Shown here: positions 1-64,000 of the stretch, one piece after another
Layout of the letters: each line of letters starts with the position of its first letter
Position numbering within the stretch: the first letter of the stretch is position 1
Assembly: GCA_036677365.1 (NCBI GenBank)
Contig: JAVBWN010000030.1
Span: 89,422-153,421 of the forward strand
DNA from: Acholeplasma sp.
Lineage (GTDB): Bacteria; Bacillota_I; Bacilli_A; Acholeplasmatales; UBA5453
Length of the DNA: 64,000 bases
Direction of reading: 5' to 3'
The notes under the pieces: generated by a model
The model's input: the letters and a program-made list of their open reading frames with translations, nothing else
Told to the model about the DNA's origin: nothing
Database searches by the model: none
Program-made: the position numbers and the translations under genes

Positions 1-1
1 T

Positions 2-1153
2 TCAATCCATATCGATGAACACCAAGTGGAATCTCGCGATACCAAATTAGGTAAAGAAGAGATCACCAGAGAAATTCCAAACGTATCTCCAGATGCGCTT
101 AAATTCCTAGACGACCGTGGGGTTGTGATCCCAGGGACTGAAGTCAAAGAAGGCGACATCCTAGTAGGTAAGATTACACCTAAAGGACAAACCGAACCGA
201 CCCCAGAGGAAAAACTCCTTCAAGCCATTTTCAATGAAAAGGCGAGAGAAGTGAGAGATACTTCCTTGAAAGTACCTCATGGCGGTGGTGGTATTGTTCA
301 TTCCATCCAATATTTCAGCAAAGGCAACGGCGATGAACTTGGGCCTGGCGTCAATGAAGTGATCCGTGTTTATATCGTGAAAAAACGCAAAATCTCCGAA
401 GGGGATAAGATGGCGGGACGTCACGGTAATAAAGGGGTTATCTCGAAGATTCTACCAAGAGAAGACATGCCTTACATGGCAGACGGTACACCGGTTGACA
501 TCATGTTAAACCCACTTGGGGTACCATCTCGTATGAATATCGGACAAGTCTTAGAAATCCATTTAGGTATGGCAGCTAAGAAACTTGGCATCAAAGTTGC
601 GACACCAGTCTTTGACGGTTTAACCCAAAAAGACTTAGAAGAAGTCATGGCAGAAGCAGGCATGTCTCCAGATGGCAAACAAGTACTCTATGATGGACGT
701 ACGGGTGAACCTTATGAAAACAAAGTATCTGTAGGTGTCATGTACATGATCAAACTTTCACACATGGTTGACGATAAGCTCCATGCGCGTTCTGTCGGTC
801 CTTACACTTTAGTTACCCAACAACCAATGGGTGGTAAAGCTCAAAACGGGGGACAACGTTTCGGGGAAATGGAAGTTTGGGCACTCTATGCTTATGGTGC
901 AGCACATACCCTTAAAGAAATTCTTACCGTTAAGTCAGATGACATCATCGGACGTAACAAAGTATACCGTGCGATTACCGATGGTAAACCAATCCCAGAT
1001 TCACACATTCCAGAATCCTTCCGCGTATTGACCAGAGAATTACAATCCTTGGGTCTTTATGTCGAATTAATCGATGCTGAAACGGGCGAAAATGAGGTTA
1101 ACAAGTCATTGGTCGATCAATCCAATCCATTCGAACGTAAAGGGGGATTCTAA
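2..1153 (+). CDS. rpoB: RNA polymerase beta subunit, C-terminal part (5' truncated by window)
   Basis: Motifs [45 protein letters not shown]; frame is open to the window edge. Confidence 0.99.
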
Positions 1154-1156
1154 TAT

Positions 1157-4100
1157 ATGGCAAAAGATAACAAAAAAGTGTCCATTGTAGATTTAAAATT
1201 ATCTGCAGAAACCACAGAATACCTAACCCTTTCGGGGATCGATACCTTAGAAGATTTCAATACATTCACACTTAAAGAATTGCGTTTACTTTTAAAGACA
1301 GATGCGGCTTTTAACGAAGTCGTGCCTGTCTTAAAGAAGTACGTATTGCCAAGTGCTGTTGAAAACCTAGCCCTCTCTAAAGAATTAGAAAGAGCTTTAA
1401 ATGAACTCGGTATTGTTGAAACGAAAGCCTTATTGGCATTATCTAAAGAAGCCCTTCATGACATCATTAATCATGACGGACTCTTATACGACGAACTTGC
1501 GAAATTATTTAATATGTATGGCGTAGTGCTTCCTGAAAAAGAAGCGTTGGTCCATGACCACCACCATGCAGATGATTTGGTCCAAGACGTTGAAGCTGAA
1601 ACCCACATCAACACCCCAATCAGTGTCGATGCGTATGTCAAAGCAGCTCAAGCAAAACCTAAAAACAAAGCGTATGGGTCAACCGACTATTCCCACTTAA
1701 AGATCAGATTGGCTTCTCCAGATGAAATTCGTTCTTGGAGCTATGGTGAAGTTTTAAAACACGAAACCATCAACTATAGAACCTTAAAACCTGAAGAAGG
1801 CGGTCTATTCTGCGAACGTATTTTCGGTCCAACCAAAGATTATCAATGCCTATGTGGTAAAAAACGTAACTTGGACAAAGGTCAAATCTGCGACAAGTGC
1901 GGCGTTGAAATCACAGAATCCAAAGTCAGAAGAGAACGTATGGGACACATCGAACTCGAAGCCCCAGTCGTACACACTTGGTACTTAAAGAACTCCCCTT
2001 CAAGATTGGCTTTATTACTCGATATTAAAGCGAAAGACTTAGAAGAAGTTGTTTATTTAGCAAGCTACATCGTCACTGACCCAGGGGATACCCCATTGTC
2101 GAAGAAACAAATTCTTTCGGAAATGGAATACAACCAATACTACGAACAATATGGCAATAAGTTCAAAGCGATGACTGGTGCAGAAGCCGTTAAAAAGCTT
2201 TTACAAGACATCGATTTAGACAAAGAAGTGAAGTCGTTAAGACGTAAACTTAAATCCCCATCGAAACAAAAACGTGACCGTGTCATCAAGAGACTCGAAG
2301 TCGTTGAAGCCTTCAACAATTCAGACAACAAACCTGAATGGATGGTATTAGACGTACTGCCAGTCATCCCACCAGACATTCGTCCGATGGTTGCTTTGGA
2401 TGGTGGTCGTTTCGCAACTACCGACTTAAACGACTTGTATCGTCGTATCTTAAACCGTAACAACCGTCTCAAACGTCAAAAAGAACAAAATGCGCCACGC
2501 TTAATTATGAAGAATGAAAAGCGTATGTTACAAGAAGCGGTCGACGCTTTGATTGATAACGCTAAACGTGGTAAGAAAGCCGTTGTTGAAAGAAATAGAC
2601 ACTTGAAATCCTTATCCGATATGCTTCGTGGTAAGCAAGGTCGTTTCCGTCAAAACTTACTTGGTAAACGCGTGGACTTCTCAGGTCGTTCCGTCATCAT
2701 CGTCGGACCAGACCTTGAAATGTACCAATGTGGTATCCCAAGAGAAATGGCGATCATTTTATTCAAACCATTCGTTTTAAGAGAACTCACCAAACGTAAA
2801 GAAACCATCCAAGCGGCTAAACGTTCCTATGAAGCATTAGATGATGATGCATGGAGCGCATTAGAAGCGGTTGTTGTAGAACATCCAGTGTTGTTAAACC
2901 GTGCGCCAACCCTCCACAGACTTGGGATTCAAGCCTTTGAACCTAAATTAATTGAAGGTAAAGCAATCCGTCTACACCCACTCGTTACAACGGCGTTCAA
3001 CGCAGACTTTGACGGTGACCAAATGGCGGTCCACGTCCCACTTTCTCACGAAGCACAAGCCGAAGCGAGATTGTTGATGTTGGCTTCCAATAACATTTTG
3101 AACCCTAAAGATGGTAAACCGGTCGTTACCCCATCTCAAGATATGGTCTTGGGCAACTACTACTTAACCATGTCCAAACGCAATGAACCAAACGAAGGTC
3201 ATTTCTATACCGGTTACGATGAAGCTTATATGGCTTATAAAAACGGTGAAATTACCCTCCATACTTTAATTGTGTTTGATCCAAAAACCTTACCACATGC
3301 GTTCACTGAAGCACAAAGAAATGCGTATTTAGTCACCACACTCGGTAAGGCGATATTCAACCAAATCTTACCACCAAGCTTCCCATTTTTAAACGAACCA
3401 AGTTCATCGAACTTAGTCGATAAAACACCAGACAAATATTTCATTAAGAAAGGTTTAAATGTCAGAGAACTCATCAAAGAGATGCCTCTACCTAAACCAT
3501 TCGATAAGAAGTATTTATCCTTAATCATTGCGGAAGTATTCAAACAATTCCAAATCAATGAAACTTCGAAGATGCTAGACCGTTTGAAAGACCTTGGATT
3601 CAAATATTCTACCGTGGCTGGTATTACCGTATCGGCTTCTGACATGGTCGTTTATACCAAGAAACAAGAACGTCTAAAACAAGCCGAAGAGAAGATTGCT
3701 GAAATCGACGAATACTTTGATGATGGCGTCCTTACCGAATCTGAACGTAAAAAATTGGTTGTCAACGAATGGAAAGTCGCTGGGGAAGATATTCAAGCGG
3801 GCGTCATGAGCGAGTTCGACACCACCGGTCAATTATTCATCATATTTGACTCCGGTGCGCGTGGTAACAAATCGCACTTCTCGCAATTACTTGGTATGCG
3901 CGGTCTGATGACCAACCCTACCGGGGAAACCATTGAAATCCCAGTTAAAGCAAACTTTAGAGAAGGTCTATCTGTATCCGAATTCTTTATTTCCACCCAC
4001 GGTGCGCGTAAAGGTTCGACCGATACCGCGTTAAAGACCGCGGAATCGGGTTACTTGACCAGACGTTTAGTTGACGTTTCACAAGACGTGATCGTTGACC

Positions 4101-5275
4101 TAGAAGATTGCCAAACCGAAAAAGGTGTTGTCATGGAAGCCATCCGTGACAATGACGGAAAAGAAACGGTTGCTTTATTCGACCGTATCATTGGCCGTTA
4201 TGCATCCTCACCGGTGATTCATCCAACCACCAAAGAAGTCTTAGTCGACCGTAACCAACTCATCACCAATGAACTTGGCGAAGTGGTCGTTAAAGCAGGC
4301 GTGAAGTCTGTTGAAATCCGTAGCGTCCTCACATGTAATTCTGTCAATGGCGTATGTAAACTATGCTATGGTAGAAACCTCGCAACCAACAAATCTGTGG
4401 AAGTTGGGGAAGCCGTTGGGGTCATCGCTGCACAATCGATTGGTGAACCAGGTACGCAGTTAACCATGCGTACATTCCACACGGGTGGGGTTGCTTCGGC
4501 ATCCGACATCACCGCCGGTCTCCCACGTATTCAAGAATTGTTCGAAGCACGTAAACCTAAAGGGGTCTCTGTGATCTCTGAAGTTGCGGGTAAAGTTCGA
4601 ATGATTGAAACGTCTAAGGCAGGCTCCGTGGTAACCATCGTTTCTGACCAAACACAAAATGGTGAACCGAAAGAATACAAATATACGTTAGATTCCAGTG
4701 CTCAACTCTTAGTGAAGAAGAACCAAGTCGTCAAGGCTGGGGATCGTCTAAACAAGGGTTCAATCCATCCGAAAGAATTACTCCGCGTATCTTCTGCGGA
4801 AGCGGTTGAAAAATACATCGTTGAAGAAGCTCAAAAAGTATACCGTGCTCAAGGGGTAGAAATCAGCGATAAGCACTTCGAAATCATCGTGCATCAAATG
4901 CTTAGAAAGATTTCTGTCATATTTGAAGGCGACACCGAATTACTCCCAGGTTCGAAGGTTTCTATCGCAGAATTTAAAGCTGCCAACAAGAAGGCCATCG
5001 CTGCTAGATTACGTCCTGCAGTGGGTCAACCTGAACTCTTGGGTATTACCCGTGCTTCCTTACAAAGCGACTCCTTCTTATCCGCTGCATCCTTCCAAGA
5101 AACGACACGTATCCTTACAGACGCTGCTATTCACGGCAAGACCGATGAATTGCACGGCTTAAAAGAAAATGTCATCATTGGTGGCTTAATCCCAGCAGGT
5201 ACAGGTATCCTCAAAGACAAGTACTTCCACTACGAAGAACCGGTCATTGATGACGAAGAATTCGAACAAGCGTAA
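1157..5275 (+). CDS. rpoC: RNA polymerase beta' subunit with ~175-aa N-terminal extension
   Basis: NADFDGDQM active-site motif, Zn ribbon [21 protein letters not shown]; follows rpoB. Confidence 0.99.
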
Positions 5276-5289
5276 ATTTAAGTCGATAT

Positions 5290-5321
5290 AGGCGCGTGCT
5301 CACGTACGCGCCTTATTATTT
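5290..5321 (+). terminator. Intrinsic terminator after rpoC
   Basis: AGGCGCGTG/TACGCGCCT stem followed by TATTATTT. Confidence 0.65.
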
Positions 5322-5343
5322 ACAATAATTTTGATAAAAATGG

Positions 5344-5372
5344 TTGACATTGAAAACCATAAAAGGTATAAT
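5344..5372 (+). promoter_or_regulatory. Sigma70 promoter of the str operon
   Basis: TTGACA (5344-49), 17-bp spacer, TATAAT (5367-72): perfect consensus. Confidence 0.9.
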
Positions 5373-5492
5373 AAAAACGCTGTAAAAAAGAGTCTCAGCC
5401 CAATTCATTTTGGCCCTTCATAAAGCCAAAATAAATTTTTTGAGAAAAAAAAGAAACACACGGTCATGTGTTAATCTAGAAAGGAGAAAACA

Positions 5493-5960
5493 ATGCCTAC
5501 AATTGCACAACTCGTTAGAGACGGTAGACAAGACAAGGTAACAAAATCTAAAGCCCCATACCTAGGGATTGGATTAAACACGCTTAAGAAGAAAGAAACA
5601 AGTGTTAACTCACCACAAAAACGCGGGGTATGCGTTCGTGTCACTACCATGACACCTAAGAAACCAAACTCAGCGTTACGTAAGTATGCGCGTGTTAGAT
5701 TATCTAACGGTATCGAAGTCAACGCGTACATTCCAGGTGAAGGACATTCACTACAAGAACACAGCGTCGTCCTTATCCGTGGTGGTCGTGTTAAAGACCT
5801 ACCAGGGGTTAGATACCACATCGTTCGTGGCACATTAGATACTTCTGGTGTTGCTAACCGTAAACAAGCCCGTTCAAAATACGGTGCTAAACGTCCTAAA
5901 GCGATTCCAGCAGGAAAAGCACCAGCAGGAAAAACCGCTACACCAGCAAAGAAAAAATAA
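5493..5960 (+). CDS. rpsL: 30S ribosomal protein S12
   Basis: [30 protein letters not shown]. Confidence 0.99.
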
Positions 5961-6006
5961 CATCTAATTTAAAATTATTCAGTATATCTGAAAGGAGGAT
6001 ATAAAT

Positions 6007-6477
6007 ATGCCAAGAAAAGGACATATCGCTAAACGTGATGTTTTACCTGACCCAATTTACAATTCTAAACTTGTAACACGTATTATCAATACAATCATGC
6101 TAGATGGTAAAAAAGGCACGGCTCAAGGTATTTTATACGGTGCTTTTGATCGTATTAAAGCTGAAACCGGTCGTGAACCAATCGAAGTTTTCAATGAAGC
6201 ATTAAAAAATATCATGCCAGTACTTGAAGTACGTTCAAGACGTATTGGCGGACAAAACTATCAAGTTCCAGTTGAGGTGCGTGCTGAGCGTAAAACAACT
6301 TTAGGTCTTAGATGGTTGATCAACTACTCTCGCTTAAGACATGAAAAAACCATGGAAGAAAAATTAGCGAAAGAAATTATGGACGCTGCAAATGGACAAG
6401 GCGCAGCAGTCAAGAAACGTGAAGATACCCACAGAATGGCCGAAGCCAACAGAGCTTTCGCACATTACCGTTGGTAA
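6007..6477 (+). CDS. rpsG: 30S ribosomal protein S7
   Basis: MPRKG...LPDPIYNS, C-terminal [12 protein letters not shown]. Confidence 0.99.
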
Positions 6478-6495
6478 TCAGAAGGAGTTATTAGT

Positions 6496-8565
6496 ATGCC
6501 TCGTGAATTTCCTTTAAATAAGACTCGTAATATCGGTATTATGGCCCATATTGACGCGGGTAAAACAACAACTACAGAACGCATTCTATTCCACACTGGT
6601 AAAATCCACAAAATGGGTGAAACACACGATGGTGCATCCCAAATGGACTGGATGGAACAAGAACAAGAACGCGGTATTACGATCACATCAGCAGCTACCA
6701 CTGCTTATTGGAGAGGTCACCGTATTAACGTCATCGATACCCCAGGGCACGTCGACTTCACGGTTGAAGTTCAACGTAGCTTAAGAGTATTGGACGGCGC
6801 TGTTACAGTTCTAGATGCACAAGCTGGCGTAGAGCCACAAACAGAAACCGTTTGGAGACAAGCGACTGAATATAAAGTCCCACGTGTCATTTTCGTCAAT
6901 AAGATGGATAAGACTGGTGCTGATTTCTTCTATTCAATCAAAACCATCCACAACCGTTTAGGGGTTAAGGCTTCCCCTATCCAAATTCCAATTGGATCTG
7001 AAACATTCTTTGAAGGGATCATCGACATCGTGTCGATGAAAGCATACCATTTCGATGGTAACGCAGAAGAAAATTCAACTGAAATTGCTATCCCTGAAAA
7101 GTTAATGGACATTGTTAAACAAAAGAGAATTGAACTCATTGAAGCGGTTGCTGAATTTGATGAAGACATGATGGTTGCATACCTTGATGGTGAAGAAATT
7201 TCTCCTGAGGTATTAAAAGGTGCCATCCGTAAGGGTACCCTTTCCGTTGAATTCTTCCCAGTCATCTGCGGTTCTGCTTTCAAAAACAAAGGCGTTAAGT
7301 TGATGCTAGACGCAGTCGTAGATTATCTACCTGCACCTACCGACATCGCTGACGTTGTTGGTCACGATGAACACGGTCAAGAAATGCACCGTGCAACCGA
7401 TGACTCACAACCATTCACTGCGCTTGCTTTCAAAGTTATGACAGACCCATTCGTTGGCCGTCTAACATTCTTTAGAATATATGCAGGTACAGTTCAACAA
7501 GGTTCATACATCTTGAATACCACCAAAGGTAAGAGAGAACGTCTAGGCCGCTTGCTACAAATGCATGCGAACCATAGAGAAGAAATCAAAGAGGCTTACG
7601 CGGGCGATATCGCTGCAGCGATTGGTCTTAAAGATACAACCACAGGGGATACACTTGCGAGTGAAAAAGATACCATTATCCTTGAATCCATGAAGTTCCC
7701 TGAACCTGTTATTAACATCGCGATCGAACCAAAAACCAAGAACGACCAAGACAAGATGTCTAATGCGTTAACAAAACTTGCTGAAGAAGACCCAACTTTC
7801 CGTGTATTTACCGATAAAGAAACTGGTCAAACCATCATCGCTGGTATGGGTGAATTACACCTTGATATCATCGTTGACCGTATGAGAAGAGAATTTAAGG
7901 TAGAAGCAAACGTGGGTGCACCACAAGTTTCTTACCGTGAAACCATCACAGGTACTGCCGATATTGAAGGTAAATTCATCCGTCAATCCGGTGGTAGAGG
8001 TCAATATGGTCACGTTTGGATCAAGTTTGAACCAAACCCTGGCAAAGGCTTCGAATTCGTGGATGCTGTCGTGGGTGGTACTGTGCCTAGAGAATACATT
8101 GGCGTTGTCCAAAAAGGTCTTGAAGAAGCACTACCTAACGGTATCTTGGCTGGTTACCCAGTCATGGACGTTAAAGCGACATTATTCGATGGGTCCTACC
8201 ATGATGTCGACTCCTCAGAAATGGCTTATAAGATTGCTGCTGCCATCGCACTTAAAGGTGCTAAAGACAAATGTGGCGCAACCATCCTTGAACCAATCAT
8301 GAAAGTCGAAATCGTTGTACCAGATGAATATGTTGGTAACGTCATTGGTGACATCACTTCCCGTAGAGGTCGCCTTGAAGCACAAGAATCTAGAGGTAAC
8401 GCGATTGGTATTAAAGCGAACGTTCCACTATCTGAAATGTTCGGTTACGCTACCGCATTACGTTCTAACTCACAAGGTCGTGCAACATTCGTGATGCAAT
8501 TCGACCACTACGAAAGAGCACCGAAGTCCATCGCTGAAGAAATCATCAAGAAGCGTAACGCCTAG
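6496..8565 (+). CDS. fusA: Elongation factor G
   Basis: [27 protein letters not shown]. Confidence 0.99.
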
Positions 8566-8569
8566 GTAC

Positions 8570-8598
8570 TTGCAAAAACATATTATTTGATATAAAAT
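8570..8598 (+). promoter_or_regulatory. Internal tuf promoter
   Basis: TTGCAA-17-TAAAAT between fusA and tuf. Confidence 0.65.
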
Positions 8599-8650
8599 AA
8601 TAGTTGGTACAAACTAAGAAAAAAACACACACTATAAGGAGAATAAAAAA

Positions 8651-9835
8651 ATGGCAAAACAAAAATTTGAACGTACTAAGCCGCACGTTAACGTTGGAAC
8701 CATTGGCCACGTTGACCATGGTAAAACAACATTAACCGCAGCTATTTCAACAGTTCTTTCTAAAAAAGGTTTAGCTGAAGTTAGAGACTATGCTTCTATC
8801 GACAGTGCACCTGAAGAAAAAGAACGCGGTATTACCATCAATACTGCACACATCGAATACCAAACTTTAAAGCGTCACTATGCACACGTTGACTGCCCAG
8901 GACATGCTGACTATGTCAAGAACATGATCACTGGTGCTGCTCAAATGGACGGTGGTATCTTAGTAGTTTCTGCAGCAGACGGCCCTATGCCACAAACTCG
9001 CGAACACATCTTACTATCTCGTCAAGTGGGCGTGCCTAAACTTGTTGTATTCTTAAACAAATGCGACATGGTTGACGACGAAGAATTGATCGACTTAGTC
9101 GAAATGGAAGTACGCGAATTACTTTCTGAATATGACTTCCCAGGCGATGAAATCCCATTCATCCGTGGTTCCGCTTTGAAAGCACTTGAAGGCGACGCTG
9201 CATGGGTTGGCAAAATCGAAGAATTGATGGACGCTGTTGATACTTATATCGACAACCCAGTTCGCGAAATCGACAAACCTTTCTTAATGCCAGTAGAAGA
9301 CGTATTCACCATCACAGGTCGTGGTACTGTTGCTACAGGTAGAGTTGAACGTGGTACAATCAACATCAACACCGAAGTTGAAATCGTTGGTATCCATGAC
9401 ACATTAAAGACCGTCGTTACTGGCGTTGAAATGTTCCGTAAATTATTAGACAGAGCAGAAGCTGGTGACAACATTGGTGCGTTATTACGTGGTATTACCC
9501 GTGATAAGATCCAAAGAGGTCAAGTATTGGCTAAACCAGGCTCCGTTAAACCGCATGCTAAGTTTGAAGCACAAGTATACGTTCTTTCAAAAGAAGAAGG
9601 TGGACGTCATACAGCGTTCTTCTCCAACTATAGACCACAATTCTATTTCCGTACAACTGACATCACTGGTGTCATCACTTTACAAGAAGGTACAGAAATG
9701 GTTATGCCAGGGGACAACACAGTCATGATCGTTGAACTTATCCACCCAATCGCTATCGAAGAAGGTACTAAGTTCTCTATCCGTGAAGGTGGACGTACTG
9801 TCGGCGCGGGTTCCGTTGTCAAGATTCTTGAATAA
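8651..9835 (+). CDS. tuf: Elongation factor Tu
   Basis: [31 protein letters not shown]. Confidence 0.99.
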
Positions 9836-9850
9836 TTGAAACCAACTTCT

Positions 9851-9886
9851 AAAACCATACAAGCAATTGTGTGGTTTTTTCTTTTT
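9851..9886 (+). terminator. Terminator after tuf
   Basis: AAAACCATACAA/TTGTGTGGTTTT stem plus T-run. Confidence 0.75.
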
Positions 9887-9963
9887 AAAATCAATCGTGT
9901 TTATCTTATGATAAAATGGATATAGTCAAATGTAAAAATGAGACATTTTTCTTAGGTGATATT

Positions 9964-10728
9964 ATGATTATCGACACACATGCACATTTAAATATCGATG
10001 AATTCAGTGCTGAAATTGAGGCGGTTTTGAATCGTGCTCTAGCGGCGGATGTTCAAAAAATAGTGGTTATCGGCATGAATAAACAGGCCAATCAACGCGG
10101 GATTGAATTAACTTCATACAAAGCGCTCTATGCGACGGTTGGGGTTCATCCAGCCGATGTCCATGAAGGGTTAGATTTGGAACTATTAAAACAACAATTA
10201 AAACACCCTAAGGTGGTTGCTATTGGTGAAATTGGGTTGGATTTATATTGGGTGAAAGATAACTTACCACTTCAAATCAAGATATTTAAGAAGCAACTGG
10301 ATTTGGCAATCGAACTCAACTTACCTGTGGTTATCCACATGCGCGATAGTGCACAAGAAATTTACGATGTGATTAGACACTACCCTGGTTTAAAAGGGGT
10401 CATGCACTGTTTCAGTGCAGACATAGATTGGGCCGTAAAGTTCATGGATTTGGGTCTTTATATTGGTATCGGTGGACCGGTCACATTCAAAAATAATATG
10501 ACTGCTAAAATTGTAGCAGAACGCATACCGATAGAGCGACTACTGGTAGAAACAGATAGCCCTTATTTGGCACCAGCACCTCATCGTGGCAAACGAAATG
10601 AACCTGCTTATACGCACTTAGTGGTCGAAGAAATCGCTCGACTTAGAGGTGTTTCAAAGGAAGAAATATCCAAAAAAACATCAGAAAACGCGATTCGTTT
10701 ATTTGGTTTAGTGGAGGATTTATCATGA
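9964..10728 (+). CDS. tatD: TatD family nuclease
   Basis: IDTHAH, GVHP, GEIGLD, HCFS, ETDSPYLAP; start moved to ATG 9964 after the AGGTGA RBS. Confidence 0.93.
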   Translation: MIIDTHAHLNIDEFSAEIEAVLNRALAADVQKIVVIGMNKQANQRGIELTSYKALYATVGVHPADVHEGLDLELLKQQLKHPKVVAIGEIGLDLYWVKDNLPLQIKIFKKQLDLAIELNLPVVIHMRDSAQEIYDVIRHYPGLKGVMHCFSADIDWAVKFMDLGLYIGIGGPVTFKNNMTAKIVAERIPIERLLVETDSPYLAPAPHRGKRNEPAYTHLVVEEIARLRGVSKEEISKKTSENAIRLFGLVEDLS

Positions 10729-11792
10729 AAAAAATAATGATATTCAGTTTATTATTTATATTTATATTCACACTTTCTGGGTGTGTTCAAAGGGAATCAA
10801 CAACCTATACACTGGCGGATGTACAATCACAAATCACTGAAATTTATGACCGTGTGTCACCGATGACCGTCGCGGTGGTCTCCTACGAAGAAAGCAATTA
10901 TGCCAGCAAAGTAGGTCACGGTTCGGGTTTAATTTATGACCGCGTGGATGCTTCTGGTACATACACTTATTATGTGATTACCAATTATCATGTGGTTGAA
11001 TCTCAAGCCCATATTCGCATTTATAATGGTGCTAAATATTATAACGCTACACCGTTTGCTGTACATGAACCTGAGGACCTAGCGTTAGTCACATTCAATA
11101 CAACAGATGATTTGCCATATTATGGTGTGGATCAGTTTTCTGGCAATAAAATCGTCACCCCTGTTGTGGGTTCATTTGTCATCGCCATCGGTACACCACT
11201 CGATTTAGATTTCTTCAATACAGCTACGATTGGTATCGTTGGGAGAACTCGAAATAACAGAATCGTTCAACACGACGCAGCCATCAATCCAGGCAATAGT
11301 GGTGGACCACTATTTGATTTGGCAGGTAATTTACTTGGTTTCAATACATGGAAACGTACAACCACAGTCACGAAAGATGGAGAGATTGCTGTGGATGGCA
11401 TTGGGTTCGCCATTTCGATGACGGTTGCGAGATCTGTGGTCACCAGTTTAAGGGTAACCCAAACTTCTGTGTTTGAATCCGCCAAAATTGGGATTACTGT
11501 GATGAATATTGCAGATGCAATCACCAATAAATTCGGTGGTATTCGCCCGGAATTTATTGAAGAAACGCAAACTGCTGGGGTATATGTGGATTCAATTGTT
11601 CCGCTCAGACCAGCGGTAGGTAAGCTGTTTGAACATGATATCATCACCCATGTGAATGATGAAATCATTGTCAATTTAGAATCTTTGGGTTTGTTATTGT
11701 CAGGGATGAAGTTTGGTGATACACTGAATTTGACAGTGAGAAGATATACCAATAATCAATTCGTAACAGTCCAAGTCAGCATCACTGTATAG
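10725..11792 (+). CDS. HtrA/S1C trypsin-like serine protease lipoprotein with PDZ domain
   Basis: Lipobox LSGC; triad motifs TNYHV, DLA, NPGNSGGPL; C-terminal PDZ-like region. Confidence 0.9.
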   Translation: MKKIMIFSLLFIFIFTLSGCVQRESTTYTLADVQSQITEIYDRVSPMTVAVVSYEESNYASKVGHGSGLIYDRVDASGTYTYYVITNYHVVESQAHIRIYNGAKYYNATPFAVHEPEDLALVTFNTTDDLPYYGVDQFSGNKIVTPVVGSFVIAIGTPLDLDFFNTATIGIVGRTRNNRIVQHDAAINPGNSGGPLFDLAGNLLGFNTWKRTTTVTKDGEIAVDGIGFAISMTVARSVVTSLRVTQTSVFESAKIGITVMNIADAITNKFGGIRPEFIEETQTAGVYVDSIVPLRPAVGKLFEHDIITHVNDEIIVNLESLGLLLSGMKFGDTLNLTVRRYTNNQFVTVQVSITV

Positions 11793-11801
11793 GAGGCAAT
11801 C

Positions 11802-12581
11802 ATGACATTCAGCAGCATGTTATTTAAAATCGAAACGGGTCAACCATTAAACGATAAAAGCATAGAAAAATTAGCCAAAAAAATGTATTTAGCGCCTTCA
11901 TCTGCACGCAGTTTTCTATACACTTTGTGGCTTTTAACTATTTTATTGTTTTTGGCCCTCGCAGCTGTGGACGGATTAAAACCGGTCTCGCCACTCGTTG
12001 TTTATGTATTCGCCGTCGGATTATTGATTGGATTGATTCTATATGCAATATTGCCAAAATACATCCGTATTCACCAATACTTGAACGCTGTAGATACTTT
12101 TTATGAAACCAAGTTCAGTGGACTAGATCATTATGATTTATACTATATCGGGCAACACCGTTCACCACATGTTCGAACACTCAAATCCAACAAAATTTAT
12201 CTTTTGACCGATGGACATCACTTGCTATTTATCGACGATTATTTTAAGGATACTAAGTACCAGTTACCACGTATATTTAGCGCAGATAAACCTGTTAATT
12301 TGCGTGTGATCGACGCTGAAAAAAACGATCAATCACGTGTCTTAATTGACATATCTGAGGTTGAACACTACGTATCATCGAAGCGTGATTTACCTCTCAA
12401 TAAAAAACCATTGAATCCAAAATATCAACGCATATTTGAAACATTTTTAGATCAAGATCCACACATGGATGAACAATACTTCGTCACCCTAAAACTTTAT
12501 AATGGCGCGGTTTTCCGATTAGGATATGACGCCTATAAAGCACTCAAATTTGCGATACCACTAAAGGATAAAACACGATGA
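11802..12581 (+). CDS. Hypothetical membrane protein (2 TM plus soluble domain)
   Basis: AGGAGG RBS, two hydrophobic segments, ATGA overlap with the next gene. Confidence 0.75.
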   Translation: MTFSSMLFKIETGQPLNDKSIEKLAKKMYLAPSSARSFLYTLWLLTILLFLALAAVDGLKPVSPLVVYVFAVGLLIGLILYAILPKYIRIHQYLNAVDTFYETKFSGLDHYDLYYIGQHRSPHVRTLKSNKIYLLTDGHHLLFIDDYFKDTKYQLPRIFSADKPVNLRVIDAEKNDQSRVLIDISEVEHYVSSKRDLPLNKKPLNPKYQRIFETFLDQDPHMDEQYFVTLKLYNGAVFRLGYDAYKALKFAIPLKDKTR

Positions 12582-13048
12582 GTGACGTTCAAAAAGTAGC
12601 CCAAATTTTGATGGAATATGAGTATAAGATTGCTTTTGCTGAATCCATGACTGGTGGCGCACTTGTGTCTGAACTTGTGAAGATTCCCAATGTATCATCG
12701 ATCCTAGACTACAGTGTGGTAACCTACTCGGAATTGGCCAAAGAAACGGTGTTGGGTATTCCAAAAATGTTGTTTGATGTCCATGGTGTGGTTTCTAAAG
12801 TCATCGCCATTGAAATGGCAAAAAATATCGCAACTATAGCAAAAGCCGAAGTCGGTGTTGGCATCACAGGCAATGCTGGACCCACAGCACAAGCCAATTC
12901 ACAAGTGGGTGAAGTGTGGTTTGCCTTTTACTATCAAGGAGAATCCTATAGTTATCACTTGCAACTAAAAAATGAAGGTAGAGAAGCCATCATTGAACAT
13001 GCGAAAAAAGTGGTCTATCAAATGTTATTAAAACTGCTTACAAAATGA
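12578..13048 (+). CDS. CinA C-terminal / PncC-like NMN deamidase family protein
   Basis: AESMTGG, VVTYS, GVVS, GITGNAGP motifs. Confidence 0.88.
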   Translation: MSDVQKVAQILMEYEYKIAFAESMTGGALVSELVKIPNVSSILDYSVVTYSELAKETVLGIPKMLFDVHGVVSKVIAIEMAKNIATIAKAEVGVGITGNAGPTAQANSQVGEVWFAFYYQGESYSYHLQLKNEGREAIIEHAKKVVYQMLLKLLTK

Positions 13049-13058
13049 CAAAAAACGT

Positions 13059-13087
13059 TTGTCATATAGATTTATCTATGATATAAT
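13059..13087 (+). promoter_or_regulatory. rpsF operon promoter
   Basis: TTGTCA-17-TATAAT with TG extension. Confidence 0.8.
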
Positions 13088-13112
13088 ATCAAAGCATGGT
13101 TTTTATCGACCA

Positions 13113-13156
13113 TCCTTGCCTGTAGTTCATCTATAGGCCAATAGACCAGAAGGAGG
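13113..13156 (+). promoter_or_regulatory. S6:S18-binding ribosomal leader RNA
   Basis: TCCTT (13113-17) pairs with the RBS AAGGA (13150-54); inner stem GCCTGTAG/CTATAGGC; CCA (13146-48) in the loop just before the SD, matching the known rpsF leader architecture. Confidence 0.7.
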
Positions 13157-13164
13157 AAATTAGA

Positions 13165-13452
13165 ATGAAGAAATACGAAATTATGTACATCATTCGTCCT
13201 GACCTTGAAAGCGAACAAATCAAGAGCCTTGTTGCTAACTTAAGCAACATCTTCACAGAAAGAGGTTCCGAAGTTTTAGAGCTTAAAGAGATCGGATTGA
13301 AAGAGCTAGCGTATGAAATCGAACACATGAAAAAAGGTTATTATGTGTGGAGTCTAGTGAATGCAACCAATGAAGCAATCGCTGAATTCGATCGTGTCAT
13401 CCGTATTACAGAAACAGTTATTCGCTACATCGTTGTTAAAGACGGCGAATAA
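13165..13452 (+). CDS. rpsF: 30S ribosomal protein S6
   Basis: MKKYEIMYIIRP, LAYEI, GYY. Confidence 0.98.
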   Translation: MKKYEIMYIIRPDLESEQIKSLVANLSNIFTERGSEVLELKEIGLKELAYEIEHMKKGYYVWSLVNATNEAIAEFDRVIRITETVIRYIVVKDGE

Positions 13453-13470
13453 TAAGGGAGGCGCAATTCA

Positions 13471-13890
13471 ATGCTTAACCGAGTTGTTTTAGTTGGGCGT
13501 ATAACCAAAGACCCAGAACAAAAAAGAACACAAAGTAACACACCTGTGGTGTCATTTACATTGGCAGTCAATCGTCAATTTTCGAATGACCAAGGTGAAA
13601 AACAAGCAGATTTTATCCAATGCGTGGCATGGTCCAAACAAGCAGAATTCATGGGCAATTATGTTAGAAAAGGCGCACTTCTAGGTTTAGAAGGTCGCAT
13701 TCAAACGAGAACGTATGAAACCAACAATGGTGAAACACGTTATGTTACCGAAGTCGTTTGTGACTCAGTTCAAATTCTTGAAAGTAAACGAGATGTCGCA
13801 CCTACTCAACCAAGTTACGAACCAGAGGAAGAAGACCCATTCATCAGCAAAGGAAAGAGTCTAGCTACAGAAGAAGATTTACCATTCTAA
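13471..13890 (+). CDS. ssb: Single-stranded DNA-binding protein
   Basis: [15 protein letters not shown], acidic tail EEDLPF. Confidence 0.98.
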
Positions 13891-13903
13891 TAGGAGGCTT
13901 AGT

Positions 13904-14134
13904 ATGCAACAAAAAGGCGGATTTAAAAGACGTCGTAAAGTGTGCTATTTTACACAAAATAAAGTTGATCATATCGATTTCAAAGATGTTGAACTATTAA
14001 AGCGTTTCACTTCCGACAGAGGCAAAATTTTACCTCGTCGTGTGACTGGAACATCAGCTAAATGGCAACGTCCACTTGCAACCGCGATCAAGCGTGCAAG
14101 ACATATGGCACTACTTCCATACGTTAAAGAATAA
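13904..14134 (+). CDS. rpsR: 30S ribosomal protein S18
   Basis: [21 protein letters not shown]. Confidence 0.98.
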
Positions 14135-14143
14135 TACCACTAT

Positions 14144-14171
14144 AAAGACTTTGTTATCAAAGTCTTTTTTT
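14144..14171 (+). terminator. Terminator after rpsR
   Basis: AAAGACTTTG/CAAAGTCTTT stem plus T-run. Confidence 0.75.
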
Positions 14172-14221
14172 ATTGATAAAATAGCGGTTTTTCGATATAA
14201 TTAAGTAAAGTAGGTGAGGCC

Positions 14222-16657
14222 ATGAGAAGGATTATTGCACTGCTATTATCGATTGCAGGATTGATTACAGCGGGCATCATTGCTTATCAACACGGCGCAT
14301 TCAACAATATGGATTTCGTTCTATACTATGCCATCATAATGGCGTTTTTTGGCGCGATTGTCGTATCGATTGAATTTATTTTAAACCACAACCGTAAACA
14401 AAAGATCAAATCGCTCAATGCCCGATTGACCGCGTGGTCGAGTTTGTCATACCATGTGAAGCAAATTGGCGATGAAGCCTTTAATGAACTACCCATTGGG
14501 ATTTTTCTTTATGACAACGATAATTTCACAGTCAAATGGAGTAACCCATTCGCCAATAAAATTTTCGGTTTTGACATCGAAAACGCCTTGGTTGGTCAAC
14601 TTCATGAAAGCTTAGGTAGTTTGATTAAAGACCAAGCATCGGTGACCACATTTGCTGTAGGGGATAAGCGTTATGACGCCATCAGCAGCAAGAATAACCA
14701 AGCTGTTTATTTGTTTGATGTGACTTCTCGTGAAGATATCAAAGACAAATACCTCAAACGATCCACCGCATTCGGTGTCATTTATCTCGATAACGTTGAA
14801 GAAGCATTGTCGGGATTCGATATTTATGAAAAATCCAATATCCGCGGTGAATATCTAGGGATCATCACCGACTGGATTCAAGAACACAAAGGGTATATTA
14901 AATTGTATACCGAAGACCGCATGACCATTGCTATGCACTATGAAGAACTACAAAAAGTGATGGCCAATAAATTTGAAATATTGAACCGCATTCGTGAGGT
15001 GTCAGCAAAACACCGCATCCGTATTTCAGCGTCCATCGGGATTGCCTGTTGGGAAGTTTCATTCGAAGAGTTGGGGACACTCGCTCAAAATGCCATTGAA
15101 CTCGCCGAAAAACGTGGTGGGGACCAAGCGGTTGTCAATATTCAAAATGAGAAGATCGCTTACTTCGGTGGTAAATCCAACGCTTCTGAAAAGAGTTCAA
15201 GGGTACACGTTCGTATTCAATCACAAAACTTTAGAGAACTCATCGAAGCATCCTCTAACGTCGTCATCATGGGCCATAAGTTTGCGGATATCGATGCTTT
15301 AGGTGCAATGATTGGGGTCTTTAAAATGGCTTCTGCTTCTAAAAAAGAAGTGAAGATCGTATTTGACATCCCTGAAGTGGACAACACCGTTAAAAAAATC
15401 GTGCCATACTTAAAAGAAGAATCACCACATTTATACACACAACTCGACGAGTCCAAGAATATTTTAAAATTCATGAACAATGACACCTTACTTGTCATCG
15501 TCGACACACAATCACCCAACATCGTCGCCAATCAAGAAGTATACAAACAAGCGAAGAAAATCGCATGTATTGACCACCACAGACATGGTGAAAATACGTT
15601 TGAATCGATTTTTACTTATGTAGAACCATACGCATCATCCTCCGTTGAGTTGGTCGCAGAAATGATGGAGTTTTATCAAAAAGACATCGATTTATTACCC
15701 ATTGAAGCAACCATCATGTATGGTGGAATCATCGTCGATACCAACGAATTCTCCTATCGAACCGGGACCAGAACGTTTGGTGCAGCCGCTTATTTGAAAG
15801 AACATGAAGCCTCTTCTGTACGTGTCAAAGAGTGGTTAAGACTCGATTTGGACCGCACATTATTGATCAACGAATTACTCAATAATGTTCAAGTCGTTAC
15901 CAAAGGATTTGCTGTGGTCGTAGATGAGTCAAATGTGGTTAGAGACCGTGTTTTACTTGCCCAAACATCACAAAAAATCCTTGAGATTGAAGGTGTGAAG
16001 GCAGGCTTTACGATTGCGAGGGTCGATGAGGAATCGATTGGTATTTCCGCACGCAGTTATGATGAAATAAACGTCCAAATCATCATGGAAGAATTGGGCG
16101 GTGGCGGTCACTTGAACAGTGCTGCTACACAAATTAAAAATCAAACGATTCCAGAAGTGTTTGAATCGTTGAAGACGTTGCTCTTAAGAGAACACGAAGA
16201 GGGAGATGAAAGAATGAAAGTAATATTAACAGAAGACGTTAAAGGCAGAGGTAAAAAGGACGACATCATCGATGTAGCGAATGGCTATGGTACATTCCTA
16301 CTATCTTCAAGTAAAGCAATCCTTGCTTCGGATGAAAATATCAAAGCCATCGAAAAAGAAAAACAACTCATCAAAGAACGCGAAGCTGAACACCTCGCCC
16401 TTATGAATAAGTTGAAACAAGAAATTGAATCCAAATCCGTCAACATCTTTATCAATATTGGTAATGATGGGAAATTGTTCGGTAGTGTAACCACCAAACA
16501 AATCGTCGAATCTTTTGAAGAACAAACCGGCATCCGATTGGATAAGAAGAAAGTTGAATTGACCTCCGAAATCAACTCTGTCGGTATTTATACAGCAACC
16601 GTATCGTTACACAAGGAAGTTAAAGCACAATTTGAAATCAATGTATTAGAGAAATAA
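14222..16657 (+). CDS. GdpP-type c-di-AMP phosphodiesterase (2TM-PAS-degenerate GGDEF-DHH/DHHA1) fused in frame to ribosomal protein L9
   Basis: GGDQA, GHKFADIDALG, IDHHR, GGGGH; L9 begins at M665 (MKVILTEDVKGRGKK, GKLFGSVT). Confidence 0.93.
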   Translation: MRRIIALLLSIAGLITAGIIAYQHGAFNNMDFVLYYAIIMAFFGAIVVSIEFILNHNRKQKIKSLNARLTAWSSLSYHVKQIGDEAFNELPIGIFLYDNDNFTVKWSNPFANKIFGFDIENALVGQLHESLGSLIKDQASVTTFAVGDKRYDAISSKNNQAVYLFDVTSREDIKDKYLKRSTAFGVIYLDNVEEALSGFDIYEKSNIRGEYLGIITDWIQEHKGYIKLYTEDRMTIAMHYEELQKVMANKFEILNRIREVSAKHRIRISASIGIACWEVSFEELGTLAQNAIELAEKRGGDQAVVNIQNEKIAYFGGKSNASEKSSRVHVRIQSQNFRELIEASSNVVIMGHKFADIDALGAMIGVFKMASASKKEVKIVFDIPEVDNTVKKIVPYLKEESPHLYTQLDESKNILKFMNNDTLLVIVDTQSPNIVANQEVYKQAKKIACIDHHRHGENTFESIFTYVEPYASSSVELVAEMMEFYQKDIDLLPIEATIMYGGIIVDTNEFSYRTGTRTFGAAAYLKEHEASSVRVKEWLRLDLDRTLLINELLNNVQVVTKGFAVVVDESNVVRDRVLLAQTSQKILEIEGVKAGFTIARVDEESIGISARSYDEINVQIIMEELGGGGHLNSAATQIKNQTIPEVFESLKTLLLREHEEGDERMKVILTEDVKGRGKKDDIIDVANGYGTFLLSSSKAILASDENIKAIEKEKQLIKEREAEHLALMNKLKQEIESKSVNIFINIGNDGKLFGSVTTKQIVESFEEQTGIRLDKKKVELTSEINSVGIYTATVSLHKEVKAQFEINVLEK
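16214..16657 (+). CDS. rplI: 50S ribosomal protein L9 moiety (possible internal start)
   Basis: In-frame ATG 16214 preceded by GGAG (16202-05); full-length L9 sequence. Confidence 0.8.
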   Translation: MKVILTEDVKGRGKKDDIIDVANGYGTFLLSSSKAILASDENIKAIEKEKQLIKEREAEHLALMNKLKQEIESKSVNIFINIGNDGKLFGSVTTKQIVESFEEQTGIRLDKKKVELTSEINSVGIYTATVSLHKEVKAQFEINVLEK

Positions 16658-16666
16658 GGTGAATTG

Positions 16667-18022
16667 ATGAGCCGTATCATGCCATTTAGCCTAGAAGCCG
16701 AACAATCGGTTCTAGGTTCGGTATTCTTAAGTCCATCGGTTATGGTGGGTTTATTGGATAAATTGAATGATGAAGATTTTTATGATCGAAGAAATCAAAA
16801 AATCTTTTTTGCCTTAAGAAATCTCTATAATCGTGGAGACAAACTCGACTATACGACCGTATCGACTGAACTTGCTCAAATGGGTGCGATGAAAGAAGTT
16901 GGTGTGGGTTATTTGTCCGAAATCACAGACTTGGTTCCAACCACAGCAAACTTAGATGCTTACGTCGACATCGTTAAAGACTACGCCTTAAAACGTGCAG
17001 TGATTGATGCTGCTTCACGCATCATGGAAGATGGGTTCAATGACCAAATCAAAGCCACTGAATTTATTGACGATGCAGAAAAGAAAATTTTCGAACTGGT
17101 TAGACGTCGTAAAGCCAGTGAATTTGTCAGAATCGATCAAGTCGCTCATGAAGTTAAAGAAAAAGCCGAAAGCAGACGTAATAAAGGTGCTTTAACTGGA
17201 TTATCTTCAGGATTTTCTATGTTTGACCAAATTACTTCAGGCTTACAGCCAGAAGAACTCATCATTTTAGCGGCACGTCCTTCGATGGGTAAAAGTGCTT
17301 TTGCAATGAACATCGCATTAAACGTTGCGAAACACAACGCCAACGGCGGTGCATCCGTAGCGGTATTCTCGCTAGAAATGAGTAATGAGCAACTCGTCGG
17401 CCGTATGCTCGCTTCTGAATCCAGAGTTGAAAACAGAAGAATCAAAACCGGTGAATTGACACCAAAAGAGTGGCAATTCGTCGATACAGCGGTAGAGTCT
17501 CTTGGCAGACTCAATGTCTTCTTTGATGATTCATCAGCCATTTCGGTTCAAGATATCCGTTCTAAATGCCGTAAACTTCGCCAAGAAGGCAAACTCGATT
17601 TTGTCGTCATTGACTATCTGCAATTGATCAAAGGGGATGAAGGTAAAAACGGTTCATCCAATGTCAATCGTCAAGAAGAAGTTGCGAAAATATCGCGTCA
17701 ACTTAAAACCATGGCCAGAGAGTTGAAAATTCCTGTCATGGCGCTGTCACAGCTTTCCCGTGGCGTAGAAAAACGCGATGATAAAAGACCGGTACTTGCA
17801 GACTTAAGAGAGTCCGGTTCCATTGAACAAGATGCCGATATCGTCTTATTCTTATACCGTGATGAATATTATTCCCACGGTCAAGTCGATAATGGAGAGA
17901 CAGAATTACAGTTTGCGAAAAATCGTCAGGGTTCTGTTGGGAACGTCCTACTCTATAAATTTGAGAAAGAATACTCACGTTTCTTACAAATCACACAACG
18001 TGATGATGAACCACGAAACTAA
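16667..18022 (+). CDS. dnaB: Replicative DNA helicase
   Basis: AEQSVLG, ARPSMGKS, FSLEM, DYLQL, DLRESGSIEQDAD. Confidence 0.98.
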   Translation: MSRIMPFSLEAEQSVLGSVFLSPSVMVGLLDKLNDEDFYDRRNQKIFFALRNLYNRGDKLDYTTVSTELAQMGAMKEVGVGYLSEITDLVPTTANLDAYVDIVKDYALKRAVIDAASRIMEDGFNDQIKATEFIDDAEKKIFELVRRRKASEFVRIDQVAHEVKEKAESRRNKGALTGLSSGFSMFDQITSGLQPEELIILAARPSMGKSAFAMNIALNVAKHNANGGASVAVFSLEMSNEQLVGRMLASESRVENRRIKTGELTPKEWQFVDTAVESLGRLNVFFDDSSAISVQDIRSKCRKLRQEGKLDFVVIDYLQLIKGDEGKNGSSNVNRQEEVAKISRQLKTMARELKIPVMALSQLSRGVEKRDDKRPVLADLRESGSIEQDADIVLFLYRDEYYSHGQVDNGETELQFAKNRQGSVGNVLLYKFEKEYSRFLQITQRDDEPRN

Positions 18023-18057
18023 AAAAATATCGCATGGCGCGCGCCATGCGATTTTTG
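18021..18057. terminator. Bidirectional terminator between convergent genes
   Basis: Perfect 24-bp palindrome ATCGCATGGCGCGCGCCATGCGAT (18029-52) flanked by an A-run and a T-run. Confidence 0.8.
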
Positions 18058-18555
18058 TTATCGATCGTCTTCGGTATCTACATCGACCACTTTACCAAAT
18101 CGGAACCCCGTGGTTTTAAAGCTCATATAAGCATTTTTTTGAGGGAAGAATAAGGTATTGATGATCGGTATGAGTAAGAACATAATCCACGTTGGGTGCC
18201 ATGTTTCATACAGTAAACCAACCGTAATGTAAGCAGCTGTGATCAATATCCCTACCATTTTTCTCGCATCAATCTTTCGTTCAACGATGATATTGGTGAG
18301 AGGTACTAAGAAGAATACCAACCAGCCTGGATGCCAATAACCCAACCCAAATCCAAGCCACAAGAATAACATTAAAGATACAAACGGCATGACTTCGGAT
18401 AATCTTTTCAAAACATTGCCAGTCAATAATATCCACGATAATGGGATCAAAAGGAAAAAGGTCAAACCCAATTCTAATTTTTCAAAATATAACCAAGCGG
18501 TCAAAAATAATAACAAACTGATGAGCGGCATCGCTGCCAATAAACGTCTTTTCAT
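18058..18555 (-). CDS. Membrane protein with repeated WHPxW-type hairpin units
   Basis: Repeats YWHPGWLVFFLVP and TWHPTWIMFLLIP; start at ATG 18555 after the GGGAGTG RBS. Confidence 0.75.
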   Translation of the reverse strand: MKRRLLAAMPLISLLLFLTAWLYFEKLELGLTFFLLIPLSWILLTGNVLKRLSEVMPFVSLMLFLWLGFGLGYWHPGWLVFFLVPLTNIIVERKIDARKMVGILITAAYITVGLLYETWHPTWIMFLLIPIINTLFFPQKNAYMSFKTTGFRFGKVVDVDTEDDR

Positions 18556-18617
18556 GATATCACTCCCTAAACGCATTATAACACCAAACAAACAAAATAA
18601 AAACCGCTAAACAGCGG

Positions 18618-19052
18618 TTATTTTAAAAGTTCTGACAACATCCAAATGTGTTTTTGAAGTGCCCCACGTGTTGTTGTGAGTAAATCCACAGTCACATCGT
18701 CTTCAACGGCTTCAGCCAATTGGATGCCTTCTTTTAGTTCAGCGTCGACTTGTCTAAAGTCATTGATGACAGATTTAATCATTTCATCTTTGGTTTCTAG
18801 TCCAGTAGCTTCTTTTAAGCTTGCGAGTTCAAGATTACCTTTAAGGGTTGCTACAGGTTTACCACCAATCATCAGAATTCTTTCAGCAATTTCATCATAA
18901 ATTTCAGTTACTTGATCGTACAATTCTTCAAATTTAGCATGTAATTGGAAGAAAAGAGGACCCTTAACGTACCAGTGGAAGTTGTGTAACTTCGTATAAA
19001 GTACTGCAAAATTCGCGACTTCTTTGTTCAACAATTGTTCTAGTTTATTCAT
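18618..19052 (-). CDS. dps: Dps / DNA starvation-stationary phase protection protein
   Basis: KLHNFHWYVKG, LHAKFEELY, DEIAERI, KHIWML. Confidence 0.96.
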   Translation of the reverse strand: MNKLEQLLNKEVANFAVLYTKLHNFHWYVKGPLFFQLHAKFEELYDQVTEIYDEIAERILMIGGKPVATLKGNLELASLKEATGLETKDEMIKSVINDFRQVDAELKEGIQLAEAVEDDVTVDLLTTTRGALQKHIWMLSELLK

Positions 19053-19187
19053 TGTATTTCCTCCTTAAGTATCTATTATGATTATACCATAAATGCGCAT
19101 CATAATAAAATAGTAGGCATTTTTTGGTTTTCATAGAAAAAAATACCATAATATGATATGATTATTAAGGCTTAGGAGTGAATAACC

Positions 19188-20255
19188 ATGTTTGAAAGAT
19201 TAGACCTTATCTTAAAAAGATACCAAGAAATTACACAGCTATTGATGGACCCGGAAGTGTCTGCAGATATCAAAAAAATGACTGCGCTCATGAAGGAACA
19301 AAGATCATTAGAAAAAACCGTAGAAACATACCAAAACTATTTATCTAAACAAGACCAAATCGAAGGCTTAAAGTTAATGGCTGAAGACACTGACCCAGAG
19401 ATTTCTGAAATGGCTAGTTTAGAATTGATTGAGATTGAATCAGCATTAGAACAACTCGAAGAAACATTGAAGATTTTATTATTACCAAAAGACCCGAATG
19501 ATGATAAAAACGTCATTGTTGAAATCAAAGGGGCTGCTGGTGGCGATGAAGGCAATATTTTCGCTGGGGATTTGTATCGCATGTATGCACGTTTTGCAGA
19601 AGCGAATCGTTGGAAGATTGAAATGTTGAATGCCGATGAAGGCGCTATGGGCGGCTTTACTTCCATAGAGTTCATGATTTCAGGGGATAACGTTTATTCA
19701 TCATTGAAATATGAAGCTGGTGTCCATCGCGTTCAACGCGTGCCGGAAACTGAATCTCAAGGTAGAATTCATACCTCAACAGCCACCGTTTTAGTCATGC
19801 CAGAAGCAGAAGAAGTTGAAATCGATGTGTCCTGGAACGATATTCGTGTCGATACCTATAACTCATCCGGTCCAGGTGGACAATCGGTCAACACGACCAA
19901 GTCCGCTGTACGCTTAACCCACGTCCCTACAGGTACAGTGGTGGCGTGTCAAGAAGGTAAATCTCAGCACGAAAACAAAGACAAAGCATTTAGATTACTC
20001 AAGACCAGAATTTATGATGCCATACTTCAAGAACAACACGATAAAGAATCGTTACAACGTCGTTCTTTGGTAGGGCGTGGTGACCGTTCGGAAAAAATCA
20101 GAACCTATAACTACCCACAAAACCGTGTGACAGACCACCGTATCAACCTGACATTGCAGCGTTTAGATGCCATCATGGAAGGTAGACTGGAATTGGTGTT
20201 AGAACCACTTCACAATGAATTTCAACGCAGACAATTGGCAGGGGATGTCGAATGA
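19188..20255 (+). CDS. prfA: Peptide chain release factor 1
   Basis: GGQ motif, PET recognition loop, RTYNYPQNR. Confidence 0.98.
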   Translation: MFERLDLILKRYQEITQLLMDPEVSADIKKMTALMKEQRSLEKTVETYQNYLSKQDQIEGLKLMAEDTDPEISEMASLELIEIESALEQLEETLKILLLPKDPNDDKNVIVEIKGAAGGDEGNIFAGDLYRMYARFAEANRWKIEMLNADEGAMGGFTSIEFMISGDNVYSSLKYEAGVHRVQRVPETESQGRIHTSTATVLVMPEAEEVEIDVSWNDIRVDTYNSSGPGGQSVNTTKSAVRLTHVPTGTVVACQEGKSQHENKDKAFRLLKTRIYDAILQEQHDKESLQRRSLVGRGDRSEKIRTYNYPQNRVTDHRINLTLQRLDAIMEGRLELVLEPLHNEFQRRQLAGDVE

Positions 20256-21103
20256 CCTACAAAAGTTTGTTAAAGAAAGCCGAAAAGAAAATTGAGACGA
20301 CAGAATTAGAAACCGAAGCAGCAAAATGGTTGTTGATGCATGTTTCTAATTTGACCCCGTCACAATTTTATTTGGCATTTGACCAAGAAGTTGACGCAAA
20401 AATTGAAGCCCTCTTTTTAGAAGGCATCGAACGTTATATGGCATATACCCCAATCCAACACATCATTGGGTATCAAACCTTTTATGGGTATGATTTCATC
20501 GTCAATGAGGATGTCTTGATTCCAAGAAAAGAAACCGAAGAGTTGGTCGAACAAGTCTTGTATTATTATGATGATCACTATCAAGGCAAAAAGATCGATG
20601 TTTGTGATATTGGCACAGGTTCCGGATGCATTGCCATCACATTGGCAAAAGAAGAAAAGAATCTAAATGTCGTGGCAGCCGATATATCTGAAAAAGCGTT
20701 GGCTGTTGCTCAAAAAAATAACGAAAAATTGAAAGCCAATGTGCGCTTTTATGCAGGTGATTTGTTATCGCCACTTAAAGGTATGAAGTTTGACATCATT
20801 GTTTCCAACCCACCCTACATTCCCAATCAAGAAGATGTCGCGAACATTGTGAAAACCCATGAACCAAACATCGCCCTATTTGGTGGCGATACTGGGATGA
20901 TTTTCTATGAACGGATCTTGAAGGATTCAAAAAACTACCTTAAAGACAAAGGCTTAATTGCTTTTGAACACGCCTATGATAAACGCGAGGCGATGTATGC
21001 GTTGGCTAAATTTTATTATCCTAAAGCCAACATCATCCAACTCAAAGATTTATCTGGGAAAGACCGAATGACACTCATTGAGGTGAATGCTCATGATGCC
21101 TGA
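20252..21103 (+). CDS. prmC: Release factor glutamine methyltransferase
   Basis: LIPRKETE, DIGTGSG, SNPPY; ATGA overlap with prfA. Confidence 0.96.
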   Translation: MTYKSLLKKAEKKIETTELETEAAKWLLMHVSNLTPSQFYLAFDQEVDAKIEALFLEGIERYMAYTPIQHIIGYQTFYGYDFIVNEDVLIPRKETEELVEQVLYYYDDHYQGKKIDVCDIGTGSGCIAITLAKEEKNLNVVAADISEKALAVAQKNNEKLKANVRFYAGDLLSPLKGMKFDIIVSNPPYIPNQEDVANIVKTHEPNIALFGGDTGMIFYERILKDSKNYLKDKGLIAFEHAYDKREAMYALAKFYYPKANIIQLKDLSGKDRMTLIEVNAHDA

Positions 21104-21698
21104 TGATTATACCTTTGAAGATGGGTTTATGCCCGATGGTTCAATTGTCATCTTCCCAACCGATACAACTTTTGGTATCGCTTGTCGACTATATGACAAT
21201 GAAGCGTTAAATCGCATTACAAAGCTAAAAAACAATGACAAGTTTAATTATGCCGTATTGTGTGATACGTTGGTATCCATCAATGATTTAGCCGTGATTG
21301 ATCAACGCGCAAAACAACTGATGATGGCTTTTTGGCCAGGTGCGCTCACCATCATTCTACAAAGTACAAAACCACACTTTGAAAAAACAGGAGAAGCCAA
21401 AATTGCTGTTCGAATACCAAACCACAGTGGGGCTTTGAGTTTGATCAAAAAGAATGGCCCATTGGTTACGACATCACTCTCAAGTGAAGACCAAGACTTA
21501 CTGATGGATTTGAATAAAATCAAAATGGGTTACGCTGACAAGGTGGATTATATTTATGAAGAGTATAATAACTTCTACCTCAACATGGGTTCTACCACCA
21601 TTGACTTATCGGAACCAGAGATTAAATTCATTCGTATTGGTTCAATCAAAGAATCCGATATTTTATCCGTCATAGACCAGACCAATTACCATATTTAG
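21093..21698 (+). CDS. Sua5/YrdC (TsaC)-family protein with degenerate motifs
   Basis: FPTDT, FWPGALT, AVRIP present; KxR and SxN motifs altered; position after prmC. Confidence 0.8.
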   Translation: MMPDDYTFEDGFMPDGSIVIFPTDTTFGIACRLYDNEALNRITKLKNNDKFNYAVLCDTLVSINDLAVIDQRAKQLMMAFWPGALTIILQSTKPHFEKTGEAKIAVRIPNHSGALSLIKKNGPLVTTSLSSEDQDLLMDLNKIKMGYADKVDYIYEEYNNFYLNMGSTTIDLSEPEIKFIRIGSIKESDILSVIDQTNYHI

Positions 21699-21771
21699 TG
21701 AGGAAATTTAGACTTCCTCACTTTTTCTTTTTACTATGCTATAATATGAGTAAACTTGCATCGGGGGAACT

Positions 21772-23007
21772 ATGAAAAAATTAGATCGAACACCGTTTAA
21801 TATGGACAAAAAACCCGTCAAAGAAAGACGTGTTTTAATGCCTCTGGCTTGGGCTTTGTCATTTCCATCCACTTGGAAAAGAAAACTAAAAGTCAACAAG
21901 GTAGATATGGAAGGATTAAAACCACCCTATCTGCTTTTGTGTACGCACCACGCATTCATCGATTTTAAAGTAACCACCGTCGCAACCTTCCCGAGAAGAT
22001 TGAATTGGGTTGTGGCCATCGATGGTTTCTTGTTTGGAGAATACTTACTCAGAAGTGTAGGTGCCATCTGTAAACGAAAATTCATCAATGATTTAAAGTT
22101 GGTAAAACACATTAAATATGTCTTTGAAGAACTCAATGGCATTGTGGCTTTATACCCTGAAGCACGGTATTCTTTGATTGGGACGACGTCGATTTTACCG
22201 GATTCTTTAGGCAAGTTATGTAAGATGCTTAATGTACCGGTCGTTGTATTAAACATGCACGGGAACTATTTGACCCAACCACAATGGAATCTAGACATGC
22301 GTCATGTACCACTGGCTGCAGATATGACACAAATCATTTATCAAGATGAACTCAAAGATTTATCGGTAGATGTCATCAATGAACGCATCCGTAAAGCCTT
22401 TGAATACGATGAGTACCAATGGCAAAAAGACAACAAAATAAAAATTGATTTCAAGGACCGTATGAAAAATATACACAAGGTCTTGTATCAATGCCCTAGT
22501 TGTTTAACGGAGCACCAAATGAATAGCGCTGAGAATCGCATCTGGTGTGAAGCTTGTGGTAAAACCTATGAACAAGACTTATATGGTGTCTTAAAAGCCA
22601 CCACAGGGGAAACAGAGTTCTCACACATCCCGGATTGGTATGAATTTGAACGCGAACAAGTCAAAAAGCAAATCCTTGAAGGCACTTACCGTATCGAAGA
22701 TGAAGTTAGAATTGAGTCTTTACCGAATGCGAAAGGTTTCCATGTGCTAGGCGATGGTAAAATGGTTCACGATACACATGGATTCTGGATCACTGGGGAT
22801 TTTGATCCGAATTTTGATTTGATCCGAGAACCGCTTTCTTTATATGGATTACACATCGAATATAACTATAAAAACCGTGGAGATGCCATAGATATCTCAA
22901 CCACCGATGACTCTTATTGGATTTTCCCAAAAACCAAAAAAGACATCGTCACCAAACTCCATTTTGGGGTCGAAGAACTCTATAAATTGGCAAAGAAAAA
23001 GGGCTAA
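21772..23007 (+). CDS. Lysophospholipid acyltransferase (PlsC-like) with C-terminal Cys4 region
   Basis: HHAFID (HX4D), YPEA; CPSC...CEAC. Confidence 0.85.
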   Translation: MKKLDRTPFNMDKKPVKERRVLMPLAWALSFPSTWKRKLKVNKVDMEGLKPPYLLLCTHHAFIDFKVTTVATFPRRLNWVVAIDGFLFGEYLLRSVGAICKRKFINDLKLVKHIKYVFEELNGIVALYPEARYSLIGTTSILPDSLGKLCKMLNVPVVVLNMHGNYLTQPQWNLDMRHVPLAADMTQIIYQDELKDLSVDVINERIRKAFEYDEYQWQKDNKIKIDFKDRMKNIHKVLYQCPSCLTEHQMNSAENRIWCEACGKTYEQDLYGVLKATTGETEFSHIPDWYEFEREQVKKQILEGTYRIEDEVRIESLPNAKGFHVLGDGKMVHDTHGFWITGDFDPNFDLIREPLSLYGLHIEYNYKNRGDAIDISTTDDSYWIFPKTKKDIVTKLHFGVEELYKLAKKKG

Positions 23008-23027
23008 ACGATAGCCCTTTATTTTTT
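22996..23027. terminator. Bidirectional terminator
   Basis: AAAGGGCTA/TAGCCCTTT stem between convergent genes. Confidence 0.7.
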
Positions 23028-23732
23028 GGATTTGAATGCACTGGGTAAGAATAACAAAACAATCAATACCAAACCCACCAACGACATCACACCAAGGTAA
23101 GCAACGTAGCTGACATCTTCGATGACAAATTGGAATGGACTGCCATTACCATAGTGTAATAACATATAATCGGTATCCAAAATGAAGTTGAGTGTGTTCG
23201 CAAAAGCAGCGGCTAATAACAACACAAATAATGCTTGAATGAAGTGGGTAAATTTCGGTACATAGCGTTTCGATAGCACCAAATACACGGAGAAGAAAAT
23301 CATATTGCCATGGTAAATAAAACTATGAAATGGCAATACTTCCGTGACGGGGAACCATTGGTCTGAATTGCCCAAGACATTTGATGGGTACAACAAAACC
23401 AACAATCCAGCCAATAGCCCAACGGCATAAGTGAATGGTGTCATGAATTTCGCAAACTTACCTTTACCAAAAGCGACAATCGGCATCACATAAAGAGAAA
23501 AACTACACAAATTGAATGGGTACATATATGCCCCGATGCTCCCATCGGTTGCGATGGTATACGTATATTTGAATAATTCTAAGGCGATTAAAAACAAAGC
23601 ACTCATCCGCAAAATCACTTTTCGATTGACAGATGGTCTTAAAGAGAGCCATAAAAACAAGACGATGAATACAATGGTTACTAAGGAACCGGATAAGTGT
23701 TTCATTCCAAATACTGCAGGTGTTAATATCAT
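23019..23732 (-). CDS. YwaF-like integral membrane protein
   Basis: PFNLCS, HSFIYHG, TDYMLL motifs; about 7 TM. Confidence 0.8.
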   Translation of the reverse strand: MILTPAVFGMKHLSGSLVTIVFIVLFLWLSLRPSVNRKVILRMSALFLIALELFKYTYTIATDGSIGAYMYPFNLCSFSLYVMPIVAFGKGKFAKFMTPFTYAVGLLAGLLVLLYPSNVLGNSDQWFPVTEVLPFHSFIYHGNMIFFSVYLVLSKRYVPKFTHFIQALFVLLLAAAFANTLNFILDTDYMLLHYGNGSPFQFVIEDVSYVAYLGVMSLVGLVLIVLLFLPSAFKSKK

Positions 23733-23888
23733 GATTGGGTTACCTCTTCCATGCTATATGATACTCGATAACTTAATTAATTTCAATGTTTTCAGTAAAA
23801 ACGCTTTTTTTTCAAACTTGTGTAAAAAAAATACGTAAATAATGGGTTTGTGATATAATGATAAAGGCTTTAAGAAAGAAGTGAAATT

Positions 23889-25700
23889 ATGGAAATTAGA
23901 AACGTCGCAATCATCGCTCACGTCGACCACGGTAAGACTACGCTCGTCGATGAATTGTTAAAACAATCCGAGCGTAAAAATACCCACGAACTCATCCAAG
24001 AGCGTGCTATGGACTCCAATGATATCGAAAGAGAACGCGGTATTACCATCCTTGCAAAAAACACTGCGATTGAATATAAGGGTTACAGAATCAATATTTT
24101 AGATACCCCAGGTCACGCTGACTTTGGTGGTGAAGTTGAACGCATCATGAACATGGTTGACGCGGTTGTTTTGGTCGTCGATGCCTATGAAGGTGCGATG
24201 CCACAAACCCGATTTGTATTGAAAAAAGCACTAGAAGCAAAACTCAAACCGATCGTTGTCATCAATAAAATCGACCGTGCATTTGCGCGTCCACTCGAAG
24301 CAGTGAATGAGGTTCTAGATTTATTTATTGAACTCAATGCGGATGAGTCACAACTGGATTTCCCAATCGTTTATGCCTCTGGCATCAAAGGATTGGCTTC
24401 TTTTGACCATGAATTTAAGGATGCTAAAAGCATGGTACCTTTACTAGATACCATCATCAAATACGTTCCAGCGCCGGCTCAAGAAAAAGACAAACCGCTT
24501 CAATTCCAACCAGCGTTGTTAGACTATAACGATTATGTGGGTAGAATTGGTATCGGAAAAATCTATCAAGGGACCATCAAAGTCAATCAAAACGTCAGTT
24601 GTTTACGTTTAGATGGCACCATCAAACCATTTAGAGTACAGAAATTATTCTCGTTTTTAGGCCTAACCCGTATTGAAGTCGAAGAAGCCTATGCAGGCGA
24701 TATTGTCGCGATTGCAGGCTTAACTGACATCAACGTGGGCGAAACGGTATGTGAACAAGGACAAGAAATTGCCTTACCAATTTTACATATCGATGAACCA
24801 ACGGTTCAAATGACATTTGGTACGAACACATCGCCATTTGCAGGTAAAGAAGGCAAATTTGTTACCGCGTCAAAAATTGAAGAACGTTTGTATAAAGAGA
24901 CTCAAAAAGACGTTTCTTTAAGGGTTGAACGTTTGAATACCAAAGAAGAATGGATTGTCTCTGGTAGAGGTGAACTGCACTTAGGTATTTTAATTGAAAA
25001 CATGCGCCGTGAAGGCTTCGAATTCCAAGTTTCTCGTCCACAAGTCATCATTCAAGAAATTAATGGTGTCAAACATGAACCGTATGAATTCGTTCAAGTC
25101 GACTGTCCAATCGATGTGGTCGGTACAGTCATCGAAATGCTGGGGGCTCGTAAAGGGGTCATGGGCAATATGATTTCACATCAAAACCAAACCAGATTAA
25201 CCTATACCATGCCAAGCCGTGGGTTGATTGGATTCATGACTGATTTCATGACAGCAACCAAGGGTTATGGTATTTTGAACCACTCATACCTCGAATACCG
25301 TCCGGTTGAACACATCGATGTCGGTAACCGTTCCACGGGTGCGTTAGTATCTTTATTGGAAGGTATGACCACCGCCTACGCAATTGGTCGTTTAGAAGAC
25401 CGTGGTACGATGTTTGTTGAACCGCGCGTATCTGTGTATGAAGGCATGATCGTTGGGGTAGCGAATAAAGAGTTTGATTTGGCTGTAAACGTCACACAAG
25501 AAAAGCAATTGACCAACATGAGAAGTGCGGGTAAAGATACCACCGTTGTCTTAAAAAGACCACGTGAATTGTCGCTAGAAGCTTGTTTAGAATTCATCAA
25601 TGACGATGAGTTGGTAGAAATCACACCGAAGAATATCCGTTTGAGAAAACGCATTTTAAGGACCAACGAACGTAAAAAGTTCGATAACTATAAATATTAA
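23889..25700 (+). CDS. typA: Translational GTPase TypA/BipA
   Basis: [35 protein letters not shown]. Confidence 0.98.
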   Translation: MEIRNVAIIAHVDHGKTTLVDELLKQSERKNTHELIQERAMDSNDIERERGITILAKNTAIEYKGYRINILDTPGHADFGGEVERIMNMVDAVVLVVDAYEGAMPQTRFVLKKALEAKLKPIVVINKIDRAFARPLEAVNEVLDLFIELNADESQLDFPIVYASGIKGLASFDHEFKDAKSMVPLLDTIIKYVPAPAQEKDKPLQFQPALLDYNDYVGRIGIGKIYQGTIKVNQNVSCLRLDGTIKPFRVQKLFSFLGLTRIEVEEAYAGDIVAIAGLTDINVGETVCEQGQEIALPILHIDEPTVQMTFGTNTSPFAGKEGKFVTASKIEERLYKETQKDVSLRVERLNTKEEWIVSGRGELHLGILIENMRREGFEFQVSRPQVIIQEINGVKHEPYEFVQVDCPIDVVGTVIEMLGARKGVMGNMISHQNQTRLTYTMPSRGLIGFMTDFMTATKGYGILNHSYLEYRPVEHIDVGNRSTGALVSLLEGMTTAYAIGRLEDRGTMFVEPRVSVYEGMIVGVANKEFDLAVNVTQEKQLTNMRSAGKDTTVVLKRPRELSLEACLEFINDDELVEITPKNIRLRKRILRTNERKKFDNYKY

Positions 25701-25704
25701 TAGG

Positions 25705-25738
25705 ATATCAAGGCCTTTTTGGTCTTGATATTTTTTTT
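25705..25738 (+). terminator. Terminator after typA
   Basis: ATATCAAGGCC/GGTCTTGATAT stem plus T-run. Confidence 0.75.
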
Positions 25739-25814
25739 GAATTAAGGATTTTGTATCTTTAAAGATACAGGAAAAAAATGTTATACTTATCATAATGAAT
25801 AGGAGAATGTGACT

Positions 25815-26258
25815 ATGATTGCAATCGGCAGTGACCACGCTGGGTTTGAATTAAAACAACAACTCATTGCGTATTTTAAAGAAAAACAAATCCCGTATCA
25901 AGATTTTGGTACCGATGGATTGGCTTCGGTAGACTATCCAGATTATGGGATCAAAGTAGGCGAAGCAGTAGCGACAGGCAATTACGCATTCGGGATTGTC
26001 ATTTGTGGGACCGGGATTGGCATTTCCATTTCGGCCAATAAAGTTAAAGGGGTCAGAGCAGCCCTCATTTATGATGAAAATACCGCTCGTTTAGCAAAAC
26101 AACATAACAACGCCAATGTGATTGCACTAGGGGGAAGAACCCATCCTTATGAACTTGCCGTTTCACTTGTAGAGACCTTTAGAAATGAAACATACGAACC
26201 AAGACATCAAAAACGTTTGGATAAATTATCGATATATGAAAAGGAGCACTACAAATGA
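25815..26258 (+). CDS. rpiB: Ribose-5-phosphate isomerase B
   Basis: GSDHAG, DYPD, CGTGIG, HNNAN. Confidence 0.96.
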
Positions 26259-26881
26259 GTAAAGTCGTTGTATTGAAACACCCGCTCATCGATCATAAGA
26301 TGGCGAAGATTAGAGACAAAGCTACAGAGACCAAGCAGTTTAGAGAAACGGTATCCGAAATTGGTATGTTGGTAACGTATGAGATTACCAGAGATTTTGA
26401 AACAGTCCCTAAACAAGTTGAGACACCCATCACGACAACAACAGCCTTTGTTCTTAAAAAACCGGTGGTAATCGTCCCGATTTTAAGGGCAGGTCTTGGG
26501 ATGGTAGAAGGCATTCACAACATCATTCCAAGTGCACGCATCGGTCATGTCGGTGTTTATCGCGATGAAGTGACTTTAGAACCTCATGAATATTTCGCGA
26601 AATTCCCTCTGGATATCGCAGATTCTGCTGTATTGGTGGTAGACCCAATGCTTGCTACCGGTGGGAGCGCATCCGCTGCCATCACGATGGTGAAAAGACG
26701 TGGGGCTACCGACATTCGTTTTGTTGGATTGGTCGGTTGTCCTGAAGGCGTTAAGCGACTTCAAAAAGACCACCCAGATGTCGATATATATCTGGCTGCG
26801 ATGGATGAAAGACTCAATGAAAAAGGCTACATCGTCCCTGGATTAGGTGACTGTGGCGACCGTCTCTTTGGTACCAAATAA
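26255..26881 (+). CDS. upp: Uracil phosphoribosyltransferase
   Basis: [35 protein letters not shown]. Confidence 0.98.
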
Positions 26882-27078
26882 TGTTTGACAATGCGGTCTA
26901 TTTTATCACCTTCGCTGTATCTGCAGTTTGGATCATCGAAGTGTTAAAAAAAAGCCAATTTGAAAAGGCATTTAAGCCGAATTCAACTTGGCATATTCGA
27001 TCGTTTTATATCATCATTACCCTGATTGGTGCGCATTTGCTGGCGTCGATGGTAGAACGTATTTTCAATCTATTTTAG
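26881..27078 (+). CDS. Small 2-TM membrane protein (DUF1146/YwzB-like)
   Basis: TAATG coupling with upp; two TM segments separated by FEKAFKPN. Confidence 0.6.
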   Translation: MFDNAVYFITFAVSAVWIIEVLKKSQFEKAFKPNSTWHIRSFYIIITLIGAHLLASMVERIFNLF

Positions 27079-27670
27079 GTATTTTCACATCCACCATCCC
27101 TTGGTCAACCATCTTGACCTGGTGATAGTTTGATTTCAACGTATCTATAGATATTTCATTCAATACAGCATCCACTTCGATATGTTCACCAAAGGACTTA
27201 TCCACGATGGTTATCGTATCTTTGGTTTGATAGACAAACGTATCAAATAAATGGTAAGGCAAATAGATTTTAACCCAAGGTTTTTTCACTAATGTGTAAC
27301 AAACCGCCAGTTTAACAGCTTCAACGGTTGCGTTGGTATAAGCTCGAATCAACCCGCCAGCCCCCAGTTTGATGCCCCCAAAATACCGTGTGACGACACA
27401 AAGGACATCGGTGAGTTGGTGGTGTTTTAAAACCTCTAATATGGGGACACCCGCGGTTTTTGCAGGTTCTTTATCATCACTGGCTTTCACTTCTTTACCG
27501 TCACGAACGATGTAGGCATAACAATTATGATTGGCCTCACGATGTAATACACGCACTTGAGCGAGGATGGCATTGGCTTCATCTACCGAGTGCACGATAT
27601 ATAACTGCGCGATAAATTTCGATTTATCGATGACCAACTCTGTTTGAACATTTGCTTGAATATAATACAT
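27065..27670 (-). CDS. YigZ/IMPACT family protein
   Basis: KSKFIA, ANHNCYAY, DDKEPAKTAG, TRYFGGIKLGAGGLIRAY. Confidence 0.93.
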   Translation of the reverse strand: MYYIQANVQTELVIDKSKFIAQLYIVHSVDEANAILAQVRVLHREANHNCYAYIVRDGKEVKASDDKEPAKTAGVPILEVLKHHQLTDVLCVVTRYFGGIKLGAGGLIRAYTNATVEAVKLAVCYTLVKKPWVKIYLPYHLFDTFVYQTKDTITIVDKSFGEHIEVDAVLNEISIDTLKSNYHQVKMVDQGMVDVKIPKID

Positions 27671-27699
27671 TGACTCACCTCATCTAGGTAGGTAATCCC

Positions 27700-28890
27700 A
27701 TGAAAAAGAGATTTAGACATGTTTTATTATACACGCTTTTAAGACCATTGTTTAGAATTATTGTGTGGTTTAGGTATCGATTCATTGGAAGAAAATACAA
27801 AGGCCCAGCCAAAGGACCTTATTTAATCTTGGGTAATCACACCGTCAACTGGGACCCGATACTGTTGGCTATGAGTTTTAGAGAACCGATTTATTATGTC
27901 GCTTCTGACATGTTGTTTTCTATCCCAGTCATTTCCAAAATCCTGTATTACTTGGTTCAACCCATTTCTAAATCCAAATATAAAGCCGATACAGAAACGG
28001 TAAAAAATATGATCAAAGTTGCGCGTTCAGGCGGGTCTATTGGTATATTTCCAGAAGGCAACCGCACGTTTTCAGGACGCATCATGTACATGCCTTACTC
28101 CATATCGAAATTGATCAAACTCCTCAAACTACCCGTATTATTTTACCGCTTAGAAGGTGGTTATTTGACCAGTCCAAGATGGGCTGTACACAACAGAAGA
28201 GGTAAGATGCGGGGCTATGTCAAAACCACATGGACCTATGAGGAATATAAAGATTTATCCAACGATGAAATCTATCAGTTTGTTGTCGACCAATTGTCTG
28301 TCAATGACTTAGATATGCAAATGGCTAACCCCCGAAGATTCCGTGGGAAACATTACGCTGAATACATCGAACGTGCTTTCTTCGTCTCCCCAGTCACCGA
28401 TCGCATTGGTACGATTTATTCTGATAAAGACGATATTTTCGAGCATGGGTCAAATCTTCACTACCGGATGAATTCCTATGGTTTAATTGACAATATCGGG
28501 CCGACCAAATATTATCCAAATACCATTTTGTGGTACGATCATCAAGTCAAAGTTGTAGAGGATTTGATTGATCAAAAAGTAGATACACCGCTATTTGAAG
28601 AAAATGCGAAAGCATATGAACTCTTAAAACGAAAACAAATACCATTGTCCGATTCGCACATGGTTTTATATACAGATCGTTTCACCTTTACAATCCAAGG
28701 GGAAGTTCAAACCTGGTTTTACAAGGATATTTTGCCAGCTGTACAATATTCACACACACTCATCGTTTATCACAAAGAACTGGTTAAGACCTATTTCTTT
28801 GTTGGTGATGAACGATTCAATGCATTAAAATACGTGATGTTTGCGAAAACATATCAAAGGAGGGTTCTAAACTATGATTCAGAACTATGA
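27700..28890 (+). CDS. Lysophospholipid acyltransferase (PlsC-like)
   Basis: NHTVNWD, FPEGNR; paralogue of 21772..23007. Confidence 0.85.
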   Translation: MKKRFRHVLLYTLLRPLFRIIVWFRYRFIGRKYKGPAKGPYLILGNHTVNWDPILLAMSFREPIYYVASDMLFSIPVISKILYYLVQPISKSKYKADTETVKNMIKVARSGGSIGIFPEGNRTFSGRIMYMPYSISKLIKLLKLPVLFYRLEGGYLTSPRWAVHNRRGKMRGYVKTTWTYEEYKDLSNDEIYQFVVDQLSVNDLDMQMANPRRFRGKHYAEYIERAFFVSPVTDRIGTIYSDKDDIFEHGSNLHYRMNSYGLIDNIGPTKYYPNTILWYDHQVKVVEDLIDQKVDTPLFEENAKAYELLKRKQIPLSDSHMVLYTDRFTFTIQGEVQTWFYKDILPAVQYSHTLIVYHKELVKTYFFVGDERFNALKYVMFAKTYQRRVLNYDSEL

Positions 28891-30310
28891 GTCTTTCGCT
28901 ACGTGGGGTGCCATTATTTATTTCCTTATTTTGTCGGTGCTATTGTTACTAGGTAATGTCATCAGACGCAAGATTCCCCTATTTAAAAAGTCATTATTGC
29001 CAACAGCGGTCATCGCAGGGTTAATCGGCTTAATCATTAAAGAAGTTGTATTTCGACCACTTTCTGTGAATGGCACTTTACCGGTAGATTCGGTCGTCAA
29101 ATTTAACCAATTTTTAAACCTCATTACTTATCATACGTTAGGTTTGGGTTTCATTGCGATGGGGTTAAAAGTGAATGAAAAATTCGAAATTAAGACCAAT
29201 CGTAGCCACGCCTATTACAATGGTATGGTCATTGTATCGACTTATTTATTACAAGGTGTCATCGGGATTGCGATGACATTGTTGTTCGCTTATACATTCA
29301 TGCCTGCCTTTAAATCGGGTCCAGGGCTCGCAACCGGCATTCTATTGCCCTTTGGTTTTGGACAAGGCCCAGGTCAAGCCAATAACTTTGGGATCATCTA
29401 TGAAACCTTTGATCCAAATGGTTTTGTGGGTGGGCAGTCCTATGGTTTAGCCATGGCATCGATGGGGTTCATTTGGGCAGCCATTGGTGGGGTATTCTAT
29501 CTTAACCGTGTTCAAAAGAAACGCGTAAAAGGTGAAGAAATGGCACCACAAATGACTTCAATTCAAGAAATCAGTGCACCAGATGAAATTCCTGTGGCAG
29601 AATCGATTGATAAACTGACCGTTCAAATTGCCCTCATCGTAACCGTCTATGGGTTAACTTTATTGACCATGTTTGGTCTTTCTCGTCTGGTTGCACTCAA
29701 TGAAACGACCTACCGTATGCTCAATTCCTTGATTTGGGGATTTAACTTCATCTTCGGTATGGTGATTGCCTTGTTATCCAAAAAGTTCTTTGTTTATTTA
29801 CGTAAAGTGGGTTGGATGACCAGACAATATCCAAATAACTTTATGTTAAATCGTATTGCTGGCGTGGTCTTTGATTTGATGGTGGTGGCATCCATCACCG
29901 CGATCAATATGGAAGACTTATCCCAAAATAATATATGGATTGCTTTCTTATTGATTTCTTCTGTGGGTGGTGCAATCACCATGTATTACCTACATCATTT
30001 AACCAAACGCGTGTATCAACAATACCCATTGGAGGCTTTTTCTGCGATGTATGGTACTTTAACAGGCACAGCATCCACAGGGATTGCCTTGTTACGTGAA
30101 GTTGACCCTTACTATAAAACACCAGCGGCTACAGATTTGGTCACCGGAACCACAACCGCCATCTTATTTGGCTTGCCAATTCTCTTGATTGCTTCCTATG
30201 CCCCACAAGGCATTACCCAGTCAATCATCTCATTGGTTATCCTCACTGTATTGTTCGCCCTATTTGCAGGATTCTTATTTAAGAAGCACTCATTGAAGAA
30301 GAAGGCATAG
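28874..30310 (+). CDS. Sodium/glutamate symporter family transporter
   Basis: Multi-TM protein with LPTAVIAG, GFGQGPG, YGTLTGTASTGIALLR. Confidence 0.8.
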   Translation: MIQNYESFATWGAIIYFLILSVLLLLGNVIRRKIPLFKKSLLPTAVIAGLIGLIIKEVVFRPLSVNGTLPVDSVVKFNQFLNLITYHTLGLGFIAMGLKVNEKFEIKTNRSHAYYNGMVIVSTYLLQGVIGIAMTLLFAYTFMPAFKSGPGLATGILLPFGFGQGPGQANNFGIIYETFDPNGFVGGQSYGLAMASMGFIWAAIGGVFYLNRVQKKRVKGEEMAPQMTSIQEISAPDEIPVAESIDKLTVQIALIVTVYGLTLLTMFGLSRLVALNETTYRMLNSLIWGFNFIFGMVIALLSKKFFVYLRKVGWMTRQYPNNFMLNRIAGVVFDLMVVASITAINMEDLSQNNIWIAFLLISSVGGAITMYYLHHLTKRVYQQYPLEAFSAMYGTLTGTASTGIALLREVDPYYKTPAATDLVTGTTTAILFGLPILLIASYAPQGITQSIISLVILTVLFALFAGFLFKKHSLKKKA

Positions 30311-30327
30311 TTTTGCCTTCTTTTTTT
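30299..30327 (+). terminator. Terminator
   Basis: AAGAAGGCA/TGCCTTCTT stem plus T-run. Confidence 0.75.
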
Positions 30328-30357
30328 GGTTTTGTAAACCTAAAATGTTGGATTTTT

Positions 30358-30386
30358 TTGACTTAATCACGTAAAAATGCTATAAT
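30358..30386 (+). promoter_or_regulatory. Sigma70 promoter
   Basis: TTGACT-17-TATAAT with TG extension. Confidence 0.75.
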
Positions 30387-30415
30387 CTCTATCAAGATTG
30401 GAGATTTAACACACT

Positions 30416-31792
30416 ATGGAACTACCGCTGATAATCTTATTATTGGTTGTATTATTGATGCTGAGCTCAATGCTCTCCCTTTTTGAGATTGCGATTGAAT
30501 CGGTAAATAAAACTAAATTAAAAACACTGGCAGACGAGGGAAACCTCAAAGCTAAACGGGTCATTAAGTTGACCGAAAACGACGAGTCATTATCGATTTT
30601 ACACATCGGTTATCAAGTATTCGCTATTTTTGGCACGATCATTTTAGGCTTTTATTGGATTGATAACTTGATTGCTGGTTTGAATAACCTGATGAGTTTA
30701 GAGACAAGATTACCTAGCAATTTAGCCTTCTTATCCAGTGCGATTTATCAAACACTCGCCTTTATTTTGTTGGCTTTTATTTGGATTACAGTTGTTCTTA
30801 TATTTGGGTACATTGTACCAAGAAAAGTAGGGATTAAGTATAACGAGCGTCTGGCTTTAAGATACATTGGGTTTATCGAGTTCAATGTCGGTTTATTTAA
30901 ACCATTATTTGGATTTGTTGTATTATTATCTAAAGGCATTTTAAAGTTATTCAAGATACATTATCATGAAGACTTAGAAAAAGTATCTGAAGAAGAAATC
31001 ATCTCATTGATTGAATCTGGAACAGAACACGGGACCATCAATGAAGATGAGCAAGAAATGATTTCATCTGTACTCGAGTTTAATGACATTACCGCGGTTG
31101 AGATCATGACACCAAGAACAGAAGTGTATATGATCGATATCAATGAATTTAATGAACATACCATCGATGAAATGATTCAAGAAAACTATTCACGTATTCC
31201 GGTTTATGACGATTCACCCGATGACATCATTGGTGTGGTTTACATTAAAGATGTATTCAGAGAAGCGAGAAAAGTCGGTTTTGAACATGTCGATTTGAAA
31301 AAGATATTAAATAAACCTTATTTTGTCCCAGCTAGAAAAAAGATTGATGCCTTATTTAAAGAACTACAAGCGGCTAAATCGTATATGGGCATCCTTGTGG
31401 ATGAGTACGGTGGTTTCCAAGGGATTGTCACCATTGAAGACTTGATTGAAGAAGTTATGGGCGACATTTATGATGAATATGATGAAGACATTTCTGACAT
31501 CAAAGAGATTGAACCGAATACATATTTAGTCAATGGATTGCTATCTGTTGAAGAAGTCAATGAAGCATTAAACACGCAAATACCTGAAGATGATTCATAT
31601 GAAACCATCGCAGGGTTCATTTTGTCGCATATTGGGTATATACCAGATGTGAAAGATGACATTACCGTTAATTTAGATAATATCACACTCAAAGTGGATA
31701 AAATGGACGATAAGCGTATTGATCAAGTCATCATAAAGATTGTACCAAAAGTAGAAACGAACGACGAAAACACAGAAGAACAGTCTAACTAA
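30416..31792 (+). CDS. CNNM/hemolysin-family CBS-domain Mg transporter (CorB/TlyC-like)
   Basis: DUF21-like TM region, EIMTPR, YSRIPVY, VDEYGG, CorC-like tail. Confidence 0.92.
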   Translation: MELPLIILLLVVLLMLSSMLSLFEIAIESVNKTKLKTLADEGNLKAKRVIKLTENDESLSILHIGYQVFAIFGTIILGFYWIDNLIAGLNNLMSLETRLPSNLAFLSSAIYQTLAFILLAFIWITVVLIFGYIVPRKVGIKYNERLALRYIGFIEFNVGLFKPLFGFVVLLSKGILKLFKIHYHEDLEKVSEEEIISLIESGTEHGTINEDEQEMISSVLEFNDITAVEIMTPRTEVYMIDINEFNEHTIDEMIQENYSRIPVYDDSPDDIIGVVYIKDVFREARKVGFEHVDLKKILNKPYFVPARKKIDALFKELQAAKSYMGILVDEYGGFQGIVTIEDLIEEVMGDIYDEYDEDISDIKEIEPNTYLVNGLLSVEEVNEALNTQIPEDDSYETIAGFILSHIGYIPDVKDDITVNLDNITLKVDKMDDKRIDQVIIKIVPKVETNDENTEEQSN

Positions 31793-31803
31793 GACTGTTT
31801 TTT
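31779..31803 (+). terminator. Terminator
   Basis: AACAGTCT/AGACTGTT stem plus T-run. Confidence 0.65.
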
Positions 31804-31849
31804 TACTTTTTCAAGAGATTATTATGATATAATAAAACAGGTGATAATA

Positions 31850-33010
31850 ATGGACGCTATCAAGCAATCCCTCTATGTAATACGAGCCCTAAAGAAACAA
31901 AATTTTGAAGCCTTTTTTGTCGGAGGCTGTGTTCGTGATTACTTACTAAAACGTGATACCATCGATGTCGATATCGCAACCAATGCGAACCCTTACAAGG
32001 TCATGGACATCACTAAAGCCAAGCCGACAGGCCTACCTTATGGTACCGTCAGTATTCAAAAAGAAAAACTCAAAATCGAAATAACGACATATAGAAGAGA
32101 CGCACAATATACCGATAATCGTCATCCAGACGAAGTGATTCCGGTTCAAACCATTGAAGAGGACGTTAAAAGACGCGATTTTACAATCAATGGGTTAGCC
32201 ATGAACGACGCTTACCAAATCATGGATTTTGTTGGTGGTAAAGAGGACTTAAGATTAAAAATTATTCGTGCCATCGGCAACCCCGATGAACGTTTTCAAG
32301 AAGACAGTTTACGCATTTTAAGAGCCGCTTATTTTCAAGCCAAACTTGGGTTCCAAATCGAAAAGGAAACCCGTTTAAGCATGGCTAAAAACAAAGATTT
32401 AATCCAAAATCTACCGAATGAACGGGTCTTTACTGAATTGATAAAATTGTTGAAAGAACCCAACCAATTGAATGCTTTGAAGACACTCGATACCTCAGGC
32501 ATTTCTAAGGTGTTACCAGGGTTAGAAAAAGGTATCCATTTCGTGGTTGAAAACATGAAAGAACCGCTATTTATTGATGCATTCTTCGCCCTATGCTTTA
32601 CACTGCATGGACAGGTGCCATCAGAATGGAAATTCTCCAATATCGCCAGATTAAAATATGAAAAAGTCGTTGAACTCGTCAACAGAAATCAACCGCTTTC
32701 CGATTTAGATCTATTTACACAAGGACTTGAAATTTGTTTGTTGACCAATAAAGTCGCATTCTTATTGGGCAAGTCCTCCAACCAAAAGCGTGCTTTAGAA
32801 GAACGATTCCAACACTTGCCACTCAAAAGTGCGTTGGATTTGAAGCTAAGAGGCTCAGACTTAATATCGATCACCAATAAGAAACAAGGTGCATGGGTGT
32901 CCAAAGCCATCGATGATATGGTTGTCGCTGTGCTCGAAAAACGCGTTCTAAACGAGTATGAAGCACTCAAGACGTATGTTTTACAGAAAGAGGTTAAACA
33001 TGAAAAGTGA
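31850..33010 (+). CDS. cca: CCA tRNA nucleotidyltransferase
   Basis: VGGCVRD, DVDIAT, RRDFTIN, EDSLRILR. Confidence 0.92.
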   Translation: MDAIKQSLYVIRALKKQNFEAFFVGGCVRDYLLKRDTIDVDIATNANPYKVMDITKAKPTGLPYGTVSIQKEKLKIEITTYRRDAQYTDNRHPDEVIPVQTIEEDVKRRDFTINGLAMNDAYQIMDFVGGKEDLRLKIIRAIGNPDERFQEDSLRILRAAYFQAKLGFQIEKETRLSMAKNKDLIQNLPNERVFTELIKLLKEPNQLNALKTLDTSGISKVLPGLEKGIHFVVENMKEPLFIDAFFALCFTLHGQVPSEWKFSNIARLKYEKVVELVNRNQPLSDLDLFTQGLEICLLTNKVAFLLGKSSNQKRALEERFQHLPLKSALDLKLRGSDLISITNKKQGAWVSKAIDDMVVAVLEKRVLNEYEALKTYVLQKEVKHEK

Positions 33011-35081
33011 TTTCTTTTCTTACTTAGATGGTTTTAATTTAATCACGATTATGGTACCTAAACCAATCGATAATGATCATAAAAAGTTTGCCCTTGAAAG
33101 TGGCGTTCAAAAGATTGCTTTAACCATCACAAAAGTCCAAAATATCGGGGCAGAAACCAAATATACGTGTGCCATCAATGACACCATCTTTTTAAATCAA
33201 AACTACATGGTTTTTGATGAATCGAGAAACCAATCCTTTTTAAGAACGGGACAAATCGTTCGTACCGAACTATTCGATATGATGTACGATTATGATGGGG
33301 ATGATTTAGGTGTCACCTATAGTGAGACACAATCCACCTTTAAGCTTTGGACACCTGTAGCCAAAGAAGTTGAACTTGAACTCATTGACTTAAAAGGGAT
33401 TAAGCAATTCATCGATCTACGTTACCAAGAATTAGGCATTTGGTCGGTGACCATATTTGGCAATTTAGATGGGTACAAATACCGTTATAAAGTCCGAGTG
33501 AATGAAACATTCAAGACAACCACAGACCCATATGCCATCGCTTCATCCGCCAATGGGGCATACAATTACGTCGTAAATCCTCAAAAATTTTATGCGTTTA
33601 AACACGTCAAACCTGAGTTTTCGGGTCGTAAAGTAGACGCCATCATTTATGAAGCCTCAATCCGTGACTTTACGATTGGTAAGTCTTCAAAGGCTAAACA
33701 AAAAGGTTTATACAAAGGATTCATTGAAGAACTACCCAATGAAGGTTTAGCACACATCACCGATTTGGGGATTACCCATGTTCAATTGATGCCAGTGTAT
33801 GACTTTGAAGGTACCGATGAAATAAAGAAAGATGAGTTTTATAACTGGGGCTATAACCCTTCACAATACAACGTTCCAGAAGGTTGGTTCTCAGCCAACC
33901 CTGACCACCCATATGAACGTATCAATGAATTGCGTGAACTCGTCGATACCCTCCACGGTAAAGGCTTAAGAGTCAATATGGATGTGGTCTATAACCATGT
34001 GTATAATATGGGGACATTCCCATTTGAAAAATTGGTGCCAGGCTATTTCTTCCGGTTTGATGATAAAGGCATTCGCACCGAAGTTTCAGGCTGTGGAAAC
34101 GACATCGCTTCAGAACGTCCGATGATGCAAAAATTCATTTTAAACTCCATCAAATGGTGGATGAACACCTATCACATCGATGGATTTAGATTCGATTTGA
34201 TGGGTTTATTAGACATTGAAACCATGAATAAAGTCGATAGTTTGGTTCGCTCAATTGACCCCGCTGCGTTCGTGTATGGTGAAGGTTGGAATATGTCTAA
34301 TACCTTGCCACCAGAAAAACGCGCACACATGGGCAACCAACAATTCATGCCATTCATCGCCCATTTTAATGACGCATTTAGAGAAGCCATCAAAGGGGGA
34401 ACGTTCTCCTCAACCCTCGGTTTCGCGATGGGTGGAAAAGTATCGAATGCGGATTTATTCTATTTATTCACAGGCAGCGCAGTCGACCAATACCGTTTCT
34501 TTAATCCCAATCAATCGATTAACTATATTGAGTGCCACGATAACCATACCTTCTATGACCGAGCAAAAGTATTGAATCCAAACTTTACTGACGCTGAAAT
34601 CAAAGATTTCTCTAGACTTGGATTAAGCTTCGTATTGCTTTCACAAGGTGTTCCATTCATCCATGCGGGACAAGAATTTTTAAGAACCAAACAAGGGGTA
34701 GAAAATTCATATAAATCCCCAGATAGTATCAACCAAGTGGACTGGACACTGAGAGCACAACACCTCGATTTAATCCAAACAGTCAAAGATTTGATCGATA
34801 TTAGAAAGACGTATAAAGTGTTTAGATTAAGACAAGTTGCTGACATCAAGCAATCCATTCGTATATCAGAACAAAGTGTCCAAACCTCCACCGTTTCATT
34901 CACATTAAATGGCCTAAATCAGACGATTAGGGTGTTCTTTAAGAATAACTATATCGATGAACTATTACCTGCGGGCGAAGGCTTTAGAGTCATTTTTGAC
35001 GGGTTTAAAAAAGTTGACCAACCAGTCACATCGTATGTAGTTAATCAACCCGGTGCATATATATTTGTAAAGGAGAACTAA
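33000..35081 (+). CDS. Type I pullulanase (GH13), no signal peptide
   Basis: YNWGYNP, DVVYNH, DGFRFDLM, YGEGW, ECHDN. Confidence 0.93.
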   Translation: MKSDFFSYLDGFNLITIMVPKPIDNDHKKFALESGVQKIALTITKVQNIGAETKYTCAINDTIFLNQNYMVFDESRNQSFLRTGQIVRTELFDMMYDYDGDDLGVTYSETQSTFKLWTPVAKEVELELIDLKGIKQFIDLRYQELGIWSVTIFGNLDGYKYRYKVRVNETFKTTTDPYAIASSANGAYNYVVNPQKFYAFKHVKPEFSGRKVDAIIYEASIRDFTIGKSSKAKQKGLYKGFIEELPNEGLAHITDLGITHVQLMPVYDFEGTDEIKKDEFYNWGYNPSQYNVPEGWFSANPDHPYERINELRELVDTLHGKGLRVNMDVVYNHVYNMGTFPFEKLVPGYFFRFDDKGIRTEVSGCGNDIASERPMMQKFILNSIKWWMNTYHIDGFRFDLMGLLDIETMNKVDSLVRSIDPAAFVYGEGWNMSNTLPPEKRAHMGNQQFMPFIAHFNDAFREAIKGGTFSSTLGFAMGGKVSNADLFYLFTGSAVDQYRFFNPNQSINYIECHDNHTFYDRAKVLNPNFTDAEIKDFSRLGLSFVLLSQGVPFIHAGQEFLRTKQGVENSYKSPDSINQVDWTLRAQHLDLIQTVKDLIDIRKTYKVFRLRQVADIKQSIRISEQSVQTSTVSFTLNGLNQTIRVFFKNNYIDELLPAGEGFRVIFDGFKKVDQPVTSYVVNQPGAYIFVKEN

Positions 35082-35082
35082 C

Positions 35083-35982
35083 ATGGAATTTAATGCAAAA
35101 GTAGAAAATATGAATGTCGGTTCGGACTTTCAAAATGTCAATGTAACTTTGGTGAATGGCGAGAAAAAGAATTTGAAATTGACAGATGATCAAGCTCGAA
35201 AAATGGAATTAGGTAAAACCTACCATTTTGAAGTGGAATCTTACATGAAAGATGAAAAAGAACAGTTTAAAGTCGTATCATTTACAGGTATTTTTGAATA
35301 CATTCAAGACCCAGTAGTACTTAAAGAAGAATTGAGAAATTTCTATGAGTATGCACCCGTGGACATGAAAGTTCTACGAGATGATATTCATGGTTACATC
35401 CATGCCATCGAAAATAAAGTACTGAGTGACATAACAAAACATATTTTTAAACAATATGAGCATAGTTTCTTTATGTTTCCGGCGGCAGTCAGGTTTCACC
35501 ATGCTTACATTGGTGGGTTGGCCTATCATACCAAAGTCATGCTCGATATGGCGAAACAATTCATCGGTATTTATCCATATTTAAATAAGGATTTATTATA
35601 TAGCGGGATTTTGTTGCATGACATTTGTAAAGTCGATGAACTGAATGGCTTTGAAGGTGGCGAATACACCTTAGAAGGTCAATTGATTGGACACCTGGTT
35701 ATGGCATCTCTCAAGGTTGCTGAAGCAGCGAAAACCTTAGGATATGAAAAGGAAGAAGCTGTTTTGGTATTAAACCACATTTTATTATCTCACCACGGGT
35801 TACCAAACTTTGGTGCAGCAAGAAAACCAGCCACAGCTGAAGCGATGCTCATTTGGTACATCGATACCATTGATTCTAAATTCACTGTGTTAGGTGAAGA
35901 ACTTGAAAAAACACAACCGGGTGACTTTACTCAAGGCATCGCTGTGTTGGATAAAACTAGATTTTATAAGACAAAACTATAA
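35083..35982 (+). CDS. YhaM-like HD-domain 3'-5' exoribonuclease
   Basis: PAAVRFHHAYIGGLAYH, LLHDICK, SHHG; N-terminal OB-like region. Confidence 0.85.
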   Translation: MEFNAKVENMNVGSDFQNVNVTLVNGEKKNLKLTDDQARKMELGKTYHFEVESYMKDEKEQFKVVSFTGIFEYIQDPVVLKEELRNFYEYAPVDMKVLRDDIHGYIHAIENKVLSDITKHIFKQYEHSFFMFPAAVRFHHAYIGGLAYHTKVMLDMAKQFIGIYPYLNKDLLYSGILLHDICKVDELNGFEGGEYTLEGQLIGHLVMASLKVAEAAKTLGYEKEEAVLVLNHILLSHHGLPNFGAARKPATAEAMLIWYIDTIDSKFTVLGEELEKTQPGDFTQGIAVLDKTRFYKTKL

Positions 35983-35987
35983 AAGAC

Positions 35988-36059
35988 AAACCAGTGCCAA
36001 AAAGCACTGGTTTTATATTATTTATGATGAAAAAAGAGGACTTTTGAAGGTCCTCTTTT
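35988..36059. terminator. Pair of terminators between convergent genes
   Basis: AAACCAGTGC/GCACTGGTTT (35988-36013) and AAAAGAGGAC/GTCCTCTTTT (36032-36059). Confidence 0.75.
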
Positions 36060-36068
36060 GTAGATCGT

Positions 36069-38885
36069 TTAGTTTTGATGAGGGAAACTTGTCCACCAGT
36101 CACCATAAATCTCATTGAATTCGACATTGTCAAAGACATAGGAGAAGAATTGGTCTTGGTTGATTTGAACTAATCTTTCAGCTTTAGCGTTGTTTGCAGC
36201 GCTTGCAAAGTTGTAGTTAGTTGAATCTAACAATCTATATAGTAAGTTTAATTGGTTTTGAGAACCCGTGTACTTAGCATAGATTGGAGCGAAGTATGCA
36301 GTGATTGCAGTAGATACGCTTGAAGGTAAGTTTTCAACACCGTATTCAGAATCTTTTTCATTTAAGTAAATTTGAATTTGATTAGCAGAAATTGCATCGG
36401 TATCACTATAGGCATTTAGGTAATACTTGTTACCTTCAGCATCTGTGTATTCGATTCTTTCATAAATCATGTATTCATCGGTATCTTTAGCTTTAGAGTC
36501 ATCATCAGCAGTAAATTTAGCGCTGCTAGCAACAGATCCACCTGTAGCTAAGATTAAGTGCCAACCGAATGCAGTTTCTAATACTTGCGCATAGTCTGCT
36601 GGGGAAGCTTGTAACCATTGGCTAGGGAAACTCTTGTTTGCGTCGTATTCAGCTCTAACTTGTGCATAAATTTCTTTTGCACCTGCATAGAATGCGTCAT
36701 CTAATTTAGATGTAGAACCGATGGTATTTGTGGAGTTAGTAATTGCGGATAAGTTTTCAAACTTGAGGTTCAAACCAGCCGCTTTATAGGATGACCATCT
36801 GCATTCTGCAGTGACATCTAGTGGTGGAACTGTACAAGATTGAGGTGCAATTCTACCTGCAGTATTGAATTCTTCAACAATGGCATTTAAACCAGTTGAA
36901 ATCGAAGAATAAGTCAATGCTCTGTCGTGGATTAATACCATGAATTCAACCAATAAGTCTTGGAAGTCAGCTAATTTAGCAGCATCTAATGTTTCGAAGT
37001 ATTCAGAAGGATCATCTGGTTTATCGTCTTCATTCATATCGATATAAACCAATAAATGAGAGGATGATAATGAGAAGAATTGGTCTCTTAAGCGGTTTGC
37101 ATAATCAGCGAAAGTCGCATAAATGGTATCACCGTATTGTGCTTCAAGGTCTTTGAGGTAAGCATCTTCTAATGCAGCAGCGACATAAACGTTTTGAATT
37201 GCTTCATCGATTGATGTTGCACGGAATGCCAACATTAAGAAGTTCTTTCTACCCATCGAAGCTGGATATCCAGACGATGCGTAGTAGTCTTGACCAAATT
37301 GTTTGATGATGGTTTCAATATTCTTACGATATTCAGCTCTCTTTTCAGCTGTAATGGTATCAACATAATCAGAAGCTTTCAATGTTTGACGGATAGCCAT
37401 ATCGATTGCTACTGAGACGCCAAGTCTCTTTTCAAGTTGTGCGTAGAATGCATCTACAGTGATGTCGTTACCCTCAACTTTTGCAATTAAAGTCTTGCTG
37501 GATTTAGAAGCAAGTTTAACTTCCTTAAAGCTTTGAGCTAAGTATAGTTGAACAAGTTCGTCATAAATAACGATATCAGCTTTATTAAGTCTTTCAGTTG
37601 CCTTGGTGGAGATATAAGAGGTTGTAAGTTTAGCTTCTAATACTTTGTCATAAATTTCTTCTGCTTTTTCAGTCAATTGACCAGCTTCATCATAGACGAT
37701 GAAATTCTTGTCTTCATCCATCCACTCTAAAACGGCTTCATTGTGGTCTTTAAGCTTGTAAACTAAGAAGTAGTTAGAACCACTTAAGCGTGGGCTTGCT
37801 GTAAATCTGGTTTCACCTTCAGCGGTTCCAAGTGTGTTGTAAATATAAGTACGTAGGCTTGTGTTTGTGAAGTCTTCATAAGCTCTTGTAAATGGAACGT
37901 TGTCCAAATCAGCTAGAATGCCATCAACAGTGTAGTTTGTATTTACTTGATCACGGAAACTGTAGATATAGTTGTAAATTTCTAAGAATTTGACGAGTGT
38001 TTCATCTTGTGTTAATGCAACATCGGAATCAGAACCCGCATCTGGATTGATGGAGTATTTGTCGTAGTATTTACGATAATCTGCTTCACTGATTGAACCA
38101 GTATTTGAGATACCAAGTTCAGTTAATGTTGTTGCTGCACGTCCAGTTACCACACTTACTCTTGGGTCTTGGAGTACATATAATTGGCTTCTATAAGCCT
38201 TTAAGTTAAATCTACGTAATGTTGCGTTTGCTTCATTAAGGTTTACGAAACGAATGGTGATTGCACTCACATCGTAATTGTTTTTAACGTTGTTGTTAAA
38301 GTAAGTAGCTAGATCTTTGTCGATGTTGATAAAGCTTGTAGATTTGCTGTCTTTAACTTCTTCAATAAGAAGGGTTCTTGCATAAATCTTTTTAGCAACG
38401 TTAAGTTTGTAGTAGTCTAGAATATCAGAACTGTGGTTTTCAAAGTCAACGATGTCGATATCGCCTTCTGCAACAGTTGAGTTAGCTAGATAGAATGAAT
38501 CCACGAATGATTTCACTTTTGTGCTAATCGTTTTCGCATCATATTCTTTAAGTGTTTCTATATCTGAAGTACCGAAAATCGCTTCATTAGCAAACTTGAC
38601 TAAATCTTCTGCATAAGTTGCAGGGTTTGCTTCGATTAGGGCTAGTTCTTCGGCATATAAGATCTTTTCAATCATTTCGACTAAGACTGAAGAACTACTT
38701 AGACGCATCTCTTGATACAATTCTTTTTCAGTGATGCTGTATCCGTCTCCACTTAGATAGACCGTGTTTCCAAGGCTACCGTAAGGGGTGGATAAGGATT
38801 TGCTGCCGCATGCGGCAAGCGTAACTGCAAAAGTCGTAAGTAGGACTAAAGCAGCTAATTTCTTAATGAGATTAGTTTTATTCAC
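36069..38885 (-). CDS. Large lipoprotein; tandem PrsA/parvulin-like foldase
   Basis: GTG start after AAGGAGTG; lipobox LAAC; parvulin motifs SSHLLV and ETAFGWHLI; two PrsA-N-like segments. Confidence 0.7.
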   Translation of the reverse strand: MNKTNLIKKLAALVLLTTFAVTLAACGSKSLSTPYGSLGNTVYLSGDGYSITEKELYQEMRLSSSSVLVEMIEKILYAEELALIEANPATYAEDLVKFANEAIFGTSDIETLKEYDAKTISTKVKSFVDSFYLANSTVAEGDIDIVDFENHSSDILDYYKLNVAKKIYARTLLIEEVKDSKSTSFINIDKDLATYFNNNVKNNYDVSAITIRFVNLNEANATLRRFNLKAYRSQLYVLQDPRVSVVTGRAATTLTELGISNTGSISEADYRKYYDKYSINPDAGSDSDVALTQDETLVKFLEIYNYIYSFRDQVNTNYTVDGILADLDNVPFTRAYEDFTNTSLRTYIYNTLGTAEGETRFTASPRLSGSNYFLVYKLKDHNEAVLEWMDEDKNFIVYDEAGQLTEKAEEIYDKVLEAKLTTSYISTKATERLNKADIVIYDELVQLYLAQSFKEVKLASKSSKTLIAKVEGNDITVDAFYAQLEKRLGVSVAIDMAIRQTLKASDYVDTITAEKRAEYRKNIETIIKQFGQDYYASSGYPASMGRKNFLMLAFRATSIDEAIQNVYVAAALEDAYLKDLEAQYGDTIYATFADYANRLRDQFFSLSSSHLLVYIDMNEDDKPDDPSEYFETLDAAKLADFQDLLVEFMVLIHDRALTYSSISTGLNAIVEEFNTAGRIAPQSCTVPPLDVTAECRWSSYKAAGLNLKFENLSAITNSTNTIGSTSKLDDAFYAGAKEIYAQVRAEYDANKSFPSQWLQASPADYAQVLETAFGWHLILATGGSVASSAKFTADDDSKAKDTDEYMIYERIEYTDAEGNKYYLNAYSDTDAISANQIQIYLNEKDSEYGVENLPSSVSTAITAYFAPIYAKYTGSQNQLNLLYRLLDSTNYNFASAANNAKAERLVQINQDQFFSYVFDNVEFNEIYGDWWTSFPHQN

Positions 38886-39048
38886 AATGTTCACTCCTTG
38901 AATTTTAATCACAAGCACTATTAATATAACACACATATATAGGGTTTGCAATCGTTTTTATGTGTTTTCACAATCTCACACAAAAGCCTTAATATGAAAT
39001 ATTAGGTATTTAGGTTGGGCTTCATGTTATAATGGTTTTGGTGATATT

Positions 39049-39831
39049 TTGAAACTATATTCTATCGCGAGTGGATCAAGCGGAAATGCCACTTATATTG
39101 AACATGAAAATTTACGAATATTGGTCGACGCAGGCATCAGTTTTAAGAAACTCAGCAATGCTTTTTTAAGCGAAAATATGAGTGTTTTCCATTTGACGCA
39201 TGTCTTGATTACACATGAACACGTGGATCATATTCGAGGTATGGAAACGCTCTTTAATAATATAAACGTACCAATTTACACTTCATATGGGACAGCCAAA
39301 TACATGAAGTATCTTGAAAGTGAAAAATATGCTGATAAAATTCGTATCATCGAAGCATTTTCACCATTTACCATCGGTTCACTAAAAATAACACCAATTC
39401 CTTTGTCGCATGATGCTGCAGAACCACTTGGTTTTATATTTGAAACTAAGGGTATTAAACTTGGGTATGTAACAGATACTGGATACATACGTGAAGGCTT
39501 AATAGAGCCGCTATCGAATTGTGATTTCTACTATTTCGAGGCGAATCATGACCCGGTATTATTAAAGAATTCAAACCGCCCATATCCAACCATTCACCGC
39601 ATTTTAACAGAACGTGGGCACCTTTCAAACGAAGATTCGGCGTATTATTTATCTAAAATGATTGGACCGAAGACCAAAGGCATCATCATGGCACACATTT
39701 CTGAAGAGTGTAATACGATTGATAAAATCAAATCAACCTATCAAACGGTATTCAAGGCCAATCAAAAGTCATTTGAGTCACTCAAGATTTATTATGCTTC
39801 ACAAACGCCTCTTGAGGTCATCGAATTATGA
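39049..39831 (+). CDS. MBL-fold metallo-hydrolase (YycJ/WalJ-like)
   Basis: SGSSGN, THEHVDH, SHDA, EANHD, GHLSN. Confidence 0.9.
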   Translation: MKLYSIASGSSGNATYIEHENLRILVDAGISFKKLSNAFLSENMSVFHLTHVLITHEHVDHIRGMETLFNNINVPIYTSYGTAKYMKYLESEKYADKIRIIEAFSPFTIGSLKITPIPLSHDAAEPLGFIFETKGIKLGYVTDTGYIREGLIEPLSNCDFYYFEANHDPVLLKNSNRPYPTIHRILTERGHLSNEDSAYYLSKMIGPKTKGIIMAHISEECNTIDKIKSTYQTVFKANQKSFESLKIYYASQTPLEVIEL

Positions 39832-40274
39832 AATTAACCATCATTTGTGTGGGTAAAATGAAGCAAACATATTTAAAAGATGCGATCCAAGATTACATTA
39901 AACAGTTACCCTATCCAATGGAGATTATTGAAGTTCAAGACGAAAAAGAATCCTCTGGCATGACGATTGAGGAAAAACGTATTTTAAGTAAAGTCGGACT
40001 TAACGATTTTGTCATTGGATTAGCAATCAAAGGTGAAATGCTAACCTCAGAACAATTTGCAGATAAACTAGATCGTTGGATGACATACGATAAAAAAGAC
40101 TTAACATTTATCATCGGTGGGTCATATGGTTTTACAGAAGCAGTATATTCACGTTGTAATTATTTGCTGTCTTTTTCGAAAATGACATTTCCCCATCAAT
40201 TGATGAGGGTTATTCTAGTAGAACAAATCTATCGCGGATTTCAAATACTCAAAGGACACCCATATCACAAGTAA
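39828..40274 (+). CDS. rlmH: 23S rRNA m3-pseudouridine1915 methyltransferase
   Basis: FIIGGSYG, MTFPHQLMR, EQIYR, PYHK. Confidence 0.97.
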   Translation: MKLTIICVGKMKQTYLKDAIQDYIKQLPYPMEIIEVQDEKESSGMTIEEKRILSKVGLNDFVIGLAIKGEMLTSEQFADKLDRWMTYDKKDLTFIIGGSYGFTEAVYSRCNYLLSFSKMTFPHQLMRVILVEQIYRGFQILKGHPYHK

Positions 40275-40294
40275 AACCACAACATTGTGGTTTT
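40273..40294 (+). terminator. Probable terminator after rlmH
   Basis: AAAACCACAA/TTGTGGTTTT inverted repeat. Confidence 0.55.
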
Positions 40295-40429
40295 AAAATT
40301 ATCTTAGACATAAATTGACATGTTACATAGTAAAATCTGCATATAATTTATTAAAGAGCATAAAAATCAATTCAATAATCAATAATGATAGCATTATATT
40401 GTATTCATTAATTCAGTGAGGTAATTCAT

Positions 40430-41068
40430 ATGTATCAATATGTTATTTGGGATTTCAATGGCACCATTTTGGATGATTTAGATTTATGTCTAGACCTTCT
40501 AAATCAAATGCTTATAAAACAAGCCAAACCAGTTTTATCTGTTGAAGCATATAAAAATGTTTTTGGGTTTCCTATCAAAGACTATTATATTCAAGCTGGA
40601 TTGACCTTTGATGTGATGTCTTTTGATGAACTAAGTCAATTTTTCATCGAAAGGTATCAACCAGCCAGTTTTCATTGCAAGATTCACTCGGGTGTAATTG
40701 AAACTTTGAATCAGTTGGAATACTTAGGTATCAAGAGTATAATTCTATCGGCCTCACAAACCGATAATTTAATTGAACAAACCAAAGTACTTAAAATCTA
40801 TGATTTCTTTGAACACATCATCGGAACTGACAACATCAAAGGTCAAGGTAAGGTTGAACGTGGCATTCAATTCATGAAGTCTTCCAACATCGATCCGAAC
40901 GTCTGTATTTATGTTGGAGATACCATACACGACGCAGAGGTTGCCAAGGCTTTAGGTGTAAAAGTGTTGTTATACGCAGGCGGGCATCAATCAGAAAGCC
41001 GTTTAAGAACAGCAAATGAAAGAATTATTTATGATTTTAATGATATAATTAACGTTATAAAGGGGTGA
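40430..41068 (+). CDS. HAD-family hydrolase
   Basis: WDFNGT motif I, LSAS, K, GDTIHD. Confidence 0.88.
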   Translation: MYQYVIWDFNGTILDDLDLCLDLLNQMLIKQAKPVLSVEAYKNVFGFPIKDYYIQAGLTFDVMSFDELSQFFIERYQPASFHCKIHSGVIETLNQLEYLGIKSIILSASQTDNLIEQTKVLKIYDFFEHIIGTDNIKGQGKVERGIQFMKSSNIDPNVCIYVGDTIHDAEVAKALGVKVLLYAGGHQSESRLRTANERIIYDFNDIINVIKG

Positions 41069-41076
41069 ATTTTGTA

Positions 41077-41544
41077 ATGAAATTCCTTAAAGGTTTTAAA
41101 GCGTTCGTAAGTCGCGGTAATGTTTTAGACTTGGCTGTTGGGGTCATCATGGCTACAGCCTTTGGTAAGATTGTTTCATCCATGATCAATGATATTTTAT
41201 TCCCACTGATTGCAGCACTTTTAGGTGAAGCCGATTTTAAGGACCTCGTTTGGCGTGTTCGCGAAATTGGTACTGATGTCACTACAGGGAATCCGATTTA
41301 TGCCACAGTAAAATATGGTAACTTTATACAAGTTACATTTGAGTTCTTATTGATAGCCTTATTCATTTATATCGTCATCGTTCAAATCGTTAAAGGTCAA
41401 GCTAAAAAAGAACGATTAGCTGAAGAAGAAAGAATTAAAAAAGAAGAGGAAGCAAAACAAAACCCTCAACCAGTTGTAAAACCAGAAGACATCTTATTAC
41501 TAGAAGAAATTAGAGACTTGTTAAAGAAAAATAGCACGAAGTAA
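41077..41544 (+). CDS. mscL: Large-conductance mechanosensitive channel
   Basis: FKAFVSRGNVLDLAVGVI, YGNFI, LLEEIRDLLK. Confidence 0.96.
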   Translation: MKFLKGFKAFVSRGNVLDLAVGVIMATAFGKIVSSMINDILFPLIAALLGEADFKDLVWRVREIGTDVTTGNPIYATVKYGNFIQVTFEFLLIALFIYIVIVQIVKGQAKKERLAEEERIKKEEEAKQNPQPVVKPEDILLLEEIRDLLKKNSTK

Positions 41545-41571
41545 AGTGCTTTTTTCATAGGAGGATTTAAA

Positions 41572-42465
41572 ATGGATTTCGAACTCTTTAAACAGAAAAT
41601 TTATGATCAAGGTCGAGATTTAGAAGTGGCGATATTCAATACACTTTTTGAAAACGATGACAGATCAATGGTCGCGTATGCATTATCAATATATCAAAAT
41701 AAAGATGGTGGTTTTGGTCATGGTTTAGAACCAGACTCAACAAATCCTAACTCATCCCCATTTCAAACATCGGTTGCACTTGAGATATTGGTTGATGTTG
41801 GATTTCGTGATAACAATCTTGATGAATACACCAAAGACCTTGTGAACCGTGCCTTTAAATATTTAGTAAAAACCATGAATGATGATTTGTGGCCAGCCAC
41901 CATACCATCAAACAATGATTTTCCATGTGCTGTTTGGTGGATGCATGATCCTAACAAAACGCAAACCATCAACCCAACTGGAAGCATTTTAGCATCCACC
42001 ATATTGCTTGCTAATAAAAATACATCGGGATACAAATCAGCACTCGCGATGGCTACAAAGCATATTCAAGCATATTTGAATACCCCTTGTCATGAAAAAC
42101 ATGAGCTTGCTGTACTTGCAAGACTATACCATGCTTTAAAAGAAGAAGAACCTCAATTTGAATTATTGTCACAGTTCAAAGAAAAACTATTCAAAGAGAT
42201 TCAAACATCCATTGACCCGGTGGATGCCTGGGAAGGCTATGCCACATTCCCTTTTGACTTTCCTCTTGACGATGAAAACTATGGCATAGATTCTAAAGTG
42301 ATTCAAGCGTCATTGGCGTATTTAAAGAAAACCTTAAGAACAAATTATTGGGAACCGTCATGGCAATGGTATAAGGACGAAGACACTTTTGAAATTCAAT
42401 CGATTAAATGGCATGGTATATTGATTAATAAATTCTTATCGTACATCTCACATATTCAAAAATAG
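41572..42465 (+). CDS. Hypothetical protein with prenyltransferase/squalene-cyclase-like repeat
   Basis: YQNKDGGFGHGLEPD; AGGAGG RBS. Confidence 0.6.
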   Translation: MDFELFKQKIYDQGRDLEVAIFNTLFENDDRSMVAYALSIYQNKDGGFGHGLEPDSTNPNSSPFQTSVALEILVDVGFRDNNLDEYTKDLVNRAFKYLVKTMNDDLWPATIPSNNDFPCAVWWMHDPNKTQTINPTGSILASTILLANKNTSGYKSALAMATKHIQAYLNTPCHEKHELAVLARLYHALKEEEPQFELLSQFKEKLFKEIQTSIDPVDAWEGYATFPFDFPLDDENYGIDSKVIQASLAYLKKTLRTNYWEPSWQWYKDEDTFEIQSIKWHGILINKFLSYISHIQK

Positions 42466-42466
42466 A

Positions 42467-42495
42467 TTGTAATTGAATGATTTCTGTGATAATAT
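42467..42495 (+). promoter_or_regulatory. Candidate promoter of the aro/tyr operon leader
   Basis: TTGTAA (42467-72), 17-bp spacer, TAATAT (42490-95) with TG extension. Confidence 0.5.
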
Positions 42496-42521
42496 ATTTT
42501 CAAAAAGAAGGCTTGATTTTA

Positions 42522-42569
42522 ATGCAAAAGACTCAAATTAGATTTTCCTATTACTATTATTATATTTAA
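42522..42569 (+). CDS. Tyr-rich leader peptide MQKTQIRFSYYYYYI (putative attenuator peptide)
   Basis: ATG CAA AAG ACT CAA ATT AGA TTT TCC TAT TAC TAT TAT TAT ATT TAA; GAAGG RBS 10 nt upstream; precedes the tyrosine biosynthesis operon. Confidence 0.85.
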   Translation: MQKTQIRFSYYYYYI

Positions 42570-42636
42570 GGGAATGCAAACACATTCCTTTTTATTGGTG
42601 AACATAATAGGAAATGTGCTAATTGATGAACTTCTT

Positions 42637-42664
42637 ATCCTTAGGACATTCCTAAGGATTTTTT
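42637..42664 (+). terminator. Attenuator (conditional intrinsic terminator) upstream of DAHP synthase
   Basis: ATCCTTAGGA-CAT-TCCTAAGGAT followed by TTTTT, 22 nt before the start codon. Confidence 0.85.
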
Positions 42665-42686
42665 CATTTTTAAGGAGAGAAAAACC

Positions 42687-43709
42687 ATGATTGTACAAAT
42701 GAAACCCCAAGCAACAAAAGAACAATTTAAACGCATTTCTGATTTTTTAGTGTCCAAAGGTTTTGGTATCAAAGATGCATCCTCTGAAACCAACATCGTA
42801 TTCGGTATCATTGGCGATACCAAAAGTTTAAACCCAACAGATTTAGAAGCATTTGAAGGTGTATTCCAAGTCACTCGTGTATCTACACCTTACAAACTGG
42901 CAAGTCGATCATTTAAGAGAGAAGACACCATCATCAAAGTTGGCAAAGACATTCTCATTGGTGGGGATCAGTTTGTTGTGATGGCAGGTCCATGTTCGAT
43001 TGAATCATTCGAAAATACGGATGAGATTGCAAAAGCAGTTAAAGCATCAGGTGCGAGAATTTTACGTGGTGGTGCATTCAAACCAAGAACCAGTCCGTAT
43101 GCCTTTCAAGGTATGGGCTTAGAGGGTTTAAAGATCATGCGTGAGGTTGCAGATAAGTACGATTTAGCCATCGTGTCTGAAATCATGAGTGAAGATATGA
43201 TTGAAGCATTTGAACCTTATGTGGATATTTATCAATTAGGGGCACGCAATATGCAAAACTTCCACTTGCTAAAACAATTGGGTGCGAGAACGAAAAAACC
43301 TATTCTATTGAAACGTGGATTATCAGCAACCATCGAAGAGTGGTTGATGAGTGCTGAATACATTATGGCATCCGGAAATGAAAATGTAATCCTTTGTGAA
43401 CGTGGCATTCGTACGTTTGAAAAATATACCAGAAATACATTAGACATCAGCGCAGTATTGGCGATTAAAGAATTATCACACTTACCAGTCATCATTGACC
43501 CTTCTCATGCTGCTGGTAAGTATTCAATGATTGAAAAACTATCCATGGCAAGTTATGCTGTGGGAGCGGATGGACTCATTGTTGAAGTACACCCTGACCC
43601 AGAACATGCGATGAGTGATGGTGCACAATCACTAAAACTCGAAAAGTTTGATCACATGATGCAAGAGTTGAACAAACTTTCGGATGTCCTTGAAAAGAAA
43701 ATCAAATGA
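42687..43709 (+). CDS. aroF: DAHP synthase, type I-beta with N-terminal regulatory (ACT-like) domain
   Basis: AGPCS, GGAFKPRTSPY, KRG, CERGIR, DPSH. Confidence 0.95.
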   Translation: MIVQMKPQATKEQFKRISDFLVSKGFGIKDASSETNIVFGIIGDTKSLNPTDLEAFEGVFQVTRVSTPYKLASRSFKREDTIIKVGKDILIGGDQFVVMAGPCSIESFENTDEIAKAVKASGARILRGGAFKPRTSPYAFQGMGLEGLKIMREVADKYDLAIVSEIMSEDMIEAFEPYVDIYQLGARNMQNFHLLKQLGARTKKPILLKRGLSATIEEWLMSAEYIMASGNENVILCERGIRTFEKYTRNTLDISAVLAIKELSHLPVIIDPSHAAGKYSMIEKLSMASYAVGADGLIVEVHPDPEHAMSDGAQSLKLEKFDHMMQELNKLSDVLEKKIK

Positions 43710-44524
43710 GAGTCTTTATAGCGGGATTGGGCCTTATTGGGGGAAGTTACGCTGAAGGGTTAACTCAAAAAGGCTATGAAGTATACGGTTATAACCGTAC
43801 GAAAGAATCTGAAAAAATTGCCATTGAAAGAGGCTATATTAAAGACGCAGGACTAAAATATCTACCACTCTGTGAAGTGGTTGTTTTAGGTTTCTATCCT
43901 CAGCTGAATGTAACATTTTTGAATGATATCAAAAATGATTTAAGACCAGGACAAATCATCACGGATGTTGCAGGAACCAAAGTGGAGATGATACCTCAAA
44001 TCGAAGCATTACTACCTGCGTATGTGCATTATGTATCACACCATCCGATGGCAGGTAGAGAAACGAAAGGTATCGAACGAGCGGATTGCAACATGTTTAA
44101 AGGTGCGAACTTTTTGATCACGCCTTCAAAACACGCCACACCAGAAGCGATTGAAATCATCAAGCAAATGGGTAGAGACTTAGAGTTCAGAAAAATAACA
44201 GTCATCGATCCAAAGCGACATGACCAGTTGATTGGATTTACTTCACAATTACCGCATGCTATGGCAGTTGCTTTAGTTAACAGTGACACCTACGAGGAAA
44301 CCTCTAGCTTTACTGGGGATTCATTTAGAGACTTAACAAGAATCGCGATGATCAATGAAGTCTTATGGACTGAACTTTTTTTTGAAAATAAAACCATTTT
44401 GATTGAAGAGATAGAAAAATTTGAAAGCGAACTAGACAAGATAAAACAAGCATTGAATGAGAATGATAAGGATGCTTTAGCAAAAATGTTCATTCAGTCG
44501 ACAAAGAAAAGGAGTGGTTTCTAA
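43706..44524 (+). CDS. tyrA: Prephenate dehydrogenase
   Basis: GLGLIGGS, DVAGTK, HPMAGRE, HD..S.LPH, FRDLTRIA. Confidence 0.93.
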   Translation: MRVFIAGLGLIGGSYAEGLTQKGYEVYGYNRTKESEKIAIERGYIKDAGLKYLPLCEVVVLGFYPQLNVTFLNDIKNDLRPGQIITDVAGTKVEMIPQIEALLPAYVHYVSHHPMAGRETKGIERADCNMFKGANFLITPSKHATPEAIEIIKQMGRDLEFRKITVIDPKRHDQLIGFTSQLPHAMAVALVNSDTYEETSSFTGDSFRDLTRIAMINEVLWTELFFENKTILIEEIEKFESELDKIKQALNENDKDALAKMFIQSTKKRSGF

Positions 44525-45567
44525 TGAGAATACAAATGCCGCTAGCTAATCATGCATATGATATATTATTAGACCACAAAGCGATTTTACAGTTACCAGA
44601 TGAAATTAGAAACTTTCATAAAGGCGATAAAATTTACATCATTACAGATCGGAATGTAGACCGTCTTCATCATCATTTAATCCAAGGTATTTTAAAGGAT
44701 TTTTCATTAAATTTTGTGGTGGTTGAACCTGGTGAATCCTCTAAATCTTTTCAAGTCTATGAATCCGTGATTGATCAACTAATTCAACACGGGATGAAAC
44801 GAACAGATTTGTTGATTGCTTTTGGTGGGGGAGTCATCGGTGATTTAGGTGGATTCGTAGCATCCACTTTATATCGAGGTGTCCCTTATATTCAAATACC
44901 AACCACACTGCTTGCACAAGTTGATTCATCTGTAGGCGGGAAAACGGCTATAAATAGCAGTAAAGGTAAAAATATGGTGGGTACATTTTATCAACCAAAA
45001 CTTGTCATCATTGACCCTGATTTTCTAAAAACATTACCTGATTTCGAATATAAAAACGGTATGGCTGAAGTGATTAAATCGGCATATATTGGCGATGTAG
45101 TATTACAAGATAAATTACTCAAAGGTCAAATAAGGACGCTTGAGATGATTGAACGATCCATTCTAGTTAAGAAAAACGTAGTACTCGTCGATGAATTCGA
45201 TTTGAATGAACGTATGTATTTGAATTTCGGACATACATTTGGACATGCACTCGAAAAACAGAGCAACTATGAGATTGCACACGGTTATGCTGTGGCTGAA
45301 GGCATGCTCATGGCTATTCATATTGGTGAACGCTTAGGTATTACACCTAAAACGATATTTAAAAGTTTAAAACTATTATTAGAAAAGTATGATTTAGGGT
45401 TATTGAATACAAATCCTGTGCCACTCATTGACGATATTTTCTATGACAAGAAAAACACCCATGGGCAATTGAAGATGGTATTCTTAAGTGATATTGGGAA
45501 ACCAATGATTCAACCAATTACTAAGGAGGTACTGTATGAATGTTATCATTCACAAACCTCTAAGTGA
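44524..45567 (+). CDS. aroB: 3-dehydroquinate synthase
   Basis: GGGVIGD, PTTLLAQVDSSVGGKT, LNFGHTFGHA. Confidence 0.97.
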   Translation: MRIQMPLANHAYDILLDHKAILQLPDEIRNFHKGDKIYIITDRNVDRLHHHLIQGILKDFSLNFVVVEPGESSKSFQVYESVIDQLIQHGMKRTDLLIAFGGGVIGDLGGFVASTLYRGVPYIQIPTTLLAQVDSSVGGKTAINSSKGKNMVGTFYQPKLVIIDPDFLKTLPDFEYKNGMAEVIKSAYIGDVVLQDKLLKGQIRTLEMIERSILVKKNVVLVDEFDLNERMYLNFGHTFGHALEKQSNYEIAHGYAVAEGMLMAIHIGERLGITPKTIFKSLKLLLEKYDLGLLNTNPVPLIDDIFYDKKNTHGQLKMVFLSDIGKPMIQPITKEVLYECYHSQTSK

Positions 45568-46798
45568 GGGCAATATTGAAGTTGTACCAAGCAAATCAAT
45601 CACACACCGTGCACTGATCGCTGCCGCATTAGCACATGGAAGAAGTCTCATTAAAAGACCATTAGAGTCTGAGGATACAGAAGCAACCATCGATATGTTA
45701 AGAGCACTTGGTGTTACGATTACAAAGACCACTGAAGGCATCATTGTTGAGTCCAATGGTATTCAAAAACCATCAAGAATTTTGTTCGCAAATGAATCTG
45801 GATCTAGTTTAAGATTCTTAGTACCAGTTGCACTTACGGTAGACACTGAAGTGACCTTTGATGGCAAACCAGGCTTACGAAAAAGACCCATTTCAGAGTA
45901 CTTAAGGGTATTTGACCAAATGGGCATCAAATATCGCCAATTTGATGAAAATTTACCCCTTGAAATTAAGGGTCAATTGGTCCCTGGTGAATATAGAATT
46001 TCAGGTAGTATTTCTAGTCAATTTGTGACTGGTCTATTGTATGCTTTACCACTACTTAAAAGTGACTCAAAACTGATTTTAGAGACACCCCTAGAATCAA
46101 AGGATTATGTCGATATGACGATATCAATTCAACGTCAGTTCGGTGTTGAAATTGAACCAATTCAAGAGGGATATTTTATCAAGGGAAATCAAAAGTATTG
46201 TGAAAAAACGTTTGAAGTATCAGGTGACTTTTCACAGGCTGCGTTCCACATTGTTGCAGGAATTTTAGGTGCAAAATTGAGCCTATCCAAAATTGAGCAA
46301 AACACCCATCAAGCGGACGAAAAAATTCTTGAAATCGTAAAAATGATGGGCGGAGGTATAAAATTCGATAATGGCACAATAGAGCCAAAATCAAGTCAAA
46401 CACATGGTAGAGTAATAGACTTATCACAGTGCCCTGATATAGGACCGATAATGGCTGTACTATGCGCTTTATCGGAAGGTGAGTCACGTATTATTAATGC
46501 ATCTCGACTCAGAATCAAGGAATCTGACCGAATTACAGCCATCACAACTGAGCTAAATAAACTTGGTGCTAAGATTAGTGAGACTAAGGATGGCATGATT
46601 ATTCAAGGTGTTAAAAACTTCAAATCAAATATGAACTTATATTCATGGAATGACCACCGGATAGTCATGGCTTTAGCAATCGCAGCCATCAAAACAGATG
46701 GTCCAATTCGAATTGTTGGTGCAGAAGCTATTAATAAATCCTATCCCACTTTCTTTGAAGATTATGTTAAACTGAAAGGAGAAATATCTTATGAATAA
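45536..46798 (+). CDS. aroA: EPSP synthase
   Basis: SKSITHR, ESGSSLRF, SSQF, LRIKESDR, NDHRI, KSYP. Confidence 0.97.
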   Translation: MNVIIHKPLSEGNIEVVPSKSITHRALIAAALAHGRSLIKRPLESEDTEATIDMLRALGVTITKTTEGIIVESNGIQKPSRILFANESGSSLRFLVPVALTVDTEVTFDGKPGLRKRPISEYLRVFDQMGIKYRQFDENLPLEIKGQLVPGEYRISGSISSQFVTGLLYALPLLKSDSKLILETPLESKDYVDMTISIQRQFGVEIEPIQEGYFIKGNQKYCEKTFEVSGDFSQAAFHIVAGILGAKLSLSKIEQNTHQADEKILEIVKMMGGGIKFDNGTIEPKSSQTHGRVIDLSQCPDIGPIMAVLCALSEGESRIINASRLRIKESDRITAITTELNKLGAKISETKDGMIIQGVKNFKSNMNLYSWNDHRIVMALAIAAIKTDGPIRIVGAEAINKSYPTFFEDYVKLKGEISYE

Positions 46799-47060
46799 AT
46801 TAGAAGAGGCTCGTTTACGTATTGATCAGATAGACCAACAAATGGCTGATCTATTCAAAGCGCGTATGATTGCTGTTATTGATGTACTAGACTACAAAAA
46901 GCAAAATCATCTTCCCGTATTAGATGCAACAAGAGAGATGAAGATGATCGATAAAAATGTAGCTAGATTTAATACACCAGAATTAGAAGCCTATTACAAA
47001 CAATTTCTAAAATCGATTCTTGAGATATCTAGAACTTATCAGGAGGATCATTATGAATAG
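46791..47060 (+). CDS. Chorismate mutase (AroQ/CM_2 type)
   Basis: LEEARLRIDQID, YKK...PVLDATRE; location in the aro operon. Confidence 0.9.
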   Translation: MNKLEEARLRIDQIDQQMADLFKARMIAVIDVLDYKKQNHLPVLDATREMKMIDKNVARFNTPELEAYYKQFLKSILEISRTYQEDHYE

Positions 47061-47844
47061 ATTTGGACTCATCGGTAGAAATATCAGTTATTCATTGTCT
47101 AAAAGAATCCATGAGGGCATCGCTCGTATGAATGGGTATCGTTTGGTTTATGACATTTTTGACTGTGATACAGAATTGGATGTTGTTGCGAGACTAAATT
47201 TATTAAGACAAGGTTCACTCAAAGGCTTGAATGTGACCATCCCATACAAAGAATCGGTGATGCGTTATTGTGACCGCTTAACAGAAACAGCCAAAGAGAT
47301 TGGTGCAGTCAATACATTGTATATGGTAGATAATGAATTGGTAGGCGATAACACCGATTATTATGGTTTCATTAAACTATTGAATTTATACCATGTGAAT
47401 CCTAAAGGTAAAGTATCTTATATTTTAGGTTCAGGTGGTGCCGCTAAAGCAGTGCACTACGCGTTGAAATCTTTAGGTGCGAAAGCTGTCGTGGTCTCAC
47501 GCGATAAGGAAAAGATTAAAGAGCAATTTCAATTGGTTGCTGGTTATGAAGTTTTAGATATTGTTCCTAAGATTGATATCATGGTAAATACAACACCCAT
47601 CGGTACTTCACCTAGAGGTGACCAAATGCCAGTATCCAAAGCCATTGCACAAAAAACAGTGGTGGCTATTGATTTAATCTATAACCCTAAAGAAACCATG
47701 TTTATGAAAACAGCAAGTTTTGGTATTGGTGGTGCTATGATGCTTGTCGGTCAAGCGATGAAATCTCAGGCTATTTGGCTTGATCGTGCTATTGATGAAT
47801 CTAAAGAAGCTTTTGATGCACTTGTAGAGGAGATGCATTCATGA
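47053..47844 (+). CDS. aroE: Shikimate dehydrogenase
   Basis: SLS..IH, NVTIPYK, GAVNT, NTDYYG, GSGGAAKA; start at ATG 47053 after AGGAGG. Confidence 0.94.
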   Translation: MNRFGLIGRNISYSLSKRIHEGIARMNGYRLVYDIFDCDTELDVVARLNLLRQGSLKGLNVTIPYKESVMRYCDRLTETAKEIGAVNTLYMVDNELVGDNTDYYGFIKLLNLYHVNPKGKVSYILGSGGAAKAVHYALKSLGAKAVVVSRDKEKIKEQFQLVAGYEVLDIVPKIDIMVNTTPIGTSPRGDQMPVSKAIAQKTVVAIDLIYNPKETMFMKTASFGIGGAMMLVGQAMKSQAIWLDRAIDESKEAFDALVEEMHS

Positions 47845-48827
47845 ACCATTTTGGTACTTTATTCTCAGTTAATATTTACGGAGAATCCCATGGTAAAGCC
47901 GTTGGCATCGTCATTGATGGTATGACACCAGGTGTCTTTGTGGATGAAAAACTATTGTTATCTGATTTAAATCGTAGGAAAGCTGGTGCCGTTGGGACAA
48001 CCAAAAGAATCGAAGCAGATGAACCGAAAATTATCTCAGGTGTCTATCGTGGATACACCACAGGTGCACCTATTCATGTGATGTTTGAAAATACCAATAC
48101 AAGAAGTGAAGACTATAATAACCTACTAAAACAACCTCGACCTGGGCATGCCGATTTCACCAGTTTTGTGAAATATAAGGGTTTTGCCGATCAACGCGGG
48201 GGCGGTCATTTTTCAGGTAGGCTTACCACAGGTATAGTTGCCGCGGGTTCATTTGCTAAGATGTTACTTAACGTAGCTTTTGAATCGAAACTCGTACGTG
48301 TCGGTGATCTTACAGACATGCATGGCTTAGATGAATATTTACAAGGTATCTCTGAAAGTTTTGATTCGGTAGGCGGCATTGTCGAAGTAAGAGTCCGTAA
48401 CCTTGAAGTTGGTATTGGTGAACCGTTCTTTGATTCGGTTGAGAGTAAAATCGCCCATATGGTATTTTCAGTTCCAGCGATTAAGGGTATCGAATTTGGT
48501 ATTGGTTTTAAAGGCATTGAATTGAGAGGGTCGCAATTCAATGATCCAATCGTAGATGCTAAAGGAAGAACTGAAACCAACCACAATGGGGGATTGAATG
48601 GTGGTATCACCAATGGCAATGAATTGGTAGTACGTGTATTCGTTAAACCAGCATCGAGCATATTCTTAAAACAAGATACATTTGACTTTGAAACGAATTC
48701 TGTACAATCTTTACAAATCGAAGGTAGACATGACGCATGTATCGCTAGACGTGCGGTGGTTGTCATTGAAAATGCGATTGCGATTGCTCTCGCCGATTTG
48801 TATCTTCAAAAAAAATCAAGGGAGTAA
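47841..48827 (+). CDS. aroC: Chorismate synthase
   Basis: GESHG, RPGHAD, GGHFSGRLT, GRHD. Confidence 0.97.
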   Translation: MNHFGTLFSVNIYGESHGKAVGIVIDGMTPGVFVDEKLLLSDLNRRKAGAVGTTKRIEADEPKIISGVYRGYTTGAPIHVMFENTNTRSEDYNNLLKQPRPGHADFTSFVKYKGFADQRGGGHFSGRLTTGIVAAGSFAKMLLNVAFESKLVRVGDLTDMHGLDEYLQGISESFDSVGGIVEVRVRNLEVGIGEPFFDSVESKIAHMVFSVPAIKGIEFGIGFKGIELRGSQFNDPIVDAKGRTETNHNGGLNGGITNGNELVVRVFVKPASSIFLKQDTFDFETNSVQSLQIEGRHDACIARRAVVVIENAIAIALADLYLQKKSRE

Positions 48828-48837
48828 TCCCTTTTTT
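48818..48837 (+). terminator. aro operon terminator
   Basis: AAGGGA-GTAA-TCCCTT followed by T-run. Confidence 0.65.
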
Positions 48838-48882
48838 GTTATAATGAAAGTGGTATGAATTATTATATTCCTAAGAATATAG

Positions 48883-50838
48883 GTGGCACTATTGACGAGA
48901 ATCATCGATGTAAAAGGTGTTGGTAAAACACTCGAACTACAATTTCATGCACATGGTATCCACACGGCTTACGATTTATTGATGCGTTACCCAGTAAAAT
49001 ATCAATCCTTTGAAGAGGATTCTTTATTGCTGGCTGTTGATAAAACAGAGGTAACTGTAACCGGGCTTGTGATTGATTTACCAAAAATCGTCAATCATCG
49101 AGGTAACCTTAAATCATTACATTTTCACATCCTTGTCGATAACGAAAAAGTTAAGGTAGTTGCTTTTAGACGAGAATATCTGAAAGAAGCATTGACTGAA
49201 AACCTCTCCATTACGGTTAAAGGTCGGTTTGAAAAAAAGAAAAAATTAATTACAGCAAGTGCAATCTTATTGAAACCTTTAGCAAGCTCATTTAAACCAA
49301 TTTATAATCTAGAACCAATCTATGATTCAGTCATTTCTAAAATTGTTAAAAACATATTGGATCAAGGTTTGGTAGAAATGTATGAGACGTTACCACTTAA
49401 ATTAATCCAAGATGAGGGTCTGTTATCTAGAAATCAACTCATTCAAAAAATCCATCAACCAACGTCTGAAGAAGACATCAAACAGGCTTACTACAGATTA
49501 AAGTATGAAGAAGCACTCATTTTTCAATATAAGATGATGTCACAAAAACTCTTACTCGAAAACGACACCAAACCAATCAAGCAATATCAGTTAGACAAAG
49601 TCAAAGCATTCATCGAGACCATACCTTACGAATTAACTCAAGATCAAAAAGAGGCAGTCAATGATATTTTTAGGGATTTCAAAAAACCATACCCAACCAA
49701 ACGTTTGATTCAAGGTGATGTTGGATCTGGGAAGACCATTGTTGTTGCTATAGGCATTATGGGTGCGAAAACAGCAGGTTATCAGAGTGCTTTGATGGCG
49801 CCAACTGAAATATTGGCTGAACAACACTATCACTATTTTAAAACCATGTTTAAGGATTTGAATGTCGCTTTACTTACAGGATCTACCAAAAACAAAGCCT
49901 ATTTAAAAGCTCGAATACTACGGGGAGATATCGATTTAGTCATCGGTACACATGCGCTTGTGACCGATGATGTATTGTTCCATGATCTTGGATTTGTTAT
50001 CATTGATGAACAACACCGTTTCGGTGTTGAAACCAGAGAATCACTAAAAAACAAAGGCATAGCAGATACGGTTTATTTGACAGCAACGCCAATTCCTAGA
50101 ACCTTAGCCATCGTCTTATTTGGTGATATGGAAGTTTCAGTCATCAAAGAAAAACCGCTTGGAAGAAAAGAGATTCAAACCAGGTACTTTCAAAAATCTC
50201 AAGAGCATGCTGTCTTTGAACATGTAAAAAAAGAACTCGATATGGGACATCAGGCATTCTTTATTGCACCATCCATCGATTCACTTGAACGAGGTGAAAA
50301 TGTCATTGGTCTATATGAACGTGTCCAAGCAATATTTGCACACTACGATGTATTTATGCTTCATGGTAAATTGTCCACTCAAGAAAAAAATGATGTGATT
50401 CAACAATTTTACAATGCTAAAGGTGCAATCCTTGTATCGACAACGGTTGTTGAAGTTGGCATTGATATGCCGCTTGCAACCATGATGGTCATATTTGATG
50501 GTGAGTATTTTGGTTTAAGCCAACTTCATCAGTTGCGAGGACGTGTTGGTCGAAGTGACCTTCAGAGCCACTGTTATGTCATATCAGACGAATCTGATAT
50601 AGAAAGACTATCTTTCTTTTCTAAAACCAATGACGGTTTCTTATTATCGGAATTTGATTTGTCTAAACGGGGCCCTGGTGAATTTCTTGGCGTGAGACAA
50701 AGTGGATTAATCAAGTTTGCTTATGCAGATATTGGCACCGATTTCGATTTATTCTTGAAAGTGAAAGAAGCCGCACTCTGGATACTAAAAAATGACCGAA
50801 TCAATCAAACATTTAGAAAACTTTACAAATTGGAGTAA
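48883..50838 (+). CDS. recG: ATP-dependent DNA helicase RecG
   Basis: QGDVGSGKT, DEQHRFG, TATPIPR, QLRGRVGR, RGPGE. Confidence 0.97.
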   Translation: MALLTRIIDVKGVGKTLELQFHAHGIHTAYDLLMRYPVKYQSFEEDSLLLAVDKTEVTVTGLVIDLPKIVNHRGNLKSLHFHILVDNEKVKVVAFRREYLKEALTENLSITVKGRFEKKKKLITASAILLKPLASSFKPIYNLEPIYDSVISKIVKNILDQGLVEMYETLPLKLIQDEGLLSRNQLIQKIHQPTSEEDIKQAYYRLKYEEALIFQYKMMSQKLLLENDTKPIKQYQLDKVKAFIETIPYELTQDQKEAVNDIFRDFKKPYPTKRLIQGDVGSGKTIVVAIGIMGAKTAGYQSALMAPTEILAEQHYHYFKTMFKDLNVALLTGSTKNKAYLKARILRGDIDLVIGTHALVTDDVLFHDLGFVIIDEQHRFGVETRESLKNKGIADTVYLTATPIPRTLAIVLFGDMEVSVIKEKPLGRKEIQTRYFQKSQEHAVFEHVKKELDMGHQAFFIAPSIDSLERGENVIGLYERVQAIFAHYDVFMLHGKLSTQEKNDVIQQFYNAKGAILVSTTVVEVGIDMPLATMMVIFDGEYFGLSQLHQLRGRVGRSDLQSHCYVISDESDIERLSFFSKTNDGFLLSEFDLSKRGPGEFLGVRQSGLIKFAYADIGTDFDLFLKVKEAALWILKNDRINQTFRKLYKLE

Positions 50839-50916
50839 ATTGATTTGAACATAAAAACAATCTCTTTTATAAAAAGAGGGTAAATGCTATAATGAGATAA
50901 AATGGGAGGATTACTC

Positions 50917-51936
50917 ATGATTAAAATAGCTATTGATGCGATGGGTGGAGACAATGCCCCAGTTGAAATTGTCAAAGGATGCGATTTAGCTTTAGATGCA
51001 TACCCAGACATTGAACTGGTTCTGTTTGGCAATGAAGCTGAAATCAAATCATTATTAAAACATAAAGAACGTGTCACAGTTGTAAATACGACAGAAATCA
51101 TTTCTATGGGTGAAAAAGACCCAGTGAAAGCAATTCGTAACAACCGTGACTCATCTATGGTAAAAGCGCTTTATTCAGCGAAAAATGGTGAAACCAGTGC
51201 GGTTGTTTCCGCTGGACCAACCCAAGCATTGATTGTAGGTGCTCACCTAGTGATCAAGCGTATGGAAAAAATGCATCGAGTTGCACTAGCACCAATCATT
51301 CCGTCTGTTGACCAAAAGGGTAGAATATTGCTTGATGTCGGCGCTAATATAGAATTAAGAGCTGAGCACATGCTTGAACTTGCACTTTATGCCACCGTTG
51401 TTTCTAGAGAATATTTGGGTGTTGAAAATCCAAGTGTCGCACTAATGAATATCGGTACTGAAGAAGGCAAAGGCCGTGAATTAGAAAAAGAAACTTTCAA
51501 ACTTTTAAAAGAGAATCCACAAATCAACTTCCTTGGGAACATTGAAGGAAAAGAAATACTCACAACTGAAGCGAACATTGTACTCACCGATGGCTATACA
51601 GGCAATGTTTTGATGAAGACCATGGAAGGGACAGCTAAAGGCATGGGAAACATGCTTAAAGAAGAAATCAAATCCAGTCTCATGGGAAAAATCGGTTATC
51701 TCTTTATGAAGAAAAATCTTAAACGTTTCCAAAAACGTATGGATGCTTCAGAAATTGGTGGGGCTATGATTTTTGGTATCAAAGCACCGGTCATCAAAGC
51801 GCACGGTTCAAGTAACGCTTACGCATTCATGAATGCAATCAGACAAGCAAGACAATTTGTATCTAACAAAGTCGTTGAAAAAGTTGAGCTTGCACTCAAA
51901 GACATCATTATAGAAGAAAGCAGTGATTCCAATTAG
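50917..51936 (+). CDS. plsX: Phosphate acyltransferase PlsX
   Basis: IAIDAMGGDNAP, LDVGAN, NIGTEEGKG, KAHGSS. Confidence 0.97.
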   Translation: MIKIAIDAMGGDNAPVEIVKGCDLALDAYPDIELVLFGNEAEIKSLLKHKERVTVVNTTEIISMGEKDPVKAIRNNRDSSMVKALYSAKNGETSAVVSAGPTQALIVGAHLVIKRMEKMHRVALAPIIPSVDQKGRILLDVGANIELRAEHMLELALYATVVSREYLGVENPSVALMNIGTEEGKGRELEKETFKLLKENPQINFLGNIEGKEILTTEANIVLTDGYTGNVLMKTMEGTAKGMGNMLKEEIKSSLMGKIGYLFMKKNLKRFQKRMDASEIGGAMIFGIKAPVIKAHGSSNAYAFMNAIRQARQFVSNKVVEKVELALKDIIIEESSDSN

Positions 51937-52588
51937 TACGCTAGAACATAAACTCGGCATCGAGTTAAACAACAAACAATTATTGACGCAAGCACTCACG
52001 CATGCGTCATACGCAAACGAGCACAATAGTCCAGATAACGAACGCCTAGAATTTTTAGGCGATGCCGTTATCGGTCTTTTAATGGGTGATTACCTTTTTC
52101 ATAAAGGTATCCCATCAGAAGGCGAGATGTCTAAAAAACGTGCCCAATTGGTGTGTGAAGAAGCACTCAATCATTACGCTAAAAAAATCAATTTAGCTCA
52201 AGAGTTGCATTTAGGTAAAGGTGGAGAATTATCGAATGGTCGATTAAATCCATCGATTGTCGCAGATGCCTTTGAAGCTATTTTTGGTGCCGTATTTTTA
52301 GACCAAGGTTTTCAAACCGCAAAGGATTTGTTTTATCGAATAGTCATACCATATTTAGATGAAGTCTACATTAAAGATTATAAATCTACCCTTCAAGAAT
52401 TGGTTCAAACCGATCGTAGAAATATCGCCTACCATATGGAAAATCAAAGTGGCCCATCCCATGATCGTGTATTTACCGTTTCGGTCAGAATGGATGATAT
52501 CACGCTAGGTGTTGGTGTCGGTAGAACGAAAAAAGAAGCTGAGCAAAATGCAGCGAGAGAAGCACTCAACATTCTCGCAAAGGAGTAA
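51923..52588 (+). CDS. rnc: Ribonuclease III
   Basis: NERLEFLGDA, C-terminal dsRBD. Confidence 0.97.
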   Translation: MIPISTLEHKLGIELNNKQLLTQALTHASYANEHNSPDNERLEFLGDAVIGLLMGDYLFHKGIPSEGEMSKKRAQLVCEEALNHYAKKINLAQELHLGKGGELSNGRLNPSIVADAFEAIFGAVFLDQGFQTAKDLFYRIVIPYLDEVYIKDYKSTLQELVQTDRRNIAYHMENQSGPSHDRVFTVSVRMDDITLGVGVGRTKKEAEQNAAREALNILAKE

Positions 52589-52591
52589 ACT

Positions 52592-53212
52592 ATGTTTCGT
52601 AAAATGATCGAAGATGGTTATCTCAACATCCACAAATTACTGCTCAAAGAACAACAACGTCTTGGCCTGCAAGCTGAAGAGGTTGTTTTGTTATCAGCAT
52701 TAGCAACATTATTAGAAAAGAAAAAAAACACCGTTTCAATTACGGCATTATCCAAAGCCATCAATTATCCTGTTTCTAAGACAGGTGATTTATTCACTGA
52801 GTTGATTAAGCGTGGTTATCTCAACACAGAACTTGAATTAAAATCCGATGGAAAAGAAAAAGAGGTTTTTACGCTTGAACCCCTTTTTGATAAGATTAAA
52901 TCAACTTTTGAAGCTGAAATTAAGCAACAAAGGGAATCAAAAAACGAAAGTGATGTAGTTTATATCATTCAAGCGATTGAAAAAGCATTCGGTCGTACAT
53001 TATCCGCTTTCGATTTAGAGATGGTTAAGGAATGGTTTAGTGAAAGTTTCACAAAAGCCCAAATGGAAGGGGCAATCCAGGTGACTTTAAACCACCACAA
53101 AAAAACGGTCTCCTACATTGATCGTGTTTTAAGAAGTGATGACCTTATGCCAACTGAACTCGATGATAAGAAAAAGGCAGCCATTGACAAATTGATTAGA
53201 GGTATCAAGTGA
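52592..53212 (+). CDS. dnaD: DnaD-family replication protein
   Basis: FGRTLS and YIDRVL (YIxxIL) motifs; conserved dnaD-nth order. Confidence 0.8.
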   Translation: MFRKMIEDGYLNIHKLLLKEQQRLGLQAEEVVLLSALATLLEKKKNTVSITALSKAINYPVSKTGDLFTELIKRGYLNTELELKSDGKEKEVFTLEPLFDKIKSTFEAEIKQQRESKNESDVVYIIQAIEKAFGRTLSAFDLEMVKEWFSESFTKAQMEGAIQVTLNHHKKTVSYIDRVLRSDDLMPTELDDKKKAAIDKLIRGIK

Positions 53213-53835
53213 ATATAGATCATTTTTTAGCCACATTAAATCAAATGTTTCCAGATGCCAAAGCAGAGTTAAACTATCAAAACCCATTTGAGCTATTGAT
53301 TGCTGTGGTATTGTCCGCACAGACGACAGACAAAGCAGTCAATAAAGTTACTGAGAAATTATTTACAGCATATCCAAATGCAGAAGCATTGGCTCAGGCA
53401 AATCTGTTAGATGTTGAAAACACCATTAAAACCATAGGGCTATATCATAACAAAGCAAAGAACATCATTGCTTTGAGTCAAGCGTTGGTAGAAAAGCATC
53501 ATGGACTTGTCCCTCAAGAACGAGAACAGCTTGAAGCATTGCCAGGAGTAGGTAGAAAAACAACCAACGTTGTCATATCCAATGCATTTGGTATACCCGC
53601 ACTTGCAGTAGATACACACGTAGCAAGAATATCTGTTCGACTAGGGTTAGCCAAAGAAAAAGACTCTGTACTTGAAATCGAGAAGAAACTCAATCGAAAA
53701 ATACCCAAACAGCATTGGCTCAAAGTCCATCATCAAATGATTTTTTTTGGTAGATACCATTGTTTAGCAAAAAATCCTAAGTGTAATATTTGCCCTTTAT
53801 TTGATGACTGTAAATTCAAAGATAAGCAAAAGTGA
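53209..53835 (+). CDS. nth: Endonuclease III
   Basis: LSAQTTD, HhH LPGVGRKT, VDTHV, C-X6-C-X2-C-X5-C. Confidence 0.97.
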   Translation: MNIDHFLATLNQMFPDAKAELNYQNPFELLIAVVLSAQTTDKAVNKVTEKLFTAYPNAEALAQANLLDVENTIKTIGLYHNKAKNIIALSQALVEKHHGLVPQEREQLEALPGVGRKTTNVVISNAFGIPALAVDTHVARISVRLGLAKEKDSVLEIEKKLNRKIPKQHWLKVHHQMIFFGRYHCLAKNPKCNICPLFDDCKFKDKQK

Positions 53836-53861
53836 TTTCGTTTTAGAAATTACTTTTTTTT
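53828..53861 (+). terminator. Terminator after nth
   Basis: AAAAGTGATTTC/GAAATTACTTTT stem plus T-run. Confidence 0.7.
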
Positions 53862-53944
53862 GTCAAAAAAATATTTCTTATTTCTTTCATTTTATGATAA
53901 TATGGATTTTGGAAAAATTCTAATATAGAAAGGACTGAATTCGT

Positions 53945-55174
53945 ATTAATCATTCAAAACTGGTCGATAAGGCCAACAAAAAGCTTTTCAAAGACGAAGA
54001 ACCAAACATTAAAATTGGGGCGACCATCAAAATGAAACGAAAGGAACAAAATAAAACATTAAGAGAAGTTTCAGAAAAAGCAGATGTTTCACTGTCATTC
54101 ATTAGTAAAATTGAAAACGATCAAATTAAAGCTAATTTGGATCACATCAAGGGCATCCTAGAGGATTTAGAAATTAAAGAAGAAGTATTTCAGTTGTCTC
54201 AAGATATGAGTAAGTGGTATGAAGACTTGCTAGATTATGAACTCGATTTAGGAAATCCTAACATATCCTTTAAACCTGTGACAGAAAATCGTGATGACTT
54301 TCAAAGTAAAATCATTGATTTGGCGGTAAACGTCAAAAAGGGATACTATGGACAGTCAGAACAAAATATCACGATGCTGATCACAGCGATGGATAATATG
54401 AAACCAATCGAGATTGCGATATTTTTACTCATCGTAGCAGATTATTATATCCAAGTGGATGAATATTTTAAAGCAGCTGAACTACTTAGAATCGTATATA
54501 AGAAAGAATTCGTCCATGAAAAAATCAATCTCTGGCTATATGAATTATTATTTAAACTGTCCCTATGTTCGAAAAATGAACATTATGTAACACAGTTATT
54601 CGAATATCTCCAACAAATGTACATAATATATAATCTCTACGGAAAATCTACTGAAAAAAGAATGGAATACATAAAATATTGTGCATATATTAAGGATGAA
54701 GTCTTTTTCAATAAATTACTCAGTTTTGATGATCACATTGAACACAAGAAAGCTCAATACATCCAAATGTTTTTAAGTGGCAAACTCAACAAATTAAAAC
54801 ACGAGATTGAACAACTACAGGATAATCCAGCATTTAGTCTCATTTTAGCGTTATACTATCACGAAACCAAACAACCACAAAAAGCCGTCTTATGGACGAA
54901 CCAATTGTGCGACCATGCGTATGATTCACCCATCGAATCGTTTTATAAAAACTATTTAAAATCAACCTATATTACGAATGATTCCAGTCAATACCTCAAA
55001 TCGGTGTTGGGAAATAAGGGCGATTTATATTATCAAACTGCAGTCATCGAAATTGCTTTTGAATATTATATTGAATGGTTGATGGATGCACACCGTTATA
55101 AGGAATGCACAACAGTGATGCAGATGGTCGTCAAGCGTTTGAATGATATTCGAAAAAACCTTGAAATCTTTTAG
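53945..55174 (+). CDS. XRE-HTH transcriptional regulator with helical (TPR-like) C-terminus; start uncertain
   Basis: IGATIKMKRKEQNKTLREVS...SFISKIEN; the HTH extends upstream of ATG 54032 and the frame is open from 53939. Confidence 0.75.
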   Translation: MNHSKLVDKANKKLFKDEEPNIKIGATIKMKRKEQNKTLREVSEKADVSLSFISKIENDQIKANLDHIKGILEDLEIKEEVFQLSQDMSKWYEDLLDYELDLGNPNISFKPVTENRDDFQSKIIDLAVNVKKGYYGQSEQNITMLITAMDNMKPIEIAIFLLIVADYYIQVDEYFKAAELLRIVYKKEFVHEKINLWLYELLFKLSLCSKNEHYVTQLFEYLQQMYIIYNLYGKSTEKRMEYIKYCAYIKDEVFFNKLLSFDDHIEHKKAQYIQMFLSGKLNKLKHEIEQLQDNPAFSLILALYYHETKQPQKAVLWTNQLCDHAYDSPIESFYKNYLKSTYITNDSSQYLKSVLGNKGDLYYQTAVIEIAFEYYIEWLMDAHRYKECTTVMQMVVKRLNDIRKNLEIF

Positions 55175-55210
55175 AAAAGCCGAAAAATAGCGAAAAAATG
55201 CCCGGAAGCG

Positions 55211-55243
55211 TTGACATACTTGAGTACATTAAGTATACTTAAT
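55211..55243 (+). promoter_or_regulatory. ABC exporter promoter with overlapping palindromic operator
   Basis: TTGACA-17-TATACT; ATTAAGTATACTTAAT palindrome at 55228-43. Confidence 0.8.
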
Positions 55244-55267
55244 AATTGGACGGAAGGAGGGCATTAT

Positions 55268-57079
55268 ATGCGATTAATAAAATTACTAAAAACCGCTAAA
55301 GGACTTTATATCCTTTTAGCAGTCATTATTCTTGTTGTTATGTTTAATCGTTTTACCTATTCCTACGTACCGCTATTCACTCAATACATCATCGATTTAT
55401 TGGATGTGGGCACCTCTACTGCAAACTTTCCTAAATTTGTGACCGATGTTTTTGAACAAGGTAGCGACATCATTCAAATCATCATGATTGTAGCGATTAC
55501 CATGGTTTTTTATCAAGCAATGCGATTCACCATGTTATTCGTCGAAGAGTATGCCCAAGGGCGATTCTCAGAAGGTGTTTCTAAGCGTCTTAGAGACCGC
55601 CTGTACAGTCATATTCAATCTTTAGACTACAGTTTTCACAATAATGCAGATACTGGTGACCTTGTTCAAAGAGTCACTTCCGATATCGAAGCCATGAGTA
55701 ATTTTTTAGCGAACCGATTACCTGAGTTCTTTAGACTGATGGCAACCATTACATTTGGAGCAATCCAAATTTATGCCATCAGCCCAACCATGGTACTGAT
55801 TGCGTTAGGGATGGTACCGATATCTGCTGCAACATCGATTTGGTACTTTAAAAAAGTCGATAAATCGTTTAAAGTGATTGAAGAATCTGAAGCGAAAATG
55901 ATGACCGTGATTCAAGAAAACCTAAGCGGTGCACGTATCGTTAGAGCTTTTGCAAACGAGGCATTCGAGATTGAAAAACTCGAAAAGGAAAACAAAAAAT
56001 ACAGCGATCAATTTTTACATTTCCAAACCATTTCGTCCAGGTATTGGGGATTTTCGGATACGATTGCGATTACACAATACTTGGTGACCATCATCATTGG
56101 GGTCATCTTTGTAAGAGAAAACATCGTCATCACCGGTGGGCAAATCATCGCAGTACTCATGCTTTTAGGGATGCTCATATGGCCGATTCGTGGCTTAGGT
56201 AGAATGATTGGTGACTTTGGTCGTGCATTGGTTGCGACCCAAAGAATTTATGAGCTTCTAGAAAAACCAAGCGAATTCAACATCAATGGTACGTTGACCC
56301 CTGAAATTAAGGGTGACATCGAATTTAGAGATGTTTATTTCAAATTTGCTGATGGTAAAAACAATTTATTGAATGGGGTGAGCTTCCATGTTCGACCAGG
56401 ACAAACGGTAGCGATTATCGGTAGAACTGGGTCAGGGAAAACCACCGTCATTAATTTACTTTCACGCATGCTAGAGACCACAGAAGGTGACATCATCATC
56501 GATGGGGTATCCATCAAAGACATTGAAAAACACCATTTGAGAAAACATATGGGGATCGTTTTACAAGACCCATTCTTATTCTCAAAAACGGTGTATGAAA
56601 ACATCGCGATTTCTAATCCAAGCACCGATAAAGGTAATGTTTATAAAGCAGCACAAATTGCGGCTATTGAAAAAGACATCCATACTTTTGAAAAAGGGTA
56701 TGATACTGTGGTTGGTGAACGTGGTACGACACTCTCGGGTGGTCAAAAACAAAGGGTGGCGATTGCCCGTATTTTGGTTGCAGACAAGCCAATTTTGGTA
56801 TTTGATGACTCCTTATCGGCAGTCGATACTGAAACCGACATGATGATTCGAAGTGCATTGAAAGACAAAGGTTCCTCATCGACAACCATCATCATCACAC
56901 ACCGTATTACGACAGCGAAAGAAGCCGATTTGATCGTTGTTTTAGAAAACGGTACAGTTTCTGATATTGGTACACATTCAACACTAAAAGATAAACCGGG
57001 ATTATATCAAAAACTATGGCATATCCAAGGTGAACTAGAAGCCGAATTTATGAAGTTAATAGAGGAGGCGAAATCATGA
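55268..57079 (+). CDS. ABC exporter subunit (TMD+NBD)
   Basis: GRTGSGKT, LSGGQKQR, degenerate Walker B FDDS; start at ATG 55268 after AGGAGG. Confidence 0.93.
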   Translation: MRLIKLLKTAKGLYILLAVIILVVMFNRFTYSYVPLFTQYIIDLLDVGTSTANFPKFVTDVFEQGSDIIQIIMIVAITMVFYQAMRFTMLFVEEYAQGRFSEGVSKRLRDRLYSHIQSLDYSFHNNADTGDLVQRVTSDIEAMSNFLANRLPEFFRLMATITFGAIQIYAISPTMVLIALGMVPISAATSIWYFKKVDKSFKVIEESEAKMMTVIQENLSGARIVRAFANEAFEIEKLEKENKKYSDQFLHFQTISSRYWGFSDTIAITQYLVTIIIGVIFVRENIVITGGQIIAVLMLLGMLIWPIRGLGRMIGDFGRALVATQRIYELLEKPSEFNINGTLTPEIKGDIEFRDVYFKFADGKNNLLNGVSFHVRPGQTVAIIGRTGSGKTTVINLLSRMLETTEGDIIIDGVSIKDIEKHHLRKHMGIVLQDPFLFSKTVYENIAISNPSTDKGNVYKAAQIAAIEKDIHTFEKGYDTVVGERGTTLSGGQKQRVAIARILVADKPILVFDDSLSAVDTETDMMIRSALKDKGSSSTTIIITHRITTAKEADLIVVLENGTVSDIGTHSTLKDKPGLYQKLWHIQGELEAEFMKLIEEAKS

Positions 57080-58905
57080 ACTACGAAGAACAAGATTTCC
57101 AGACCGAAAAGGTCAATTTAAATACTTGGAAGAAAATCATTGAAACGGTATTCAAATCCAAAAAAAGCGTTATTTTAATGATTATGTTCGTGGTGTTGTT
57201 ATCATTGTTAGATGCGGTTACACCGCTTTTAAACCGCTATGCCATTGACGTATTCTTTAGGGAAAAAGAGTTTTCAACACTCATTCCATTCATCATTTTA
57301 AATTTCTTAGTGGCGTTGGGTTTTGGTCTATCGGTTTGGGGATTCATATATCAAGCCGGTAAGATTGAAGTTGCCGTCAATTATGAATTAAGAAAACAAT
57401 CTTTCGAGACTTTACAACGTTTACCATTTGCCTATTTTGACAAAACCCCTCAAGGGTGGATCATGGCACGTATGACATCAGACTCACGTAAACTGGCTAA
57501 CGTCATCTCTTGGGGTGTCGTTGACTTGCTATGGAGTTTTGTCGTGATGGTAACCATCCTCATCGTCATGTTCGTACTGGAATGGCGTTTAGCGCTCATT
57601 GTCACAGCGGCAATCCCTGTGATGGCACTGGTTGCGTGGTACTTTAGAAAGAAAATTTTGGTTCATTACCGTGAAGCCAGAAAAGTCAATTCACAAGTCA
57701 CTGCGTCTTATAACGAATCCTTTATGGGTGCGAAAACCACCAAGAGCTTAGCCATTGAAGCTGAAAACTATGATGAATTTAAAGCGAAAACAGGTTTACT
57801 CAGACGAGCGAATGTCAAAGCCGTATTTTTCCAATCGGTATTCAGCCCAATCATGTTGTTGATTTCATACATCGTGATTGCGTTTGTATCCATCGAAGGT
57901 GGGAATGAAGTATTGAAGTTTGCCATTTCGGTCGGTACCTTATACGCATTCATCGAGTATTCTGTACGTTTTTTTGAACCCATCATGCAAATCTCACGTA
58001 TTTTGGCACAATTTCAACAGGCACAAGCCAGTGCTGAACGTGTCATTCAATTGATTGAAACTCAACCGGAAATTACGGATAGCCCTGAAGTAGTTGAGAA
58101 ATATGGTGACTTGTTACATCCGAAATATGACAACTGGGAACCAATTGAAGGCGATGTTGAGTTTAAAGATGTGACTTTCCATTATTTGGAAAATGAAATC
58201 ATCTTACAAAACTTTAACCTCAAGGTAAAACGAGGTACCTCTGTAGCCTTGGTAGGACATACTGGGTCTGGTAAAACCACCATCATCAACTTATTATCAA
58301 GATTTTACGAGCCAAAACAAGGCGAAATCCTCATCGATGGTGTGAATTATAAAAATCGCAGCATGCACTGGTTACATAAACGCTTAGGATATGTGCTTCA
58401 AACGCCACATCTATTCTCAGGTACCATCATGGAAAATATTCGTTATGGTCGATTAGAGGCTACCGATGAACAAGTCATTGAAGCGTCAAAAGCGATTGGT
58501 GCCGATGAATTCATCTCTCAAATGGATAAAGGTTATCAAAGTGAAGTAGGTGAAGGTGGTAATAAACTTTCAACCGGTCAAAAACAATTGATCAGTTTTG
58601 CTAGAGCGATCCTCGCTGACCCAAGATTACTCATTTTGGATGAAGCGACATCCTCGATCGACTCTGAATCCGAACAAGTGATTCAACAAGCTACCGATAA
58701 ATTATTAAAAGGTAGAACCTCTTTCATCGTTGCGCACAGACTATCAACGATTGTCAAAAGTGACCTCATCATTTATCTATCGGGTGGAAAAATCATTGAA
58801 CAGGGTGACCACCGCACATTGCTTGAAAAGCGTGGGGCTTACTTTGAGTTATATAAACGACAATTTTTAACAGAACAACAAGAAAAAATGGAAAAAGCAT
58901 TATAA
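57076..58905 (+). CDS. ABC exporter subunit (TMD+NBD), heterodimer partner
   Basis: GHTGSGKT, LSTGQKQL, LDEAT, AHRLST. Confidence 0.93.
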   Translation: MNYEEQDFQTEKVNLNTWKKIIETVFKSKKSVILMIMFVVLLSLLDAVTPLLNRYAIDVFFREKEFSTLIPFIILNFLVALGFGLSVWGFIYQAGKIEVAVNYELRKQSFETLQRLPFAYFDKTPQGWIMARMTSDSRKLANVISWGVVDLLWSFVVMVTILIVMFVLEWRLALIVTAAIPVMALVAWYFRKKILVHYREARKVNSQVTASYNESFMGAKTTKSLAIEAENYDEFKAKTGLLRRANVKAVFFQSVFSPIMLLISYIVIAFVSIEGGNEVLKFAISVGTLYAFIEYSVRFFEPIMQISRILAQFQQAQASAERVIQLIETQPEITDSPEVVEKYGDLLHPKYDNWEPIEGDVEFKDVTFHYLENEIILQNFNLKVKRGTSVALVGHTGSGKTTIINLLSRFYEPKQGEILIDGVNYKNRSMHWLHKRLGYVLQTPHLFSGTIMENIRYGRLEATDEQVIEASKAIGADEFISQMDKGYQSEVGEGGNKLSTGQKQLISFARAILADPRLLILDEATSSIDSESEQVIQQATDKLLKGRTSFIVAHRLSTIVKSDLIIYLSGGKIIEQGDHRTLLEKRGAYFELYKRQFLTEQQEKMEKAL

Positions 58906-58911
58906 AAATGG

Positions 58912-58946
58912 ATGGCTAGGTCACAATCGACTTAGCCATTTCTTTT
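58912..58946 (+). terminator. Terminator after the ABC genes
   Basis: ATGGCTAGGTC/GACTTAGCCAT stem plus TTCTTTT. Confidence 0.7.
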
Positions 58947-58989
58947 ATACAAGATCACAAGCGGTATATATCAAGCGGTGATTAAAACA

Positions 58990-60348
58990 ATGAAAAAAAT
59001 ATGTTTGGTGTTTCTCTTATGGTTTTTTATACCCATATCGATTCAAGCGAATTCGGTGTTTTTCCTTTGGCATAACACATCACTCGTGATCCCTTTAGGT
59101 GAAAGTTTGGAACCATTTCTAAGTATGCCTTATGCCACATTGAATGCACCGAATGAAGACCCGAACCTCTATTATGAAAAAAATGGCGTAAATTATACCT
59201 ACCAATCGGTCATTCAAACCAGCGTGGTTAAAACATACAAACTTGATTTTAGGGTGTATTCACCCAAATATCGAATCAGTTCAACCCAAACCATTACCAT
59301 TCAGGTGGTGGATTTGATCGCACCTACGTTTATCAAAATACCCCTGCTCGAAGTGCCTGTATTCACCAAAACGGTCGACTATACGTTGGGACTACAATAC
59401 ATTGATAACTATACCTCAACCCATAAAATAACGCTTAAAGTGGACACGAATGCGGTTAATCTCAATCAAATAGGGGCTTATTCAATCCTTTATACCCTAA
59501 TGGATGAGTTTGGCAATGAAACAAAAGCGATGACATACATCCTTGTTAAAGATTATTATGCACCGATGATTACCCAAACCAAACCGATCATTTTGAATCC
59601 AGGCCAAGCGTTTAAGGTCGATGATTTTTTCTTGATCAAAGACAACTACGATGTATTTGTCCATACTTGGGTTCATGACGAAACGGTTGACTATGATACA
59701 ATAGGTGTCTATCCCATAAGCATTGAAGTCTATGATCAAAGTGGTAATATTAACCGCATCGATACGAGTTTAGAAATTAAAGATATGACACCGCCAGAGT
59801 TGTATTTGAAGGCGAGTGAACTGTATATCCAAAGGTATGAAGACATAGATTTGAAAAGTCTCATATTGAAAGTAAAGGATAACAACAGCTTTGTTTCCAT
59901 CGAGGATGTCATCATTACGACCGATTTAGACATTCAAAACGTCGGTTTTTATGAAGCTTTGTTTGAAATACAGGATTCATCCGGATTGAAAACAACCCAA
60001 TCGGTAACGATTTATGTGGTGGATAAGACTAAACCAAAGGTGACTTTTGATCCACTCACGATTGAAAAAGGGTATCCTTATGATTTGATGTGGGGCATTC
60101 ACAGTGAATCGGAAGAACGGCTCAATATCCATATATTTGATACCAATATAGACATGAAAAAAGGGACCTATGAAGTGGTCTATATCATCATAGATGCTTA
60201 TGGAAATCATACAATCGCCATCCGTCAAGTGACGGTACATGAAGAAACAACCGAAGTATCTATAGCCATCTATGTCATTTCTAGTATCGCCATCCTCGGG
60301 ATCATTTCTTTAGGTTCACTTTGGATTTGGAAAAAAAGACGGCTTTAG
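58990..60348 (+). CDS. Surface protein with tandem Ig-like (DUF5011/HYR-like) repeats and C-terminal TM anchor
   Basis: Signal peptide; ~80-aa repeats of the form G.Y.....D..GN......V.D..P; TM segment then KKRR. Confidence 0.8.
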   Translation: MKKICLVFLLWFFIPISIQANSVFFLWHNTSLVIPLGESLEPFLSMPYATLNAPNEDPNLYYEKNGVNYTYQSVIQTSVVKTYKLDFRVYSPKYRISSTQTITIQVVDLIAPTFIKIPLLEVPVFTKTVDYTLGLQYIDNYTSTHKITLKVDTNAVNLNQIGAYSILYTLMDEFGNETKAMTYILVKDYYAPMITQTKPIILNPGQAFKVDDFFLIKDNYDVFVHTWVHDETVDYDTIGVYPISIEVYDQSGNINRIDTSLEIKDMTPPELYLKASELYIQRYEDIDLKSLILKVKDNNSFVSIEDVIITTDLDIQNVGFYEALFEIQDSSGLKTTQSVTIYVVDKTKPKVTFDPLTIEKGYPYDLMWGIHSESEERLNIHIFDTNIDMKKGTYEVVYIIIDAYGNHTIAIRQVTVHEETTEVSIAIYVISSIAILGIISLGSLWIWKKRRL

Positions 60349-60379
60349 TATGTTATACTAGGAATTAGGATGTGATGGT

Positions 60380-63358
60380 ATGAAGGGGTATATTGGCCTT
60401 CAAAGTGAATACAGTTTATTGAATAGTACCATACGACTAGAAACCTTGTTTGAGGAAATCAAACAACGCGGCTATGATACGATCTTTTTATCCGATGATA
60501 ATAACTTATACGCCAGTTATAAGTTTTTTTCCGTATCTACCCCGATAAAAAGAATTTTGGGCATCCGATTGTCCATCACCCATTTAGAACAACATACCAG
60601 TTTATATGCTTATGCAATCTCCAAAAAAGGTCACCAAAACCTCATCATTTTATCGAGTTTAGTCCAATTGTCAAAAAACAAAACAGTCGATATGGGGGAT
60701 CTGATCAAATATCAAGAAGACCTCATATTCATCAGCAGTGGTTATACATCGGATATCGATCAAGCGATCCTCAAAAACGATCTTTTAGAAGCGCGTAAAC
60801 GGGTGGAAAACTATCGATATTTACTGAAACACTTTTATTTAGGTTTGATGGTTCAAACGCTCAAAATGGAAATTGAGGTCGCACCAAAAATCGCGAAATT
60901 AGCTGAGCACTATGGTATTGGTTTAATGCCATTGCATGCATCCAATTATATCGAAGATGAAGCCTCCTATGACGCCTTAATAAAAATCGATCATCAAGAT
61001 CGCATTCGATTTGATGAGGGTGATTTTGGGGTACCAACCTATGACCGATTGATTCAAAGTTTCAGTGAATACAAACCTGTCTTTTCAACTTTAGAACAAG
61101 TCTTTGGCAAGGTGAGTTATGTCCCAGAAAAGGCTGTTTTTGAATTACCTAACCCTTTAGAAAAAGGCATTTCATCTAAATCCTATTTGAAGGATTTATG
61201 TGATGTTGGTTTGTCTTTAAGACACAAAAAACAACCATTTGAACACCCAGAAAAATACAAGGAACGCTTAAATTACGAGTTATCTGTGATCGATAAGATG
61301 GGTTACAATAACTATTTTTTGGTGGTATGGGATTTTGTTAAATACGCCAAAAAGGAAGGCATCATGGTGGGTCCTGGTAGAGGTTCCGCTGCAGGGTCTT
61401 TGGTATCATTCGCTTTAGGCATTACCGATGTCGACCCCATCAAATACGATTTATTGTTTGAAAGATTCTTAAATCCAGAACGCATCAGCATGCCAGATAT
61501 CGATTTGGACTTCCCCGATAATAAGAGGGACGACGTCATTCGTTATGTCCAAGCTAAGTATGGTAAGCACCACGTCGTTTCGATCACTACCTTTGGTACA
61601 TTTCAAGTGAAAAGCTCCATTAGAGACATCTGTCGAACCCAAGGATTATCGGTCGCAGATACCAACCGTATCGTCAAACTCGCTACAGAAGCCTATGAAA
61701 TTACGGACCCTAAGACAGAGGATATTCTAAAATTGGCACAATCCATCGAAGGGTTACCTAGACATACAGGGACCCACGCTGCTGGCATCATTTTATCCTC
61801 GGTCGATTTATCGAGAATCATCCCCCTACAAAGTGGGTCATCGGACTTATATCAGTCACAACTCGAAGCCGAAGATTTGGAAAAAATGGGGTTACTTAAA
61901 ATCGACTTTTTAGGGATTAGAAACCTTCAAATCATCAAAGAAACCCTTGGTTTAATCGAAAAGAAAAACATCAAAATCGACTTATACAATTTACCGCTTA
62001 ATGACAAAAAAACATTCGATTTGCTGTCTAAAGCCGATACCGTAGGGGTATTCCAACTCGAATCGGTTGGTATGAAGCGTGTTTTAACCAAACTTAAACC
62101 GAATCAATTTGAAGATTTGGTTGCGATACTGGCATTATTTAGACCCGGCCCGATGGATAACATCGATATTTATATTGAAAGACGTGCAGGTCAAAAATTC
62201 GACTACATCGATGAGGAACTGAAAGACATTTTAGCCCCAACTTACGGCATCATCATCTATCAAGAACAAATCATGAAAATCGCATCGAAGTTTGCGAACT
62301 ATACCCTCGCTGAAGCCGATTTATTGAGACGTGGGGTCTCTAAAAAAGACAAAGATATCCTCGAAAACGAGCGGGTTAAATTCATTCAAAAAGCAGTTCA
62401 AAACCATAAATCCGAAGCACTCGCTAACAAGATTTATGACTATATTTTGAAGTTTGCACTATATGGCTTTAACCGCAGCCACTCCGTTGCTTATGCGATG
62501 GTGGCTTATCAAATGGCGTATTTAAAAGCACACCATTTTGATGCGTTCATGACGGTATTGTTGTCATCGGTAGCAAGTAACACTGAACAAGTGATCGATT
62601 ACATCTCAAAACTAAAAGAAAAAGGAATTAAAGTCCTTAAACCCAACATTCAAGTCTCCGATTTTGATTTTTTACTCACAGACAAAGGCATCATTTATCC
62701 ATTGTTGGCGATTAAAAACATTGGCACCCAAACTGTACTCAAAATCAAAGAAGCCAGAGCAAGCGGCCCATTCCAAGACTATGATGATTTCAAAAAGCGA
62801 TTATCCAATGATCTCAATGATAAAATCATGGAAGCTTTCATTTTCTCTGGGGCACTGGATGGTTTTGGTTTAAACAAGCGGACATTGTATGAAAACAGAC
62901 AATTGGTTCATAAGGATTACGAGTTATTTGTCTCAGACATCGTGATGAAAACCTACGATGAATACCCATTAGAAGTCTTGATCGAAAAAGAAAAGACCGC
63001 ACTGGGTTTCAATCTTTCGATGACCCCAATATCGGTTTATCAAGACATCATTCAAAAACATCAATTAACGCCATTGAGTGAGATTGAAAAAACAACCAAA
63101 ACTTTAGGTATGGTCAAACGTGTCAAAGTCATCCACACCAAACAAGGCAAACCGATGGCATTTATTGAAGTATCGGATGGGGATACTACATTAGATGTGA
63201 CCGTATTTCCTGAAGTTTATGCTAAATACGGTATGTTATTATCCAGTAAATCACTTTTGATATTTACGATTGAACCCAACCAATATGAAGGCAAGAAATA
63301 CATATTAAATCGAATTGAGGTCATAGCCGATGAAACCACTTCAACTGAACTCCAATAA
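60380..63358 (+). CDS. dnaE: DNA polymerase III alpha subunit (DnaE)
   Basis: GPGRGSAAGS, PDIDLDF, LKIDFLG, YGFNRSH; C-terminal OB fold. Confidence 0.97.
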   Translation: MKGYIGLQSEYSLLNSTIRLETLFEEIKQRGYDTIFLSDDNNLYASYKFFSVSTPIKRILGIRLSITHLEQHTSLYAYAISKKGHQNLIILSSLVQLSKNKTVDMGDLIKYQEDLIFISSGYTSDIDQAILKNDLLEARKRVENYRYLLKHFYLGLMVQTLKMEIEVAPKIAKLAEHYGIGLMPLHASNYIEDEASYDALIKIDHQDRIRFDEGDFGVPTYDRLIQSFSEYKPVFSTLEQVFGKVSYVPEKAVFELPNPLEKGISSKSYLKDLCDVGLSLRHKKQPFEHPEKYKERLNYELSVIDKMGYNNYFLVVWDFVKYAKKEGIMVGPGRGSAAGSLVSFALGITDVDPIKYDLLFERFLNPERISMPDIDLDFPDNKRDDVIRYVQAKYGKHHVVSITTFGTFQVKSSIRDICRTQGLSVADTNRIVKLATEAYEITDPKTEDILKLAQSIEGLPRHTGTHAAGIILSSVDLSRIIPLQSGSSDLYQSQLEAEDLEKMGLLKIDFLGIRNLQIIKETLGLIEKKNIKIDLYNLPLNDKKTFDLLSKADTVGVFQLESVGMKRVLTKLKPNQFEDLVAILALFRPGPMDNIDIYIERRAGQKFDYIDEELKDILAPTYGIIIYQEQIMKIASKFANYTLAEADLLRRGVSKKDKDILENERVKFIQKAVQNHKSEALANKIYDYILKFALYGFNRSHSVAYAMVAYQMAYLKAHHFDAFMTVLLSSVASNTEQVIDYISKLKEKGIKVLKPNIQVSDFDFLLTDKGIIYPLLAIKNIGTQTVLKIKEARASGPFQDYDDFKKRLSNDLNDKIMEAFIFSGALDGFGLNKRTLYENRQLVHKDYELFVSDIVMKTYDEYPLEVLIEKEKTALGFNLSMTPISVYQDIIQKHQLTPLSEIEKTTKTLGMVKRVKVIHTKQGKPMAFIEVSDGDTTLDVTVFPEVYAKYGMLLSSKSLLIFTIEPNQYEGKKYILNRIEVIADETTSTELQ

Positions 63359-64000
63359 TTACGTCACATTTCATTTCATCGATGATCAGATTAGACCGTT
63401 TGTTTTGATTGCACCAGGGGGTGGGTATCAACGGACGTCACCTAGGGAGGCTGAACCCATTGCGAAAGCATTCAATCAAGCGGGTTATCATGCCGGCATC
63501 ATCTATTATCGAGAAACCCTCTTAGTATACCCGGATACCGTTGATGAACTCGCCTCATTCATCCAAGTGATGACTCAAGACGACCAGTACCCCATCGATA
63601 AAGATGCATTCATCTTGTGCGGCTTTTCAAGTGGTGGCCATTATATGGCGAGTATGGGCGTTTACCACCATCAATACCCAGGTCTAATCTCACCCAAAGC
63701 GATGATCTTAGCTTATCCAGTCATTACAGGTAAAGCAGGATATGCACATGAAGATTCCATTCGACGTTTGTATGGCGAAATAACAGAAGAAACCAGACAG
63801 AGATTCTCATTAGAAAACCATGTCACCAACCTCACACCGGAAACCTTTTTATTTCATACCATCGATGACCAAACTGTCAAAGTCGAAAACAGTTTGTATT
63901 TCATGGATGCTTTACGAAAACACGGTGTAGCTGTGGATTGTCACTTATATCATTCAGGTATTCATGGGTTATCGCTTGGGACCAAAGCGGTTGTTACAGA
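63330..64000 (+). CDS. Alpha/beta hydrolase (esterase), 3' truncated; missing from the ORF track
   Basis: MKPLQLNS...LIAPGGGY, nucleophile elbow CGFSSGGH, HTIDDQTV, HGL; GAGG RBS at 63317. Confidence 0.88.
   Translation, partial: MKPLQLNSNNYVTFHFIDDQIRPFVLIAPGGGYQRTSPREAEPIAKAFNQAGYHAGIIYYRETLLVYPDTVDELASFIQVMTQDDQYPIDKDAFILCGFSSGGHYMASMGVYHHQYPGLISPKAMILAYPVITGKAGYAHEDSIRRLYGEITEETRQRFSLENHVTNLTPETFLFHTIDDQTVKVENSLYFMDALRKHGVAVDCHLYHSGIHGLSLGTKAVVT

Follow-up and report, generated by a model that had tools for sequence, protein, structure and literature searches.

A run of tyrosine codons in a conserved leader uORF as the candidate sensor of a probable transcription attenuator upstream of the aroF-tyrA operon from Acholeplasma

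Among the described systems closest to the leader analyzed here are the enterobacterial attenuators trpL, pheL and hisL, with which it shares the same plan: a short leader ORF that has a run of codons for the product amino acid and its stop codon at the first hairpin, then a series of hairpins that exclude one another, and an intrinsic terminator before the first gene. Ribosome-mediated attenuation also coexists with T-boxes in the Firmicutes, where the leu/phe leader of Lactococcus is one leader-peptide attenuator. The aroR leader of Corynebacterium glutamicum was reportedly studied by Neshat et al. in 2014. In the available part of a review (PMC11802643), aroR is described as located before aroF, encoding Phe-Tyr-Phe and acting through ribosome stalling in response to limitation of Phe, not Tyr; it resembles the leader studied here in being an aromatic-codon leader peptide 5′ of a DAHP synthase operon, in a different phylum and with no relationship claimed. 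The general mechanism is summarized in PMC11802643 and PMC9413887. The latter also lists predicted His-codon leaders in the Bacillus cereus group, Peptostreptococcaceae and Erysipelotrichales, and a Leu-rich attenuator peptide has been reported in Staphylococcus aureus (PMC5794164, from the available text). These Firmicutes examples differ from the present one in that they concern other amino acids and other operons, have unrelated sequences, and none comes from the Acholeplasmatales.

Within Acholeplasma itself, a candidate motif named uORFC-13-1 was described by Brewer et al. in 2021 (RNA Biol 18:2417; PMC8632094). According to the available portion of that article, the motif has 24 representatives, is confined to Acholeplasma and environmental sequences, occurs exclusively 5′ of aroF, and was discovered in genome 13 of the study, Acholeplasma laidlawii PG-8A (genome table). 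It lies directly 5′ of an intrinsic terminator; its parts are −35/−10 elements, RBS and start codon, together with a U-run and one further paired substructure. The authors proposed that the translated uORF regulates termination and suggested Phe as the sensed amino acid, as the U-run codes for at least one Phe, while tyrosine is mentioned a single time in that portion, as a pathway product. The element found in our window (the whole 64-kb stretch of DNA analyzed) fits this distribution, being present before aroF at 17/17 Acholeplasma-like loci and at 0/63 others. When the parts are matched by their verbal description, the U-run would correspond to CATTCCTTTT and the substructure to the B:C hairpin discussed below. 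From the published description alone we infer that the window element is uORFC-13-1, which was thus already catalogued in 2021; Rfam 15 gave no match to this motif in the region. The earlier note's suggestion of an undescribed Tyr attenuator therefore stands only in part, as the motif before aroF was in print, where it is read as Phe-sensing. Unlike ours, the published account, in the portion available, includes neither a Tyr run nor an alternative-hairpin scheme nor a link to tyrA, and the Tyr reading of the element seems to be new.

The uORF of the window extends from the ATG at 42522 to the TAA at 42567–69 (42522–42569; forward strand, as are all features below) and comprises 15 codons reading MQKTQIRFSYYYYYI before the stop. 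It is preceded by the Shine-Dalgarno-like sequence AGAAGG (42506–42511), 10 nt 5′ of the ATG, and contains five consecutive Tyr codons, TAT TAC TAT TAT TAT (42549–42563), which are the proposed sensing codons. The single stretch of Tyr codons, the uORF, its RBS, and the terminator and repeats described further on were all found at the coordinates claimed in the earlier note. A Phe codon is found at 42543–45, corresponding to residue 8. Upstream, a putative promoter (42467–42495) can be read from the sequence as TTGTAA (42467–72), a 17-nt spacer and TAATAT (42490–95), with a TG at 42487–88. A promoter scan of the region did not list this site, which matches the consensus at only 8/12 positions; by eye, the same promoter-like arrangement, TTGT...TG(T/A)GATA, was seen upstream in the 17 relatives as well. 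Transcription would presumably start near 42467–95, and a start 3′ of the Shine-Dalgarno sequence would leave the uORF unread. In all six frames of the 64 kb, the uORF run was the only one of at least four Tyr codons, with three runs of exactly three codons and one of five, the latter being the uORF's own. The expectation, taken as the mean of 200 second-order Markov simulations, was 0.015 runs of at least five and 0.205 runs of at least four Tyr codons per 64 kb.

The earlier note had pointed to related genomes as the place to look for a conserved Tyr-run mini-ORF with covarying stems, and such a mini-ORF was found there together with a covarying terminator. A Tyr-rich uORF of 13–16 codons, preceded by a Shine-Dalgarno sequence and located 162–195 nt 5′ of aroF, was kept in the same frame in 17/17 Acholeplasma-like loci, across which DAHP synthase identity ranges from 65% to 99%, while three Tyr in a row upstream of aroF were found in 0/63 other loci. 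Tyr accounts for 75 of the 250 uORF codons over the 17 loci (2–5 per uORF); these codons cluster 18–24 nt 5′ of the uORF stop, with TAT and TAC interchanging, and the residues of the peptide other than the Tyr run vary. Three loci (L013–L015) have just 2–3 Tyr codons, broken up by Arg or His, and two (L004 and L005) carry a Phe codon within the run (YYYFY). The purine-rich, Shine-Dalgarno-like stretch 5′ of the ATG was present in 17/17 loci with the consensus AAAGGTGAT. The other two frames had no conserved start, the start codon being absent in 13/17 loci (+1) and 16/17 loci (+2), and on this ground it was ruled out that the run is read there as Leu or Ile codons. An unrelated chance YYY mini-ORF occurs at −335 in L010.

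Downstream of the uORF, the B:C hairpin has its first paired base at −3 to +3 nt relative to the stop codon (17/17 loci), and a terminating ribosome must therefore melt this hairpin, whereas a ribosome on the first Tyr codons need not. The ten bases CATTCCTTTT (42583–92 in the window) are invariant and located 3′ of the uORF stop in 17/17 loci, while their pairing partners vary. A hairpin followed by a T-run was likewise found in 17/17 loci, and in the terminator alignment 97.6% of cells were paired and 6/10 pairs had changed on both sides. Over the 17 loci, duplex energies ranged from −10.3 to −14.1 kcal/mol for B:C, from −9.5 to −13.9 kcal/mol for C:D and from −9.1 to −16.6 kcal/mol for D:terminator.

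The first gene of the downstream operon (42672–43709) has a Shine-Dalgarno sequence AAGGAG at 42672–77 and encodes a DAHP synthase (42687–43709) with a Pfam DAHP_synth_1 domain and an N-terminal DAHP_snth_FXD domain; its closest relatives of solved structure are 1rzm and 3pg9 (full length, E 9e-104). The rest of the operon (43706–48827) comprises, by Pfam assignment, tyrA (43706–44524), aroB, aroA, a gene for chorismate mutase, aroE and aroC. The tyrA product is a prephenate dehydrogenase (Pfam), and a gene for this enzyme stood second, after aroF, in 12/12 loci tested. Beyond tyrA, the gene order was kept in L004, L009 and L013, which lie on long contigs, and in L012 over the scanned part of its contig. 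As stated in the earlier note, no prephenate dehydratase accompanies tyrA: the domain was found in none of 54 window proteins chosen from the ORF lists. The operon also feeds the synthesis of Phe and Trp, and if these branches exist and have no other supply, control by Tyr only would seem a risk.

The 191-nt leader had a minimum free energy of −46.7 kcal/mol compared to −30.3 ± 3.3 kcal/mol in 200 shuffles (z −4.97; 0/200 as good), and a scan for terminator-like hairpins returned 5 sites in 2 kb compared to 1.2 ± 1.0 in shuffles. The intrinsic terminator (42637–42664) has a 10-bp stem (42637–46/42650–59) with 4 G-C pairs and arms that were 10/10 complementary in the repeat search, a 3-nt loop, CAT, and a T-run at 42660–64; the hairpin scan gave its tail as TTTTTCATTT, and its folding energy was −13.0 kcal/mol (z −4.9). 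The second scanned hairpin, B:C, covers 42568–42591 with 9 pairs (9 nt at 89% complementarity between 42568–76 and 42583–91 in the repeat search; −9.1 kcal/mol, z −5.0). Its 5′ arm, segment B (42568–42576), begins inside the uORF stop codon, and its 3′ arm, segment C (42583–42591), lies within the invariant CATTCCTTTT and has segment D as its alternative partner. B:C was labelled terminator-like by the scan because a U-rich tail comes after it, and judged from this arrangement the hairpin may serve as a pause site.

Segment D (42605–42629) is the part of the leader on which the alternatives converge: 42605–14 can pair with segment A (42544–42553, within the uORF) when the latter is free of ribosomes, 42609–18 pairs with C, and 42608–29 constitutes the 5′ arm of an 18-bp antiterminator hairpin (42608–42654) having its 3′ arm at 42635–54. 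Because all three use overlapping bases, the pairings of D with A, C and the terminator are mutually exclusive. In the repeat search, A and 42605–14 were 10/10 complementary, a C:D-type complementarity extended over 15 nt at 80% (42581–95/42604–18), and the direct repeat ACATTCCT was found at 42582–89 and 42646–53; segments B, C and D have an AAGGA/UCCUU core in common with arms E and F of the terminator (42637–59). Segment A belongs to a compound stem of −22.5 kcal/mol (z −5.3), and the antiterminator reached −14.7 kcal/mol (z −3.5; 1/200 shuffles equal or better), which compares to the value given above for the competing terminator. The antiterminator 3′ arm runs through nearly the whole terminator 5′ arm and the loop and on into the terminator 3′ arm, of which it includes the first five bases, whereas in the enterobacterial leaders the antiterminator takes the 5′ arm only. 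Two pairings named in the earlier note thus hold up, as the exact complement 42544–53/42605–14 was recovered and the bulged pairing 42608–17/42646–54 proved to be part of the antiterminator. The scheme nevertheless missed the universally conserved competitor 42581–89/42609–18, and the pairing of the uORF with D that it emphasized is lineage-specific; in the equivalents of other lineages, a uORF segment of another sequence pairs with the D region of that lineage.

Taken together, the leader is likely to be, as read from its sequence, a ribosome-mediated transcription attenuator with charged tRNA-Tyr as its signal and aroF-tyrA-aroB-aroA-CM-aroE-aroC as its target, switching the operon on when Tyr is short. 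The core claim of the earlier note, a mini-ORF of Tyr codons controlling a terminator before aroF-tyrA, gains support from the retention of the uORF, its frame, Shine-Dalgarno sequence and stop position, and the terminator in 17/17 loci. In the predicted sequence of events, a promoter near 42467–95 would start a leader of ~160 nt, and the 15-codon uORF would be translated while the RNA polymerase advances, the polymerase perhaps first pausing where the B:C hairpin and the U-rich tail have emerged. When Tyr is short, the ribosome would stall on the Tyr codons (42549–63), at most 18 nt before the stop, covering A and leaving B free. B:C would then form and leave D without a partner, so that D could zip with the emerging terminator 5′ arm, the loop and the first half of the 3′ arm (42608–42654), thereby blocking the terminator and allowing transcription of the operon. 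When Tyr is plentiful, a ribosome reaching the stop codon would cover B, and C would pair with D; upon ribosome release, A:D and B:C would re-form. D would be occupied either way, the terminator would form, and transcription would end near 42664. If the uORF is not translated, A:D, B:C and the terminator would all be expected to form, again resulting in termination. The parity of this relay, with B:C and D:terminator upon stalling and C:D and E:F upon full translation, is presumably that of the six-segment his leader.

Folding of the leader with the ribosome region masked, which the earlier note had proposed as a check, did not show the switch at equilibrium. Whether the masked ribosome footprint lay on the first, the second or the last Tyr codon or on the stop, the terminator probability of the full leader stayed at 0.87–0.97 in 16/17 loci, and only in L010 did it drop to 0.35. 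With the terminator kept in this way at equilibrium, the proposed switch could only be kinetic. We therefore also consider folds of truncated transcripts, in which the RNA ended 6 nt before the terminator end, a cruder representation than a real co-transcriptional simulation. In these, the terminator 5′ arm paired more with D in 14/17 loci when the ribosome was placed on the first Tyr codon than when it was placed on the stop, and C:D pairing went up with the ribosome at the stop in 16/17 loci; 3/17 loci (L002, L008 and L012) went against the prediction, and many of the differences were modest.

The comparative evidence for the antiterminator is of two kinds. Cognate D:terminator duplexes were 3.4–5.1 kcal/mol better than non-cognate ones in 4/6 lineage groups, whereas the comparison failed in 2/6 (G2 and G4), and the shuffle z-scores of the D:terminator duplexes were just −0.2 to −3.7. 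In alignment A2, column 91, located in the terminator 5′ arm, covaries with both its terminator and its antiterminator partners; this happened a single time, in a lineage comprising 3 sequences, so that the alignment-based support for the antiterminator amounts to one compensatory event. RNAalifold applied to the whole-leader alignment recovered only the terminator and part of B:C. The MAFFT alignment does not bring the uORF starts or the D regions of different lineages into register, and the column pair counts are for this reason limited to the terminator and a single antiterminator helix of 4 bp, with C:D and the main antiterminator helix resting on per-sequence duplexes.

The main competing assignment is that the uORF senses Phe and not Tyr, as suggested for uORFC-13-1 in the available text of Brewer et al. 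2021 (PMC8632094). In keeping with it, 13/17 uORFs contain 1–2 Phe codons, within the Tyr run itself in L004 and L005; the Phe-Tyr-Phe leader aroR is reported to respond to Phe and not Tyr (PMC11802643, in the part available); and, judging from its sequence, the L018 T-box that precedes aroF probably has a UUC (Phe) specifier. Phe, however, makes up only 16/250 uORF codons, is missing from 4/17 uORFs (L002, L010, L014 and L015), and does not keep its position, being residue 2 in many uORFs and residue 8 in the window. Furthermore, the invariant U-run from which Phe was proposed would, in all 17 loci, lie beyond the stop codon, and the operon has tyrA, not pheA. We accordingly regard sensing of Phe as very unlikely and retain Tyr as the sensed amino acid. 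A different possibility is that a trans-acting factor, whether RNA-binding protein, tRNA or small molecule, recognizes CATTCCTTTT/AAGGAA and thereby switches the conserved hairpins, with the uORF being incidental or modulatory. The invariance of the ten bases despite varying partners goes beyond the need of one helix, and the lack of ribosome-dependent terminator loss at equilibrium would also suit such a factor. The double duty of C as a partner of B and of D can nevertheless account for this, neither a T-box nor any other relevant Rfam family was found in the region at E up to 10, and a trans factor would leave unexplained the Shine-Dalgarno sequence, ATG, frame, Tyr clustering and stop-to-hairpin distance kept in 17/17 loci, which makes this explanation unlikely.

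The uORF might instead act on translation or RNA stability, or the terminated leader might be a trans-acting sRNA or encode a micropeptide, neither serving as the amino acid sensor of the operon. A separate, strongly structured leader of ~160 nt with a good terminator at its end would suit such a product, and for the rhizobial trp attenuator trans functions have been reported for leader RNAs as well as leader peptides. Apart from its Tyr run the peptide lacks conservation, however, and the element always lies directly before aroF-tyrA (17/17 loci); a trans function would moreover supplement the cis function and not replace it, and as the sole role of the element we deem it highly improbable. 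As for chance, TAT/TAC repeats are low-complexity sequence at 39% G+C and could appear in an AT-rich intergenic region beside an ordinary terminator, as the YYY mini-ORF of L010 illustrates. Against this stand the Markov expectation for at least five Tyr codons, the conservation in 17/17 loci over 65–99% protein identity with absence from 63/63 others, and the fold z-score of the leader; the chance reading is effectively refuted, its probability being next to nil. The preferred reading is thus attenuation by a ribosome translating Tyr codons.

A broader form of this reading, which we favor by a small degree, is that the element is the first Tyr-specific leader-peptide attenuator and an invention shared across the Acholeplasmatales, doing for aroF-tyrA the job that falls to a T-box in neighboring Firmicutes, by means of a five-segment relay in which the antiterminator targets the terminator loop and 3′ arm; the published Phe assignment would then be wrong, and the ~160-nt leader could in addition act in trans, like the rhizobial trp leaders. 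Compared to trpL, pheL and hisL, there is no sequence relationship (no Rfam leader match), the sensed amino acid would be Tyr, and the host is a wall-less, Firmicutes-derived bacterium. A full-text literature search retrieved no Tyr-run leader in print, only the Phe-Tyr-Phe leader aroR, reported as unresponsive to Tyr; PMC2659441, considered as a precedent for a tyrA attenuator, merely cites an E. coli paper. If Tyr is indeed what the leader senses, Tyr would join the amino acids sensed by leader-peptide attenuation, and the amino acid assigned to the published uORFC-13-1 candidate would be corrected. The locus would also represent one regulatory solution, a translated leader, where related lineages have a T-box before the same gene. 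It would open no new class of mechanism, and would allow better annotation of Acholeplasmatales genomes and offer a compact Tyr-responsive switch for testing in Acholeplasma, which can be cultured and is non-fastidious, or in a heterologous host.

The contrast with T-boxes drawn in the earlier note was confirmed by searches of known RNA families. At the gathering score, Rfam 15 detected no relevant family and no T-box in the whole window or in 11 Acholeplasma-like loci, and with E up to 10 neither a T-box (RF00230) nor an amino acid leader family was found in 42300–42800. The best Rfam match in this region was to an unrelated Enterococcus sRNA model (26.1 bits compared to a cut-off of 52, E 0.36) and was driven by the terminator. 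T-box leaders resemble the window leader in position and task, as a terminator before aroF is overridden when the cognate tRNA is uncharged, and differ in that they bind the tRNA directly, without translation. Such a T-box (RF00230) was found directly before aroF in 3/11 sampled non-Acholeplasma loci, from Catenibacterium (L018), Coprobacillaceae (L071) and Sellimonas (L042), with scores of 120–127 bits and ending 52–125 nt 5′ of aroF.

The 221-nt intergenic gap upstream of the DAHP synthase gene (aroF, start 42687), bordered on its other side by a 297-aa ORF (41572-42465, + strand) that matches no Pfam family at E up to 0.01, holds a leader-peptide mini-ORF (uORF; ATG 42522, TAA 42567-69, + strand). 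It encodes MQKTQIRFSYYYYYI, and a Shine-Dalgarno-like AGAAGG was read from the sequence 10 nt 5' of its ATG on the same strand. A scan for terminator-like hairpins returned, on the + strand, a 10-bp hairpin followed by a T-run (42637-59) and a 9-bp hairpin starting within the uORF stop codon (42568-91). A repeat search recovered the terminator arms and the second hairpin (42568-76/42583-91), together with a 15-nt complement at 80% (42581-95 and 42604-18) and an exact direct repeat, ACATTCCT, with copies at 42582-89 and 42646-53. It also confirmed the exact complementarity of 42544-53 to 42605-14 reported in an earlier note, as a perfect 10-nt match. The observation behind that note is confirmed: uORF, Shine-Dalgarno sequence, terminator and complementary segments all lie in the gap where it had placed them. 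The leader folds at -46.7 kcal/mol (shuffles -30.3 +/- 3.3; z -4.97). In six frames of the 64-kb window, the uORF contains the only run of at least four Tyr codons, and runs of at least five are expected 0.015 times per window under a second-order Markov model.

The leader is followed by genes for DAHP synthase, prephenate dehydrogenase, aroB, aroA, a small chorismate mutase, aroE and aroC, and then by recG, plsX and rnc. A domain scan of 54 window proteins found no prephenate dehydratase domain, in agreement with the earlier description of an operon with tyrA and without that enzyme. The DAHP synthase carries an N-terminal ferredoxin-like domain, and its closest solved structures are 1rzm/3pg9 (full-length match, E 9e-104), those of the enzyme from Thermotoga maritima. 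Tyrosine inhibits that enzyme through its N-terminal domain; if this is right, tyrosine would control at two levels. The window enzyme shares 99% identity with that of L001 (a Bacillota MAG), 65–86% with those of L002-L017 (Acholeplasma, Mariniplasma, Acholeplasmataceae) and 51–59% with those of 63 other aroF loci (mostly other Firmicutes), and the source organism is, by sequence, Acholeplasma-like. The gene for prephenate dehydrogenase takes second place in the operon in 12/12 relatives tested, a count leaving out L005, L006 and L008 (contigs too short) and L015 (nearly identical to L014), and the full gene order is retained in L004, L009 and L013, and in L012 over the scanned part of the contig.

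The Tyr-rich mini-ORF before aroF recurs in the relatives: at 162-195 nt 5' of aroF, each of the 17 Acholeplasma-like loci (L001-L017) carries an ORF of 13-16 codons that opens with ATG behind an SD-like stretch, its Tyr codons clustering toward the end. Examples are the peptides of L002 (MLSIHRSISYYYYYQN), L004 (MIHLNSYYYFYHM), L006 (MFKYKKAVYYYAYH), L008 (MKFIQTYYYYYNLK), L010 (MLMINKAGYYYYYTS) and L014 (MLIDRIVMNTYRYYHL). Non-Tyr residues vary between loci and TAT and TAC replace one another; the first clustered Tyr codon lies 18-24 nt before the stop in every case, and the second hairpin has its first pair within -3 to +3 nt of the stop (17/17). Among the 63 other loci, ten have an ORF of at most 40 aa with three consecutive aromatic residues within 500 nt upstream, and none has three consecutive Tyr; L010 shows one chance YYY mini-ORF at -335. 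Leu or Ile readings in other frames were rejected, as the start codon is missing in 16/17 and 13/17 loci, respectively. The uORFs of L013-L015 contain only 2-3 Tyr codons, broken by Arg or His (TYRYHNL, TYRYYHL), and there the predicted partner of segment D (42605-29 in the window) is the region around the uORF SD instead of the Tyr codons; these leaders may represent a weakened or rewired switch.

The earlier note knew of no described Tyr leader-peptide attenuator in Mollicutes; the claim of novelty is now reduced, as Brewer et al. 2021 (PMC8632094) describe a fitting motif, uORFC-13-1. This motif, whose source genome is A. laidlawii PG-8A, has 24 representatives from Acholeplasma and environmental sequences only, is found exclusively 5' of aroF, adjoins an intrinsic terminator and has one further supported paired substructure (PMC8632094). 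We take the present element to be a member, matched by verbal description only. No mention of uORFC-13-1 was found in other papers of the full-text literature searched. The element is placed, as a new member, in a published candidate motif and a textbook mechanism class, and the new points are likely tyrosine sensing and the hairpin wiring. In the published description, the speed of Phe incorporation was suggested to control the terminator, and tyrosine is named once, as pathway product (Brewer et al. 2021, PMC8632094). The Corynebacterium aroR leader (Phe-Tyr-Phe), which precedes aroF, is reported in a review to respond to Phe, not Tyr (PMC11802643). Across the 17 loci, Tyr accounts for 75/250 uORF codons and Phe for 16/250, with none in 4/17 uORFs; Phe codons are not conserved, and an invariant U-run lies 3' of the stop codon. 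Because of this U-run and the unconserved Phe codons we favour Tyr over Phe as the amino acid that would be sensed. His-codon leaders have been predicted in several Firmicutes, Erysipelotrichales included (PMC9413887). Nothing further on Tyr-codon leaders was found in the full-text literature searched, and an earlier mention in subscription-journal papers, such as a 2004 comparative survey of attenuators in Proteobacteria, is possible.

The terminator hairpin and T-run are present in 17/17 loci. In the leader alignment (A2), 97.6% of terminator cells are paired and 6/10 pairs changed on both sides, a covariation score reached by 0/500 shuffles. Upstream of it lie segments A (42544-53, in the uORF), B (42568-76), C (42583-91) and D; B, C, D and the terminator arms have a common AAGGA/UCCUU core, so each is able to pair with its neighbour. 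Ten bases at segment C, CATTCCTTTT, are invariant in 17/17 loci. Over the 17 loci, pairing energies are -10.3 to -14.1 kcal/mol for B:C, -9.5 to -13.9 for C:D and -9.1 to -16.6 for D:terminator. The corresponding structures in the window are the B:C hairpin (42568-91; -9.1 kcal/mol, z -5.0), C:D (42581-89 with 42609-18; -8.9, z -2.2), an 18-bp antiterminator (42608-29 with 42635-54; -14.7, z -3.5), the terminator (42637-59; -13.0, z -4.9) and a compound stem of A:D plus B:C (42544-42614; -22.5, z -5.3). The antiterminator 3' arm comprises nearly the whole terminator 5' arm, the loop and the first five 3'-arm bases, and shares the 8-mer ACATTCCT with C because both compete for D. The A:D pairing stressed in the earlier note is real in the window, where FSYY codons are used, but its sequence is lineage-specific: L004, L008 and L011 employ the actual Tyr codons, L006, L009 and L017 employ Ala-Val codons against AACAGC, and in L010 and L012-L016 the pairing is weak or another takes its place.

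The core of the attenuator reading is supported and its mechanism refined: we consider it quite likely that the element is a Tyr-responsive leader-peptide attenuator, every functional step being inferred from hairpins and geometry as a three-state relay. With an early Tyr codon in the A site, the stalled ribosome would cover A and end short of B; B:C would form, leaving D unpaired to zip with the emerging terminator 5' arm and loop, and the terminator would be blocked. A ribosome at the stop codon would instead cover B, letting C pair with D, and on its release A:D plus B:C would re-form, so that D is occupied before and after release and the terminator forms. If the uORF is not translated, A:D, B:C and the terminator would all form. 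Scored terminator-like by the scan, the B:C hairpin and the U-rich tail behind it may act as a pause coupling the two machines. The relay parity matches that of the six-segment his leader.

In equilibrium folds of masked and free leaders, a comparison proposed earlier, the complete terminator is kept at 0.87-0.97 under every ribosome mask in 16/17 loci, and only in L010 does its probability fall, to 0.35. The terminator of the classical trp leader is likewise the more stable structure, so this result does not refute attenuation; on these models the switch can only be kinetic. In transcripts ending 6 nt short of the terminator end, 14/17 loci show more pairing of the terminator 5' arm with D when the ribosome occupies the first Tyr codon than when it occupies the stop (window: 0.75 and 0.53, and 0.05 with no ribosome), the direction being opposite in L002, L008 and L012; C:D pairing increases with the ribosome at the stop in 16/17. 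Cognate D:terminator pairs beat those with other lineages' terminators by 3.4-5.1 kcal/mol in 4/6 lineage groups, with no advantage in G2 (L004, L005, L007) or G4 (L011), and D-shuffling z values range from -0.2 to -3.7. For a 4-bp helix (42619-22/42641-44), 75% of alignment cells are paired and there is one both-sides change (C-G to U-A), in the three sequences of one lineage; the terminator column involved varies together with its partner in the terminator stem as well, a three-way covariation from a single event. Antiterminator covariation is moderate.

At gathering score, neither the window nor any of 11 Acholeplasma-like loci matched an Rfam 15 family, and only spurious matches were obtained for the leader region at E up to 10. 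In 3/11 sampled other loci a T-box (120-127 bits) lies directly upstream of aroF, namely in Catenibacterium (L018, 5715-5949), a Coprobacillaceae genome (L071, 5720-5949) and Sellimonas (L042, 5629-5876); by inspection of the alignment, the L018 specifier is probably UUC (Phe). The contrast with T-boxes drawn in the earlier note holds: in Acholeplasmatales a translated leader appears to occupy the place that a T-box has in relatives. In L068, a Bacillota MAG, a skipping-rope RNA (RF02924, 47.9 bits; 7470-7565) follows soon after the DAHP synthase gene.

The gene upstream of the leader differs by lineage (DegV in L004, MscL in L012). In L009, divergent genes for a PadR-family regulator (5365-5682, -) and a HAAS-domain protein (4274-5419, -) lie just upstream of the putative leader promoter, an arrangement also seen by eye in the Mariniplasma-like L006, L010, L016 and L017. 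The shared intergenic region of the Mariniplasma-like loci contains repeated ACTGTG...CACA-type palindromes, absent from the window, which may be a separate operator. Elsewhere in the window, a 960-aa ORF (36069-38951, -) matches no Pfam family at E up to 1e-5, and a short hairpin, terminator-like on both strands (41533-41550), lies at the end of mscL (41065-41544). The rpoC ORF (1157-5275, +; 1372 aa) starts 4 nt past the end of rpoB and has its first Pfam domain from residue 179, pointing either to some 175 additional residues at the N-terminus or to a start called upstream. GdpP-like c-di-AMP phosphodiesterase and ribosomal protein L9 are usually encoded by two neighbouring genes; here one 811-aa ORF (14222-16657, +) joins them (PAS, GGDEF-like, DHH, DHHA1, L9 N- and C-terminal domains), and may be a real fusion or reflect a stop codon lost or missed.

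Follow-up and report, generated by a model that had tools for sequence, protein, structure and literature searches.

The leader upstream of aroF in this Acholeplasma genome is, with a probability that we put at roughly 85%, a real and conserved transcription attenuator of the classical ribosome-mediated kind, with charged Tyr-tRNA as its signal and the aroF-tyrA-aroB-aroA-chorismate mutase-aroE-aroC operon under its control. This reading draws on sequence comparison and on folding models. The leader lies in a stretch of DNA of 64 kb, which we refer to as the window, and for it we computed the anatomy, the conservation, the selection on the coding frame, the covariation of the helices, the direction of the folding switch and the link to tyrA. 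The nearest named records to the window are Acholeplasma sp. and Acholeplasmatales, and the lineage is thus Acholeplasmatales. The elements of the leader and the operon are the following.

42467..42472, + strand: -35 box TTGTAA of a predicted sigma-70-type promoter, read from sequence
42485..42495, + strand: predicted extended -10 element, TGTG and then TAATAT at 42490-42495, 17 nt after the -35 box, from sequence and conservation
42506..42511, + strand: Shine-Dalgarno-like AGAAGG of the leader ORF, 10 nt before its ATG, with an SD-like purine stretch also in relatives
42522..42569, + strand: leader ORF of 15 codons, MQKTQIRFSYYYYYI*, with a Phe codon at position 8 (42543-42545) and Tyr codons at positions 10-14 (TAT TAC TAT TAT TAT, 42549-42563), conserved and with a codon-position pattern
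42544..42553, + strand: segment S1, which from folds and a cognate-pairing test pairs with 42605-42614 in the untranslated RNA (protector helix around A:B)
42568..42576, + strand: segment A, overlapping and directly following the stop codon, 5' arm of hairpin A:B
42582..42591, + strand: segment B, with the invariant TCCTTT, partner of A, or of C once A is covered (anti-antiterminator)
42605..42629, + strand: segment C, the switching strand, with S1, B or 42635-42654 (antiterminator, -14.4 kcal/mol) as partners
42637..42664, + strand: intrinsic terminator, with a 10-bp stem at 42637-42659, a 3-nt loop, -12.5 kcal/mol, and a U run that ends at 42664
42687..43709, + strand: aroF, DAHP synthase type I-beta with an N-terminal ferredoxin-like domain (PF00793, PF18152 and NF006421 over cut-off)
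43706..44524, + strand: tyrA, prephenate dehydrogenase (PF02153, PF20463; NCBIfam prephenate dehydrogenase matches below their equivalog cut-offs)
44524..48827, + strand: aroB, aroA, chorismate mutase, aroE and aroC, the remainder of the overlapping gene run

A preliminary description of this DNA had placed an RBS-preceded mini-ORF with five consecutive Tyr codons and a 10-bp terminator with a U-tract in this leader, and had noted that 42544-42553 is the exact reverse complement of 42605-42614 and that 42608-42617 can pair, with one bulge, to 42646-42654. All four observations were reproduced, coordinates included. The U run ends 22 nt before the aroF start codon at 42687. The 226-nt leader region folds at z = -3.3, and none of 200 shuffles was equally stable; two terminator-like sites were found, against 0.1 expected. 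The genome has 11,454 ATG ORFs of 8-30 codons that follow an SD sequence, and the leader ORF alone among them bears YYYY. Transcription of the leader would begin near A42502, as judged from the position of the promoter boxes. A consensus promoter scan called no promoter at the leader, since the site agrees with the consensus at 8 of 12 positions and the cut-off was 9. Immediately upstream, a gene for a 297-aa protein without Pfam or NCBIfam match (41572-42465) ends with its stop codon 1 nt before the -35 box, and since no terminator separates this gene from the -35 box, upstream transcription could also reach the leader. At the other end, a small hairpin and U run at 48817-48840 overlap the aroC stop codon and possibly terminate the operon, with recG downstream. 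A second ORF in the leader, of 38 codons from the ATG at 42574 to 42690 and overlapping the aroF start codon, was rejected, as neither its start nor its frame is conserved in relatives.

These elements suggest the following switch. When tyrosine is plentiful, a ribosome would arrive at the leader ORF's stop codon and cover both S1 and A, B would then pair with C, and the terminator would form and end transcription near 42664. When Tyr-tRNA is scarce, the ribosome would wait at codons 10-13 and cover S1 only, so that A:B stays closed and C is left free; C would then pair with the 5' arm and loop of the terminator as they emerge, and RNA polymerase would read on. When the leader is not translated at all, S1:C would enclose A:B and the terminator would form. 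We infer that the ORF is translated, that transcription starts at the site given above, that transcripts do terminate here, that ribosome and polymerase are timed to one another and that the operon responds to tyrosine. A search of public sequencing runs with the locus of a relative (L019) gave 24 entries, all of them contigs and with one recorded RNA holder; four runs compared with the locus proved flat and DNA-like and carry no signal for transcript starts, ends or level.

We looked for the leader in related genomes; 51 of 61 relatives and 99 of 121 genomes of a second family yielded AroF. The 115 Acholeplasmatales loci compared comprise most of the full-length AroF matches and no more than a sample of those that are short and distant. 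A promoter, a Tyr-rich mini-ORF, hairpins and a terminator precede aroF in 77 of these 115 loci, spread over 13 genera and three families: nine of nine loci in the genus of the window, 66 in one other family (f3) and two in another (f4). Thus, the conserved Tyr-run mini-ORF with covarying stems before aroF and tyrA, for which the preliminary description had proposed to look, is present. Among the loci examined, the leader is absent from the other three genera of the window's own family, in which a promoter stands directly before aroF, and from a further family (f2). An Acholeplasma oculi record (L132) carries a leader of the same family, MIHLNSYYYFYHM. The leader family was not found before aroF in 63 loci from outside the Acholeplasmatales, three of which had aromatic-rich short ORFs, and a scan of the window's genome revealed no other leader-peptide attenuator; two matches to WW-bearing mini-ORFs on contig C22 were set aside because they lie inside the end of a coding gene.

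Leader ORFs were chosen by position, by the presence of a Shine-Dalgarno sequence and by GG after the stop codon, and the most Tyr-rich candidate was taken, with at least two Tyr codons required. Most loci offered a single candidate, and the segment B motif, used independently, flagged 77 loci, of which 75 have the Tyr ORF. We analyzed 74 distinct leaders, two identical leaders having been collapsed and one with a GTG start (L080) counted within the 77 and left outside the 74. Not counted as leaders were L044, a T-box locus with two Tyr codons by chance, and L037, which has none. The promoter pattern TTK..-TG-n-TAnnnT precedes the ORF in all 74 leaders, as compared with 2.2% of shuffles, and the ATG is nearly invariant among them. 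Variant and different leaders were also seen. The GTG-start leader (L080, G090:C24) is of the same family and has a weakened Tyr run (SYSYYG). In family f2, one locus (L033, G041:C3) has a 30-codon ORF ending in IYYGYCRFN about 250 nt upstream of aroF, before aroF-tyrA, together with several hairpins and a terminator-like stem and no Rfam match, and it is possibly an independent Tyr attenuator. In a Victivallaceae record (L197), from another phylum, a short ORF rich in aromatic residues (MSSYNSIRFSFFYGFAYFFRR...) lies some 200 nt before aroF and is a possible Phe/Tyr leader.

The leader ORFs carry the marks of selection on a peptide-coding frame. Tyr accounts for 321 of the 1003 leader residues in the 74 leaders (32%), as compared with 4.7% in long ORFs, a share slightly biased because the most Tyr-rich ORF was taken and at least two Tyr codons were required. 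From the first to the last Tyr, the peptides hold 316 Tyr and 12 Phe residues, and Trp occurs once among all leader residues. The Tyr codons are TAT and TAC in a ratio of 227:94, and variation in the Tyr run falls mainly on the third base of the codons: over three codons counted from the first Tyr onward, the within-genus differences for codon positions 1, 2 and 3 are 0.06, 0.09 and 0.29, respectively. The position of the run is held as well, with the first Tyr codon 23-28 nt before A in 62 of 74 leaders and the stop codon 2-9 nt before the GG of A in all 74. Outside the Tyr block, neither the sequence nor the length of the peptide is conserved.

All 74 leaders can be parsed into S1, formed by the codons at the start of the Tyr run, followed by A, B, C and the terminator. 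To compare the helices we used an alignment-free test in which the duplex energy of a segment with its own partner is set against its energies with partners from other genera, with p values from permutation at the level of genera; these p values overstate the support, as the genera are still related and kin are not independent. For segment C and the terminator, the cognate duplex is the more stable one in 66 of 74 leaders, and this advantage is seen in 13 of 13 genera (p = 1e-5). The same holds for S1:C in 53 of 74 (p = 1e-5), although this pairing was unsupported in genera g30 and g31, for B:C in 53 of 74 (p = 3e-5), a helix that is weak alone at -5.2 kcal/mol, and for A:B in 45 of 74 (p = 0.005), in which 87.9% of cells are paired. 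Control pairings were not significant (S1 with the terminator, p = 0.30; S1 with B, p = 0.93). In the terminator itself, eight of nine consensus pairs have changed on both sides and 97.3% of cells are paired. An antiterminator that excludes the terminator therefore has comparative support, as in classical attenuators. RNAalifold on a MAFFT alignment recovered the terminator as the only helix, an outcome to be expected with competing helices and a gapped alignment. GGAATG at 42571-42576 had been suggested to pair with either copy of CATTCC, at 42583-42588 or at 42647-42652; it is complementary to both, and the pairing with the copy in the terminator finds weak comparative support (29 of 74 leaders, p = 0.026).

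We next folded the leader with a ribosome footprint placed on it, which gave three states: S1:C around A:B together with the terminator in untranslated RNA, A:B together with the antiterminator with the A site at an early Tyr codon, and B:C together with the terminator at the stop codon. With RNA free to 42656, the terminator probability in the window is 0.94 without translation, 0.00 with the A site at codons 7-13 and 0.84 at the stop codon. Whether the switch is clean or not depends on the chosen cut point of the RNA. When the whole terminator is available, it is still preferred in equilibrium at the Tyr stall (0.84-0.92 for the leader of the window, with a median of 0.86 over the family), and when the RNA ends 5 nt short, free to 42654, the antiterminator prevails at the stop codon as well, with a value of 0.92 in the window and in 45 of 74 leaders across the family. 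With the full terminator and a footprint of A-site+11, the antiterminator is higher at the Tyr stall than at the stop codon in 52 of 74 leaders and lower in one; it exceeds 0.5 at the Tyr stall in only 23 of 74. The direction of the switch expected from constrained folding was thus obtained, but the complete terminator remains the preferred structure at equilibrium during a Tyr stall, and control must therefore be kinetic. B:C would have to form before the terminator arm emerges, which is plausible since B and C are transcribed before that arm. Hairpin A:B with its run of 3-5 U might make the polymerase pause; pausing at segment B through a NusG TTNTTT motif was considered and dropped, the motif being present in 1 of 74 leaders.

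Conservation, selection at the level of codons, covariation and constrained folding thus support the central idea of the preliminary description, that a ribosome stalled at Tyr codons frees a segment which invades the terminator. The fold model adds a step that was not part of it: a ribosome at the stop codon would melt A:B, B would capture C, and the terminator would be restored.

The leader also follows the gene content of the operon. In 75 of the 77 leader loci tyrA lies directly after aroF, and the other two loci end too early; none of the 10 loci with aroB directly after aroF carries the leader. Two of the 15 genomes of genus g19 lack the leader, and these two (99% and 97% complete) also gave no tyrA match by protein or by family. 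Sixteen loci have aroF-tyrA without this leader. In one g19 genome (L029, G040:C14; 99% complete), aroB lies directly after aroF, tyrA and pheA were not found, and the place of the Tyr leader is taken by another, short one that has a hairpin and a structure resembling a terminator, a natural loss of both gene and sensor. The operon in the window has tyrA and no prephenate dehydratase gene, as the preliminary description had stated in matching the sensed amino acid to the product; the genome itself encodes pheA, on another contig, with its own promoter and no leader. The genes for AroK and a type II dehydroquinase are likewise outside the operon. A T-box-controlled trpB (G000:C20:24074-24318) stands in this genome, in which no chorismate-binding (TrpE-type) protein was detected, and may serve indole salvage.

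Since pheA is present and no chorismate-binding protein of the TrpE type was found in the window's genome, the pathway there feeds both Tyr and Phe, which would suit a rival reading in which the same attenuator senses Tyr and Phe jointly, with Phe codons in the stalling window (codon 8 here) providing the Phe input. We regard this extension as possible and hold it tentatively. In the fold model, a stall at Phe codon 8 likewise leads to antitermination. In addition, counting from three codons before the first Tyr to the last Tyr as the stalling window, Phe codons occur there in 24 of 47 pheA-positive genomes as compared with 1 of 20 pheA-negative genomes (Fisher p = 0.00025); the leader is kept in 27 of 74 genomes in which pheA was not found, and the pheA-negative set consists of the 20 that are at least 90% complete, with seven less complete ones omitted. 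The association is not significant once descent is considered, as an AroF tree, three rows of which are under half filled, yields only seven independent pairs, with 3.4 for the association, 0.5 against it and a median sign-test p of 0.375. Moreover, 23 of the 47 pheA-positive genomes have no Phe in the stalling window, and the TTT at codon 8 is also needed for S1:C, a pairing that two loci of the same genus (L007 and L008) keep with Ile. The related proposal, that the Tyr attenuator is tuned to gene content, being kept only with tyrA and gaining extra Phe codons as a second input where pheA is present, is to our minds similarly tentative.

A second rival accepts the translated ORF and the hairpins and replaces the trigger: instead of tRNA charging, a Tyr-rich nascent peptide would stall on a free metabolite, or a protein would bind the conserved segment GCATTCCTTTT. 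Nascent-peptide stalling in response to a free metabolite is the behavior of TnaC-like leaders. Segment B, with its six invariant columns and a T run that is 3-5 long and never longer, is conserved beyond what pairing needs, which would suit such a trigger. The requirement that B pair with both A and C would nonetheless account for its conservation, the peptide outside the Tyr block is unconserved, and the spacing of the Tyr codons and of the stop codon to A fits the footprint model. We consider this reading improbable.

Improbable to a still greater degree is a Phe-sensing uORF as proposed for a published motif, uORFC-13-1, in which the pace of the ribosome would be set by a U run that encodes one or more Phe residues. 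This is the published reading (PMC8632094), Phe is codon 2 in 23 of the 74 leaders, and in the window the invariant TCCTTT lies within the frame that begins with the ATG at 42574. However, no more than 23 of 74 leaders have TCCTTT in a frame that starts with ATG, and these are spread across three frames; Phe is wholly absent from 24 of 74 leader peptides, and 48 of 74 lack it in the stalling window. The leader is also kept in genomes in which pheA was not found, and it is absent where tyrA is absent. Finally, a constitutive terminator or a chance frame in AT-rich DNA with no regulatory role, which the AT-richness of TAT repeats and the dominance of the terminator at equilibrium might suggest, is largely refuted by the uniqueness of the ORF in the genome, its conservation over 13 genera with variation at third positions, the covarying antiterminator and the tie to tyrA.

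The tyrosine attenuator proposed here very probably belongs to the uORFC-13-1 family, an identity that we judged from the description of that motif. According to its description, uORFC-13-1 is a candidate motif of 24 sequences found only upstream of aroF in Acholeplasma and environmental relatives (Brewer et al. 2021, RNA Biol 18:2417, PMC8632094). It is given there with -35 and -10 boxes, an RBS, a start codon, a U run interpreted as encoding one or more Phe, a further paired region and a terminator close downstream, and attenuation is proposed (PMC8632094). Our leader shares its place upstream of aroF in Acholeplasma (the A. oculi record included) and relatives, its promoter boxes, RBS and start codon, with the promoter pattern in every leader analyzed, and an adjoining intrinsic terminator with another paired substructure. 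As for the U run and Phe, the window has Phe codon 8 and the invariant U run in B, the frame of which is not conserved. The published description differs in that it gives a Phe signal and, as presented there, includes no Tyr codons and no antiterminator (PMC8632094). Our analysis adds 74 distinct leaders from 13 genera, a conserved Tyr run, four covarying helices and the link to tyrA. The preliminary description had known of no such attenuator in Mollicutes; the element itself had very probably been described already, as a Phe sensor, and the claim is thus right in part, as our literature search found neither the Tyr reading nor the switch in print. What our analysis adds is the probable Tyr ligand, the four-helix relay with covariation and the link to tyrA gene content, while the class of mechanism is a textbook one.

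Like trpL, pheL and hisL of E. coli and Salmonella, the leader has an RBS and a short ORF with tandem codons for the product, an intrinsic terminator before the first gene, mutually exclusive protector, antiterminator and terminator helices, and a predicted termination by default without translation. A multi-hairpin relay is the layout of the his attenuator, and the two alternatives found here, A:B with segment C bound to the terminator arm versus B:C with the terminator, resemble it. Unlike the classical leaders, to which it is similar neither in sequence nor by Rfam, it would sense Tyr, and its untranslated protector is one long nested hairpin, with S1:C around A:B. The general mechanism of leader-peptide attenuation is treated in PMC9413887, and His leader peptides have been predicted in the Bacillus cereus group, Peptostreptococcaceae and Erysipelotrichales (PMC9413887, PMC2965389). 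As with those predicted Firmicutes His leaders, comparative genomics here places an attenuator where a T-box is usual, although for another amino acid, operon and lineage. The T-box riboswitch (RF00230) likewise senses tRNA charging and controls a terminator; the attenuator would sense through the ribosome and not by direct tRNA binding.

No T-box match was found at the aroF leader locus, and in the 64-kb window Rfam gave no match above gathering scores and no leader family among 10 weak, chance-level matches. Elsewhere, the window's genome has 13 T-box matches, including those before tyrS, pheS, trpS and trpB. In the sister family f2, three aroF-pheA copies (L042, L043 and L044) lie behind T-box-like leaders, of which L043 and L044 are over the Rfam gathering score, and the specifier of these leaders, read by eye, is Phe. 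Inspection by eye also showed T-box-like leaders ahead of aroF in records of Catenibacterium and Coprobacillaceae (L146 and L199), and tandem T-box elements precede an amino-acid ABC transporter-like operon at G000:C20:19528-19873.

In our literature search, neither later work on uORFC-13-1 nor a description of a Tyr leader peptide came up; older comparative surveys may list Tyr leaders. The work of Vitreschak (2004) is said to be a comparative survey, and tyrosine is, to our knowledge, missing from the textbook list of leader-peptide attenuators. In a table of a paper on Shewanella, aroF is labelled 'attenuator sensing tyr-tRNA', with reference to an E. coli hypothesis from 1980 (PMC2659441). 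A promoter-mapping paper on A. laidlawii has no attenuation in its main text and no aroF in two of its supplements (PMC5138195); start-site tables keyed by locus tag may yet bear on the start predicted here. According to a paper of 2016, reliable data on attenuation are lacking for tenericutes (PMC4833913). As to the timing of the two machineries, B. subtilis polymerase is reported to outrun ribosomes, while Mycoplasma pneumoniae has an expressome (PMC9226507).

With the present analysis, the catalogue entry uORFC-13-1 becomes a precise, mutable model with a different ligand. If true, the model would place a Tyr-tRNA-sensing attenuator in a wall-less lineage derived from Firmicutes, for which our literature search found no description, and would correct the published Phe reading. 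It would also imply working ribosome-polymerase timing in Mollicutes, and a working attenuator in a culturable Acholeplasma would be a natural reporter, for this lineage, of the timing of transcription and translation.
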